In this document: positions 1 through 64,000 of the stretch, in pieces
Position numbering within the stretch: position 1 is the stretch's first letter
How the letters are laid out: each line of letters opens with the position of its first letter
DNA from: Macrostomum hystrix
Taxonomy: Eukaryota > Animalia > Platyhelminthes
DNA: 64,000 nucleotides
Direction of reading: 5' to 3'
Assembly (NCBI GenBank): GCA_950097015.1
Contig: CATNEN010000038.1
Coordinates: 28,086,001-28,150,000, forward strand
Program-made: the position numbers and the translations under genes
The notes under the pieces: generated by a model
Seen by the model: only the letters and a program-made list of their open reading frames with translations
Told to the model about the DNA's origin: nothing
The model's database searches: none

Positions 1-1850
1 ATCCTTTCAGGTGTGTTCTAATTGCCATTCTCAGGTGTGTTCTAATTGTCATTCTCATGTGTGTTCTAATTATCATTCTCATGTGTGTTCTAATTGTCAT
101 TCTCAGGTGTGTTCTAATTGCCATTCTCATGTGTGTTCTAATTATCCTTTCAGGTGTGTTCTAATTGTCATTCTCAGGTGTGTTCTAATTGTCATTCTCA
201 TGTGTGTTCTAATTGTCATTCTCAGGTGTGTTCTAATTATAATTCTCAGGTGTGTTCTAATTGCCATTCTCAGGTGTGTTCTAATTGTCATTCTCAGGTG
301 TGTTCTAATTATCCTTTCAGGTGTGTTCTAATTGTCATTCTCAGGTGTGTTCTAATTGCCATTCTCATGTGTGTTCTAATTGCCATTCTCGGGTGTGTTC
401 TAATTGCCATTCTCAGGTGTGTTCTAATTGTCATTCTCAGGTGTGTTCTAATTGCCATTCTCAGGTGTGTTCTAATTGTCATTCTCAGGTGTGTTTTAAT
501 TGCCATTCTCAGGTGTGTTCTAATTGCCATTCTCAGGTGTGTTCTAATTGCCATTCTCAGGTGTGTTCTAATTGTCATTCTCAGGTGTGTTCTAATTGTC
601 ATTCTCAGGTGTGTTCTAATTGTCATTCTCAGGTGTGTTCTAATTATCCTTTCAGGTGTGTTCTAATTTTCATTCTCAGGTGTGTTCTAATTGTCATTCT
701 CATGTGTGTTCTAATTATCATTCTCAGGTGTGTTCTAATTGCCATTCTCAGGTGTGTTCTAATTGCCATTCTCAGGTGTGTTCTAATTATCCTTTCAGGT
801 GTGTTCTAATTGTCATTCTCAGGTGTGTTCTAATTATCCTTTCAGGTGTGTTCTAATTGCCATTCTCAGGTGTGTTCTAATTGTCATTCTCATGTGTGTT
901 CTAATTATCATTCTCATGTGTGTTCTAATTGTCATTCTCAGGTGTGTTCTAATTGCCATTCTCATGTGTGTTCTAATTATCCTTTCAGGTGTGTTCTAAT
1001 TGTCATTCTCAGGTGTGTTCTAATTGTCATTCTCATGTGTGTTCTAATTGTCATTCTCAGGTGTGTTCTAATTATAATTCTCAGGTGTGTTCTAATTGCC
1101 ATTCTCAGGTGTGTTCTAATTGTCATTCTCAGGTGTGTTCTAATTATCCTTTCAGGTGTGTTCTAATTGTCATTCTCAGGTGTGTTCTAATTGCCATTCT
1201 CATGTGTGTTCTAATTGCCATTCTCGGGTGTGTTCTAATTGCCATTCTCAGGTGTGTTCTAATTGTCATTCTCAGGTGTGTTCTAATTGCCATTCTCAGG
1301 TGTGTTCTAATTGTCATTCTCAGGTGTGTTTTAATTGCCATTCTCAGGTGTGTTCTAATTGCCATTCTCAGGTGTGTTCTAATTGCCATTCTCAGGTGTG
1401 TTCTAATTGCCATTCTCAGGTGTGTTCTAATTGTCATTCTCAGGTGTGTTCTAATTATCCTTTCAGGTGTGTTCTAATTGCCATTCTCAGGTGTGTTCTA
1501 ATTGTCATTCTCATGTGTGTTCTAATTATCATTCTCAGGTGTGTTCTAATTGCCATTCTCAGGTGTGTTCTAATTGTCATTCTCAGGTGTGTTCTAATTA
1601 TCCTTTCAGGTGTGTTCTAATTGTCATTCTCAGGTGTGTTTTAATTGCCATTCTCAGGTGTGTTCTAATTGCCATTCTCAGGTGTGTTCTAATTGTCATT
1701 CTCAGGTGTGTTCTAATTGCCATTCTCATGTGTGTTCTAATTGCCATTCTCAGGTGTGTTCTAATTGCCATTCTCAGGTGTGTTCTAATTGCCATTCTCA
1801 GGTGTGTTCTAATTGCCATTCTCAGGTGTGTTCTAATTGCCATTCTCATG
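1..1850. repeat. 24-bp minisatellite (CATTCTCAGGTGTGTTCTAATTGY) with 23-bp variant units and ~835-bp higher-order duplication; truncated at window start
   Basis: Unit read directly. The variant pattern at 1-~800 recurs 835 bp later (ORF starts 11/846, 154/989, 321/1156). Confidence 0.97.
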
Positions 1851-2689
1851 TGACTTCAGCAAGCCATTATGAACTCAAATTAGTGAACTTTTAATTTCGA
1901 AATAAGGATTAGGAATGTAACCCAAATAGTTTTAGAGCAAAACGCAGCCATCTGGTCATAATTTTAAGGGAAAATTTATTCAAACGATGATGAGTTGCAC
2001 TCATTAGTTAAACGAGCAGCATTTCTGTGTGGGCCATTTCTCGATGACCATTTGAGTTGTAAAAGTTCAAAAATTAGGTCAGAATTATTTTGTTTGAGCT
2101 TGCGAAATGAATTATAAGCTAGGAAATTGAGAATGGCACTCAAAACTGTCGATGTAGCATCTGCTCATATATAATATTAGTATAACGTCAAGACCAACCG
2201 CAGGTCTTCACTTTGAGAAGCGAGACTCATTTAACACTGAGTTGAGCTAGCTTTTCATTCTAAAAATTTGACTGCCCGGCTGACTGCATGGAGTGTATAT
2301 TAGAGGAGATTTTGGGAATTGAAGACAGGCAGAAAACTGGGACAACAGGAAAACACAGGATGCACACACGCACGCACACAGATATTTCTGTTAATGGTCA
2401 TGGGCAATGAAATCGCAATGGGTAGTCTTAAGGCAGACACAAATTCAGCTAGGTATTCTTGACACGCTAAGCAAAAATGGGAAGCAACTGGTCAACGGAA
2501 ATTTCATCTGTTAAAAAAAGCGAACGAGGAAAGCTAAAAATCTTACTAATAGGAAGTAGGAAAATGTTTATGGCGATTTTATGGATTAAAAACGGGATTT
2601 CTAGTTTCATTGTTACATTTCATTGTTGCTTGTAGTCACCGGTCTGCCCCATTTTGAGTCTACTCTATTTGAGAAGATTTGAGTCGCTT

Positions 2690-3760
2690 GGAGCCGATTC
2701 TACTTGAGTATATTTTATTCAATTCTTATTTTGGTATATTTTAGCAGATCAGAGTATATTCTATTGAGTAGATTCTATTGAGTAGATTCTATTGAGTAGA
2801 TGAGTTGATTCTATTTGAGTAGATGAGTTGATTCGATTTGAGTAGATTTTAGTTTATTCTATTTGAGTAGATGAGTTGATTCGATTTGAGTCGATTCTAT
2901 ATGAGTCGATTCTATTTTAGTCGATTCTATTTGAGTAGAATTGAGTCGATTCTAATTGATTAGATTTGAGTCGATTCTATTTTATTCGATTCTATTTGGG
3001 TAGATTTGAGTCGATTCCATTTGAGTATATGTGTTGATTCTATTTTAGTCTATTCTATTTTAGTCGATTCTATTTGAGTAGAATTGAGTCGATTCTAATT
3101 GATTAGATTTGAGTCGATTCTATTTTATTCGATTCTATTTGGGTAGATTTGAGTCGATTCCATTTGAGTATATGTGTTGATTCTATTTTAGTCTATTCTA
3201 TTTTAGTCGATTCTATTTGAGTAGAATTGAGTCGATTCTATTTGAGTAGATTTGAGTCGATTCTATTTTATTCGATTCTATTTGAGTAGATTTGAGTCGA
3301 TTCCATTTGAGTATATGTGTTGATTCTATTTGAGTAGATTTGAGTCGATTCTATTTGAGTAGATTTGAGTCGATTCTATTTGAGTAGATGAGTTGATTCG
3401 ATTTGAGTCGATTCTATATGAGTCGATTCTATTTGAGTAGATGTGAGTCGATTCTATTTGAGTAGATAAGAGTAGATTCTGTTTGAGTGGATTTGAGTCA
3501 ATTCTATTTGAGTAGATGAGTTGATTCTATTTGAGTAGATGAGTTGATTCTATTTGAGTAGATTTGAGCCTATTCTATTTGAGTCGATTTGAGTCTATTC
3601 TATTTGAGTCGATTCTATTTGAGTAGATTCGAGTCTATTCTATTTGAGTCTATTCTTTTTGAGTCTATTCTATTTTAGTAGATTTGAGTCGATTCTATTT
3701 GAGTACAGTTGTGAGCCTATTCTCCTTAACTAGATTCTATTTGAGTAGATTTGAGTATAG
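2690..3760. repeat. Degenerate AT-rich tandem repeat (GAGTCGATTCTATTT / GAGTAGATTT sub-units)
   Basis: Repeated 10- and 15-bp sub-units visible throughout; edges approximate. Confidence 0.9.
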
Positions 3761-4531
3761 ATTCGTTATGTATTTACGCAAAGGAATTGAATTTCAGTCT
3801 ATTATATATGATGCTGTCCGTACCGACCTGTTCAAACCAGATGCTCATAATTGCCCCCAGGGCAGAGCTCAGCCAATACCTTACGAAAGACCGTAAATTA
3901 GGCTACAATTGTCCCACTTATGCACAACAGGAAGTGAGACAGGTGTTAGCTAATAGCTGTTCAATTTAGGCCACTAACAATACAATGGGCACACAGGCAC
4001 ACATGAGAGGGCAATGTATAACAGCTTGAAGATCTCAAGATGAGAACTTCGAGATGTGTTTTCAGTTTCATCACTAATGAGTGAAATTAGGAGTATATTT
4101 TTATTTTCCGGATTTGAAATGAGTCGCTATATTATTCGGCTACGAAATTAATCGTATTATTAATCGAACTTGATTATTCATAGCACATGTGCCCTGCCTC
4201 GTTATCTAGTGCGTTTAATAAAAAAATATAATTTTTCAAATACCAGAATCGCACTGCCCTACTCGATAGTAGATCATGGTGCTTATTTCTGTGAAATTCT
4301 ACTACTTAGCAGCAATTTATCTGAGTAGTATCTAATATGCGATCTTCTTAAATCATGTAGCAAAAAATAAATTTCTCATTTTAGATTTGGAGAACTTTTT
4401 CGAATTAAATAATTGCACGAAAAATAAATAATAAATGTACTATAAAATAGCAAACAAAAACGTAGGTCACTGTCATATGGACTATTGTGTAACTAACAAA
4501 GTTCAACAAATAACAATTATAACAATAGGCA

Positions 4532-5478
4532 AGAGGGCTATCATAAAAATAAGTTTCGCTGCATTATAAATTTTCTTAAGTACATTTTTGGCAAACGCGG
4601 TTGGTCATTCCTGAATCTATATGTCTATGGCAAAAGGCACCAGATGTTTTAAAGCAAATGCAGTCTCACTGGCCGAAGATGGCCACTTCGGCTTCGTTCA
4701 CACGATACGACGCCAGAAACATAATCAAGTTTTCAGTTTTGGCTGCCAAATCAACATCAGAGATTCATGAAGAGCTTGGACAAGTTCTGAAAGAAGATGC
4801 TCCATCAATTCAAACGGTTCGGAAATGGGTCCGTGAAGTTCAAGGAGGCAGGCTGTCGATGGAAGACAAAGAGCGGTCTGGAAGGCCAAGAACAGCCACC
4901 ACTGATGCAACTGCAGAGCGTGTCAAAGCTGCAGTCACTGTGGACAGCAGATTGACTTGCAATGAGATCGAGGACCTCCTGGAAATTCCTCACAGCACAG
5001 TGCATCGCATTCTTACTGAGCAGCTGAACATGCAGAAGATCTTCGCAAAGTGGGTGCCTCATCTCCTGACTGAGGACCAAATGAAGGAGAGGGTGACCCT
5101 GGCGCAAGAGCACCTTCGACGATTTAATCGAGAGGGAAGCAACTTTCTCAGCAGTGGACTGGCCAGTGCCAATCGGCACCAAGGTGAATGCAGAATATTA
5201 CCGATGGGTACTGCAAGAAAAATTGAGGCCAGCCATCAGGAAAAAGCGGCCTGGTTTGCTGGAGAGAGGCGCGAATTATCTGTGCTTCATCAGCTTTGCG
5301 ATCGGCTGCGATGCTGCCTTTCAAGCGTGGGTACGGCGCTGGCAAAAGTGCGTGGACCTTGGCGGCAAATTTTTGGAGTAACTATGATCTGTTTTGACTA
5401 CTGTTAAAGTTTTAAGACTTTCCTTCAAACTGTTCGCTTTTTATTGTTGACCGAAACTTACTTTTGGGATAGCCCTCG
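4532..5478 (+). mobile_element. Internally deleted mariner (Tc1/mariner) element, 947 bp
   Basis: ~28-bp TIRs: AGAGGGCTATCATAAAAATAAGTTTCG at 4532 and CGAAACTTACTTTTGGGATAGCCCTCG ending 5478, followed by TA. The left flank is CA (mutated TA). Contains transposase remnants. Confidence 0.93.
4679..5381 (+). pseudogene. Mariner transposase remnant: HTH DNA-binding region intact, catalytic DD(34)D region deleted, frameshifted
   Basis: Present: TVRKWVREVQGGR..DKERSGRP, KWVPHLLT (WVPHEL motif), VNAEYY..LRPAIRKKRP, RRWQKCVDLGGKFLE. Absent: TGDE, HDNA and YSPDLAP motifs. Confidence 0.9.
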
Positions 5479-5894
5479 TAAGTAAAATAAAAACATCTAC
5501 CAAAAATTATTTGCACAATTCTGTGCAGCAATTAAAAGTTTCTTTCAAAGCAATTTCATGTAGCACAAAATATTGACAGCTGTATGACATCTTTATTGGC
5601 GCATTGTAGGAAACCCAGGTAATACACTGTTTTTTTATAGTTTTATCGTAAAACTTTGATTGCCAAAAATAAAGTTGTAGAAATCAGGGATGCAAATAAA
5701 AGTTCAAGAATTCTATAAATCAAAATATGTGAGAAAATACATTTTAAAGAGGTTTTTTGAAACAAAAATCTGCTCATTTTGTGTGTGACCAATATGTAAA
5801 TACTGGAAAGCAACTATTAAAATAACATTTAGATATGATTTTATGAATTTTATATAGACAACGTGCGCAATCTTGCTTAAAAACGAAGATAGAC

Positions 5895-6776
5895 ATCTGA
5901 GACTTATTGCGCCATTTTAGATACGATAAGTAATCAGCGCCTCATTAAAGGTGAGATTTTCACACCTCTTTAGACACGATGATCACTGATCACAGTGACT
6001 AATTACAGGTGAAACTTGTACCACTAATTTAGACACAATGATCATTTATCACAGGGATTAATTACATCTGAGAATATCACACATTTCAAGACACGATAGT
6101 CATTTATCATATTGACTAATTACAGGTAAGAATTATCACACCTTTTTAGACAGGATAGTCATTTATCATAGTGACAAATTACAGGTAAGAATTATCACAC
6201 CTTTTTAGACACGGTAGTCATTTATCATAGTGACTAATTACAGGTAATAATTATCACACCTTTTTAGACAGGATAGTCATTTATCATAGTGACTAATTAC
6301 AGGTAATAATTATCACACCTTTTTAGACAGGATAGTCATTTATCATAGTGACTAATTACAGGTAAGAATTATCACACCTTTTTAGACACGATAGTCATTT
6401 ATCATAGTGACTAATTACAGGTGAGAATTATGACACCTTTTTAGACACGATAGTCATTTATCATAGTGACTAATTACAGGTGAGAATTATCACACCTTTT
6501 TAGACACGATAGTCATTTATCATAGTGACTAATTAGAGGTGAGAATTATCACACCTTTTTAGACACGATAGTCATTTATCATAGTGACTAATTAGAGGTG
6601 AGAATTATCACACCTTTTTAGACACGATAGTCATTTATCATAGTGACTAATTAGAGGTGAGAATTATCACACCTTTTTAGACACGATAGTCATTTATCAT
6701 AGTGACTAGTTAGAGGTGAGAATTATCACACCTTTTTAGACACGATAGTCATTTATCATAGTGACTAATTACAGGT
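5895..6776. repeat. 59-bp minisatellite (ACACCTTTTTAGACACGATAGTCATTTATCATAGTGACTAATTAC/GAGGTGAGAATTATC)
   Basis: The one-base shift per 60-nt line gives period 59; units degrade toward the left end. Confidence 0.95.
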
Positions 6777-6873
6777 AGGAATTCTACTTACCTACCCAAA
6801 CGTTTATAAAAGCAGAACACACAAGTCTATATAAATATTAATTAAGCAAAAAGCAATGGAAAGAAGGAAAAAA

Positions 6874-6935
6874 ACTTTGTTTAAATACTTTGTTTAAATA
6901 CTTTGTTTAAATACTTTGTTTAAATACTTTGTTTA
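6874..6935. repeat. 13-bp tandem repeat ACTTTGTTTAAAT, about 5 copies
   Basis: Seen directly. Confidence 0.9.
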
Positions 6936-7254
6936 AAACAAGAAGCACAAGTGGTTTAAAGAAGTTTGCTACAAATTCGATGACAAAAATCTAAATACGA
7001 GCGAAAACATAAAGCGAGGTAAATCAAGTTAATCAAGTAAATCAATCGAGGTAAAATAAACAGAACAGAAAGAGCAGAGCGAGGGAGGCGGATGAGAAAA
7101 AATTGCTAAGCGATATAAAAGCAGATATATTGTACCAGAAAATACTTCTTAATATGCGCTTAATATACGAATATTCGTAATAGTAATAGTAATAATAGTA
7201 ATAGGTCTGTTCGATTGAATGAGTAGCTAAATAGAGTAAAAAGGAGAGAAATTT

Positions 7255-7912
7255 TAAGAGTGAGAGAGTGAGAGAGTGAGAGTGAGAGAGAGAGTTAGAG
7301 AGAGAGAAAGAGTGAGAGTGAGAGTTAGAGAGAGAAAGAGTAAGAGTGTGAGAGAGAAAGGGTGAGAGTGAGAGAGAAAAAGAGTGAGACGTGAGAGTGA
7401 GAAAGAGAAAGAGTGAGAGTGAAAGAGAGAAAGGGTGTGAGTGAAAGAGAGAAAGAGTGAGAGTGAAAGAGAGAAAGGGTGTGAGTGAGAGAGAGAGTGT
7501 GAGTGAGAGAGAGAAAGAGTGAGACGTGAGAGTGAGAAAGAGAAAGAGTGAGGGTGAAAGAGAGAAAGGGTGAGAGTGAGAGAGAGAAAGAGTGTGAGTG
7601 AGAGAGAGAAAGAGTGTGAGTGAGAGAGAGAAAGAGTGTGAGTGAGAGAGAGAAAGAGTGAGAGTGAAAGAGAGAGTGTGAGTGAGAGAGAGAAAGGGTG
7701 AGAGTGAAAGAGAGAGTGAGAGTGAGAGAGAGAAAGGGTGAGAGTGAGAGAGAGAGTGTGAGTGAGAGAGAGAAAGAGTGAGAGTGAGAGAGAGAAAGGG
7801 TGAGAGTGTGAGTGAGAAAGGGTGTGAGTGAGAGAAAGAGTGAGAGTAAGAGAGAGAAAGAGTGAGAATGTGAAAGGGTGAGAGTGAGAGAGAGGGTGAG
7901 AGAGGCGTGAGA
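7255..7912. repeat. Purine-rich (GA/GAGT) compound microsatellite
   Basis: About 650 bp of GAGA/GAGT/GAAA units; source of the spurious S/L/H/T ORFs. Confidence 0.97.
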
Positions 7913-8015
7913 CAAATATTCAAAACTGGTTGGTGGGAACAGAAGTTATATTTCCCGAAAATCTAATAACTGCAGAAGCATGAAGTTTACATACTTAATA
8001 GAAATCAAACTGTGA

Positions 8016-11000
8016 TTAAACTGCTGCTTCAGATGTCTGTCTTTCCTTCTGCTGCTGCTGCTGTTTCTGCCTGGCAATCTTGTTCAAATTGAAAACCGTA
8101 AAGTGTTTCTGGTGCTCGCGTTCGAAATCAGCGGCCGAAAGTTCGAGTCGGAGGGCAGCCGGCAGCAGGAAGGCAGCCTGAGTGGACGATGCTGGCAGGT
8201 GTCGCAGGCTGTCCAGGGTGTCTTCGAACGAGCGAAGTCGACGACGCTGAGCAGAGCTGCCAAGCACGGATGTTACAAGGGCTATGGCGACACGGAAGAT
8301 CATCTTGACGCCTGACGAATGAGAGATTGGCGGGTCAAGTGAGAGAAAACTGATTTATATCAGCTCAAATCTAACAACTCATCGAACCCGAAACTCAAAA
8401 ATCCGAAACTCATCGAACCCGAAACTCATAAAATCCGAAACTCATCGAACCCGTAACTTTTCGAACCCGAAACTCATAAAACCCGAAACTCATCGAACCC
8501 GAAACTCGTCGAACCCAAAACTCAAAAACCCGAAACTCAAAAAATCCGAAACTCATCGAACCCGTAACTTTTCGAACCCGAAACTCATAAAACCCGAAAC
8601 TCATAAAACCCGAAACTCATAAAACCCGAAACTCATCGAACCCGAAACTCGTCGAACCCGAAACTCGTCGAACCCGAAACTCGTCGAACCCAAAACTCGT
8701 CGAACCCGAAACTCATAAAATCCGAAACTCCTCGAACCCGAAACTCATAAAATCCGAAACTCCTCGAACCCGAAACTCATCGAATCCGCAACTCCTCTCA
8801 CCTTCGCAAAAGTACACATCCCAGACTCGCAGCAGAGTTGGCCAGGGCAGCGTTCTCACGTACAGGCACATGAACCAGTCCACCATAAAGTGCAAAGGCT
8901 CCACTTTGTACTTTACCAGATGTTTATAGGCGCCAGAATTGAACTTTTTCAATAATCCGTAAAGAATTTGACCGTCTACTTGAACAGCGTCTAAGCCGGG
9001 CCTGAAATAGCCGCGCATGTACTTGTCAAACAGGATGTAGATGGTGTAGAATGTGTCAATCTCCGGCATGTGCAGTAGGAGTGCGCCAGCCAATGGGGCC
9101 ATAGCTTGGCAGTAGCCAACCTCAGGAAATGAGCCCGAGTAGGCCAATAGGAGCCGCCTGAGAGCTTGTTGACCGAGGCCGTCAGATTGGGCGAATAGCA
9201 CGTGATGAGGAAACTGTCTGCCAAGGTCGCGTTCAATTTCCTCCGCTATCTGTCACACGAACAGTTTTGATTGGAGGAAAGCTAAGTAAGCGATGATTGG
9301 ATGTTTGGATTCTTCGTTATTAACAGTAGAAAATCCACAGGTTATTTATAAAACACACTGCCTACTTTAACCGATATTCGTGAAAGTCCACTAACATTCA
9401 ATAGTATAATTAATAATCTAATAAACAATAATAATAATTGCTGGAGGGCTGCGGGCAATGGCACATTTCGCTGACTCCTGAGCACACACGCACACAGATA
9501 CTGTACGCAGGCAAACACTCACACAGGGTGTGTACATCTGCCCTGACTTTCTCATCGTCAGGCAGGGTGCACTTTCACTGTGCCTTGGAGGTTGGCCCTC
9601 AAGGGCGTAAATTGCACGACAAGCCCCCCAAGCCTTCTCTCCGCGGCTGCGCCCCAACTTAATGTGGCCTCGTCGCGGAATCGAGCTCAGGGACCTTGGT
9701 GCGAGAGGCGAACGCGTTAACCGCTCTGCCACAGAACTCTTGCTCACATGGTTATAAAATTTTTTGTGAGCAGAATAATTTTGGCCATGTTGGTGCTATT
9801 TGCCACCTGTATTCTCACCGGGGTGTCTGGCGGCAAAAAAAACTACAAAAATAGACATGCGCGTAACTTTAAAGCAGCTTAGCTGAGCAGTAACTGACTC
9901 ACCCGCTCATTGGGCAGTTTAGTCATGCACTTGTTGTATAGATCCGGGTCGTCTCGATGTATATAATAAGCGCCGCACAGGTGAAACCAAGCTCTTGGTC
10001 TAATGGAATCCGGAATGCCTTTGCGGCTACGCTCCCTAACAAGTGGATAATCCCTGGCTATCACTCTATTCCAGTTGTTCAGCATATCTAGCCACTTCTT
10101 TTCTCGTCGGCGAATAGTTTCAACGGTTCCTGAGCGCGAGCGGACTCCACTAGGAGAGGAGGATGAAGACGCGTCATTGTCGCTAAAGAAGCCGTAGCGA
10201 TCTAGCTGCTGCTGCTCCTGATGATTTAGGTGGTTGCTGCCCTTTTGGGACAGCAAAGCTTCCGCCTGTAATATTTCAAACAGTTCTGAATCCAGAACTT
10301 CAGATCCTGAATCTAGAACTTCAGATCCTGAATCTAGAACTTCAGATCCTGAATCTAGAACTTCAGATCCTTAATCTAGAACTTCAGATCCTGAATCTAG
10401 AACTTCAGATCCTTAATCTAGAACCAACTTCAGATCCTTAATCTAGAACTTCAGATCCTGAATCTAGAACTTCAGATCCTGAATCTAGAACTTCAGATCC
10501 TGAATCTAGAACTTCAGATCCTGAATCTAGAACTTCAGATCCTGAATCTAGAACTCCATATCCTGAATCTAGAACTTCAGATCCTTAATCTAGAACTTCA
10601 GATCCTTAATCTAAAACTTCAGATCCTGAATCTAGAACTTCAGATCCTTAATCTAAAACTTCAGATCCTGAATCTAGAACTTCAGATCCTGAATCTAGAA
10701 CTCCATATCCTGAATCTAGAACTTCAGATCCTTAATCTAGAACTTCAGATCCTTAATCTAAAACTTCAGATCCTGAATCTAGAACTTCAGATCCTTAATC
10801 TAAAACTTCAGATCCTGAATCTAGAACTTCAGATCCTGAATCTAGAACTCCATATCCTGAATCTAGAACTTCAGATCCTTAATCTAGAACTTCAGATCCT
10901 GAATCTAGAACTTCAGATCCTTAATCTAGAACCAACTTCAGATCCTTAATCTAGAACTTCAGATCCTGAATCTAGAACTTCAGATCCTGAATCCAGAACT

Positions 11001-13899
11001 TCAGATCCTTAATCTAGAACTTCAGATCCTGAATCTAGAACTTCAGATCCTGAATCTAGAACTCCATATCCTGAATCTAGAACTTCAGATCCTTAATCTA
11101 GAACTTCAGATCCTTAATCTAAAACTTCAGATCCTGAATCTAGAACTTCAGATCCTTAATCTAAAACTTCAGATCCTGAATCTAGAACTTCAGATCCTGA
11201 ATCTAGAACTCCATATCCTGAATCTAGAACTTCAGATCCTTAATCTAGAACTTCAGATCCTGAATCTAGAACTTCAGATCCTGAATCTAGAACTCCATAT
11301 CCTGAATCTAGAACTTCAGATCCTTAATCTAGAACTTCAGATCCTGAATCTAGAACTTCAGATCCTGAATCTAGAACTCCATATCCTGAATCTAGAACTT
11401 CAGATCCTTAATCTAGAACTTCAGATCCTTAATCTAAAACTTCAGATCCTGAATCTAGAACTTCAGATCCTTAATCTAAAACTTCAGATCCTGAATCTAG
11501 AACTTCAGATCCTTAATCTAGAACTTCAGATCCTTAATCTAGAACTTCAGATCCTTAATCTAAAACTTCAGATCCTGAATCTAGAACTTCAGATCCTTAA
11601 TCTAAAACTTCAGATCCTGAATCTAGAACTTCAGATCCTGAATCTAGAACTCCATATCCTGAATCTAGAACTTCAGATCCTTAATCTAGAACTTCAGATC
11701 CTGAATCTAGAACTTCAGATCCTGAATCTAGAACTCCATATCCTGAATCTAGAACTTCAGATCCTTAATCTAGAACTTCAGATCCTTAATCTAAAACTTC
11801 AGATCCTGAATCTAGAACTTCAGATCCTTAATCTAAAACTTCAGATCCTGAATCTAGAACTTCAGATCCTTAATCTAGAACTTCAGATCCTTAATCTAGA
11901 ACTTCAGATCCTGAATCTAGAACTTCAGATCCTGAATCTAGAACTCCATATCCCGAATCTAGAACTCCATATCCTGAATCTAAAACTTCAGATCCTGAAT
12001 CTAGAACTTCAGATCCCGAATCTAGAACTTCAGATCCTTAATCTAGAACTTCAGATCCTGAATCTAGAACTTCAGATCCTTAATCTAGAACCAACTTCAG
12101 ATCCTGAATCCAGAACTTCAGATCCTGAATCTAGAACCAACTTCAGATCCTGAATCCAGAACTTCAGATCCTTAATCTAGAACCAACTTCAGATCCTGAA
12201 TCCAGAACTTCAGATCCTGAATCTAGAACTTCAGATCCTGAATCTAGAACTTCAGATCCTGAATCTAGAACTTCAGATCCTTAATCTAGAACCAACTTCA
12301 GATCCTGAATCCAGAACTTCAGATCCTGAATCTAGAACTTCAGATCCTTAATCTAGAACCAACTTCAGATCCTGAATCCAGAACTTCAGATCCTGAATCT
12401 AGAACTTCAGATCCTGAATCTAGAACTTCAGATCCTGAATCTAGAACTTCAGATCCTGAATCTAGAACTTCAGATCCTGAATCTAGAACTTCAGATCCTG
12501 AATCTAGAACTTCAGATCCTTAATCTAGAACCAACTTCAGATCCTGAATCCAGAACTTCAGATCCTGAATCTAGAACTTCAGATCCTTAATCTAGAACCA
12601 ACTTCAGATCCTGAATCCAGAACTTCAGATCCTGAATCTAGAACTTCAGATCCTGAATCTAGAACTTCAGATCCTGAATCTAGAACTTCAGATCCTGAAT
12701 CTAGAACTTCAGATCCTTAATCTAGAACTTCAGATCCTTGATCTAGAACTTCAGATCCTTGATCTAGAACTTCAGATCCTTAATCAAAAACTTCAGATCC
12801 CAAATCTAAAACTACAGATCCTTAATCTATAACTTCAGATCCTGAATCTAGAACTTCAGATCCTGAATCTAGAACTTCAGATCCTGAATCTAGAACTTCA
12901 GATCCTGAATCCAGAACTTCAGATCCTGAATCTAGAACTTCAGATCCTGAATCTAGAACTTCAGATCCTGAATCTAGAACTTCAGATCCTGAATCTAGAA
13001 CTTCAGATCCTTAATCTAGAACTTCAGATCCTTGATCTAGAACTTCAGATCCTTGATCTAGAACTTCAGATCCTTAATCAAAAACTTCAGATCCCAAATC
13101 TAAAACTACAGATCCTTAATCTATAACTTCAGATCCTGAATCTAGAACTTCAGATCCTGAATCTAGAACTTCAGATCCTGAATCTAGAACTTCAGATCCT
13201 GAATCTAGAACATCAGATCCTTAATCTAGAACTTCAGATCCTGAATCTAGAACTTCAGATCCTGAATCTAGAACTTCAGATCCTGAATCTAGAACTTTAG
13301 ATCCTTAAAAAATCTAGAACTCCATATCCTGAATCTAGAACTCCAGATCCTTAATCTAGAACTTCAGATCCTTAATCTAAAACTTCAGATCCCAAATCTA
13401 AAACTTCAGATCCTGAATCTAGAACTTCAGATCCCAAATCTAAAACTTCAGATCCTGAATCTAGAACTTCAGATCCTTAATCTAGAACTTCAGATCGTGA
13501 ATCTAGAACTCCATATCCTGAATCTAAAACTTCAGATCCAGAATCTAAAACTTCAGATCCAGAATCTAGAACTTCAGATCCGAAATCTACAACTTCAGAT
13601 CCCGAATCTACAATTCAGATCCCAAATACTGAAAATGTGATTATCTTTATCTAGAAAGTTAGATCCTGAATATATGGAAACTATAAGAAGTTACAGATAT
13701 AATTCCTTTGTTGCCCCCAATAATGTAACTCGTTGCACTAATGAGAAGCAATAATTAAACTATCCGTTTTCTCTGCAAGTGTAGGTACCTACGTACTAGC
13801 ATAAAATTCTATCAGTTAGCCTAGCAACGAAATGATGCACACGACAGCGCATAGCTAGTCTACGTAAAGCCAATTAATTAGGAGACTAACTTGCTGCAT
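8016..13899 (-). CDS. TBC1D10: TBC-domain Rab GTPase-activating protein, TBC1D10/EPI64 family (~371 aa)
   Basis: Spliced complement(13891-13899 [MQQ, less certain], 9903-10265, 8802-9249, 8016-8311), all GT-AG and in phase. Motifs LDRYGF, RREKKWLDM, RKGIP..RPRAW, IERDLGRQFP (R-finger), GYCQAMAP (Q-finger), WFMCLY.RTLPW..LRVWD.YFCEGVK.IFRV match TBC1D10A/B. Confidence 0.9.
8378..8786. repeat. 16-bp intronic minisatellite (CGAACCCGAAACTCAT variants)
   Basis: Fills the last TBC1D10 intron. Confidence 0.93.
9421..9745 (-). mobile_element. tRNA-derived SINE, family A (copy 1)
   Basis: Minus strand has A-box TGGCAGAGCGG, B-box-like GAGCTCGATTCC and an (ATT)n tail; homologous to 56064-56340. Confidence 0.8.
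10287..13630. repeat. 21-bp intronic minisatellite (AGATCCTGAATCTAGAACTTC), ~3.3 kb
   Basis: Period 21 read directly; recurrent variants (CCAA insertion, CCATAT, TAAAA) form higher-order blocks. Confidence 0.97.
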
Positions 13900-14094
13900 A
13901 TATTCAACCTGAACCGCTTGTACTTGTCAAACTCAGGGATACAATTGTTGCAGAAATTCTATGGAAATTTAATCATTTCTACATGAATACAGATCCTCCC
14001 TCACTTTCCCGAAATGTGGATTCTCATTTAACTCCCCGAAAATTCAGATGACCTTTTACTCTCTCAGAAATTAAGATCCCTATTCAGTCTCCCG

Positions 14095-14560
14095 AAAAAA
14101 GATCCCTAGCTATTAACTTCCCTAGAAACGAAGATCCCTAAAACTTCCCCAGAAACGAAGATCCCTAAAACTTCCCCAGAAACGAAGATCCCCATTAACT
14201 TCTCCCGAAATGATGATCCTAATTAACTTCCACAGAAACGAAGATACTTATTAACTTCCCCAGAAACGAAGATCCCCATCGACTTCTCCCGAAACAAAGA
14301 TCCGCATTAACTTTTCCCGAAACTAAGATCCCCATTAACTTCTCCAGAAATGATGATCCCTATTAACTTCTCCCGAAATGATGATCCCAATTAACTTCCA
14401 CAGAAACGAAGATACTTATTAACTTCCACAGAAACGAAGATCCCCATTAACTTCTCCCGAAATGATGATCCCTACTAACTTCCCCAGAAATAAAGATCCC
14501 TATTAACTTCCCTAGAAACGAAGAACAATATTAACTTCCCCTGAAATGAAGATCCCCATT
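14095..14560. repeat. ~28-29-bp minisatellite (TTAACTTCCCCAGAAACGAAGATCCCCA)
   Basis: Seen directly; moderately diverged. Confidence 0.88.
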
Positions 14561-15129
14561 TTCAGTTGCAGATTATATATTTTCTATAACTACATAACAT
14601 CCTGTTTTTTCTGCTACAAACGATTTAAAAAAGTGAGTTAAAAAATGTAAAAAAATTATTCAACTACAACTGTAGCTAAAGGCAACGCAGAGAAAGCATT
14701 GATCACAATTTTTTTAGCGAAAGAAAATGGTCTACATTATAAATTACTTGAATATCAAAGGCGTAATGCATACAAAGAATTTATGTAAAAAAGATTTCTC
14801 GATACTTAACAATAAAAACTATTAACTTCACCAAAAATCAGCCATGTTCAGAGATATTTATGTAAGCTCAAACTGATTAAAAACACATTTTCATTGTAAT
14901 GCAGATATTTTGAATGAAAAGCATTGTCATGTTATTTTTAATTTAAACAGCGGAAAAAAAGTATTAAAAAACAAGACACAAAGTTGTTCGAGCAAAAAAA
15001 CACGCGACCCAAAAAACGGCTGCAAGAAATTAGGTCTTTTAATATCACCTTCAAGTTATAAAATAAATTTACAAAATATCACCTTTTTAACAGTAGGACT
15101 ACCAAGCCATTTTGCCACCCGTTTTTATA

Positions 15130-15657
15130 CCAAGGGGAGGGGGGAATTCCCCCCTGAGAACATTTTTTGGCAGTGCCTGAAAGCTAACCGCGTAGGGTGG
15201 TGACTGATTGGTTGGCAGACTAGGCGATGGTGTACTGCAGTTGAGCTGTTCCTAATATTTAGGCTTCAGCAGTGAAATTTTAGAAATTCGCGTCAGGGTG
15301 TCCAGAGTGGCCTATTTCCACAATTTTTGCATTTGAAGGTCCCGCAGTCCGTCTAGATAAAGGTAGGTGACCACCAAAGACGGAGATGATGCAGGCACAT
15401 TCGGGTGGCATGCTGATAAAGTCTGAAGGTCTGGAAAGGCCGCACTGAGGCGCAGTGCAAATTCGTGTATAGGGGTGTATGAAATACACTAGCTCTTATG
15501 GGAAAAATCGGACCTTCGGCCAGAAACATTGAATATCTCGACGGTCTGAAGAGCTGGCGACTTGTTTCTTGTTTCAGAAGATGCGCAACAAAAAGTTGGC
15601 CCGTGTGCTTGAGTTTCGTGTGCTTGCATTGTTCCATTCCGAAAATCCCCCCCTTGG
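15130..15657. mobile_element. Putative MITE with short G-rich TIRs and TA flanks
   Basis: TA|CCAAGGGGAGGGGGGAATT at the left end and AAAATCCCCCCCTTGG|TA at the right; GC-richer than flanks; no coding capacity. Confidence 0.55.
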
Positions 15658-15799
15658 TAGTTAGTTCTACTGTTAATCCATTTTGTTCGATGCTTTATAT
15701 AATACTTTTTTTCAAAAAGGATCTAATAGGCATTAGTTCCAAAAGTTTCGGAGCCTTTTATGGGATTATAGAATAGGTACAGTGGTACAGAACCCAATT

Positions 15800-16250
15800 C
15801 AATTTCAAAGTTTAGGAGCCAATTTTCAAGATCTCAGAATAGGGATTAACTGGGGCCTTAAAGTTTGGGAGGCCGTTTTGGGATCTCAGAATGGGAATCA
15901 ATTAGGATCCGAAAGTTTTGAAGGTCATTGTTGGGATTACAAAATGGGTATCAATTAAGACCCAAAAATTTAGGAGACTATTTTTGGGATTTCAGTATGG
16001 GGTTAAAATTGGAATATAAAAATTGGAGAGGCCATTGTTGGGATCTCAAAATGGGATCCACTGATGTTCAAAAGTTAAAGATCCCTATTCTGAGATCCTC
16101 AAATAGGGATCAATTAGGACCCTAAAGTTTAGGAGGAAATTATGGGATTATATAATAGGTAAGGAATTCATTGGAAATCCTAAAGTTCAGGTCGTAATAT
16201 TAAGAATAGGGACTAATTGTGACCCTACAGTTTAAGAGACCATGTTTCGA
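15800..16250. repeat. Degenerate tandem repeat (GGGATC...AAAGTTT(A/G)GGAG units)
   Basis: Recurrent motifs about 55-60 bp apart; highly diverged. Confidence 0.6.
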
Positions 16251-16482
16251 AGTACTGAAAATAAATGTATTTATTTTCCAAAGCATTGGAGGCAATTTTA
16301 GGACTAAAAAATCGCTATTCTCAAGATTCTCAAGTAAAGAGACAAATCAAATAATATATACTGGTGGCTAGTGGAATTCTATAGGTAGTTATGGGTCTAT
16401 AGGTAGAAGACACAAAATAGTAAAATTAGCTGACCAGACCTTTCAGGTCAATAATAAAAAAAGTAAAATAAAAAAAAGATGC

Positions 16483-16737
16483 TTAAGTTTTAGAAGGTCG
16501 CCTGACACCCGCAGTGCTGTTTGAGGAAGCTGACAGATTTGCCATCCTGCTAGAAACCTCTTTGAACAATACCGGACTACCGGCCGCACCACTGCCAGCA
16601 GTGCTGACACCACCACCAGATTCAACAACTACAGAGGCGCCACCAGCAATGGCAAAGCGCCTACCAGATCTGGCAGATTGAAGGAACTCCTGCAGTGCGG
16701 CTTTGTCAGGGGATTCACTGCTAGCTTCTGTGGTCAT
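16483..16737 (-). CDS. cAMP-dependent protein kinase inhibitor (PKI)-like small protein, 84 aa
   Basis: EFLQSARSGRRFAI aligns with PKI DFIASGRTGRRNAI (F P-11, R P-6, RR P-3/P-2, A P0, I P+1). NES-like VSSRMANLSA follows. Splice acceptor TTTCAG at ~16776 upstream; A-rich ATG context. Confidence 0.8.
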   Translation of the reverse strand: MTTEASSESPDKAALQEFLQSARSGRRFAIAGGASVVVESGGGVSTAGSGAAGSPVLFKEVSSRMANLSASSNSTAGVRRPSKT

Positions 16738-17708
16738 TTTTAATAGCTTTTAATTAAATATTGTTTCTCTCAAACTGAAATTATATGGCAAGCCAATATT
16801 AAAGCCATAGAGTGAATATTTTAGCTATAGGGTTAATAGCTGCATAAGTGTGCATAAATTGGGCACAATAGTGCCCACAGCCCTGCTGCAAATTTTCTTA
16901 AAACATATTGTAGGACCTCTTTCCTGAACAGATTATATTATTATTATTTGCATTTAGTAAAATTTTAAAACATGAGACTCTAGAAAGCATTATCAAACTT
17001 CCATTTTTACAGTTTAATATGTTGAAACAGTGAAGTAAAAAATTAAATTAAAAAAAACAAAAATGGTCTAGCTTTTAATTTATTTTTAGCAAATTTAACA
17101 AAAAAGTGCATCTAATCTCTTGCTCTTTACAATATACATTATTAAAATGCACTAAAAATATAAACTTTTGACACACTAAAACAAACCACTGCCTAAAATA
17201 ACCAACTTGTGAAAACATTTGCAGTCCATTTTTAGTAACATAGGCCTACACTTTGGTAACAGCCATTTTGGTAACAACTGTAATCCACTTTGGTCACAGA
17301 CACTTTAATAAAATAATCAGTACACTTCGGTAACTAAGAAAGTGTCATGTTTGTTTTCAACCATCTAGAAGAGAAAGACATACTGGTTTGGACCGGTACA
17401 GCTACAGTGGACAATTCACTTGAGGGGAAAGTCACTTGAGGGGAAAGAACATACTGGCATATGTAATGGTTCCCCAATACATATTCAGATTTTCTAAGTG
17501 TTTTTGCAGCCAAAAATTGCCAATACAGCGCACCATCGCAAAGCTTTTTTGAACATAAAAAACATATATCATGACAATCACATTAACAGTCAGAATAAGC
17601 CCCTGTTAGTCTTTGCATTTCTAATTTCACTAGCTAGGGCCTATTTGTTGTGCTCACATTAGGCCTAACAAGTCTGCTCAGAGAGTTGACTTGACAGGCC
17701 TACAGAAT

Positions 17709-18334
17709 GGTTCCTGGACACATCATCATCTGCTTTTTTATCATCTGGATAACAAAATGTACAAGGTCTAAGAGGAAAGAGCAAAGAGGGTGGATAACAT
17801 AGTGACCAAAGCCTGTAGACATTTTGTCATCTCTATGATTTAAGGCAGGGCCGCAGGGTGAAGTCTAACAGATGCTAGCAGTTTATTTTAATTGCTGTCT
17901 TTATGCTTCGAGCAAAATAAGAATTTCAAAATTATATTGTTTAATTGACTATCTCAATAATCTGTTTTCTTTGTTATTTACATCATTTCTTTGATGACTT
18001 AGATTTCCCAGTCTGTCTACAAGCATAGCATAGGGCCTACATACAAACTAAGTGAACAGCATTATAACGATCACTTGTTTAAAGTATGAATTAAAAAATT
18101 TGTGATCTTCTGGTACTGGAACACTCACAGTTGGCCCTCGGTTTTTCCATATATTGTACACATGGGCAACTCAAAATCAAGTCAAGACAGTAGTTTCTAT
18201 TGATATGATGACGAGCTGACTTAACTTTAACTTTAAGATTCGCCAATTGGCTGGATGACGAAGTGTCTGATCAGAAAAGTTAATGACGAAAGTGTAAGTT
18301 GAAGAAAAAGCAGATGACGAAGTGTCCAGGAACC
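17709..18334. mobile_element. Non-autonomous MULE/MuDR-like MITE, 626 bp
   Basis: TIRs GGTTCCTGGACACATCATCATCTGCTTTTT and AAAAAGCAGATGACGAAGTGTCCAGGAACC; 9-bp TSD CTACAGAAT / CTACAGAAC (one mismatch). Confidence 0.78.
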
Positions 18335-18914
18335 CTACAGAACAGATAGCTAAGGGAGTAAGGCTAAGACAAGGGCGTACAGGCACACTTTGACATACAG
18401 TACTTATAAATTAAAATATACTTTTACTATAAAGAAAGTAGGTATTTACTGATTGTTATGAAAATTAAAAAAAGAATATTGCCCACGAAAGCTCTCCCGA
18501 CAACAAATGTGGCAGAGGCCCTGTCCTTTTTATAATTTACAAGTCTGGAAGAAATCCAAAAAGGTTCGTAGAAAAATTGCATTCTAAAAAAGTTAAAGAA
18601 ATAAACAAATTATAGCATAGTATACGCTTTACGCTTTAGTATACGACAATACTGATTTATTAAATTTAATACGGCAAAAAATTATTTTTTGGAACAAAAA
18701 TTATTTTATGGTTCTATTTTGCAGGTATTTCCTATAAAATGAGGTAATTTAAAGTCAGGAGCGAAGAGTTAATGTGAATCTGAAAATTGATCTAAAATTT
18801 TCTATTTACTTTTTGGCAAACTTGACAAGTATTCTAAATGTTGATAACATTTTCATAGTTTTCATTATCTATAACTTTTTGACTTGCCATCAAGTACACG
18901 GTGTCGAACATTTA

Positions 18915-19043
18915 ACTTACACTCAGTGCTTGGCTTTTAACGAAAAGCACTAAGAACCGAATACTATAATTGGGCGTCGCGAAATACACATTAAATAGTC
19001 GTTCGACTGATACGTCCTTAAAAACTTATCGTGCATAAAAAGC
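18915..19043. promoter_or_regulatory. Putative compact bidirectional promoter region between the PKI/TBC1D10 unit (-) and Rab8 (+)
   Basis: Minus-strand donor GTAAGT at 18920-18915 (candidate non-coding first exon) lies ~125 bp from the Rab8 ATG; locally CpG-containing. Confidence 0.45.
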
Positions 19044-22000
19044 ATGGCAAAAGCATATGACTACTTATTTAAGCTTTTATTAATTGGTGACAGTGGAGTT
19101 GGTAAAACCAGCGTACTCATTCGTTTTGCTGAAGATAGCTTCTCTCCTACTTTTATTTCTACTATTGGTAAGACTGTTATAACATTTCGTCTTTATTTTT
19201 CCACCATAAATTAAACATTTGAATTATGAAATTTTCTTTTTTGTAGCTTAGCTTGTCTCATATTTAATTAAAGTTTGTAACTCATCTTGGATTTTAGCTG
19301 TAGCTAAAATTGTTTTAGCAATTTGTTTTGTTTTGTCATTTTTGCTAGCCATTTGTTTTGTCTATTGACAATTTTTATGTATATATACTTAGGCCCCTAT
19401 TCATAAAAATCTAAGTATTTTATAAGCCTTGGCTTAGTGTTTAATTTTACTCCTATGTTATCTTTATGAATGTGGTCTGTCCTGCAACCCTAAGCATTGT
19501 ATTGTATATGCATTGAATTGTATTTACATTTGTATTAAATATTGAGTATTGACTCTTGGCAAAGACTCATAATTGTAACACAAGTTTAAGAATTAGACAA
19601 ATTTGTTTTATAATCTATTGTTTAGCCATAGTGCAAAAGGATAGGTATACTCTGGAAGTTTCTGTCATACATGAAGATTGCCTGTTGTACATGTTGTACA
19701 CAAAGAAAATGTTAGGGGTGCTTGTTGTACACTGTTGTACATTAAATTATGTCCACAGTTATGTTGTTCATATGTGAGTTAAGTTGTCATTGTTGTACAC
19801 AAAGTAAAGTTTGATTGTTAGTTGTTAGAATTTATCAGGAAACAAAATTGTAAAGTTTTTAACGTTACCTTTTTTATTAAATTTTCTATTCTCTTTAATA
19901 AAGAAAAAAAATATATAGGCCTAGCCTTAAAAGAAATCTTGCTTTGAATTTCCTTTTTTTGCATAGTAGTGCTTTCTGGAAGTTTTGTTTCACTGAGGAT
20001 CTTTCAAAGAGTTTCAAATCGGATTAGTCCGCTTTTTGTCCGTTTTTGTTGTACAACCATACATGCACAACACCTGGCCAAACCGGCCGGGTGAAACGAG
20101 GGTCAAGCAAGGTAAGTCGCAAAAACCAATAGACCAAGCGCAAAAAAATCAAAGGGGGGACCAAGGGACAAAAAAGGAAGGCGTGAAGAAAAGGAAAAAG
20201 GGGAGAGAAAAAGAGAGCAAACTAAGTCATAAATAGAGCAATGAAATGAACTAAGTCGCACGGCCGGCTAAGATTTGGGAGGTTGCACATGTATGTGTAC
20301 AACAGTACTTTGCTTATTTGATCCCTGTCGTACTGTCGTACAATAGTACTACACTTATTTGATCCCTGTCATATGGTAGTACAACAGAATGAAATAGAAA
20401 ATTACCTTCCATTGTACACAAAAATCCTTTTGCACTATGGTTGTTTAGATCATGTTAAAATGGATAGATAGAATTCTACAGTAATAATGTAAATATTTTT
20501 TGTTACTGAAATGTCTGTTACTCAATTGTAGGTTTCTGAACTGTCCTATATTCTTTTCAGCCACAGCTTAGTCTGGATAGATTAAAACTGTTTATATTAC
20601 TATTAAAAAGAAAGAGCTAATTAAAGTGGAAATGTGAGAAGTGCTAAAGCAGAAGTAATAGCAACTAGGTAGAAAATCTTGATTGTTTGAAATATTATGT
20701 TTCTGTTTTAGTCTAGATTGATTCCCAACATGGGAAAATTATTATGCACAACAATATCACAATGTGCAAAAAAGATGTGTGCTATGCTTATTTTTTAACA
20801 TTTATTTTTTTATGCATTAACAATATTTATCCAATTTGAAGTTAATTTTTAGCATTACTATTTTTATATTTATATAATTATTTGCTAAATAGAAAATCAG
20901 CACCTTTAAAGTGTGTGTAAAACAATAATAATAATACTAATAAATGATAACTTTACATTTCTCCTTTATTGTAGTCCATCCAATAACAAGTTTTTGTATT
21001 TGCTACTTGACAGTATAAGTTATTTAGAAAAATGTTTCATGAATTAGACATCATCCAGACTCTCTGTATAAAATGTATTCAAAATTAGGCAGCAAAAATT
21101 ATATGCATTGATCACCTAACAGTTTGATTTAGTCTAATGCAATGTTATTTCTTAATGAAATTCTAGGAATTGATTTCAAGATTCGCACCATTGAACTGGA
21201 TGGAAAGAAGGTCAAGCTGCAAATCTGGTAAGTTTCAGTTACAAAAAAACTTATAAAAACGAAGTAAAATAGTCACTAAGTGAACAGGTGTCGAGTTCAG
21301 TGTTCTAACTTGAGTTTGATCCAAGTCTCTGTAATTTACATTGTCACCAAATTACCAAAACTGTATAGAAACATTTTTTTATTCCACTTACCAAGTTACC
21401 ACTTATAAATAATATTAAGCGTCGTTTGTACCAATTTGCAGGGACACTGCTGGTCAGGAGCGCTTCCGAACAATTACTACAGCATACTACAGAGGCGCTA
21501 TGGGCATCTTACTAGTCTACGATGTGACCAATGCCAAATCTTTCGACAATATTCGCACCTGGATTAGCAACATTAATCAGCACGCTAATCCAGACGTTGA
21601 AAAAATGCTCATTGCTAATAAGTGCGACATGAATGATAGGCGGATGATACCAAAGGAAGTTGGCGAGAAGGTGAGACTTCAGATGTCATTAGCAGTGGGA
21701 GTATAAGACTGATTCACCTAAAAAACTCATATTTAAGTCCTCTTTTAAAACCTAATTCGAAAAACTATCAAATTCCTAATTACAAAACACTTAAAATCCT
21801 GATTCCGAGACACTTTCAGATCCCATTTTCCGAAAATCTGTCAAAATCTTAATTCCTAAGCGTTATTAAGAATCCCGTTTCTAGAACATTTATGGCTTTT
21901 AGATCCCAAATCAATATCTCTTTTCAGATCCCCATTCCAAAGCACTTTCCAGATCCCCATTCCAATGCACTTTCCAGATCCCTATTCCAGTGCACTTTCC

Positions 22001-22552
22001 AGATCCCTATTCCAGTGCACTTTCCAGATCTTTATTTCAGAGCACTTTCCAGATCCCTATTCCAGTGCACTTTCCAGATCCCCATTCCACTGAACTATTA
22101 CAAAGCACATTCAAGATCCCAATTTTTTGTCTCTTTAAAGATCCCGAATCCAAAACACTGTTCAGAGATTTCTATTTTAAACATACTTGCAACAATATTT
22201 ATATCAATATGGTATTTCCTTGTTAAACCGTATTTTAATCTTCATCTGTCGCCACAATATTACAACCACAATACATTTTTCTCATTCAAATGAAAACCTA
22301 ACCCCAACCCAGTTGGCTAACGAGCATCAGTTGCGCTTCATGGAGACGTCAGCCAAGTCCGGTATTAACGTTGAGGACGCCTTCTTAATTATGGCTCGGG
22401 ACATCAAAACGAAGTTAGATAGAAAAACGGACGGATCGAACGGCGCTGGCGGCGCGGCATCCGGTCCCGGCGGTAAATTGAAGAACGACGTCAAAGGCAA
22501 AGATTCAGGGGGTCGCGGAAGCAGCAGCAGATTCCGTTGCGACATTCTGTAG
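19044..22552 (+). CDS. Rab8: Ras-related protein Rab-8 (217 aa)
   Basis: join(19044-19167, 21167-21227, 21442-21670, 22313-22552), GT-AG, in phase. [65 protein letters not shown] and a C-terminal CaaX-type CDIL, all typical of Rab8. Confidence 0.96.
20058..20295. mobile_element. 238-bp hAT-like MITE in Rab8 intron 1
   Basis: TIRs CATACATGCACAAC / GTTGCACATGTATG; perfect 8-bp TSD TGTACAAC; second copy at 34653. Confidence 0.88.
21915..22090. repeat. 25-bp intronic minisatellite (TTCCAGATCCCTATTCCAGTGCACT)
   Basis: In Rab8 intron 3; seen directly. Confidence 0.85.
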
Positions 22553-22592
22553 ATTGTTTGCTGCGAAGTCCCTATAACTGCAAGATTAAATA

Positions 22593-23539
22593 CGTAGGGT
22601 GTCCCAGAAATAGCGGGGAAAATCGATGCACAGGCAAACTGGTGAAACATAGTTTATTGAAACTCACGTCACAGATAAATAAACATTCAGCAGTTCTAAC
22701 GCTTTTTTAATCAAGTAAATATGTCAATTCATTAAAAAGTTATGGCTAAAATTAGAACAAGGGGTAAGGGGTAGAGTTACACCAAGTCAAGGCCAGCGGA
22801 ATCGGTCACGCAGCATCACCATCGCCGTCGACTGACGACTTTTCGACGAAGTTCCGCCTTAGCTCGCAGCACTTAGTCCATCGCGTGAGAAGCGCATTGA
22901 TGGCATCTGCATTCACCCTTTGAATCAGTGCCTTTGTTGATGGAGAGATCGGACGGCCACGGTTGGCTGTGTCATCAACAACGTCTGTTCGCCCATGACT
23001 GAACTCTTCAAGCCAGCGATAGACAGCACTCTTCGAGATGGCACTCACTCCGTGGATTTCAGTCAGCTGGCTTACAATTTCACTGCCTCGCTTGCCCAAT
23101 TTCCATTGGGAGTACACGAACTGGCGCTGACCTTCTTTAGACGAAACGTTAAACAAGAACGATTGAACAAGGGAAAATGAAAAAAATCCAAACTCAACAG
23201 CGGCGTCTTGTCGAGGCGCACAAAATGTAGATATTCGCGATGTCTCGTGCTTGCTGTCTTTAGTGCCACGGGTATTTCTTGCGTCAGCTTCTGCTTCTTT
23301 TGATTCTGGTGCTCACGCTTCTCTGCTCGTCTGTTGCCTTTTTCTGCTTCTGTTCACTGATGCTTCGGCTCATTTTCTTCTGTCGCAAAAATTTTGTCTA
23401 AGGACATATTTACTTGATTAAAAAAGCGTTAGGAAGTCCTGCTGAATGTTTATTTATCTGTGACGTGAGTTTCAATAAAATATGTTTCACCAGTTTGCCT
23501 GTGCATCGATTTTCCCCGCTATTTCTGGGACACCCCTCG
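22593..23539 (-). mobile_element. Non-autonomous mariner derivative with ~135-bp TIRs, 947 bp, inserted 40 bp after the Rab8 stop codon
   Basis: TA|CGTAGGGTGTCCCAGAAATAG ... CTATTTCTGGGACACCCCTCG|TA; arms 22593-22725 and 23403-23539. ORF 22806-23156(-) keeps the first HTH (AVYRWLEEFSHGRTDV.D...GRP) fused to the C-terminal RWTKC..NFVEK. Confidence 0.93.
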
Positions 23540-23597
23540 TAATATATTGATTCAGCATTACATCTTTTATAAATAGCAAGGGTATGTTCTGTAATTC

Positions 23598-23742
23598 ACC
23601 TTGACACTTTAGGGTAGGGTAGGGTAGGTACTGCCATCCACTTGGACACTTTAGGGTAGGGTAGGGTAGGTACTGCCATCCACTTGGACACTTTAGGGTA
23701 GGGTAAGGTAGGGTAGCTAATGCAATCCACTTGGACACTTTA
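23598..23742. repeat. ~42-bp tandem repeat containing (GGGTA)n runs
   Basis: CACTTGGACACTTTAGGGTAGGGTAGGGTAGGTACTGCCATC, about 3.5 copies. Confidence 0.85.
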
Positions 23743-24902
23743 AAGTAGGCAGGCTTTTGCAGTCGAACTGGATGATACTCTCGAGTACAAATCAACTCCA
23801 AATTGATTATTATATGTAACAATGCAGCGGTCGATATTGTCCAGTATTTTCCAGTACTCCACACTTTTTGCCATAGATTTTTGTTATGTAAATTTGTTTA
23901 CAGTAGCTTCACGTACTACTGTCTGCTGTTTAGGTAGTATGTTGTGCGTATTGTCAATCAAGCTTCTCCAATCAATATGCTTAGCAACGCGCCTATCCGA
24001 ATTATTAGATTTTGCAAAGTGGATCGATTCATTTTATAAATCTGTTTCGAATTTGATTTCTATGAGAAGCCGTTGTCAGTTTATGTGTAAAAATGAAAAA
24101 AGGATGAATTAATCGATTCTACTGCATGCGATTGCATATGGATTTTGTTACCATATGTTTGGCTTTCCTCAAGTGATTTCTTGTGATTCTTAAAGAACGT
24201 GAATTTATTATTTTATATGTTTATTCTTTTTTTGCAATTTGATCTAAAAATCACTAGAAAGTAATGCTTATTCAGAATTTGTCCTCCTATCATTGAGCTA
24301 ATATTTATATTCGCTCGCATTGCTTTTAATTAGTTTCAGAATTGCAAATCAGGCATTCAAATGGGTCAATAAATAATAGTTGCTATGGCAAACAAATGAA
24401 AAAATAAATGTGTATGCTTTTTAACTAGGTAGCCATGGCAACTACTATAATATTGTCCTAAAGTCGCAGTTTTTACTAACTATGATTTTTTACTTTTTTA
24501 TTTTTTGTTTTAACTGGCGTATTGTAGAGAGTATATATAGTATCTAATTAAGTTCAGTTTATCTACTAGCGTATCTTATTCTTACACTTGTATTTTTTGT
24601 TTGTGCAGAATTTATGGATAAAAAAATTGAAGATCCTCTACTTGTATTGACTTTTTCATATTTTTTACGGCTTTAATTCATCAATTTGTCAGGTCACCTT
24701 GTAAGTTTATTTTTGTTCAGTCAAATGTATTGTTTGACCTGCCTTTGTGCGTGTAATCAGATTGAAGCAGTAGTAGCTTAAGCAGCAAAATGCGTGCTTC
24801 AATACCATCCATTAATAAATAAAGTAAAGGTGCTTTGCTATCTTCAACGTTTCGCTGCTGTTCATTTCTTCCCGCACCAAAACTCACGTCGAGCGATTCT
24901 TA

Positions 24903-25160
24903 CCCTTCGGACACCCACTTCACGCCTAGATTTTTTACCGCTTCCGACACCCACCTCACGCCTAGGGTATGTACCCTTCCGACACCCACCTCACGCCTAG
25001 GGTATGTACCCTTCCGACACCCACCTCACGCCTATGGTATGTACCCTTGCGACACCCACCTCACGCCTAGGGTATGAACCCTTCCAACACCCACCTCACG
25101 CCTAAATTTTCTTCCCTGTCGACACCCCTAACGCCTAGATTCCCTGCCCTTCCGATACCC
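24903..25160. repeat. 35-bp minisatellite (CCTTCCGACACCCACCTCACGCCTAGGGTATGTAC)
   Basis: Seen directly. Confidence 0.88.
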
Positions 25161-26523
25161 TCTTCCCACTAAACTGTCTTACAGTCTGACACCATTATCC
25201 CGTTTTAACTGCTGCACGTCTTGCAACCTCCGTAATACAAGTAATATCGATGTAACGCGATTTCGCTTTGTTTCGGCGTGAAGCTCTTAGATTTTTATTG
25301 GTGCGAAATCCCACATTGACAACAGCCAATCTTTAAACTTCTTGGCACAAAAGTTTTAAACAGTTTTAGCGATAGTTTTATGTTGCTAATTATTTCTCGG
25401 CGTTAATAAATAATTTAATTTCTTTGCTAGTTAGTTTTTTTCTGAGATTTCATAAATCGTCAGCATTGCTTAATTTTTCTGAACTATGATAATTAACTGT
25501 CAGATTAAACAGTAGTATCTTGGTGGTCCAAAATTGCTGGGAAAATGTATCCAAAACGCCATGCATCCGCAAATCCATTTGATTCTGGACTCAATTTTTT
25601 CCTAACTCAGACTCAAGTCTTCTGTGTCTATTGTGTAATAAATTTTCTCTAAATGTGTACAATATTAAATTGACTCTATTGTATACGTTGTCGTTTGTGT
25701 TGGTTACTTTGTTGTCGGATCAAAAGCTGAAAATATCAAGTATTCTTCAGAGCTATGTACACTAAAGGTACAATGATGACCTGTGAAGTCATCGCCTAAA
25801 AAGTTGATGAGATGCTAAGGCTGAATGTTCTTAGTGTTGATTCATACATTTAAGACATAGTCAAGGTGAGTTTGTACTCGTACTATATGAAAAAAACTAG
25901 CAGTAATAATTTTAATGAAGCTAAAATTTACGGTGTAGTTCGAACAGAGAAATGCAGAAAAATACCAACCTCCTATATATTAAATAATCAAATGCCGAAA
26001 ACCAACACTGACATAAAACCGGACTATTACCGCGAAAAAAACTATCAAAAATTTTATTGGCTGAGTCAAGGTCAGTCACGTGATATATCAGCGGTTTCTC
26101 TTTTTTTCTAAAAAATAGCAAATAAACTTTACTCTGCCGATCGAAATTCAGAGCAAATTCACTAAAAGTAAAGTAAATGACGAAAAAAGTACATTTGATA
26201 ACATTTTGAATTCCGTCCGTCTATGTAGCACCAGCGATTTTAAACACGATTTCTTTTTGAAGACTGTGAAGTTTTAACTTTTAAAGATGAAATTTGTGTA
26301 GCTATAAACAAAATGAAGTAAACATGCATATGTTAAAAACCAAACAGAAAATGTAGTCAATCCAAAATTAACGCTCTTGAATAAAATTTCAAACACAAGA
26401 AAATTTTTAAATAGCTTAGAAGTTGTCTTCACTTAAACGACCCTATACGCAAAGCAGTTTTTTAATAACTGAATTGTCTAGGTTATGCCTAACAGTCTCG
26501 TGTCTATTATTACTAACCCAACA

Positions 26524-27218
26524 GTTTAGATTCTGTCACTGTCTGACAGGTTAGATTCTGTCACTGTCTGACAGGTTAGATTCTGCCACTGTCTGACAGG
26601 TTAGATTCTGCCACTGTCTGACAGGTTAGATTCTGACACTGTATGACAGGTTAGATTCTGCCCGTCTGACAGGTTAGATTCTGTCACTGTCTAACAGGTT
26701 AGATTCTGCCACTGTCTAACAGGTTAGATTCTGCCACTGTCTGACAGGTTAGTATCTGTCACTGTCTGACAGGTTAGATTCTGCCACTGTCTAACAGGTT
26801 AGATTCTGCCACTGTCTGACAGGTTAGATTGTGCCACTGTCTGACAGGTTAGATTCTGTCACTGTCTGACAGGTTAGATTCTGTCACTGTCTGACAGGTT
26901 AGATTCTGCCACTGTCTGACAGGTTAGATTCTGCCACTGTCTGACAGGTTAGATTCTGTCACTGTCTAACAGGTTAGATTCTGTCACTGTCTAACAGGTT
27001 AGATTCTGCCACTGTCTGACAGGTTAGATTCTGCCACTGTCTGACAGGTTAGATTCTGTCACTGTCTGACAGGTTAGATTCTGCCCGTCTAAACGGTTAG
27101 ATTCTGGCACTGTCTGACAGGTTAGATTCTGCCCGTCTAACAGGTTAGGTTCTGGCACTGTCTGACAAGTTAGATTCTGTCACTATCTAACAGGTTAGAT
27201 TCTACCACTGTCTAACAG
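26524..27218. repeat. 25-bp minisatellite (CAGGTTAGATTCTGCCACTGTCTGA)
   Basis: Period 25; abuts the stop codon of the Rho-like gene. Confidence 0.95.
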
Positions 27219-27222
27219 GAAA

Positions 27223-28391
27223 TCAACCCGATATGGTGGAACTACGCGTTGAAAAGCAGCAAGCGCAGAGAGTCGGAGTCCTTCCTCCGTTTCCTCGTCG
27301 CCTTCCGAACTTATTAGACGCATGATCCACCTGGTCATGAGCAGTCATTGTGACGAATGCCGGGGACACCAGAACTGGACGAAATGCCAACTGAGCTAAC
27401 CGGGTCACGAGCTTCGTCTCTCTCTGACCATCAGGCTGCCACCTGAGCGAAGAACACTTCGTCATCAGATGCTTGGCGTCAGTCAGCTGACGGCCGCCGG
27501 AGCAGAGAGCGTCAGCGACCCTCCTAGCAGAAGACAGAGCGCTTCGATTTGAACAATCGGATTTCAATGCCAGCAGTAGGCAGGGCAGATTTGGTCGATG
27601 TCTAGTCAGCTCAGGCAGCCATCTGGTCAACAATCGATCAGCTGTGGATGCCTCGGCTGCAGAGCAGCACAGCAGGAAAGCGCCTGCGTCAGTGTAGAGA
27701 CGCGGCCTCAGCAGGTCCATGGCTTCGGAGCCGGGCGTGTCGTCAAGGCGAATGCGAACCTGCGTAAGCGCGTGCCTTTTTCAATGGGACAACACTCAAA
27801 CAAGCGGTATAAGGGTAAGGTATTGAAATAAAGTAATGATTCCGTAGTGACTTGCTAAAACGGCCCTTTTTAGGGCCATTGTTTGGCCTGCGGTTGCAGC
27901 TTCGAACTACGAGTAATATGGCCTCGTTGCAGATTCTAGCTCGGAACCTTCGTCACTGACGGCAATACAGTGCGCAGTAAAGCTAAGGGTTTTGACACCT
28001 GATTTAATTACTAGAAGTAGAAGACCAGAGGAAGGCTCACCTTTAAAGATACAGTTGACGATTTGTCTAAACCTGCATCAGCAGCAGCAGCTCCTGCTGG
28101 TAGGTCAACAAGCAGGGTAACGGAATCAGCCAGCACCCGACTATTGCTGTCATCGTCAGCAGCAACGGGGACTGGCGGTAGGCCAGCGATTGCTCTTAAC
28201 AATGACGACTTGCCAACACCGGAGTCGCCAACCAGTACGCAGCGAAGTGTAGCTACCGACGGGCAGACGTCTGACATACTGCCGCTTTTGTTATTATTAT
28301 TAATAATTTTAGAATAGTCGCAATGATTCGTAATCCTGTTATTATCAGTCTCTTGTTTTAGGTTTGCCACAACAGGCAATAATGCCTCCAT
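27223..28391 (-). CDS. Atypical Rho-family small GTPase (Rnd/RhoH-like features), ~295 aa
   Basis: complement(28041-28391, 27223-27759), phase-0 GT-AG intron. G1 RCVLVGDSGVGKSSLL, G3 LDDTPGSE, Rho signature LLRPRLYTDAGAFLLCCS, RWLPEL..H.PNLP.LLLALKSD (G4), KCSSL (G5). Confidence 0.82.
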
Positions 28392-29751
28392 TGTGCGTTC
28401 TATGCTGAGTGTGCAGTTTTTTATATAGTCTTTCTCTAACCAGTTGTAGTGGTTCTAGGCACAATCTAAACGCACTAGCACACACAATGCGCGAGAACTT
28501 TGGCTCGAGTTCGAAAACTGTACGAGTTGTTTGAGATTCAAGCTAAACGCCGCTCAGCATATATAACTCGAGCTTTGCAAAAAAAGACTATTTCTTCGCG
28601 CTATTTTATACATGCCTAAAAATCTTGCGGGGCTGGCTGGCCAAATGAGGAGGGGGTGACCCTCCCTCCCCTGAGAGGGTTTGTGAGGTGAGTAATCAAC
28701 CTTCCCACCCTCTAAACAAGCTATTTAACATCCACCCCAGCGCCTTCTAGGCAGGCCCCCAATTTAGCGCTGGTTTATTAATATAAGGGGCCGGTTTTTG
28801 GCATAGGCTGGGAAAGGAATTTTAAATAAATTCAGTGTACACTCAGACAGCAGAGCCCCAGACAACAGAGGGCGGCAATGTACATTCAATAAATTATTAG
28901 AGTGCCGTCCCGCTACAAACTATAGTATTCGTTTTTTCTAAACAGCCTACTGACAGTAACAGCATAACACCAGCTTCTCCAGCATGTAGGTAAGTACGCT
29001 TCAGAACCTTTGAAACAGGGGTCGGAAAACACGGGGTCACATAAAGCCAAGAAAATACTGGCCAAGACCTGGCCTTTTTAAACGCCACTTCCCCATTCTT
29101 ATCTCTCGGATCCTTGTGTCTCATCTCTACCCAGTCTCGCATCTCATAGCGTTATAAAATAAACTAGCAATAAAAGACAATTCACATCAAGATTATCATC
29201 GAAGTTAGTGTTCAGGAAAATAATGAAGCATGCCGAAATACCTGCTCGTTAATAAGCACGATGATAACAGAGGTCATATATACACTTATAAGCGCGTGAA
29301 ACATTGGTGCTTGTACATAATCAGTCGATTGTGAGTGTATTATAATTATAATTTACAAGTATAACGTTACTGCAGTTAATGGTATTTGCAAATTGATGTC
29401 ACTCGTGTGTGATATCAGAAAACACAACAAAAACTCCAGGTGTTACAATAAAATAACGAATGTAGCACTTTGTTACCAGTTAATTAAAATTCAAAGAATA
29501 AAATTTTATAGTGCGTGACATTGAAACAGATTTAACTTATTGACTTTTTTATTGAACAGATATTACAGTATTTTCGTATTACAATAAGTAATCTGCATAA
29601 ACAGAAAGGGTTAAAAAAGTTTCAAGCATCCCTTTGAAGCACAGATCAAATTTAAAAATATTATTGCCTATGTAAAGCAATGCCATGCAGAAGCTGCGAT
29701 TATACAAACAAAAACAGCATATGGACAACATCCACGGAAGCTAGTTTCAGG

Positions 29752-30491
29752 CATGGATGAATGAATAGAATGGATTGCTATTCTGGCACTGGCTATTTTC
29801 GCTTTTGACTCTTTTGCATCCGGTTCCCCCCCGTGCCTTTTCATTGGTTGATGATTGCCATGGACAATTTTCGGCCTTCGCTCCTTTCTTTCAATGCACA
29901 AGCGCAAAGAACTGAGAATGTCGGTTACTTGCAGAGATTATCGAGCGCTCGTTATGCTCTGGTTACTTGTTTGTCAATTGAAGTTGTTAATTGAAGCAGA
30001 GGAATGATAACAAATCCCCTGCAAATTACAACAGTAATGATTTCAGATTTTCATGTCGAGGGTGATGATGAGGGTGCGATGACAATGCTACAATAATGGA
30101 TTACTGGCGATGCTTTATCTGAATTTTACTATTGGAGTTATGAAATTGGTTTTAAAGTTCTATTTCAAAACAAGTAACTTCTATTTCGCCCAGAACTCTC
30201 CCGGCCTAAGTAGTAAGTTCAGTTTCATCATCGAGGGAGTACCTTTGTGTGTGCCCTTTTAGCAAGGACACACAGCATATAATAGCATCTAATAATAGAT
30301 GCTTTTATATAGAAGTCCTTGTCTTTTAGTAAGTTCTATTTCTTCAGCGACACATCAAAACTTGTGGTACATCAATTGTCTATGGCAATCATCAACCAAT
30401 GAAAAGGCACGGGGGGGAACCGGATGCAAAAGAGTCAAAAACTAAAATAGTTAGAGCCAGAATAGCAATCCATTCTATTCATTCATCCATG
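29752..30491. mobile_element. 740-bp non-autonomous DNA transposon with ~115-bp TIRs and 8-bp TSD (P-element- or hAT-like)
   Basis: GTTTCAGG|CATGGATGAATGAATAGAA ... TTCTATTCATTCATCCATG|GTTTCAGG; arms ~29752-29868 and ~30374-30491. Confidence 0.92.
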
Positions 30492-30780
30492 GTTTCAGGT
30501 CTCTTAGAGAAGCTAAAGAGAATGGCTAAATTGCTATCTAAAGCAAAGAAGAAACAAAAAATCTGCTTGATGAGTAAACTTCTGGCTGTATTCAAGCTTA
30601 GAGCAGCTCTCGAATTCGCATAGATATGCATACAGAAGGGTATTAAGCTGCTCTAATATCGAAAAAAAAATTGTGCGAAAAAAATGTTAGTACAGGGAAA
30701 ACAGGCTATTGCAGCCGACCTAGGTAAAAAAAACAACGCGCATTCACTACGAGAAACTACGACGAAAAACAGATAGAACT

Positions 30781-33700
30781 TCAAATTCCTAGGAAGTAGG
30801 AAACTCTATCGATCTTTGTAGCATCGGCTTTGCTTAGCCCTGCGCTACGAATCTGACTAATGATGTTAGAGCACATGTTTTTAAGGCGTTTCTCGTTATC
30901 TATTGTCAACGTTGAATACTTCAGGCAATCCGATAAAGACATTAATTCTACGATAAAGAATGCCACTTTTTCTGAACAAATTTTCACCGTTCGATTAGAA
31001 ATGTCTTCAAGCCAGATGTCCAGATAACTAGAATTCAGTTCGACACAGATTCTTCGAGCTTTGACAAATTTTCTGAAGTCGTTGAGCTTGAGAAATAGCA
31101 GCGCCTTTTCCGACGCTTTTAGTAGCTCAATAGCCTTGCATAGATAATTGTAGTCGCGACATCGACTGGCGGCTTTAAGAAAGGCAAATATCTCTTGAAC
31201 ATTTAGAAGACGATCTTCTTTTAGTTGATCCAGACGATTAAACCAGGGATCGAGATATGTTGAGTCCACTGAGGATAGTCGCTGCTTCATCTTCAGTAGC
31301 AACACAAAGTCTTGATAATGAAGCGTTTTCTCTGCGATTTCAGATGCACGAAGCACGGCATTATAGAGAAGCTGCGGAATCTCATTTGGAAGGATAGAAG
31401 CACAATACAAGGCAATAAACTCGACTGATTCAATGTTGTCGTTGAGCCATTTGCAAAACAGAGACTTGCTCTCCGAATCAAACGTTTTAACCAGACGTGG
31501 CAGAAAGTTACGGTCGAAAACGGCATTTTTGATGGCTTTATTTAATGCGTCAAGAATCTGTGGCAGATTGACAGCTCGTGAATCCCAATCGGCTGCTTTG
31601 CCGTTAAGGAGAAAATGATGGCACAGGTACACTTCAGAAAGTGGAGCCTTCTTAATTGGTAGGTCAGCTTCCCATGTTTTGCGAATGCTGCAGTCTTCAC
31701 CCAATAGAGTGTAAAATAAGCGCGACAAACAATTAAAATCAACAACTAAATCAACCGGATAGGTATTAGATCGAGTAATGCAATGCTTGTAGACTTCGCT
31801 ATTCAAGAAGTTGAAGTCCAAGAGCTGCATGGTGTCATAAGTGAAGGCGAAACACCAGGCCGTGTCAGTAGACTCGAGATCTTTTCTTAGACTAGCAACG
31901 CCGCGTTCCAGGTCTTCTTGGGCAATTTCGCGCATTGGCACTCGATACTGCGCACAGTGAAACTGGTGCTTTCGTAGTAGCTCAATCGCGGCCTGTTTGT
32001 CACCAAACTTCAAATGCGTCATAGTCTTAAGACATAGAGAGGCGGTAAAAGCACTAGGAGGTAGCGACTCAATGTGTCGAAGGAATTCGACCTTTTTGTC
32101 TGCTTTGAGCACCGTTAACTCTTGAAGACAATTCTGCAACCGCAAGTATAAATTTTCGGATTGAACCGACTTGTAAAACTGCAGCGTTAATCGAGTTGGA
32201 AATAAAACATAAGGATGAAATATCAGTCCTTCGTCTTCATGTGCCAATGGCCTGAGCATGTCAATGTAATCTTTTAAGTAGTCAATAATTTTCGACTTTG
32301 CTTTCTTAACGACTTCGATGAGAGAGACATGCGGAACATCGGAGTAGACCTTCTTGTGGAAATAGATATAGCAATCCCTAAGAATGAAACTTCGCATCGC
32401 CGCATGATAGCTTGACTCGTCCTTTCTAGTAGCCTCTCGTTCGCGCATCTCCTCTATTAGGATGTCGAAAGAATATAATAGCAGGCTCACAAGATTCTCT
32501 GCCTTCCAAACAGACTCATCAGACTGAAGACTTTGCAGAATGAAGAACAGTAGAGTTTTCGCATGGTAAGACTTAAACGCGTAGATGTCCTTATTGAACT
32601 TGATGGTGATGAAGTATTTGATCATAAGAAAAAAATGACCTTGAATGACACTCAGCGATCTGATTCGCCGTCGCTCAAATTCAGCGAAGCCGAATCTAAG
32701 CTCCGAGTTTTCATGACCAGGCCTCGAAGCCTGAATCAATTGCATCGGACTTTTAACTTGCTCAGGATCAAATAGAAGACCAACGTCTGCACAAAACAAA
32801 CTTTTCGGCGCGCTACAGCAGGGATAAGCGGTGCATTCGTCCACTTTTGGTCGCAGGCTGATGCCTTTGTGCGGCTCGGCTGGCTCGCGCAGTTCTGAAA
32901 CAGAATAGAAGTCAGTTTTAATTTCTAAATTTTCTAATTCCACCCACATAAACGATCACTTTACTTGACATTTAGTCAAGTAAGTTGCAACTTGTCTACT
33001 AGGAAGCTAAGTAAAAAGCAATATAGTACAAAGCAAAGGCTACCAATTAGAAAACTAATGAGATTTATTAGAGAAAGAAGTCGGACTCGAACTTTAAGGT
33101 CGGGGGTTCGATCTTCCGACTCCACTGGAACAATGTGCCTTTTTCCTTTAGCAATACACTAAAGGAAGTTGGGGTAATTGAGGGTGGGTGTGGCGTGCCC
33201 CAGTCCATGGAACTGAGTTACAGAAGGGAAACGACAAGGAGTTTAAGCAAGGCAACGAAGCTACTAAAATAGGAATTTTAACCTGCGCCTAAGAAGACAA
33301 CGCTATAATGACTTGTTTAAGAGTTGCTTGCAAGTTTGAGTTGCAAATTGGTACTTTAAAAATAATTAATAACCCAGCTTGTTATTGGTTAAGTTGCTGG
33401 GAGCAGAGAAGAATAACAGAACTCACGCTGAAATTTGAATGGAACATGGCCTTCTCTCACATCGTCCGCAGATAGCACGTAATCTTCGTCTCTATCGGGG
33501 CATTTGCAAGTGTCTTTGAAATGAAACATGGATTTGCGCATTAGGCAAGTCCAGTCCACGTCCGACTCGTGCTCATCGGTTCTGCCATCAAATGTGAACA
33601 GATTGTTGCCCCAGACATCGCCATAGCTTCCAGCGATGCGCCATTCGTACTTATCTTCGTCGTAAAGTTTTCTGTACAGATCTTCAATGTAGTCAACGAG

Positions 33701-33808
33701 TCGAGCCTGAAGAAAAATTCTTTTCTTAGTAAACCCGGCCCGGCATAACGCTTGATGCAGATGAATACTGAACTTCTGCTCCTCTTCAGTGGGCTGCGGA
33801 ATTGGCAT
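30781..33808 (-). CDS. Mab-21/cGAS-like nucleotidyltransferase (cGLR) with long C-terminal helical region, ~831 aa
   Basis: complement(33427-33808, 30781-32894); phase-1 intron CAG C|GTGAGT...TTTCAG|AA joins in frame. NTase motifs IAGSY...ESDVD and KVDECTAYPC; Mab-21 motifs LRFGFAEFERR, FLMIKY, FKSYHAKTLLFF, W..ENL. Confidence 0.82.
33093..33215 (+). mobile_element. Partial tRNA-derived SINE, family B
   Basis: GGTCGGGGGTTCGATC B-box, CCTTTAGCAATACACT and GGGTGTGGCGTGCCCCAGTCCATGGA are shared with the 59073 copy. Confidence 0.7.
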
Positions 33809-34034
33809 TTCACCTTACTCGACTATGCCTATCCGAACCCTGCAAGCAAGATCGCTGAATGGCACTACATTGATACTGGTCAGGACATGGCCAGGCTGAA
33901 AATTTTAGTACATAGAATATGATTAAATTTACATTTTAACAACAAACTGCAAGTTGTTGGTGAATAAGTTGCTATTTTAATTATTGTTCAATTGGTGAGG
34001 CTTGTCCTAATTATTATTCAAATGTTTTATTTAA

Positions 34035-34275
34035 TTATTATAATTGATTACACCTGTAGGCCCAATAAAGTCAAGATTTGTAGCCACAGCACAACCACAG
34101 CTATAGCGTCACATATCTGAAGGCTGGATATGGCTGTACAGTCCATGGACAGGGGAGTTGCTACTTTCACCCTCAATTACATCAGCTGATGCAGGTAACT
34201 ATTTATTAACTAGGTGAATTTTAACAAAACAGAGTCTTCTTAAAGGACACAAATTGTCTACACTCTAACCACTAA
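34035..34275 (-). mobile_element. Diverged SINE family B copy
   Basis: Reverse complement matches the body and 3' end (CAGGTGTAATCAATTATT) of the 59073 element. Confidence 0.7.
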
Positions 34276-34652
34276 TTTAATTTAATTACCTGGTTGCTAA
34301 AGTGAGGCTTAAAACTATGAATAAGCAATATGATGGATATGTAAAAGCAGATGAATTTCCCAATATTGAATTTCTTAGAAAACATACAGTAAAATAGATA
34401 TTTTGTTATAAATTGTGGCTTGTTTAAATGAATGAATATTTGTTATACCATATAAAACTTAGTTAAAATGTGCCTGCTTTTTTTATTTCAAAATAAGTAT
34501 AAATATATACCTAGCAAAAGAAAAATTGACTTGTGGTTTCATACTAAGCTTGTATACAATACTCAGAAGTGTTCTTTCATTTGTTATAAAACATATGGAG
34601 ATAAATACTAAGAGAATTCAAGAGAAAGAAGTAGAAAGTATTTCTATACACT

Positions 34653-34880
34653 CATACATGCACAACACCTGGCCAAACCGGCTAGGTGAAACGAGGGCCA
34701 AGCAAGGTAAGTCCCAAAAACCAATCGACCAAGCGCAAATAAAATCAAAGGGGGGACCAAGCGACAAAAAAGGAAGGCGTGAAGAAAAGGGAAAAGGGGA
34801 GAGAAAAAGATAGCAAATGAGAGCAAACTAAGTTGTAAATAGAGCAATGAAATGAACTAAGTCACAAATAAGAGCAAACT
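34653..34880. mobile_element. Second copy of the 238-bp hAT-like MITE, right end missing
   Basis: Near-identical to 20058-20260 starting at CATACATGCACAAC; right TIR absent. Confidence 0.85.
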
Positions 34881-35663
34881 CATTGTCCTGTGGTGTGTCG
34901 CCCAGCAATATCACTTTAAAAGAAGCTAACAGCAAAATAATTTAAAAGATTCTTTTAAAAGAATCAACCAGGCATTTGCTCTTCTTAAATTTGTTAACCC
35001 TACTCATTATTCATTATTAAAATTACTTGCAGTTTTGTTTTCTAAAAAGAAAATAATTTAACAAACAAAACGACACATATGCCAAAGTTTGTTTTAAGTT
35101 TGAATCGGTGCATATGCATAAACAATTTGATTTTGGCCTGGCCTTATTTCTAGTCATAGAAAAATAACATGGCATAACTATAGTACACTCTAATTCAAAC
35201 TCTATTTTTTAGCTATAGACAGATAATTTGGCATGGGATGACTAGTTAAATAAAACTCTGACTATGTGATACCTAAGCACCAATTCAAAAAAATAATTAC
35301 AAGAAAAAACTGCAGTATTGTAGCTTACATTGCTATTAGGGCCTATACTGTGGGAATAAGGTCTACTTATTGGCATAAAAATTGGAAGATCAGACAGAGA
35401 GGCTCCTGAATCTTCTACATGAATGTGTAGCAATAGGCCTAATGTTAGTTTATTGGCCTGGAAGTGGAAGACTAGATAGAGAAAAACAAGGCAAAAATGT
35501 ACATGCATGATGCATATCCTAATTTACAGTGTGCTTTGAAAGGTTTACAGGATAAGCCCAACCATTATTTTCAACCTCAGCAATAGGCGGCAAAAATATT
35601 TCAAAAGATACTGCTAGCGTGTGTCTGAAAATCTGTCGGGAAAAAGGTAGGCCTACATTACAT

Positions 35664-36260
35664 TAGTGATGCTCCGAAAGCACAAAATTCACTCGAAATC
35701 GAAATCCAAAACCACCCACCAAGGTCTTCCGAAATTAAAATCAAAATAGAAAACTTCCGAAATCAAAACTGAAATACAGTGCATAAAAATATTTATTTAA
35801 AACACAAAAATACTTCTAGATAATTATCTTGGCAGCTACTAAGTGTTCATTAAATTCATTCATATTATTGTTTGTTTAACTGGCTTTTAAAATAAAAATC
35901 TATTTAAAAACGAAAGCAACTTCGACAACTTTGACAACTTTGGCAACCTTAACTGTTTTGTTTACAATTTCCCAGACATAAAAGCGTTGTGGTGACGAAT
36001 AATAGTGAGAGAGGCTTCCAGCCACTGTAATCACGCAAGCGTGGGGTGGCGCATAATCAAGTAATTTCATAGACAAGTTTGTAGTGGGACCTTATACTAA
36101 AATTCACAACGTGACTTCACAATGTTAAAAACCTAATTTCGGAACTAGGATGCTTAGAAAACCACAAAATTTGTTCGAAATCGAAACTGAAACTGAACTG
36201 AACGAAACTGAAAAGTTCCGAAACTCGGAAAATCGAAATCGAAATTTCGGAACGTCACTA
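35664..36260. mobile_element. hAT-like MITE (~600 bp) with subterminal CGAAA(T/C) repeats
   Basis: TIRs TAGTGATGCTCCGAAA / TTTCGGAACGTCACTA; GTAGGCCTACAT lies near both flanks but there is no clean adjacent TSD. Confidence 0.7.
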
Positions 36261-37379
36261 TCGTAGGCCTACATCTGCTAGAGTGCTAGGAACATGTCTA
36301 TGCTACTGCTATAAATTGACACCCCATCGACCCTAACATAGTATGATAGTATTAGCTAGCTTAGTCAAGTAATGTCAGTTTTTTAAGTCACTTTCAGATA
36401 TACCTACATCAAGTGCGCTCTGATTGCTTCTTCGCCGCTTTCGTATCACCAATTGACGTAAAGATTTGGGTAATGAATGTAAAAGGTCAAATGTAAAGTT
36501 CTATTCTATTCATTAAGAAAGACGGTTACGACGTGCCAAGAACGGTAAAACAAAAAACTGAAAATCAATAGTAATATTAAGTCAAAAATCGGTCCACAGA
36601 TACCACAGATTCGTAGAACATGTGCCTTAACAAATGTATTTTCTATTAGCTGTAAGAAACATTACTGTAGCTAAGCAAATTTTTTAAATACTTTCTTACA
36701 TCTACATCCTACATCTAGCGTTATTAGTTAAGTTTGTTTTTTTATGCTTCTGAAAAATTCAATAGGAAAAAACGTTTGCACTTTCTGAGAAACTATTTCT
36801 TGCTGTTAAATCGCGCTCGGCCGCTCGCCAATTAAAAACGTTAGCATTAGGCCTAAGAAACGTTAACGACATTTTGCTGCGCGGTAAAATGTCGCTAACG
36901 TGCCTAAGAATTGTTTCTGTTGTTTATAGGCCTTAAAGTTTATTTCTCAAAATAATTTGTCAGTTATTACAACTTACAATTGGTTGAATAGCCCTTTGCC
37001 TGCGCAATATACTGTCTAACTTTTCAGGTATCGGTAATCGATGATTTGATATCATATTTGCTTTTTGCTTTTATTTATTACTTACATAGGTCTAAGCCTA
37101 GGACTAGCTCATGATCTAGTATCTAGTTGTTGTAGTGATCTGTTGTTATAATTTCTATTTTACTATTTTCCAACAAGCATAACACTTTGATGGATATACC
37201 TACTATGAATGATTAATACTTTAATCAGAATTAACTTTTTATTAGTTTCTTAACTAGCTTAATAGCTTAACATCCGACAGTTAATTTCGAGTTGGAATGA
37301 CTGAGAGTGTATTTAAACAAACAGACTTTCGAGTCAGAATAGGCCTAACTGTCAGAATGTATACAACTTTTACCACACA

Positions 37380-38525
37380 GAAAATTCCGCCTCTTATTCT
37401 GCCCGTAAATGTACATAGGTGGGAGGAGGTGCATGTCATTGTCTCTGCATGTCATTGTCATATCATGTATAAGAGTTTCAGGCAGAATTGATTCTGCCTC
37501 TAATTCGCGACCCTTTCTCCCATCTCTAAATTCCACCTCTTTCTCTGCATGTCACTGCGCACAAAGTTTCTGGTAGAATGGATATACTGCCTCTAATTTC
37601 TACATGCAATATACTAGGCTCTCATAAATACCATGAGCTCTATATTTTAACAAATTTAATAACTGGCCCTTTGAAATATGACATAAGGTGGTGCACAGCC
37701 ATAGTCTGGATGGTGTAATGTGGTACGCCGGAAGGAAAAAGGAGGATTCCCAAGTGGTACGCCAGTGGTACGCCAAAAGAAAGACGTGGGGGTCCCTCAG
37801 TGTATAACGTTGCGGCACTAAAAATAATAACATTTTGACTTTGAAAACGGTAAAAATATAGCGGACAAACTTTAACAATTATTAAAAAATAACAGATATA
37901 ATCAGCGCTCAGAAATTTATTTACCAATAATACTAGGCTATATTATTTTATTAATATATTTATAAAATGATTAATCAAGTAATACAATGCAGGAAAAAAT
38001 ATATGCAATTTTTTACGTAAAATACATTGTCGTGTGATGTAGTTGTATCTTGTATGTCGAAATTTACGCAAAATTACAAAAAGTTTTTACTCTGGCAACG
38101 ATTTTTTGCCTGGTGGTGCCAATGGTACACTAAAAGTGGTACGCCAATTCAACTTCAGCTTGGTGGTACGCCAAAGGTGTTACGCCAAATGCTTTTTCGA
38201 ATCGGTGGTACGCCAATGGTGGTATGCCAATTTCTTGGAAAACTCATTTGGTACGCCGGAAATCTCCGGCGTACCAGTCACCTTCCGGAGTATGGGTGCA
38301 CAGATCTCGCTATTGTCATTTTTCAATACGGAAAATGAACATCTTAGAAGCGGTCAGCAACCTATGTCATTTGAATGATGTTAATTAACAAAAATTCTGC
38401 CCAAAACTCTTATAAGTGATGTGACACACAGAGATAGAGGCGGAATTGGTGGAATTTAGAGGCAGTAGAAAGGGTTGGGAATTAGAGGCGGAATCCATTC
38501 TGCCCAAAACTCTGCATGCTGTGAC
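37380..38525. mobile_element. Diverged foldback-like element with internal TGGTACGCC repeats
   Basis: 37470-37560 is an imperfect inverted copy of 38395-38512; the interior carries many GGTACGCC motifs; ends uncertain. Confidence 0.55.
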
Positions 38526-39806
38526 TCGCAGAGTCATTTAAAGCATTACACTACTACAAATATAAGAAAATTTTCACTGAAACAATTTGTCATTAAAACA
38601 ACTATTTGTCACTGAAATGTCCATTAGTCACCAAAATGTTTGTCACCAATATGTTTGTTAAAAATGACTTAGTACCCATCTTTTATGATCTGATTTAGTT
38701 ATATAGGCTCCTAGGCCTAGGGCAATCTTGTCTGCTGACTGCTACACTGAAAGATTGTCAGGCCAGTATTTTTTCTAACAAAGACAGGTCAAGTATATTA
38801 TATAGAACTCTATAGCAGGGCATAATATAGCTTAAATAAGTGCATAATGTATTACTATTCGTAGATATTCTCTAATGCGCAGATGTTAACTTTTTTCTTT
38901 AAACAATATAACATATATACATTTTAAATATATGGGCATGCTGATTTTAAGATCATATTGTATGTTGCCATCTGCAAGAAATTATAAATTAATTGTTATT
39001 AGGCCAATCTATAATGATTTCTTTTTTTTCTATTGTTGTCACCAAAGTTTTTACATGCTTGATTTCTCACTGAAGTCTTGATGTAGGTCTTACTCTTCTT
39101 ATGTCTTTCAATATGTACATCCTAGCAATTTCAATAATTATGCCACCAAAGTTGTATGGCTTTCTTAGAATTAGCTTCTGAGAATGTATTTTATATACTT
39201 GACAAGATTGTCTGGGTAGTTTATTCATTTAGTCCCATTTAGTTATTCTGGCAAATTCAATTTATCAACTAAATGAATTGCTGAGTATTTTAGGCCTTCA
39301 GAAGAGTGTTACCACTGATCTAAAGTGTACAGCAATTGCTTTCAATATCACAATTTTTCTCTCCTCAACTTTGCACACAAAAACATTAAGGTTCTCCCTT
39401 GCTTTCACTTCTGTATTTATACAAAAGTTTCTTTCCATAGTCAATTAAACACACAATAATTACAGTATAAGTAAACAAAATATTTTGTGTTAAAACAAAT
39501 ACATTGAATTTTGACAAAAGCACACATTTCAACTAAATTTTTATAACATGTTTTTAAGTAGAGATTGGCGCTGCATAATATAAAACTGTTAGTATGAGTT
39601 ATTATGTTGTAGAAGCTCAAAGATAAATTCTTTCATCATTTTTCTATACAAAACTTTATAAATCCATTAACTGATGAATAATTGTACAAAAAGAAAAAAT
39701 AGTTTTTTCTAAATCACTTTAAATTTCCAGTCTTCAACCGTCAGTTAAGCTAGAACATTTGAAACATATCAGGTTTTGTATTAAGAGACAATTTCTCGGA
39801 AAAAGA

Positions 39807-42800
39807 ATGCCTCGAATGAAAGGCCGCATTCGCTGGCTGTTAGTTGGGGTGTGCTGCTTTGCCGCCTGCGTTCTGTTTATTTCCAAGGGTGGCCTTAGCT
39901 GGGCAGTAGATAATGGCGCCGCTGCAGCTGCGGCCGCCGGCAATCAGGCTTTGTTAATCCTTCGCCCGCCACCACCGAAACATGTACTGCCGCCTGCTAG
40001 GCCGCGTCGAGAATTGTCTCCTGGTGTTGTACTTGGCGTTGAAGACGATATTGGTCAGGTAAGATTGTTCGAAAATAAACAAAAACGATACTGTTTTTGT
40101 AACTCTAATGATTGATTAATAATTGATCACACCTGTCCCATTAGGACAGATGTTATAGGCCACAAAAAACACATTGTTTTAGCGTAGTCAGGAATCGAAC
40201 CCCTGACCTTTAAGTCGGTAGTCTGACGCTCTAACCACAAAGGTTACAACCTCCTGTATCTGTACAACTGTTCAGTTCCTGGACTTTGTGACCAAAATAT
40301 TTTGTTGCTATGCTGTTACCATACTGTTTCTGATTATGGTTTGCTGTATTTCCTAAAATATTCTACCAAGTTCGCCATGAAAATTCAGCAGACGTGCATA
40401 CACTTTCCGCTCCATCCGACAAAAACAACTTCTAAAATCACGAATCATTATCAACGATTGTAGTCGGGTTGTCTGGTGCCAAAAATCACCCATGTGAGCA
40501 TACGTTGTCTGCTCACAAAATGTCATCATGTAACCATGTTGGTTATTATAGTTCATTATTTTGTTTTGATTATATTGTTAATTATTTTTAATAACCTCCC
40601 AGTCTTTCCCCAGAGGGGGGAATAGCGTGGTCTTCCTACTGTTAGTAGTATCTGTGCTTCGGTCAGGATTTTCTAGTAACGTCATATCCGCTGCCAAACG
40701 AAGAATTTTAAGGGCTTGTCGTTTATTTGACACCTTGATGGCTAACCACCAATGCTTCATTGAGAATGTACAGTTCCCGACTATGAAAAAATCAGATCAT
40801 ATGTAAACAACTATGGAAGTCTTTGCTTTGGAGTCAGCAAAAATAACTTTACCCATTGATAATTCATCAAATCCACAGGTTCGCGATGAGATCCTGTTCA
40901 ACCGTGTGCACCACAGGGATATGCTTCATGTACACCAGCCCGGTGCGCCAGATAGCCATCATCATGAGCATCAGCAGCAGCAGCAGCCTGACCCCAATGC
41001 TGGTAACGAACCTCGGACCCTCTCGCCGGACGGATTCGCCCTGGCGCCACCGGCAGAGATTCGCGCCCTATGGGCGGCCTACCCTAATCCAGGGCGAGAC
41101 CACGGCGAGGGCGGCCGGCCGGTCAACGTCGACAAGACGAAACTGTCGCCTGAGGAGCGAAAGAAATATGACGAAGGCTGGCAGAAAAATGCATTCAACC
41201 AATATGCTAGCGACATGATCTCCTTGGATAGAGATCTGGGTGATAATCGCGACTCGCAATGCAAAGCTGCCAAGTAAGTCGCTGTCCTTTTATGCTGACA
41301 AAATTAAGTATGATCTTTGATTGATAAAGTATTTTAAGGATTTTCTAGAAATAATTAACGACTTGAACCGCCTGATGTACATTATAAGTGTCTTCTACGC
41401 TTTTACCGTACTACTTGGCTGCTTCTAGGCTGTTGCTAAGCTGTTGCTAATTGCTGTGCTGGGCAGTTGCTAATCGCTTGGCTAGGCCGTTGCTAGGCTG
41501 TTGCTAATCTCTTATTGTTTTATACAGCTTTGTTAACTCTCGAACAAAGTTTAAAAAAGAATCTAGCGATTTTTTTGTTTGACCTGACTTGACCTAATTT
41601 GTACAGGTATCCGGGCCCACTGCCAGACACTTCTGTTATCATCTGTTTTCACAACGAAGCCTGGACTGTACTGCTGAGAACTGTGCACTCGGTCATAAAT
41701 CAATCGCCGCCCCACCTGATTCGCGAAATCATTCTAGTTGACGACGCTTCAGAATATGAGCATTTGAAACGACCGCTTACTGAGTACATGAAGTACTATT
41801 CTCCTAAGGTGAGACGCACGCGTGTTTGGCTTTTTTTCACCTGATTATAAAATTCATCTTACCTGGTCATTAAGCCTTATCTCACCTGGTCATAAAGACT
41901 CATCTCACCTGGTCATAAAGACTCATCTCACCTGGTCATAAAGACTTATCTTACCTGGTCATAAAGACTCATCTCACCTGGTCATTAAGACTTATCTTAC
42001 CTGGTCATAAAGACTCATCTCACCAGGTCATAAAGACTCATCTCACCTGGTCATAAAGACTCATCTCACCTGGTCATAAAGACTCATCTCACCTGGTCAT
42101 AAAGACTCATCTCACCTGGTCATAAAGACTCATCTCACCTGGTCATAAAGACTCATCTCACCTGGTCATAAAGACTTATCTTACCTGGTCATAAAGACTC
42201 ATCTCACCAGGTCATAAAGACTCATCTCACCTGGTCATAAAGACTCATCTCACCTGGTCATAAAGACTCATCTCACCTGGTCATAAAGACTCATCTCACC
42301 TGGTCATAAAGACTCATCTCACCTGGTCATAAAGACTCATCTCACCTGGTCATAAAGACTTATCTTACCTGGTCATAAAGACTCATCTCACCAGGTCATA
42401 AAGACTCATCTCACCTGGTCATAAAGACTTATCTCACCTGGTCATAAAGACTCATCTCACCTGGTCATAAAGACTCATCTCACCTGGTCATAAAGACTTA
42501 TCTTACCTGGTGATAAAGACTCATCTCATCTGGTCATTAAGACTCATCTTACCTTTTCATTAAGAATCATCTCACCTGGTCATAAAGACTTATCTTACCT
42601 GGTCATAAAGACTCATCTCACCTGGTCATTAAGACTCATCTTACCTTTTCATTAAGACTCATCTCACCTTTTCATTAAGAATCATCTCACCTGGTCATAG
42701 AGACTAATCTCACCTGGTCATTAAGACTCATCTCACCTTTTCATTAAGACTCATCTCACCTGGTCATAGAGACTCATCTCACCTGGTCATAGAGACTAAT

Positions 42801-45800
42801 CTCACCTGGTCATTAAGACTCATCTCACCTTTTCATTAAGAATCATCTCAGCTTTACATTAAGACTCATCTTACCTGGTCATAAACACTCATCTCACCAG
42901 GTCATAAAGACTATTTTACCTAGTTGTTAAGTTTCTCCTACTTCTTCATACAAGTTGTTTCGTTTCAAGCTGCTATTAATTTTATTTGTTCATGTTCATC
43001 TACTCGCGGTAGTACAATGCGCATGCGCATGCCTGAACATGCTATCCCCAACTATCTATTAATACATTAGGTTCGCATTCTCCGTGCCGCTAAGCGCGAA
43101 GGCCTTATCCGTGCCCGCCTGATGGGAGCCCGCAAGGCCACAGGCACTGTGCTGACATTCTTGGATTCGCACTGCGAATGTGCCGCCGGTTGGTTGGAGC
43201 CGCTGCTGTTTAGAATTGCCCAGAATTCAACCCATGTTGTAACGCCAACTATTGAAGTTATTAGCGACAGCACGTTGGCAATGTCGACTGCCACAAATTT
43301 AGATTCGATGAGTGTCGGCGGTTTCGACTGGAATTTGCAATTCAATTGGCACTTGGCGCCTGAGAGAGATAGAAAAAATCGGCTTAGCAGAATCGACCCG
43401 GTGCGTAGTCCCACAATGGCCGGCGGCCTGTTCTCAATCGATAGGGAATATTTCGCTCACCTGGGCAGCTACGATCCCGGCTTCGACATCTGGGGCGGGG
43501 AGAATCTTGAGATTAGTTTCAAAATTTGGATGTGCGGTGGCACACTGGAGATTGTGCCCTGTTCCATTGTGGGCCATATCTTTAGGAAACGCTCGCCATA
43601 TAGCTGGGGCACCGGCGGCGTTTTGAAAAAGAACTCCGTTCGATTAGCCGACGTCTGGATGGACCAATACGCCGACATTTATTACGAGAGGGTCGGAGGA
43701 AAGGTGAGTTTTTTTGAAGCTTTGGATCTGATATTATCCCTATCGCTTTCATAAATCTCTTACTACGTTTTGATCTCTAAATATCTTTAAATCATTTTCT
43801 TATCCCCTTAGGTGTGTCAATTTTTATCCCAATCTTACCCCCCCTGGAAGAATCTATTTTTATCCCAATCTTATCCCCTTAGATGTGTCTGTTGTTATCC
43901 CAATCTTATCTCTTTGGGTGTGTCTATTATTATCCCTATCTTATCCCCTTGGAAGTATCTATTATTATCCCAATCTTATCCCCTTGGATGTGTCTATTAT
44001 TATCCCAATCTTATCCCCTTGGAAGTATCTATTATTATCCCAATCTTATCACCTTGGAAGTATCTATTATTATTATTCCAATCTTATCCCCTTGGATGTG
44101 TCTATTGTTATCCCAATCCCATTATGTGTGTATTGTTTTCCTAATCCCATTATGTGTGTCTATTGTTATCCCAATCCCATTATGTGTGTATTTTTATCCC
44201 AATCCCATGATGTGTGTATTGTTATCCCAATCCCATTATGTGTGTATTGTTTTCCCAATCCCATTATGTGTGTCTATTGTTATCCCAATCCCATTATATG
44301 TGTATTGTTATCCCAATCCCATTATGTGTGTATTGTTATCCAAATCTTGTCCCATCGGATGTGTCTAGTTTTACTTGAATCTTATCCCCTTGGATGTGTC
44401 TATTTTTACCCAAATCTTATCCCTTGGATGTGTCTATTGTTACCCAAATCTTATCCCCTTGGGTGCGTCTATGGTTACCCAAATCTTATCCCCTTGGGTG
44501 CGTCTATGATTACCCAAATCTTATCCCCTTGGGTGCGTCTATGGTTACCCAAATCTTATCCCCTTGGGTGCGTCTATGGTTACCCAAATCTTATCCCCTT
44601 GGGTGCGTCTATGATTACCCAAATCTTATCCCCTTGGGTGCGTCTATGATTACCCAAATCTTATCCCCTTGGGTGCGTCTATGGTTACCCAAATCTTATC
44701 CCCTTGGGTGCGTCTATGGTTACCCAAATCTTATCCCCTTGGGTGCGTCTATGGTTACCCAAATCTTATCCCCTTGGGTGCGTCTATGATTACCCAAATC
44801 TTATCCCCTTGGGTGCGTCTATGGTTACTCAAATCTTATCCCCTTGGGTGCGTCTATGATTACCCAAATCTTATCCCCTTGGGTGCGTCTATGGTTACCC
44901 AAATCTTATCCCCTTGGGTGCGTCTATGGTTACTCAAATCTTATCCCCTTGGGTGCGTCTATGGTTACCCAAATCTTATCCCCTTGGGTGCGTCTATGGT
45001 TACTCAAATCTTATCCCCTTGGGTGCGTCTATGATTACCCAAATCTTATCCCCTTGGGTGCGTCTATGGTTACCCAAATCTTATCCGCTTGGGTGCGTCT
45101 ATGGTTACCCAAATCTTATCCGCTTGGGTGTGTCTAATGTTATCCCTATTCCTATCCCTATTTTATCCTAGTCTCATCTCCTTTAGATTATTTGTATCCG
45201 AGTTAGTTTTGGCTTTCATTCAAACCAGTTTTTTTCAGCAGATGCAATCTGGTTCTGGTGGTTTCGCTGGTTCTATCCAGTTTTCTTTCTATATCGTACG
45301 TATTTGATAATTTTACACCTCTCGTCTCTACTCTCAGACTAATATCACTAACAATGTAAGCAAACCATTGATCCACGTGCTTTTAAAGTCACCTTGCTCT
45401 CTAGTCTTTGTGATCTTTTTTTTAAAAAAAAAACTGAATTCAGTCACACGTTGGCATTTGTTTCAAAAGCATCCACATCTAGATTGATACACATTTTATG
45501 TGTTAGTCAGATTGTGAGAGAATTAGTACTGGTTTTTTCCTGCTACACCTGAGAGGTTTTCATTATTAGACTGTCCAAAGCAAACTCCGTGTCTCATCGA
45601 CTCACCCATCCATCCATTGATAACAAATTTGTCTATTAGTCCATCAATCAGTCGATCATTAAAACTAATAAATGCTTTCTTACATTCATCCATCAATCCG
45701 TTAATCTATCAATCCATCTATCAATCTATAAATCGACCCATCCATCCATTATTCCATCCACCCATTAATCCATCCATCTACCCATCCACCCATTATTAAA

Positions 45801-47237
45801 CCCACCCATTAATCCATCAATCCATCCATTCATCCATTCATCCATCTATCCATCTATCTATCTACTCATCCATCCATCTATCAATCCATCCATCCATCTA
45901 TCCATCTATCCATCGATCCACTAATCAATCCATGCATCCATTCATTTATCCATCCATCCATCCATCCATCTATTCATCTATCCATCCACCAATCCATCTA
46001 TCCATCCATCCATCCATCTATTCATCTATCCATCCACCAATCCATCTATCCATCCATCAATCCATCAATCCATCTATCAATCCATCGATCCACTAATCAA
46101 TCCATGCATCCATGCATTTATCCATCCATCCATCCATCCATCTATCCATCCACCAATCCATCAATCCATCCATCAATCCATCAATCCATCTATCAATCCA
46201 TCCATCCATCTATCAATCCATCCATCCACCAATCAATCCATGCATCTATCCATCTATCCATCTATCCATCTATCCATCGATCCACTAATCAATCCATGCA
46301 TCCATTCATTTATCCATCCATCCATCTATCCATCCATCCATCAATCCATCAATCCATCTATCAATCCATCCATGCATCTATCATCTATCCATTGATCCAC
46401 TAATCAATCCATGCATCCATCCATTTATCCATCCATCCATCCATCCATCCATCCACCAATCAATCCATCCATCCATCCATCCATCCATCCATCTATCCAT
46501 CCATCCATCTATCTATCCACCAATCCATCTATCCATCCATCCATCAATCCATCCATCAATGCATTCATTAATTCATGAATCTATCCTGTCAATCCATCAG
46601 CCGTTAATCCATGTTTTCACTCATTCATCAATCCATCAATATCTGCATCCACCTACGCATCAATAAATATATGCTTCCATCCCATAACAGTTTTCATCCC
46701 ATTGTTTCGTATCTCCAGGGAGACTACGGTGACGTGTCGGAGCGGAAAGCGCTCCGTAGTCGTCTTGGATGTCGCAGCTTCCAATGGTTCTTGGACACCA
46801 TCTATCCCGAGCTGTTCCTACCCAATGATGCTCTGGCTCGCGGTGCCATCATGAATGCCGCTGTGCCTTACTGCATTGACGCTCTAGTTAAGCATCACGA
46901 ATCCGGGCAGACCAACGTGAAACTCTGGCCTTGCCACGGCCAGGGCGGGAATCAGTTTTGGTTGCTTTCTAAGCAGGGCGAAATTCGGCGCGACGAAGGC
47001 TGCGTAGATTATCCCGGCGGCGACAATGTGATTGTGTACAATTGTCACGGCGGTAGGGGCAATCAGGAGTGGCAATATCGCAGCGATGATACTATTTATC
47101 ATCCGTTGCGAAATCTCTGCCTAGAAGCGGCGCCGGGCAATAAACTGGCCATGACCGCCTGTAGAAAGAATTTTGACAGACAGAAATGGAAATGGAACAG
47201 GCAGGCCGGTCGCCAGCGATTCGGAGACAAGCTGTGA
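39807..47237 (+). CDS. GALNT: Polypeptide N-acetylgalactosaminyltransferase (GT27, ~666 aa)
   Basis: join(39807-40058, 40879-41273, 41607-41808, 43071-43703, 46719-47237), all GT-AG and in phase. Type II TM anchor, [34 protein letters not shown] (DxH), [13 protein letters not shown], and a ricin-type lectin with CHG.GGNQ repeats. Confidence 0.96.
40113..40253 (-). mobile_element. Internally deleted SINE family B copy (tRNA head joined to 3' tail)
   Basis: Minus strand GAGGTTGTAACC..GTGGTTAGAGCGTC..GGGGTTCGATTCCTGAC, then GGACAGGTGTGATCAATTATT. Confidence 0.75.
41858..42915. repeat. 23-bp intronic minisatellite (CATCTCACCTGGTCATAAAGACT)
   Basis: Period 23; GALNT intron 3. Confidence 0.96.
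43797..45165. repeat. 35-bp intronic minisatellite (CCCAAATCTTATCCCCTTGGGTGCGTCTATGGTTA) with shorter variant blocks
   Basis: GALNT intron 4; seen directly. Confidence 0.95.
45600..46620. repeat. (TCCA)n compound microsatellite
   Basis: GALNT intron 4. Confidence 0.95.
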
Positions 47238-47448
47238 TTTATTTGCCATTCTGATTTCAGACTGCTATGACCCGTTAGCCGATTTTATAAATCCGTTATT
47301 CCGTTAAATTTTAGTTCGGTTTTTCCTAACGACGGGTTCGCTTTTTATTTGGCCTATTATCAGTGTAATTTAGGTATATTCCAACGCTTTATCCATATAA
47401 ATTTCAGGGAATTTTTTAAATATCCATTTTGCCTACAAGATTCTCCCT

Positions 47449-48465
47449 AGATCCGTAGATCTGTCAATAGTTATCCCAATCCTATCTCCATAGATCTATC
47501 AATATTTATCCCAATCCTATCTCCATAAATCTGTCAATAGTTATCCCAATCCTATCTCCGTAAATCTGTCAATAGTTATCCCAATCCTATCTCCGTAAAT
47601 CTGTCAATAGTTATCCCAATCCTATCTCCATAGATCTATCAATATTTATCCCAATCCTATCTCCATAAATCTGTCAATAGTTATCCCAATCCTAGCTCCG
47701 TAAATCTGTCAATAGTTATCCCAGTCCCATCTCCATAAATCTGTCAATAGTTATCCCAGTCCCATCTCCATAAATCTGTCAATAGTTATCCCAGTCCCAT
47801 CTCCATAGATCTGTCAATAGTTATCCCAATCCCATCTCCGTAAATCTGTCAATAGTTATCCCAGTCCCATCTCCGTAAATCTGTCAATAGTTATCCCAGT
47901 CCCATCTCCATAAATCTGTCAATAGTTATCCCAATCCCATCTCCACAGATCTGTCAATAGTTATCCCAGTCCCATCTCCACAGATCTGTCAATAGTTATC
48001 CCAATCCTATCTCCACAGATCTGTCAATAGTTATCCCAATCCTATCTCCACAGATCTGTCAATAGTTATCCCAGTGCCATCTCCACAGATCTGTCAATAG
48101 TTATCCCAGTCCCATCTCCACAGATCTGTCAATAGTTATCCCAATCCCATCTCCACAGATCTGTCAATAGTTATCCCAATCCCATCTCCACAGATCTGTC
48201 AATAGTTATCCCAGTCCCATCTCCACAGATCTGTCAATAGTTATCCCAGTCCCATCTCCATAGATCTGTCAATAGTTATCCCAATCCCATCTCCACAGAT
48301 CTGTCAATAGTTATCCCAATCCCATCTCCACAGATCTGTCAATAGTTATCCCAGTCCCATCTCCACAGATCTGTCAATAGCTATCCCAATCCTATCTCCA
48401 CAGATCTGTCAATAGTTATCCCAATCCTATCTCCATAGATCTGTCAATAGTTATCCCAATCCCGT
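47449..48465. repeat. 35-bp minisatellite (ATCTGTCAATAGTTATCCCAATCCCATCTCCACAG)
   Basis: Starts ~210 bp after the GALNT stop. Confidence 0.96.
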
Positions 48466-50566
48466 CACTTATCTGCGAATATCATCTCCTAATATCTACA
48501 CAATGTAAAATGCCTAAGATAACTGCTGTTATATTTGATAGTATTTTACAAGCCATGATATATATTAGTCAGTCTGCATGCTTTATATAGCTGTAGTAAT
48601 CTTTTGCTTTCCTGCCAATATCAACAATAACCAGGCATAGGTCGCAAACTAATTTTGGCTGTGCAATATTTTGTAATTCTGAATTTTGTTTTTCAGTTTT
48701 TATTCGTTTTTTCATAATGTGCCTTCTCGTTATATGTTATTTATTTTAGATTTCCTCGAATCAAAACAAAATGGAAATTTTAGTTCCGTCATTACAATAG
48801 ATTTTTGCTCTAAAAATTTTAGGACTTTGTTTCAATTTATTTTACTGTTTAAACTGTACGTTGCTATGAACAGAATGGCTTTTAAAAATCATTTCAATGG
48901 CTGGGTAGCAGTCACGTGATTTTGTATGTTTCGATTGAAAATGGGGATTTCCCTCAAGCCGCTTCTAAAAATAGCAACGTTTTCATCCTCGTTGGCCAAT
49001 CAAAATCTGAAAGCCAGGCTGCACTAAAAAAGTGTCCTCAAATTATTTTTTTCTGCTGGTACTGCTTCCACTAAAGCAATTGATTTGGTTAGTACTATTT
49101 TATGCATGTGTTATTTGTTCCTTCAATTTTTCAGAATGATTAACGCTAATGTTTGTGCTATTGCAACGATTCTCGCACTAATAAAGAATAAATGATCAAA
49201 AGTACATATTTCCTTTATTATTTGTCCATTATTTTAGGTATTTTGGTGGTGCCAAAAATTGTCGTAAATTTTTTTATAACGCGATATTCAAGACGAATTC
49301 GTTTTCCGTTTATTTTTTATGAGAGCTCTATGATTTGAATGTTGTAAAGATAGCATTATTTTGACAAAGAAAATTTTCGTGGGTCACATTTTAGCCGATC
49401 TGGTCTTGATTAAGTGGATCACTTTCTTGTAGTTGTGTGACAAGTGACACGTGTTCGTGTTTATTTTGTCCATTTTTAAACACAATTGTTACAATTCTGG
49501 TTGTTATATGTTAGACAGTGGTGGCTATTTTTGGCTCAATCATTTTTATGAAGAGTCCTGTTCGCTTTTTGTTTTGTAGATTTTTAGTACATGTCTACTT
49601 CCTGCTAACAATTATAATTGTAGCATTAAGTTTCATTAGCATGCTTTACTTGGCAATTTTATGCTACTACTTTTTTTCTGGTGCACCGCAAACGCAATTA
49701 AATTAGGACACAATGGAAGAAAATGCCTTACTTTTATAGTTAATACATGGTTATGCATACACATTATTGTGCGTCAGTGCATTAGCTCCCGGAAGGATGC
49801 TAGATTGGGTTTATTTACAAATATGCTGATTTGTCTATCTTTGTTTGGACTTCACAATTATTTAAATCATGATTAAAAATAGAACTAATTTTAACTAAAA
49901 TTATATTTTAATGTTACTGTTTCACAGCCCTAACTGTAATGTACATGTGGAATTGGCTTAGACTAGGGCAATGTACATAGCTTCCGTTGGCTTGGTTGTC
50001 TCGCTATAATGTACATCAAAGTCAAACCGGGGGGAGGGTTTGTGACTGAGTGAGAGTGGAAAGTTTCACCAGCGATCTTGTGTAGAACGGGGTGCGATTT
50101 TTTAGCCTCTCGGGTGGATGGGGTGGGTGGCCCACACGTGGTGGAAGGCAAGGCGTCCACCCTCCCTCCGTTCTGATAAAGCGTGGCAGGGCGAAGATCG
50201 CTCTATAAAAAGATAAGATAGATAAAAAATACACACGAGTCAGTCAATTTCGCCGCAGTTTTCTGTGCGCTACAGTGAACCAACGGCCTACTATTTATAT
50301 TTATATTATAGCCAGAAGCAGGACAAATCGCGAGTAGTAGACTTATAAAACTGTCAGCTCACTTGAAAATTTTCTGGAATTTGTTTCTTTTAAAAGGAGG
50401 AATAAAAGGACAGTAGAAACTCACAGCCGACCCCTCGATCGATATAGTTAGCTGTCTAGTGGGAGCTTCGATGCGAAGCTACTTGGCAGCCGACGGTGCG
50501 ACTGTTGTATAGAGTCGTATTGGAAGCGACAAAGGAGTTGAGAGACAGTGGCAGAGAGTTAGGACA

Positions 50567-53500
50567 ATGACCAGCCTACTAGATCTGTCCCAGCTGACGG
50601 CGCGAACAGACCGAGCTAGCCTGGTTCGCGCCCCGGTGCCAGCCTCGCCCTACGTTACGGACAATGTTCGGACGGCTAACAGCGCCAGGCAGGCGTTAAT
50701 CGAGGCCCGCAAGAAGCGTGTACTACTGCAAGCTGTTGCAGCTATGCAGGACATCGAGAGACTGGCTGCGCAACGTGAGTCGACTTTTTATTAGCCCCTT
50801 TAAAGGAAATTTCCTGGGATGTTTTATGTAAGCTTTGTATGTCAATGAATTCTTTAAGCGATTACTCCCATGGTTGGACCAATTGCTTACGATTCCTTTA
50901 CGAGCGTAAAATATCTTTTTTCTGGTCCTTTGTTTAAGAATTTGTTCTTTAGTTCTTACTTATAACGAATTGATTCTTTGGTCCTTTAAGTAGGTTCTCT
51001 ATAGTCCTACAAAAATTCTCTCCGGTCCTTCAAAGTTCACCTCCCTAATCCTTCAAGAAGGTTCTCTCCGGTCCTTCAAGGTTCACTTCCCTGATCCTTC
51101 AAGAAGGTTCTCTCCGGTCCTTCAAGAAGGTTCTCTCCGGTCCTTCAAAGTTCACTTCCCTGATCCTTCAAGAAGGTTCTCTCTTGTCGTTCAAGAAGGT
51201 TCTCTCCGGTCTTTCAAGAAGGTTCTCTCCGGTCTTTCAAGAAGGTTCTCTCCGATCCTTCAAGAAGGTTCTCTCCGGTCCTTCAAGGTTCACTTCTTTG
51301 ATCCTTCAAGAAGGTTCTCTCTTGTCGTTCAAGAAGGTTCTCTCTTGTCGTTCAAGAAGGTTCTCTCTTGTCGTTCAAGAAGGTTCTCTCTTGTCGTTCA
51401 AGAAGGTTCTCTCCAGTCCTTCAAGAAGGTTCTCTCCGGTCCTTCAAGGTTCACTTCTTTGATCCTTCAAGAAGGTTCTCTCTTGTCGTTCAAGAAGGTT
51501 CTCTCCGGTCTTTCAAGAAGGTTCTCTCCGGTCTTTCAAGAAGGTTCTCTCCGATCCTTCAAGAAGGTTCTCTCCGGTCCTTCAAGGTTCACTTCTTTGA
51601 TCCTTCAAGAAGGTTCTCTCTTGTCGTTCAAGAAGGTTCTCTCTTGTCGTTCAAGAAGGTTCTCTCTTGTCGTTCAAGAAGGTTCTCTCTTGTCGTTCAA
51701 GAAGGTTCTCTCCAGTCCTTCAAGAAGGTTCTCTCCGGTCCTTCAAGGTTCACTTCTTTGATCCTTCAAGAAGGTTCTCTCTTGTCGTTCAAGAAGGTTC
51801 TCTCTTGTCGTTCAAGAAGGTTCTCTCCGGTCTTTCAAGAAGGTTCTCTCTTGTCGTTCAAGAAGGTTCTCTCCGGTCTTTCAAGAAGGTTCTCTCCGAT
51901 CCTTCAAGAAGGTTCTCTCCGATCCTTCAAGAAGGTTCTCTCCGGTCTTTCAAGAAGGTTCTCTCCGATCCTTCAAGAAGGTTCTCTCCGATCCTTCAAG
52001 AAGGTTCTCTCCGGTCTTTCAAGAAGGTTCTCTCTTGTCGTTCAAGAAGGTTCTCTCTTGTCGTTCAAGAAGGTTCTCTCTTGTCGTTCAAGAAGGTTCT
52101 CTCCAGTCCTTCAAGAAGGTTCTCTCCGGTCCTTCAAGGTTCACTTCTTTGATCCTTCAAGAAGGTTCTCTCTTGTCGTTCAAGAAGGTTCTCTCCGGTC
52201 TTTCAAGAAGGTTCTCTCCGGTCTTTCAAGAAGGTTCTCTCCGATCCTTCAAGAAGGTTCTCTCCGATCCTTCAAGAAGGTTCTCTCCGGTCTTTCAAGA
52301 AGGTTCTCTCCGATCCTTCAAGAAGGTTCTCTCCGGTCTTTCAAGAAGGTTCTCTCCGGTCTTTCAAGAAGGTTCTCTCCGGTCTTTCAAGAAGGTTCTC
52401 TCCGGTCTTTCAAGAAGGTTCTCTCCGATCCTTCAAGAAGGTTCTCTCCGGTCTTTCAAGAAGGTTCTCTCCGGTCTTTCAAGAAGGTTCTCTCCGATCC
52501 TTCAAGAAGGTTCTCTCCGGTCTTTCAAGAAGGTTCTCTCCGGTCTTTCAAGAAGGTTCTCTCCGGTCTTTCAAGAAGGTTCTCTCCGGTCTTTCAAGAA
52601 GGTTCTCTCCGATCCTTCAAGAAGGTTCTCTCCGGTCTTTCAAGAAGGTTCTCTCCGGTCTTTCAAGAAGGTTCTCTCCGATCTTTCAAGAAGGTTCTCT
52701 CCGGTCTTTCAAGAAGGTTCTCTCCGATCCTTCAAGAAGGTTCTCTCCGGTCTTTCAAGGTTCAGTTCCCTGATCCTTCAAGAAGGTTCTCTCTTGTCCT
52801 TCAAGTAGCTTCTCTCCGATCCTTCAAGAAGGTTCTCTCCGGTCTTTCAAGAAGGTTCTCTCCGGTCCTTCAATAATGTCTTTGGTCCTTCAAATAGGTT
52901 CTGATCCTCCAAAACAATCGGTTGTATTTTTTCTAAATGACTTGGCTTGCTTAGTATTATTAATTAAAATCTCAATTGCCTTGATTATCACAGCCGACTC
53001 GCTAAAGTACATTGAGGAGCACAAAGTCCATCGTGACATCATCGACTGCCTCAAGGAGTTCCAGCCAAGCGAGCGGACCGACACGGAGTCCGCCCAGAGA
53101 CTGCAGTGCGCTGCTTATTCGGCGCTTCTTGTACTCAGCGGCCGGACTCAAAAGCTGCGAACTTCCATTCAGATTAATCAGGATTTGCTGTGAGTAAAAA
53201 ATGTTCTCATCAGTTTTGCTGCATCGGGAATAAGATTGAACACAAAATTTCGGTCAAATTTACCAAATCCCTATAATGCATCAGAATCAACGTCAGTCAA
53301 TCACAATCGATTCAATTACATTACTTGTAATCGATCCTATCCAATCACGATCGATCCTATTCAATCACAATCGATACTATCCAATCACGATCGACCCTAT
53401 TCAATCACAATTGATACTATCCAATCACAATCGATCCTATTCAATCACAATCGATTCCATCCAATAACAATCGATCCTATTCAATCACAATCGATCCTAT

Positions 53501-56500
53501 CCAATCACAATCGATCCTATTCAATCACAATCGATCCTATCCAATCACAATCGATCCTATTCAATCACAATCGATCCTATCTAATCACAATCGATCCTAT
53601 TCAATCACAATCGATCCTATCCAATCACAATCGATCCTATTCAATCACGATCGATCCTATTCAATCACAATCGATACTATCCAATCACAATCGATCCTAT
53701 TCAATCACAATCGATACTATCCAATCACAATCGATCCTATCCAATCACGATCGATCCTATTCAATCACAATCGATACTATCCAATCACAATCGATCCTAT
53801 CCAATCACGATCGATCCTATTCAATCACAATCGATACTATCCAATCACAATCGATCCTATCCAATCACAATCGATTCCATCCAATAACAATCGATCCTAT
53901 TCAATCACAATCGATCCTATCCAATCACAATCGATACTATCCAATCACAATCGATCCTATTCAATCACAATCGATTCCATCCAATCACAATCGATCCTAT
54001 TCAATCACAATCGATCCTATCCAATCACAATCGATCCTATTCAATCACAATCGATCCTATCCAATCACGATCGATCCTATTCAATCACAATCGATCCTAT
54101 CCAATCACAATCGATTCCATCCAATAACAATCGATCCTATTCAATCACAATCGATCCTATCCAATCACAATCGATCCTATTCAATCACAATCGATCCTAT
54201 CCAATCACAATCGATCCTATTCAATCACAATCGATCCTATCCAATCACAATCGATCCTATCCAATCACAATCGATCCTATTCAATCACAATCGATCCTAT
54301 CCAATCACAATCGATCCTATTCAATCACAATCGATCCTATCCAATCGCAATCGATCCTATTCAATCATAATCCTGAAGCTATCTTTATTGCATATTTAAG
54401 TATAAGGAAAGTTATAAGTAACATAGAAAACTAAAAAAAGCCACTGATATATCGGTCGGAAAGTTTTTGTTGACATGAAACAAGCAATAATTAAGTCTAT
54501 TACGTAATCTCAATAACTTTCAGCCTGCCCACAAATAAGACTGACATTTTTCAAGTAGACAACCAGAAGCATATCAACTACCTATGACAGCTTTTTTTAT
54601 CTAAACAGTTATAGTTTAATTTTCACTTGCTAAGTCATACCTGCCGATCTAAAGTTACTGTCGGTGACATTAGCTATATTATATAAAAGTTAAGTAACCG
54701 ACAAATATAATAACAAACCATAGGGCAGGTGTTGTATAAAAGCTATATCAAAGTCTGTCACACATGTGACAGACACAGCCAAAGGTCAGAGATAACAAAA
54801 CTGTAAACATTTCGCATGCACTTGCTTAAAATATCAGCAAATTTTTACTTTTCTTTTTTATAACTTAAAGTGAGATATGTAACTCAAATACATCGTGTTA
54901 CTAAAGTGAGCTAATTGTCAAATTTCTAAATTCACCTTAGAATCCCGAATCTCTTATGAACGAATTCACCTAAAAAAAAAATCCCTTCTCATTAAATTCA
55001 TCTAAAATCCGGAATCCCATCTCATTAAAATTCGTCAAAAATCCCAAATCCCATCTCATCAAATTCTTCTAAAATCCGGAATCCCATCTCATTAAAATTC
55101 GTCAAAAATCCCGAATCCCATCTCATCAAATTCATCTAAAATCACATATCCCTTCTCATCCAATTCGTCGAAAGTCCCAAATCTCAATCACAGATTGGTT
55201 CAATCTCATCAAGATGATGAGATGATGACAAGATGAGAACGACATCTCATCAAATTCTTTTAAAGTCCCAAATCCCATCTCATTAAAATTCGTCAAAAAT
55301 CCCAAATTCCATCTCATCAAATTCTTCTAAAATCCCATATCCCTTCTCATCCAATTCGTCAAAAGTCCCAAATCCCATCTCATCAAATTCATTTAAAATC
55401 CCAAATCCCATCTCATCAAATTCTTTTAAAATCCCAAATTCCATCTCATCAAATTCTTCTAAAATCCCAAATCCCTTCTCATCCAATTCGTCAAAAGTCC
55501 TAAATTCCATCTCATCAAATTCATTTAAAATCCCAAATCCCATCTCATCAAATTCTTTTAAAATCCCAAATCCCATCTCATTAAAATTCGTCAAAAATCC
55601 CAAATTCCATCTCATAAAATTCTTCTAAAATCCTGAATCCATCTCTAAAATTCGTATGAAATCTGAAATTTAAAATTATGCGCCAACATTAACAGGCGTC
55701 ACCTTACGGAGTCTCTTGAGTCGCTAATTGACGCCGGTTCTATTAAGATGCAGCGCCATCTGGACCTGCTGCTCGAGTTGCTGTGCTCAGTCCAGCTAGC
55801 CGGCCCACTGCGTCGATGCATGTGGCGCCACGAGAAGATTGTCAACTTCGCTAAGGCTGCCTTCGTCGGCGGCTCTGATGGCGCGGACTCTCAGGTGAGC
55901 TAGCCTTGTTGTCTGACGAAGGAGTGGGGTGGGAGGCTTCGCTGTCCAATCAGAGAGTTGCCATCGTTGTCTTTGACATTGTATTCTGTCAAACTTTCTT
56001 TGCCATACAGAGCAGGCGCTAATACTCGTAGAACTAGAACTGTTATACTTGGGCCCTCAGCCAGGGGGTCATTGGCAGAGCGGTGAACGCGTTTGCCTCT
56101 TACGCCTAGGTCCCTGAGCTCGATTCCGCAGCGAGGCCACATTTATTTGGGAGTGTAAGTGTAAAATACCTAAGAAAGTCAGGGCAGATGTACACACCTG
56201 TGTGAGCATATGCCTGCGTATAGTATCTGAGTGCGTGTGTGCCCAGGAGTCAGCGAAATGGGCAGAATTGCCTCCTCGCTGGTTGCGGGTCACCAAATGA
56301 TGTGCGATTGCCCACAGCATTTCTGCAATTATAATTATATGACATATTATTTTCCATACTACTTCCAGGACCAAACGGTGCTGATGGTGAGGGCGTCAGC
56401 CCTGCTGCTAGACACTTATTACTGCTCTTCCAGCTGGGCTGATCACGTGACACGCTTCTTCTGCGAGCAGCACGCCCGCCTCTCCGGCCTGCTGGCTCGC

Positions 56501-59500
56501 CGATTCTCTGTCGAGTTCTGCATGCGCGCCCTCTGCCCGCTGTTTGGCGAGCTGTGCCGCGCCTCCGGCGAGTTCCGACGCCGAATGCTGGCCGACGGTG
56601 TTCATCGCCAGCTGGCCGAGTCAATCAGGCAGTTGTGCAGGCAATACGGCAGCATGCCTGAGCTGCTGGCTTTGAATGTGGAGGCACTGTGCCGCTTGCA
56701 TTGCCAGGTTTGCAATCCTAAATAGCCTCATGTACATTGGCGTGAGGTGGCTGTTTAATGTACACTTTGTGGAAAATTTCCGATGTGACCTTGGAGGGAA
56801 TTCCGATTTTTTACTTTACGAGCTGGCTGTCATTCTGCTAGTCTAGCTAGAAAATGTACATACAAGCTTTAAAGGAGTGAGTGTGGAAAGTTCCTGGATG
56901 TGACCTTGACAAAACCCGAATCAGCCAAACAAACTTGATGAACTTTGTAATGAAGTTTTTGCGGCTGTGGGTTGAATAATACGGCTATAAATTTAGAATT
57001 AGGAAATTTCTTTATTGACCTTGGCTTGGCCTACTAGCCTTGCAGCCGATTGGTGGAGACTTTAAGGGGCGGTTGGCCGTTTATTGGTGAGGTTGTGGCA
57101 CTTGTTATGAGTGGAAAATTCTAATTTCCAGCAAATGCCGATATCAACATGACCATGTTTCTGTAGATCCTGACATCGCAATGTGTCTGTAGATCCCGAC
57201 ATCCTCACGTTTCTGTAGATCCGAGATCCCAAGTGTCTGTAGATCCCAACATCCCTATAATGATCCCTGTAATGACATTTTTGACATTATATTTCGCAAT
57301 CCTCGTCTTTAGACAGCGGCGCCAACTGCACCGATAACGCCGCCAACAACGCCGCCGACTAGTCCGCCGGCAACGCCGCCGCCTAACGATTCCATGGCTG
57401 CGTCAATGCCAACGTCAAACGCTGTAGCAGAAGCGGTACGCGATGCCAACCTATTGCCTGAGATTCTGAGCGTTCTACTGCGCTATCCGGATAGACATCA
57501 GAGCTTGCAGCTGGCCTGCTTCACCCTGTACTCTTGTACAGTGGATTGCGTCTATAGTGCAGCAGGCGCAGGCACTGCCGCTTCCGGCTCGCAGTCGGAG
57601 TTGGATTGGCTGCGGGCCATGCAGCTTGGATTTCTGCACTACGCGCACGAAGAGGAGATCACGGTTAGTGTGGCCTCTGTGAGGCCCTGGGTTGCAATGG
57701 GTTTTTGAGTCTAGGGTAAATGACACAATTAGTATGAGTGAGTCAATGGGTGAGTGAGTCAAGGGGTGTGAGTCAAGGGTTGAGTGAGTCAAGGGGTGAG
57801 TGAGTCAAGGGGTGAGTGAGTCAAGGGGTGTGTGAGTCAAGGGGTGAGTGAGTCAAGGGGTGAGTGAGTCAAGGGGTGAGTGAGTCAAGGGGTGAGTGAG
57901 TCAAGGGGTGAGTGAGTCAAGGGGTGAGTGAGTCAAGGGTTGAGTGAGTCAAGGGTTGAGTGAGTCAAGGGTTGAGTGAGTCAAGGGGTTAGTGAGTCAA
58001 GGGGTGAGGGTGTCAAGCGGTGAGGGTGTCAAGGGGTTAGTGAGTCGTGTGTAATTGGCGTGCGTTGTGTGTAGTGTGCGTTGGCGCTGGGGCGTTAGAC
58101 CTTGCGGGGGGTGGCTGGGGGCGGGTGTACACCGCCGCGCGCTCATCTGGATTTCCGTCAGCGCGATTGGATAAAGTGTACACTCGTCACCCGCCCCCCC
58201 CTGAGGACTGATTTCTATCAGCCTTCCGCCCCGGCTTGGTCTGCTCTGTGCGTGTGCGGGCCTGGGGTGAGAGGCACTCCGGCTGCCGCCCCCTTCCCCG
58301 CTTGGCTTGCTGCTGTGTGTGTGAGGTGCCTGCTCAGGGGAGGCGGCGCGATGGGCGGCTCTCGCCTAGTTCGCCGGCCTGGGGGCATGCCGTTCCTGTG
58401 TTTGTGCGTCAAGTGCCCCAGGCCCCCCTGCAAAGTAAGTAAGTAAGTAAGTGAGTCAAGGGGTGAGTGAGTCAAGGGGTGAGTGAGTCAAGGGGTGAGT
58501 GAGTCAATTAAGGGGTGAGTTGAGTAAAGGGTTGAGTGAGTCAAGGGGTGAGTGAGTCAAGGGGTGAGTGAGTCAAGGGGTGAGTGAGTCAAGGGGTGAG
58601 TGAGTCAAGGGTTGAGTGAGTCAAGGGGTGAGTGAGTCAAGGGGTGAGTGAGTCAAGAGGTGAGGGTGTCAAGGGGTTAGTGAGTCAAGGGGTGAGTGAG
58701 TCAAGGGGTGAATGAGTCAAGAATGTAGGTTTGTACTATTGGTGTTCAATTAGTTATACAAAAAATCACTCCAATTTAATTTCAGCAAGCAATGTGCTTT
58801 GCATTGGCCAGACTGCTCCGCTGGCGACCAGAACTAGTGGCTCACATTGGCGACGAGCCAAACCAGTGAGCAACTCAATGATAAACTTATCGTTTTAGCG
58901 TTGGCAATGCTGTGTGATCTTACTCTATTATAATCTATTGAAACTAATCTTTGTTTCTGCCTCTCATCATCCTCTTAAATTATCAGAAGCTTTCCCGTAT
59001 TATCCTAATCCTACTCTTATTTACCTAATACTTCTTTTATTATCCAAATCGTTCTCTTCTTATCTTAAGAAGAGAGGTTGTAGTCTAGTGGTTAGAGCGT
59101 CGGTCTCACGACCTGAAGGTCGGGGGCTCGATTCCTGACTTCACTGGAACTATTTGTGTCCTTTAGCAAGACACTTAACTCTGCATTGCTTCAGTTCACC
59201 CAGCTGTTAAATGGGTACCAGCATTAGCTGGTGGGTGTGGCGTCCCCCCAGTCCATGGACTGATCAGCCGTACGCAGCCTTCAGATGAGCCGCGCAATAG
59301 CTGCGGCTGTGTTGTCGGCTGCACATCTTGCCCAATCGGACAGGTGTAATCAATTATTATTATTATCCTAATTCTTCTCTTCTTATCTTAATCCTTATCT
59401 TATTATTTTGATAATATTCTTATTTTTCTAACAGTTCTAAGAGTTTTCCGATTCTCATTGAAATTGGATCCAATCGACCTTCGCCTTAGGTACCCGATTC

Positions 59501-62500
59501 ACTCGCACATTCGGCTGCAATTCGCCAACAAAGACCACAAGCCGCGCCTAATGACAGCCGTACTAGACGCCGTGTTTTGGCTAGCGGTGCAGAATCAGCG
59601 AATGCAGAACCTGCTAGCCACGCAGAGTCTTGGCGGCGGCGGCGGTGGCGGCGGTGACCAACGTCCGTCCACGGAGGAGTCCACCCCGATGCTGATCATT
59701 GGCTGTCTGACAATGCACGCCGACATTGACGAGATCTACTATTACGGTTTCAGAGCTTTGCGAGCTCTTTGTGTGTTTAGCAAGGAACGAAAATTGAACA
59801 TCTACCTGCTGAGCTGCATGGCCGAGGATCGCTGGAGCATCCTTGATCTGATTGGACGAAGCTTTTATCGATTCAGAGCCAACTGTCTAGTCCTGACTGA
59901 GGCTGTGACACTGCTGGCCTGTCTGGCCGATGTTGGTAAGTTTCTGGAGTGCCGAATTAATTGCTAAGTGTCTGTATAGATCCCAACATCCTCACGTGCC
60001 TGTATAGATCCCAACATCCTCACGTGTCTTTAGATCCCAACATCTTCACGTGTCTGTAGATCCCGACATCCCAAAGTGTCTGTAGATCCACACATCCCAA
60101 AGTGTCTGTAGATCCACACATCCAAAAGTGTCTGTATAGATCCCGACATCCCAAAGTGTCTGTAGATCCACACATCCCAAAGTGTCTGTAGATCCACACA
60201 TCCAAAAGTGTCTGTATAGATCCCGACATCCCAAAGTGTCTGTATATCCACACATGCCAAAGTGTCTGTAGATCCACACATCCCAAAGTGTCTGTAGATC
60301 CACACATCCCAAAGTGTCTGTAGATCCACACTTCCCAAAGTGTCTGTAGATCCACACTTCCCAAAGTGTCTGTAGATCCACACATCCCAAAGTGTCTGTA
60401 GATCCCAATATCCCAAGTTTCTTCAACCTCGAAATCATACCAGTGTTGACAGTTGAATCATGCTGATCGGAAATTCCCAAATGAATAAAACCAAGCTTTG
60501 AAAACTTGCACTTTTGTCAGACCTAATCAGGCATCAGTGCCTAATTCCGAAGCCGAGCAGCTTTCATCATGGCGGCACAATGTCTCGCAGTCAGCAGCAA
60601 CAGCAGCGCCAGCAGCAGATTCTGCAGCCGGCTCTGCACAAAGAACTGCTGGAACTGCTGCGCGATTGCCAGGGCAGCAGTCGGGAATTCGTTGAAGCCG
60701 GCCTCGAGTGCCTCTGCGTGCTGGCTGCTGCGGGTTTTGAGACCGACTCAGAGATGGCTGTGCTGGACTTGCTGCTGGTTGCTATGCAGCGACATAGGTG
60801 CGCGTCCCTCTGTACCCTCTCCCATGTTTCCTCTCACCCGTCTTGATTCTCCCCTTTCTCCGCTCTCCTGTCTCCTCTCTCCTTTTTCCTCTATTCCGTC
60901 TCCTCTCCCGTCTCCTCTCCCCTGTCTCCTCTCCCCTGTTTCCTTTTCCCTGTCTCCTATCCCCTGTCTCCTCTCCCCTGTCTCCTCTCCCGTCTCCTCT
61001 CCCGTCTCCTCTCCCGTCTCCTCTCCCGTCTCCTCTCCCCTGTCTCCTCTCCCTTGTTTCCTCTCTCCCGTCTCCTCTCCCCTGTCTCTTCTCCCCTTTC
61101 CCTTCTCCTCTGTTTCTTTTCCCCAGTCTCATCTATCCTCCATCCTTTCTATCCTTTCCCCTGTCAACTCTCTTCAAATTGTGTCAATTCTCTCTTACTT
61201 CTTTACAAGTCTCCGTTTTTTAATGAATTTTCTTTACCACACCCCAAACTATTCCCCCCTCCCATTCTCAAATCCCGCAGCGACTCCTACATAGTGCAGA
61301 AGTGCGGCCTGATCCTGCTGCAACTGCTGCCAAAGGAGCTCCCACGAACAGACGACAGTCAAGCTCTTGCTGAGCGTATCAGCTCCGCTCTAGTCGGCGC
61401 ACTGCGCGCCTTCCCAAACGCTCTCGGCGTCCAAGCCGAAGGCTGCGTAGCCGCTCTCCTACTTTGCCGACGCTGGCCTCGACTAGCCGCTAATCTAGTC
61501 GCGTGCGACGCATTCGACTGCCTATTCCACATAGTTCGCAGCAGTATGAAGAATAGAGGCCTACTCAGATTAGCCACCGAGTGTCTGCACGAACTGGCGT
61601 TCACTAGAAATCAACGCGACCCTGCCCTGATCCGAGCCATTCGAGCTGGGCACAGCAAGCAGGCTCGCTGCCTCCTAGAACTGGGCGCCAATCCCAACAC
61701 CGTCTCACCCCTGCCAACAGACGAGTCCAACAATAGTTCTCCAATCTGTCTGGCTTTGACTAGCATTAAAAGTGCAGCCGATCTGTTAGACACGGTGAAT
61801 TGTCTGCTTGAAAAAGGTGCAGTTAATACTCAATCGGCTTTGGAGAAGAGCTTAGCGTTGGGCACGGATACGGTTACTGGCCTGCTGCTCAAGCACCTGG
61901 GTTATTATAAGCGTGAGTTGTGGCTGTTATGTTCAACACAGATTTTTAACTGCAATCGTGCTTAGAAATTTTTTCAAAGAAAAAATGCGATTCTTAAAAA
62001 TGTATATTGGCAATTCTATAAAATATTTAAACAGCCTGTTCAAACATCTATAAATCTGTGCTAATCTGTGCAAGTGTGTGTAGGGGTGTGCAAATCTGTG
62101 CAAAAGTGTGTAGAGGTGTTCAAATCTGTGCAAATGGTGTGCAAATCTCTGCAAAAGTGTGTAGAGGTGTGCAAATCTGTGCAAAAGTGTGCAAATCTGT
62201 AAAAATGTGTGCAAAGGTGTGCAAAGGTGTGTAGAGGTGTGCAAATCTGTGCAAAGGTGTGTAGAGGTGTGCAAATCTGTGCAAAGGTGTGTAGAGGTGT
62301 GCAAATCTCTGCAAAAGTGTGTAGAGGTGTGCAAATCTGTGCAAAAGTGTGCAAATCTGTAAAAATGTGTGCAAAGGTGTGCAAAGGTGTGTAGAGGTGT
62401 GCAAATCTGTGCAAAGGTGTGTAGAGGTGTGCAAATCTGTGCAAAAGTGTGCACACGTGTGCAAATCTGTGCAAGGTGGCAGAGGTGTGCAAATCTGTAA

Positions 62501-64000
62501 AAATGTGTGCAAATCTGTAAAAATGCGTGCACATCTGTGCAAAGGACCCATTGTATTAACAATATATGACAGTATATTATGACCAACCAATGACTAACTA
62601 CCCGAACTAAAAATGCTTTAACTTACACAAATTATAGGCTTTGTGCTACGTGGTATGTCCTAATACAGTATATTTGAATGTATAGTTCTAAGCCAGCAGC
62701 ATATTGTATCGAATTGTTAATTTAGCGCGATTGCTCCGACTATAAATATAGCTACATGTTTGACGTCACGTTAGCAAAGCATGCTTTCCACATGATATAT
62801 ATATACGCGCTGTATAATTTTCACAGAAGGCAATTTCGGCTCGATAACCTGGTGCAATTTGAAGCTGCACAGTTTCCAGGCGCGATGGCTGGATCCAGTT
62901 ATTAAGCCGAGAACTGCTGAGCAAGGTGAGATGCCTACCTGATACTCAATTGAGTATTCAAGTTCAACATTCATAGTAGATTTGAAATGGATAGAATATA
63001 GAGGGTGGACTGTACAATGAGGTAGGTAATGGTTAGGGTGAACAGGTAGCATTGAATAGATTGTAGGTAAGGTAGACAGGTAGCATTGAGTAGATAGTAG
63101 GTAAGGTAGACAGGTAGCATTGAGTAGATAGTAGGTAAGGTAGACAGGTAGCATTAAGTAGATAGTAGGTAAGGTAGACAATAGGGTGGAGTAGATAGTA
63201 GCTAGGGTAGACGGGTTCGATTAAGTAGAATAGTTGGTAGGGTAGACAGTTTAGATAAGGTTGAAGATTGTAGGTAGGGTAGACAGTAGTATTGAAAGCA
63301 TTATAGGTAGGGTAGACAGTAGGATTGAAAGCATTATAGGTAGGGTAGACAGTAGGATTGAAAGCATTATAGGTAGGGTAGACAGTAGGATTGAAAGCAT
63401 TATAGGTAGGGTAGACAGTAGGATTGAAAGCATTATAGGTAGGGTAGACAGTAGGATTGAAAGCATTGTAGGTAGGGTAGATTGTAGGATTGAGTGCATT
63501 GTTGGTAGTGTCAGACTGGAGTTACTAGAGCTACCGTAAGAAGATAAAGGTAGAATATGAATTAACCTTGCATGATAAAAACTTCATCACTGTGATTCGC
63601 ACTCGCACAGAACTAACCGAAGTTCGCATTCGCAAAGTCAGCAAGCTCATTCGCGATTCCGGCCGACGAGTCTCCGTCACTTCGCCTCGGCGCCGATCTT
63701 CAACTGCGGCTTCTTCAGCGTCGGCAGCTGCGGCAGTCGCGGCCGCCGCGTCAGCCCTTGGCATTGACGACATCCTGCCTGAGCGATATCGCCTGATCCA
63801 GTGGACATCAACCAGGAAGATTACACCGCCAGCTGATCAGGCTCCCGCAGAGCAGCAGCAAGATCAGGACAACTCGTCAGTACTATTACAGGTTCCAGTT
63901 TCCATGGCAACTAAAACTCAACGCCAGCAGCAGCAGCAGTCGGAGCTGCAGCGGGCCAGTGGTGGCAGCCGTCGCGGCTCCGTCGTGTCGCTGCTCTTTG
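50567..64000 (+). CDS. LRRK2-like protein, N-terminal armadillo + ankyrin region (5' part; gene continues beyond window)
   Basis: join(50567-50774, 52994-53189, 55696-55894, 56369-56707, 57313-57663, 58786-58865, 59490-59935, 60521-60797, 61281-61912, 62827-62925, 63611->64000); every junction GT-AG and phase-consistent (~1070 aa open). ARM-like helices (RAFPNALGVQAEGC, AMQRHSDS.IVQKCG), ankyrin (LLELGANPN), then LLLKHLG...ITWCNLKL..FQARWLDP resembling the LRRK2 post-ANK segment. LRR, ROC and kinase domains are not in the window. Confidence 0.72.
51010..52875. repeat. 23-bp intronic minisatellite (TCAAGAAGGTTCTCTCCGGTCTT) with ~299-bp higher-order blocks
   Basis: Period 23; the variant pattern recurs 299 bp apart (ORF starts 51368/51667). 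Confidence 0.96.
53298..54370. repeat. 20-bp intronic minisatellite (YCAATCACAATCGATCCTAT)
   Basis: Columns align on 60-nt lines. Confidence 0.97.
54945..55650. repeat. ~30-33-bp minisatellite (AAAATCCCAAATCCCATCTCATCAAATTC)
   Basis: Seen directly. Confidence 0.88.
56064..56340 (+). mobile_element. tRNA-derived SINE, family A (copy 2)
   Basis: TGGCAGAGCGG, GAGCTCGATTCC, AGAAAGTCAGGGCAGATGTACACACC and CAGGAGTCAGCGAAATG are shared with 9421-9745; AT-rich tail. Confidence 0.8.
57735..58722. repeat. 16-bp minisatellite (GAGTGAGTCAAGGGGT), interrupted by an insertion
   Basis: Period 16 on both sides of 58047-58449. Confidence 0.95.
58047..58449 (+). mobile_element. GC-rich, structured retroposon 3' fragment with (TAAG)n tail
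   Basis: Abrupt non-repeat insertion in the array; ends in AAGTAAGTAAGTAAGTAA; candidate TSD AGTGAGTC; several long stems. Confidence 0.7.
59073..59366 (+). mobile_element. tRNA-derived SINE family B with CORE-like central domain (most complete copy)
   Basis: A-box TAGTCTAGTGG, B-box-like GGGCTCGATTCC, CORE-like TGTGTCCTTTAGCAAGACACTTAAC...TGTTAAATGGGTA, (ATT)n tail. Confidence 0.82.
59967..60415. repeat. ~26-bp minisatellite (AAAGTGTCTGTAGATCCACACATCCC)
   Basis: Seen directly; a short related array lies at 57160-57255. Confidence 0.93.
60850..61165. repeat. Pyrimidine-rich (CTCCTCTCCCGT) repeat
   Basis: Intronic low complexity. Confidence 0.9.
62052..62545. repeat. ~10-bp-subunit repeat (GTGTGCAAAT/GTGTAGAGGT)
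   Basis: Intronic. Confidence 0.92.
63040..63500. repeat. ~33-bp minisatellite (AGGTAGGGTAGACAGTAGGATTGAAAGCATTAT) and related units
   Basis: Intronic. Confidence 0.9.

What the first reader, a model, noticed from the sequence alone, without database searches (positions are those of the whole stretch)
30781..33808. cGAS-like receptor (Mab-21 NTase) with apparently intact catalytic motifs, split across two ORFs
Seen: the two ORFs join through a phase-1 GT-AG intron into ~831 aa. Exon 1 supplies GS plus DxD (IAGSY...ESDVD). Exon 2 supplies a candidate third acidic residue (KVDECTAYPC) and the Mab-21 C-lobe (RFGFAEFE, KSYHAKT). Established: animal cGLRs are nucleic-acid-activated cyclic-dinucleotide synthases related to cGAS and bacterial CD-NTases. 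Inference: this is a candidate active innate-immune second-messenger enzyme with an unusually long GS-to-DxD loop (~21 aa). No STING gene is visible in the window, so the effector is unknown.
Basis: partly seen in the sequence, partly recalled or inferred. Interest (0 to 1): 0.8.

Follow-up and report, generated by a model that had tools for sequence, protein, structure and literature searches.

The report
Divergent flatworm cGAS-like receptor gene
This is a real, spliced two-exon gene of a likely Macrostomum flatworm whose protein keeps the catalytic residues of cGAS-like immune enzymes and belongs to a worm family already catalogued in 2023; it is predicted, not shown, to make a nucleotide alarm signal, likely in response to something other than long DNA or RNA.

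Summary
Observation confirmed. The two minus-strand ORFs join across a 532-nt phase-1 GT-AG intron into 831 aa. Contigs of 7 public runs from 2 studies show this junction, and 3 carry the Macrostomum spliced leader. The protein belongs to a large Macrostomum lignano cGLR family, mostly ankyrin-fused. G60, S61, D83, D85, D146, K220 and SYHxK match family-conserved columns. A modelled relative has the cGAS fold (Z 20.6). The loop is not unusual: 21 residues against 20 in 55 of 56 relatives. Li et al. 2023 already list 10 M. lignano members and screened 5; none is marked among their 15 active enzymes. This copy is atypical: no ankyrins, an extra ~270-aa predicted alpha-solenoid, near-neutral charge (domain pI 6.3), and changes at conserved pocket positions (Ser to Gly at 196). 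Activity, ligand and STING presence are untested. New variant of a known kind; interest 0.4.

The parts
33809..33895 (-). 5' leader downstream of a trans-splice acceptor (AG at 33897-33896). The spliced leader's terminal AUG would open a 27-codon upstream ORF, in frame with the CDS, that stops at TAA 33817-33815.
   Evidence: Loose 5' ends at 33896 in 3 of the 4 runs laid (the fourth does not reach this end) match the 3' end of the published M. lignano SL; that sequence is absent from the window; uORF translation.
33427..33808 (-). Exon 1, aa 1-127: spine helix, GS (G60/S61, 33631-33626), DxD (D83 33562-33560, D85 33556-33554) and a conserved H96-x4-C101-x-C103...H121 cluster
32895..33426 (-). 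Phase-1 GT-AG intron, 532 nt, holding a likely tRNA-derived repeat near 33090-33211
   Evidence: skip of 532 nt in 4 of 4 runs
32257..32894 (-). Exon 2, aa 128-340: third acidic residue D146 (32841-32839), R194/G196, K220, S236-Y237-H238-x-K240 and the Mab-21 helical C-lobe
   Evidence: Pfam Mab-21_C at 24.1 bits, equal to its cut-off; the model of this stretch aligns to mouse cGAS with Z 11.7, rmsd 3.3, 184 residues
31597..32256 (-). Exon 2, aa 341-560: mostly helical domain shared with many family members
   Evidence: BLAST matches of many relatives run to aa ~480-550; secondary structure of the model
30781..31596 (-). Exon 2, aa 561-831 plus stop: predicted HEAT/TPR-like alpha-solenoid, shared only with the closest M. 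lignano proteins (P0001 and its 92%-identical copy P0080)
   Evidence: (generic solenoid matches, best Z 12.9, rmsd 4.7, 295 aligned)
30464..30780 (-). 3' untranslated region as far as contigs reach; it ends inside an inverted-repeat arm, and the poly(A) site was not determined
   Evidence: 2,907-nt contig covering 30464-33896 without mismatches; inverted repeat 30374-30491

Best explanation
The gene makes a spliced, SL-trans-spliced mRNA for an 831-aa cGAS-like receptor that is predicted to be a ligand-gated nucleotide-signal synthase, likely switched on by a trigger other than long dsDNA or dsRNA. Shown: gene structure, transcript, family membership, and the residues G60/S61, D83, D85, D146, R194, K220, Y237 and K240. 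Inferred from cGAS enzymology: the three aspartates would hold two metal ions and join two NTPs into a cyclic dinucleotide once the two lobes close. Inferred from anatomy: the C-terminal helical and solenoid regions would take the sensing or partner-binding role that ankyrin repeats likely have in its paralogues, and Gly196 in place of the conserved Ser may change the product. The receiver of the signal is unknown, and STING was not tested.
For: Junction and SL in contigs. Among 59 relative domains: G60 57, S61 58, D83 56, D85 54, D146 52, K220 59, Y237 58, K240 58; all eight are kept together in 47 of 59. The relative P0003 (110 of 310 aligned residues identical over aa 1-340) models at pLDDT 90.7 and matches human cGAS at Z 20.6, rmsd 3.6, 269 residues. 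Among 48,161 representatives cGLR/cGAS chains rank first, ahead of CD-NTases, MiD49, OAS1 and TENT2. The window's catalytic residues map onto its strands. Li et al. accepted this family as cGLRs (Table S1). Domain pI is 6.3 and the full protein 7.25; the paper ties pI above 8.5 to DNA/RNA sensing and proposes non-nucleic-acid ligands for acidic cGLRs.
Against: There are no activity data. The window protein keeps only 41 of 55 strongly conserved columns, among the lowest six of 60 rows, and has the longest end branch (2.67, quick tree). It differs at G65V, H179Q, S196G, Q214H, K224T and H296S (family residue first). By eye, the 15 active enzymes of Table S3 have Ser (12), Cys (2) or Thr (1) at the 196 position and none has Gly. 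Five M. lignano members were screened and none is marked active (Fig. S3 could not be read). Both closest M. lignano proteins are annotated without the catalytic half. The joined protein itself was not modelled, so convergence of its three aspartates is inferred from a relative. pI is a crude proxy and was computed with a different algorithm from the paper's.
Confidence: 0.45

Rival explanations
1. A catalytically weak or dead cGLR that binds nucleotide or partner proteins as a scaffold or regulator, as MAB21L1 or MiD49/51 are thought to (their roles recalled, not from a call).
For: Low retention of conserved columns and a long branch. The two closest M. lignano proteins start at the equivalent of M294 and keep 41-73% identity per 60-residue block over the C-terminal part. 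No screened relative is marked active.
Against: All three aspartates, GS, K220 and SYHxK are kept despite about 70% divergence from paralogues. The short M. lignano models start at an internal, family-conserved Met and may be annotation truncations. The paper attributes many inactive screens to unknown ligands.
Confidence: 0.25
2. A classical nucleic-acid sensor: long dsRNA or dsDNA activates it, it makes cGAMP or a related dinucleotide, and STING responds.
For: This is the commonest behaviour among characterised cGLRs (9 of 15). The fold is cGAS-like. The C-terminal solenoid is mildly basic (pI 8.7).
Against: Domain pI 6.3. Five relatives screened with pooled nucleic acids were not taken forward. 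STING is reported absent in Schmidtea, Schistosoma and six tapeworms; Macrostomum is not covered by those sources.
Confidence: 0.2
3. An active nucleotidyltransferase with another product: a linear oligonucleotide, or NMP transfer to a protein or RNA held by the solenoid.
For: Changed pocket residues. The same fold family includes OAS, TENT and CD-NTase enzymes at Z 10-15.
Against: cGLR/cGAS structures outrank these (Z 17-20), and a sequence profile hits only cGLR1/cGAS chains below E 0.01 (15 of 16 hits).
Confidence: 0.1

Closest known systems
Macrostomum lignano cGLRs listed by Li et al. 2023 (PMC9980059 Table S1; e.g. PAA68676.1, PAA93208.1, PAA45980.1, PAA57558.1)
   Same: Same family: GS-x20-DxD, RPxxD..CC, R-h-S..E, QG..K, K[ST]YHAKT and the following helical domain; about 25-31% identity to family members over ~500 aa.
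   Different: No N-terminal ankyrins (31 of 42 scanned relatives have Pfam ankyrin hits), an extra ~270-aa solenoid, one extra loop residue and several pocket substitutions.
M. lignano BOX15_Mlig015042g1 / Mlig005902g1 (PAA72365.1, PAA77612.1)
   Same: 55% identity over aa 294-829, the only proteins found that share the whole C-terminal region; likely orthologues.
   Different: Annotated at 532 aa without the NTase lobe; PAA72365 is not in the Li et al. tables.
cGAS and invertebrate cGLRs (human and mouse cGAS, Cv-cGLR1 8gjw, Sp-cGLR1 8gjy, Tc-cGLR 7lt2, MB21D2 7lt1)
   Same: Caged two-lobe NTase fold, Z 16-20.6 for the modelled relative; five key catalytic positions as in human G212, S213, E225, D227, D319 (PMC4117786).
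   Different: 13-18% identity, a longer GS-DxD spacer, near-neutral charge, ~490 extra C-terminal residues, and Gly where the cGAS S378-type residue is expected (mapping by eye and recall).
Bacterial CD-NTases, OAS, TENT/TUTases, MiD49, MAB21L1
   Same: Same superfamily fold (Z 10-16).
   Different: They rank below cGLR/cGAS; the gene is a spliced animal gene with no operon context; M. lignano has a separate true Mab21-like gene (PAA76228.1).

Membership tests
cGLR (Li et al. 2023 criteria) | Catalytic residues GS, [DE]h[DE] and third [DE] present in order and spacing | tested here: met
   G60 S61, D83 V84 D85 W86, D146 with a 58-residue spacer, all on family-conserved columns.
cGLR (Li et al. 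2023 criteria) | Literal motif h[QT]GS X8-20 [DE]h[DE]h X50-90 h[DE]h | tested here: inconclusive
   The strict pattern fails (Ala before GS, spacer 21, Glu after D146), but it also fits only 6 of 59 relatives, while a relaxed one fits the window and 55 of 59. The authors listed relatives with such departures.
cGLR (Li et al. 2023 criteria) | Homology across both the NTase core and the C-terminal helix bundle | tested here: met
   The family profile covers aa 7-366 at 277 bits; Mab-21_C at its cut-off; a profile that includes both window exons hits Sp-cGLR1 and cGAS helix bundles.
cGLR (Li et al. 2023 criteria) | Predicted structural homology to cGLR/CD-NTase | tested here: met
   Relative P0003: Z 20.6 to human cGAS and 19.8 to Cv-cGLR1. 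The window's own exon-2 part: Z 11.7 to mouse cGAS. The exon-1 half of the window protein was not modelled.
cGLR (functional) | Synthesises a cyclic nucleotide second messenger | not testable with these tools
   Needs biochemistry.
Nucleic-acid-sensing cGLR | High pI (above 8.5) and a basic ligand groove | tested here: not met
   pI 6.3 for aa 1-340 and 7.25 for the full length against the paper's threshold; surface charge was not mapped.
cGLR-STING pathway | STING encoded in the same genome | not testable with these tools
   No genome is held; Table S5 has no M. lignano row.
Macrostomum ANK-cGLR architecture | N-terminal ankyrin repeats | tested here: not met
   The SL is joined 87 nt before the ATG with an in-frame stop between; 0 of 168 tblastn matches of 97 relatives fall outside the gene.
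Mab21L1/2 developmental proteins | Near-invariant Mab21L sequence | tested here: not met
   None of the 28 hits named as M. lignano proteins is the separate Mab21-like gene PAA76228.1, whose sequence is plainly different.

The most novel reading that the evidence does not exclude
Macrostomum runs a STING-independent cGLR system. Dozens of cGLRs with ankyrin or solenoid sensing modules make nucleotide signals in a phylum where STING is reported lost. This near-neutral, ankyrin-less enzyme with Gly at the base-selecting position makes a non-standard product after a protein or other non-nucleic-acid trigger, and the signal is read by a new receptor, possibly the cGLR-ankyrin-caspase paralogues whose DxD has become DxN.
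Probability: 0.15. Interest if true: 0.8.

Novelty: new variant of a known kind. Interest (0 to 1): 0.4.

Why it matters
Animal cGLR signalling is known to act through STING, and most flatworms are reported to lack both. Macrostomum is the exception, with a large cGLR family, and it is a lab worm with genetic tools (recalled). An expressed member with a correct gene model, an intact triad and an unusual sensing tail is a concrete reagent for two open questions: what activates cGLRs that do not respond to nucleic acids, and whether animals read cGLR signals without STING. On its own it is one more orphan cGLR.

Tried and rejected
Genome-wide search for paralogues and STING: no genome is held. 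Exon 1 alone found no Pfam family, no NCBIfam family and no longer relative in the word-based search (0 of 59 candidates at E up to 10), which is weak evidence. A single-sequence PDB search with exon 2 gave only unrelated weak hits. The ESM Atlas gave no usable hit for the C-terminal region, which shows neither novelty nor absence. Foldseek on the exon-2 model gave only generic TPR/HEAT solenoids. No listed run is on record as RNA; the transcript reading rests on the missing intron and the SL. P0059 (a bee repeat protein) was dropped as a spurious hit; 59 domains from the 67 hits passed the coverage filter for the alignment. The careful tree did not finish; only the quick tree was seen and the window's position in it is unsupported. 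A profile search returned 22 proteins: 19 M. lignano, 2 unnamed JGI and 1 partial MAG protein on contigs of 1-1.7 kb, with no other named animal; it is limited by shared words and by lengths of 69-1145 aa. Literature: 'cGLR + Platyhelminthes' gave 3 papers and 'Macrostomum + cGAS + STING' gave 3 (one checked by passages, two seen as listings only); searches showed no study of Macrostomum cGLRs or STING beyond the Li et al. tables. Culbertson and Levin supplements have no Macrostomum text hit. A source for the base-selecting role of the S378-type residue was not found; that role is recalled. Earlier scan findings: none. Rejected: pseudogene or two separate genes (spliced contigs), bacterial CD-NTase contamination (intron, SL, animal neighbours), and an unusual loop as the novelty. 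No complex prediction was run, since the splice already shows that the halves are one chain.

Full report
Gene structure. The window is eukaryotic and no genome is held. On the minus strand, ORFs at 33808-33389 and 32949-30781 join through GTGAGT at 33426 and TTTCAG at 32895: 382 + 2114 nt, 831 aa, phase 1. Other frame-keeping GT-AG pairs exist, but public contigs fix this one. A 532-nt skip appears in 4 of 4 runs laid, and exon 1 runs on into exon 2 in 4 of 4 runs of a second set; together these are 7 runs from 2 studies. One 2,907-nt contig covers 30464-33896 minus the intron with no mismatches. The runs are not on record as RNA and one may be the source sample.

Trans-splicing and organism. 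At 33896 three contigs carry 10-23 loose bases that match the 3' end of the 35-nt M. lignano spliced leader (PMC8629364, passages) and do not occur in the window. The mRNA is therefore SL-trans-spliced 87 nt before the ATG. The leader's AUG would give a 27-codon upstream ORF ending two codons before the start, so no N-terminal extension can be encoded by this mRNA. The SL and the protein relatives point to a Macrostomum-type flatworm. At 55% identity to the closest M. lignano protein it is likely another species.

Family. A search of 1.84 billion representatives with exon-2 aa 1-280 gave 67 hits. Names were seen for 30: 28 M. lignano, 1 unnamed metagenome protein and 1 spurious bee protein. 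Some clusters are near-identical gene models, so the gene count is dozens rather than exactly 67. Of 42 scanned, 31 have ankyrin hits; three proteins in two clusters add a caspase domain. The spliced protein aligns with many of them from about residue 5 to 480-550, straight across the junction. A profile without the window protein scores exon 1 at 101.7 bits against at most 5.2 for 200 shuffles. No second copy or ankyrin remnant lies in the window.

Active site. In 59 relative domains the conserved columns are G60 (57), S61 (58), D83 (56), D85 (54), D146 (52), R194 (57), E201 (58), K220 (59), Y237 (58) and K240 (58), all kept by the window protein. The GS-to-DxD spacer is 20 in 55 of 56 relatives and 21 here; the published range is 8-20 (PMC9980059, section 5). 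Against a simple 'intact' reading, the protein keeps 41 of 55 strongly conserved columns and has the longest end branch, with Val65 for Gly (55 of 59), Gln179 for His (54), Gly196 for Ser (57), His214 for Gln (53), Thr224 for Lys (58) and Ser296 for His (51). Position 196 corresponds, by eye and recall, to human cGAS S378, listed among the cGAMP-binding residues (PMC4117786, passages). A conserved His-Cys-Cys-His cluster (96, 101, 103, 121) may bind a metal; this is inference.

Fold. The spliced chain was not modelled. Its motif-closest relative P0003 was folded with a 46-sequence alignment (pLDDT 90.7). It matches human cGAS at Z 20.6 (rmsd 3.6, 269 residues), and among 48,161 representatives cGLR, cGAS and MB21D2 come first (Z 17-20), then MAB21L1 and Tc-cGLR (16), CdnC (15), MiD49 (14.6), OAS1 (12.2) and TENT2 (11.8). 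Window residues map one to one onto its catalytic strands. The window's own exon-2 product (pLDDT 76.2) matches the cGAS C-lobe at Z 11.7 and ends in an alpha-solenoid (aa ~561-831) with only generic HEAT/TPR matches. That tail is shared only with P0001 and its 92%-identical copy P0080, both annotated without the NTase half.

Mechanism. Most likely (0.45) it is a ligand-gated cyclic-nucleotide synthase whose trigger is not long dsDNA or dsRNA: the domain pI is 6.3, while nucleic-acid-sensing cGLRs exceed 8.5, and the helical tail offers a protein-binding surface. Rivals are a weak or dead scaffold (0.25), a classical nucleic-acid-to-STING sensor (0.2) and another NTase product (0.1). Gene, transcript and residues are shown; the fold is predicted; catalysis, ligand, product and receiver are inferred.

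What is known. Li et al. 2023 (PMC9980059: sections 5 and 6, passages, and searches of Tables S1, S3, S5) state that most flatworms have no cGLR beyond Mab21-like proteins. Their Table S1 has 11 M. lignano accessions, 9 of this family and one Mab21-like protein clearly shown among them plus PAA45980.1, which is in a cluster found here: 10 family rows in all. Table S3 shows 5 screened with no active label; the figure with the raw screen could not be read and bears on this point. Table S5 gives 0 cGLR and 0 STING for six tapeworms and has no M. lignano row. Schmidtea lacks recognisable cGAS and STING (PMC13563047, passages), as does Schistosoma. The likely orthologue and two caspase-fused paralogues are not in the Li et al. 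tables.

Verdict. The finding is real and correctly identified, but it is a divergent member of a catalogued family. The new elements are the architecture (no ankyrins, long solenoid tail), the pocket changes and the confirmed gene model. The larger open question, whether Macrostomum cGLRs signal without STING, could not be tested here. Interest 0.4.

Noticed in passing
P0027, P0087, P0055 (M. lignano PAA59752.1, PAA80948.1, PAA93319.1): cGLR-ankyrin-caspase fusions. In P0027 and P0055 the second aspartate of DxD is Asn and the third acid is also lost; the caspase of P0027/P0087 keeps SHG and QAC motifs. They could be receptor-effector or decoy forms. They are not in the Li et al. tables.
   Followed up: partly
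window 33815-33895 (-): The spliced leader's AUG opens a 27-codon uORF that stops two codons before the main ATG, a possible translational brake.
   Followed up: partly
window 33090-33211: A tRNA-like repeat (likely a SINE) inside the intron, with many contigs carrying loose ends.
   Followed up: no
window 29752-29869 and 30374-30491: A 118-nt inverted repeat, 95% complementary, MITE-like; the gene's 3' end runs into one arm.
   Followed up: no
window 21419-22552 (+) and 27223-28454 (-): Exons of a Rab-like GTPase (+) and a Rho/Ras-like GTPase (-) downstream of the gene; the subfamily labels are by eye.
   Followed up: no
window 43122-47237 (+), 8713-9102 (-), 4658-5407 (+), 22806-23312 (-): Glycosyltransferase-2 plus ricin-type lectin exons (likely a GalNAc transferase), a RabGAP-TBC exon, and Tc1/mariner-like transposase pieces.
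   Followed up: no
window 7-1852, 10286-13622, 50980-52902 and others: Dense minisatellites, for example a 21-bp unit in 157 copies.
   Followed up: no
P0092, P0034, P0094: Family members on 1-1.7 kb metagenome contigs, one labelled as a Kangiellaceae MAG protein; likely worm DNA in the assemblies.
   Followed up: no
P0002: An M. lignano model with two cGLR domains in one chain.
   Followed up: no
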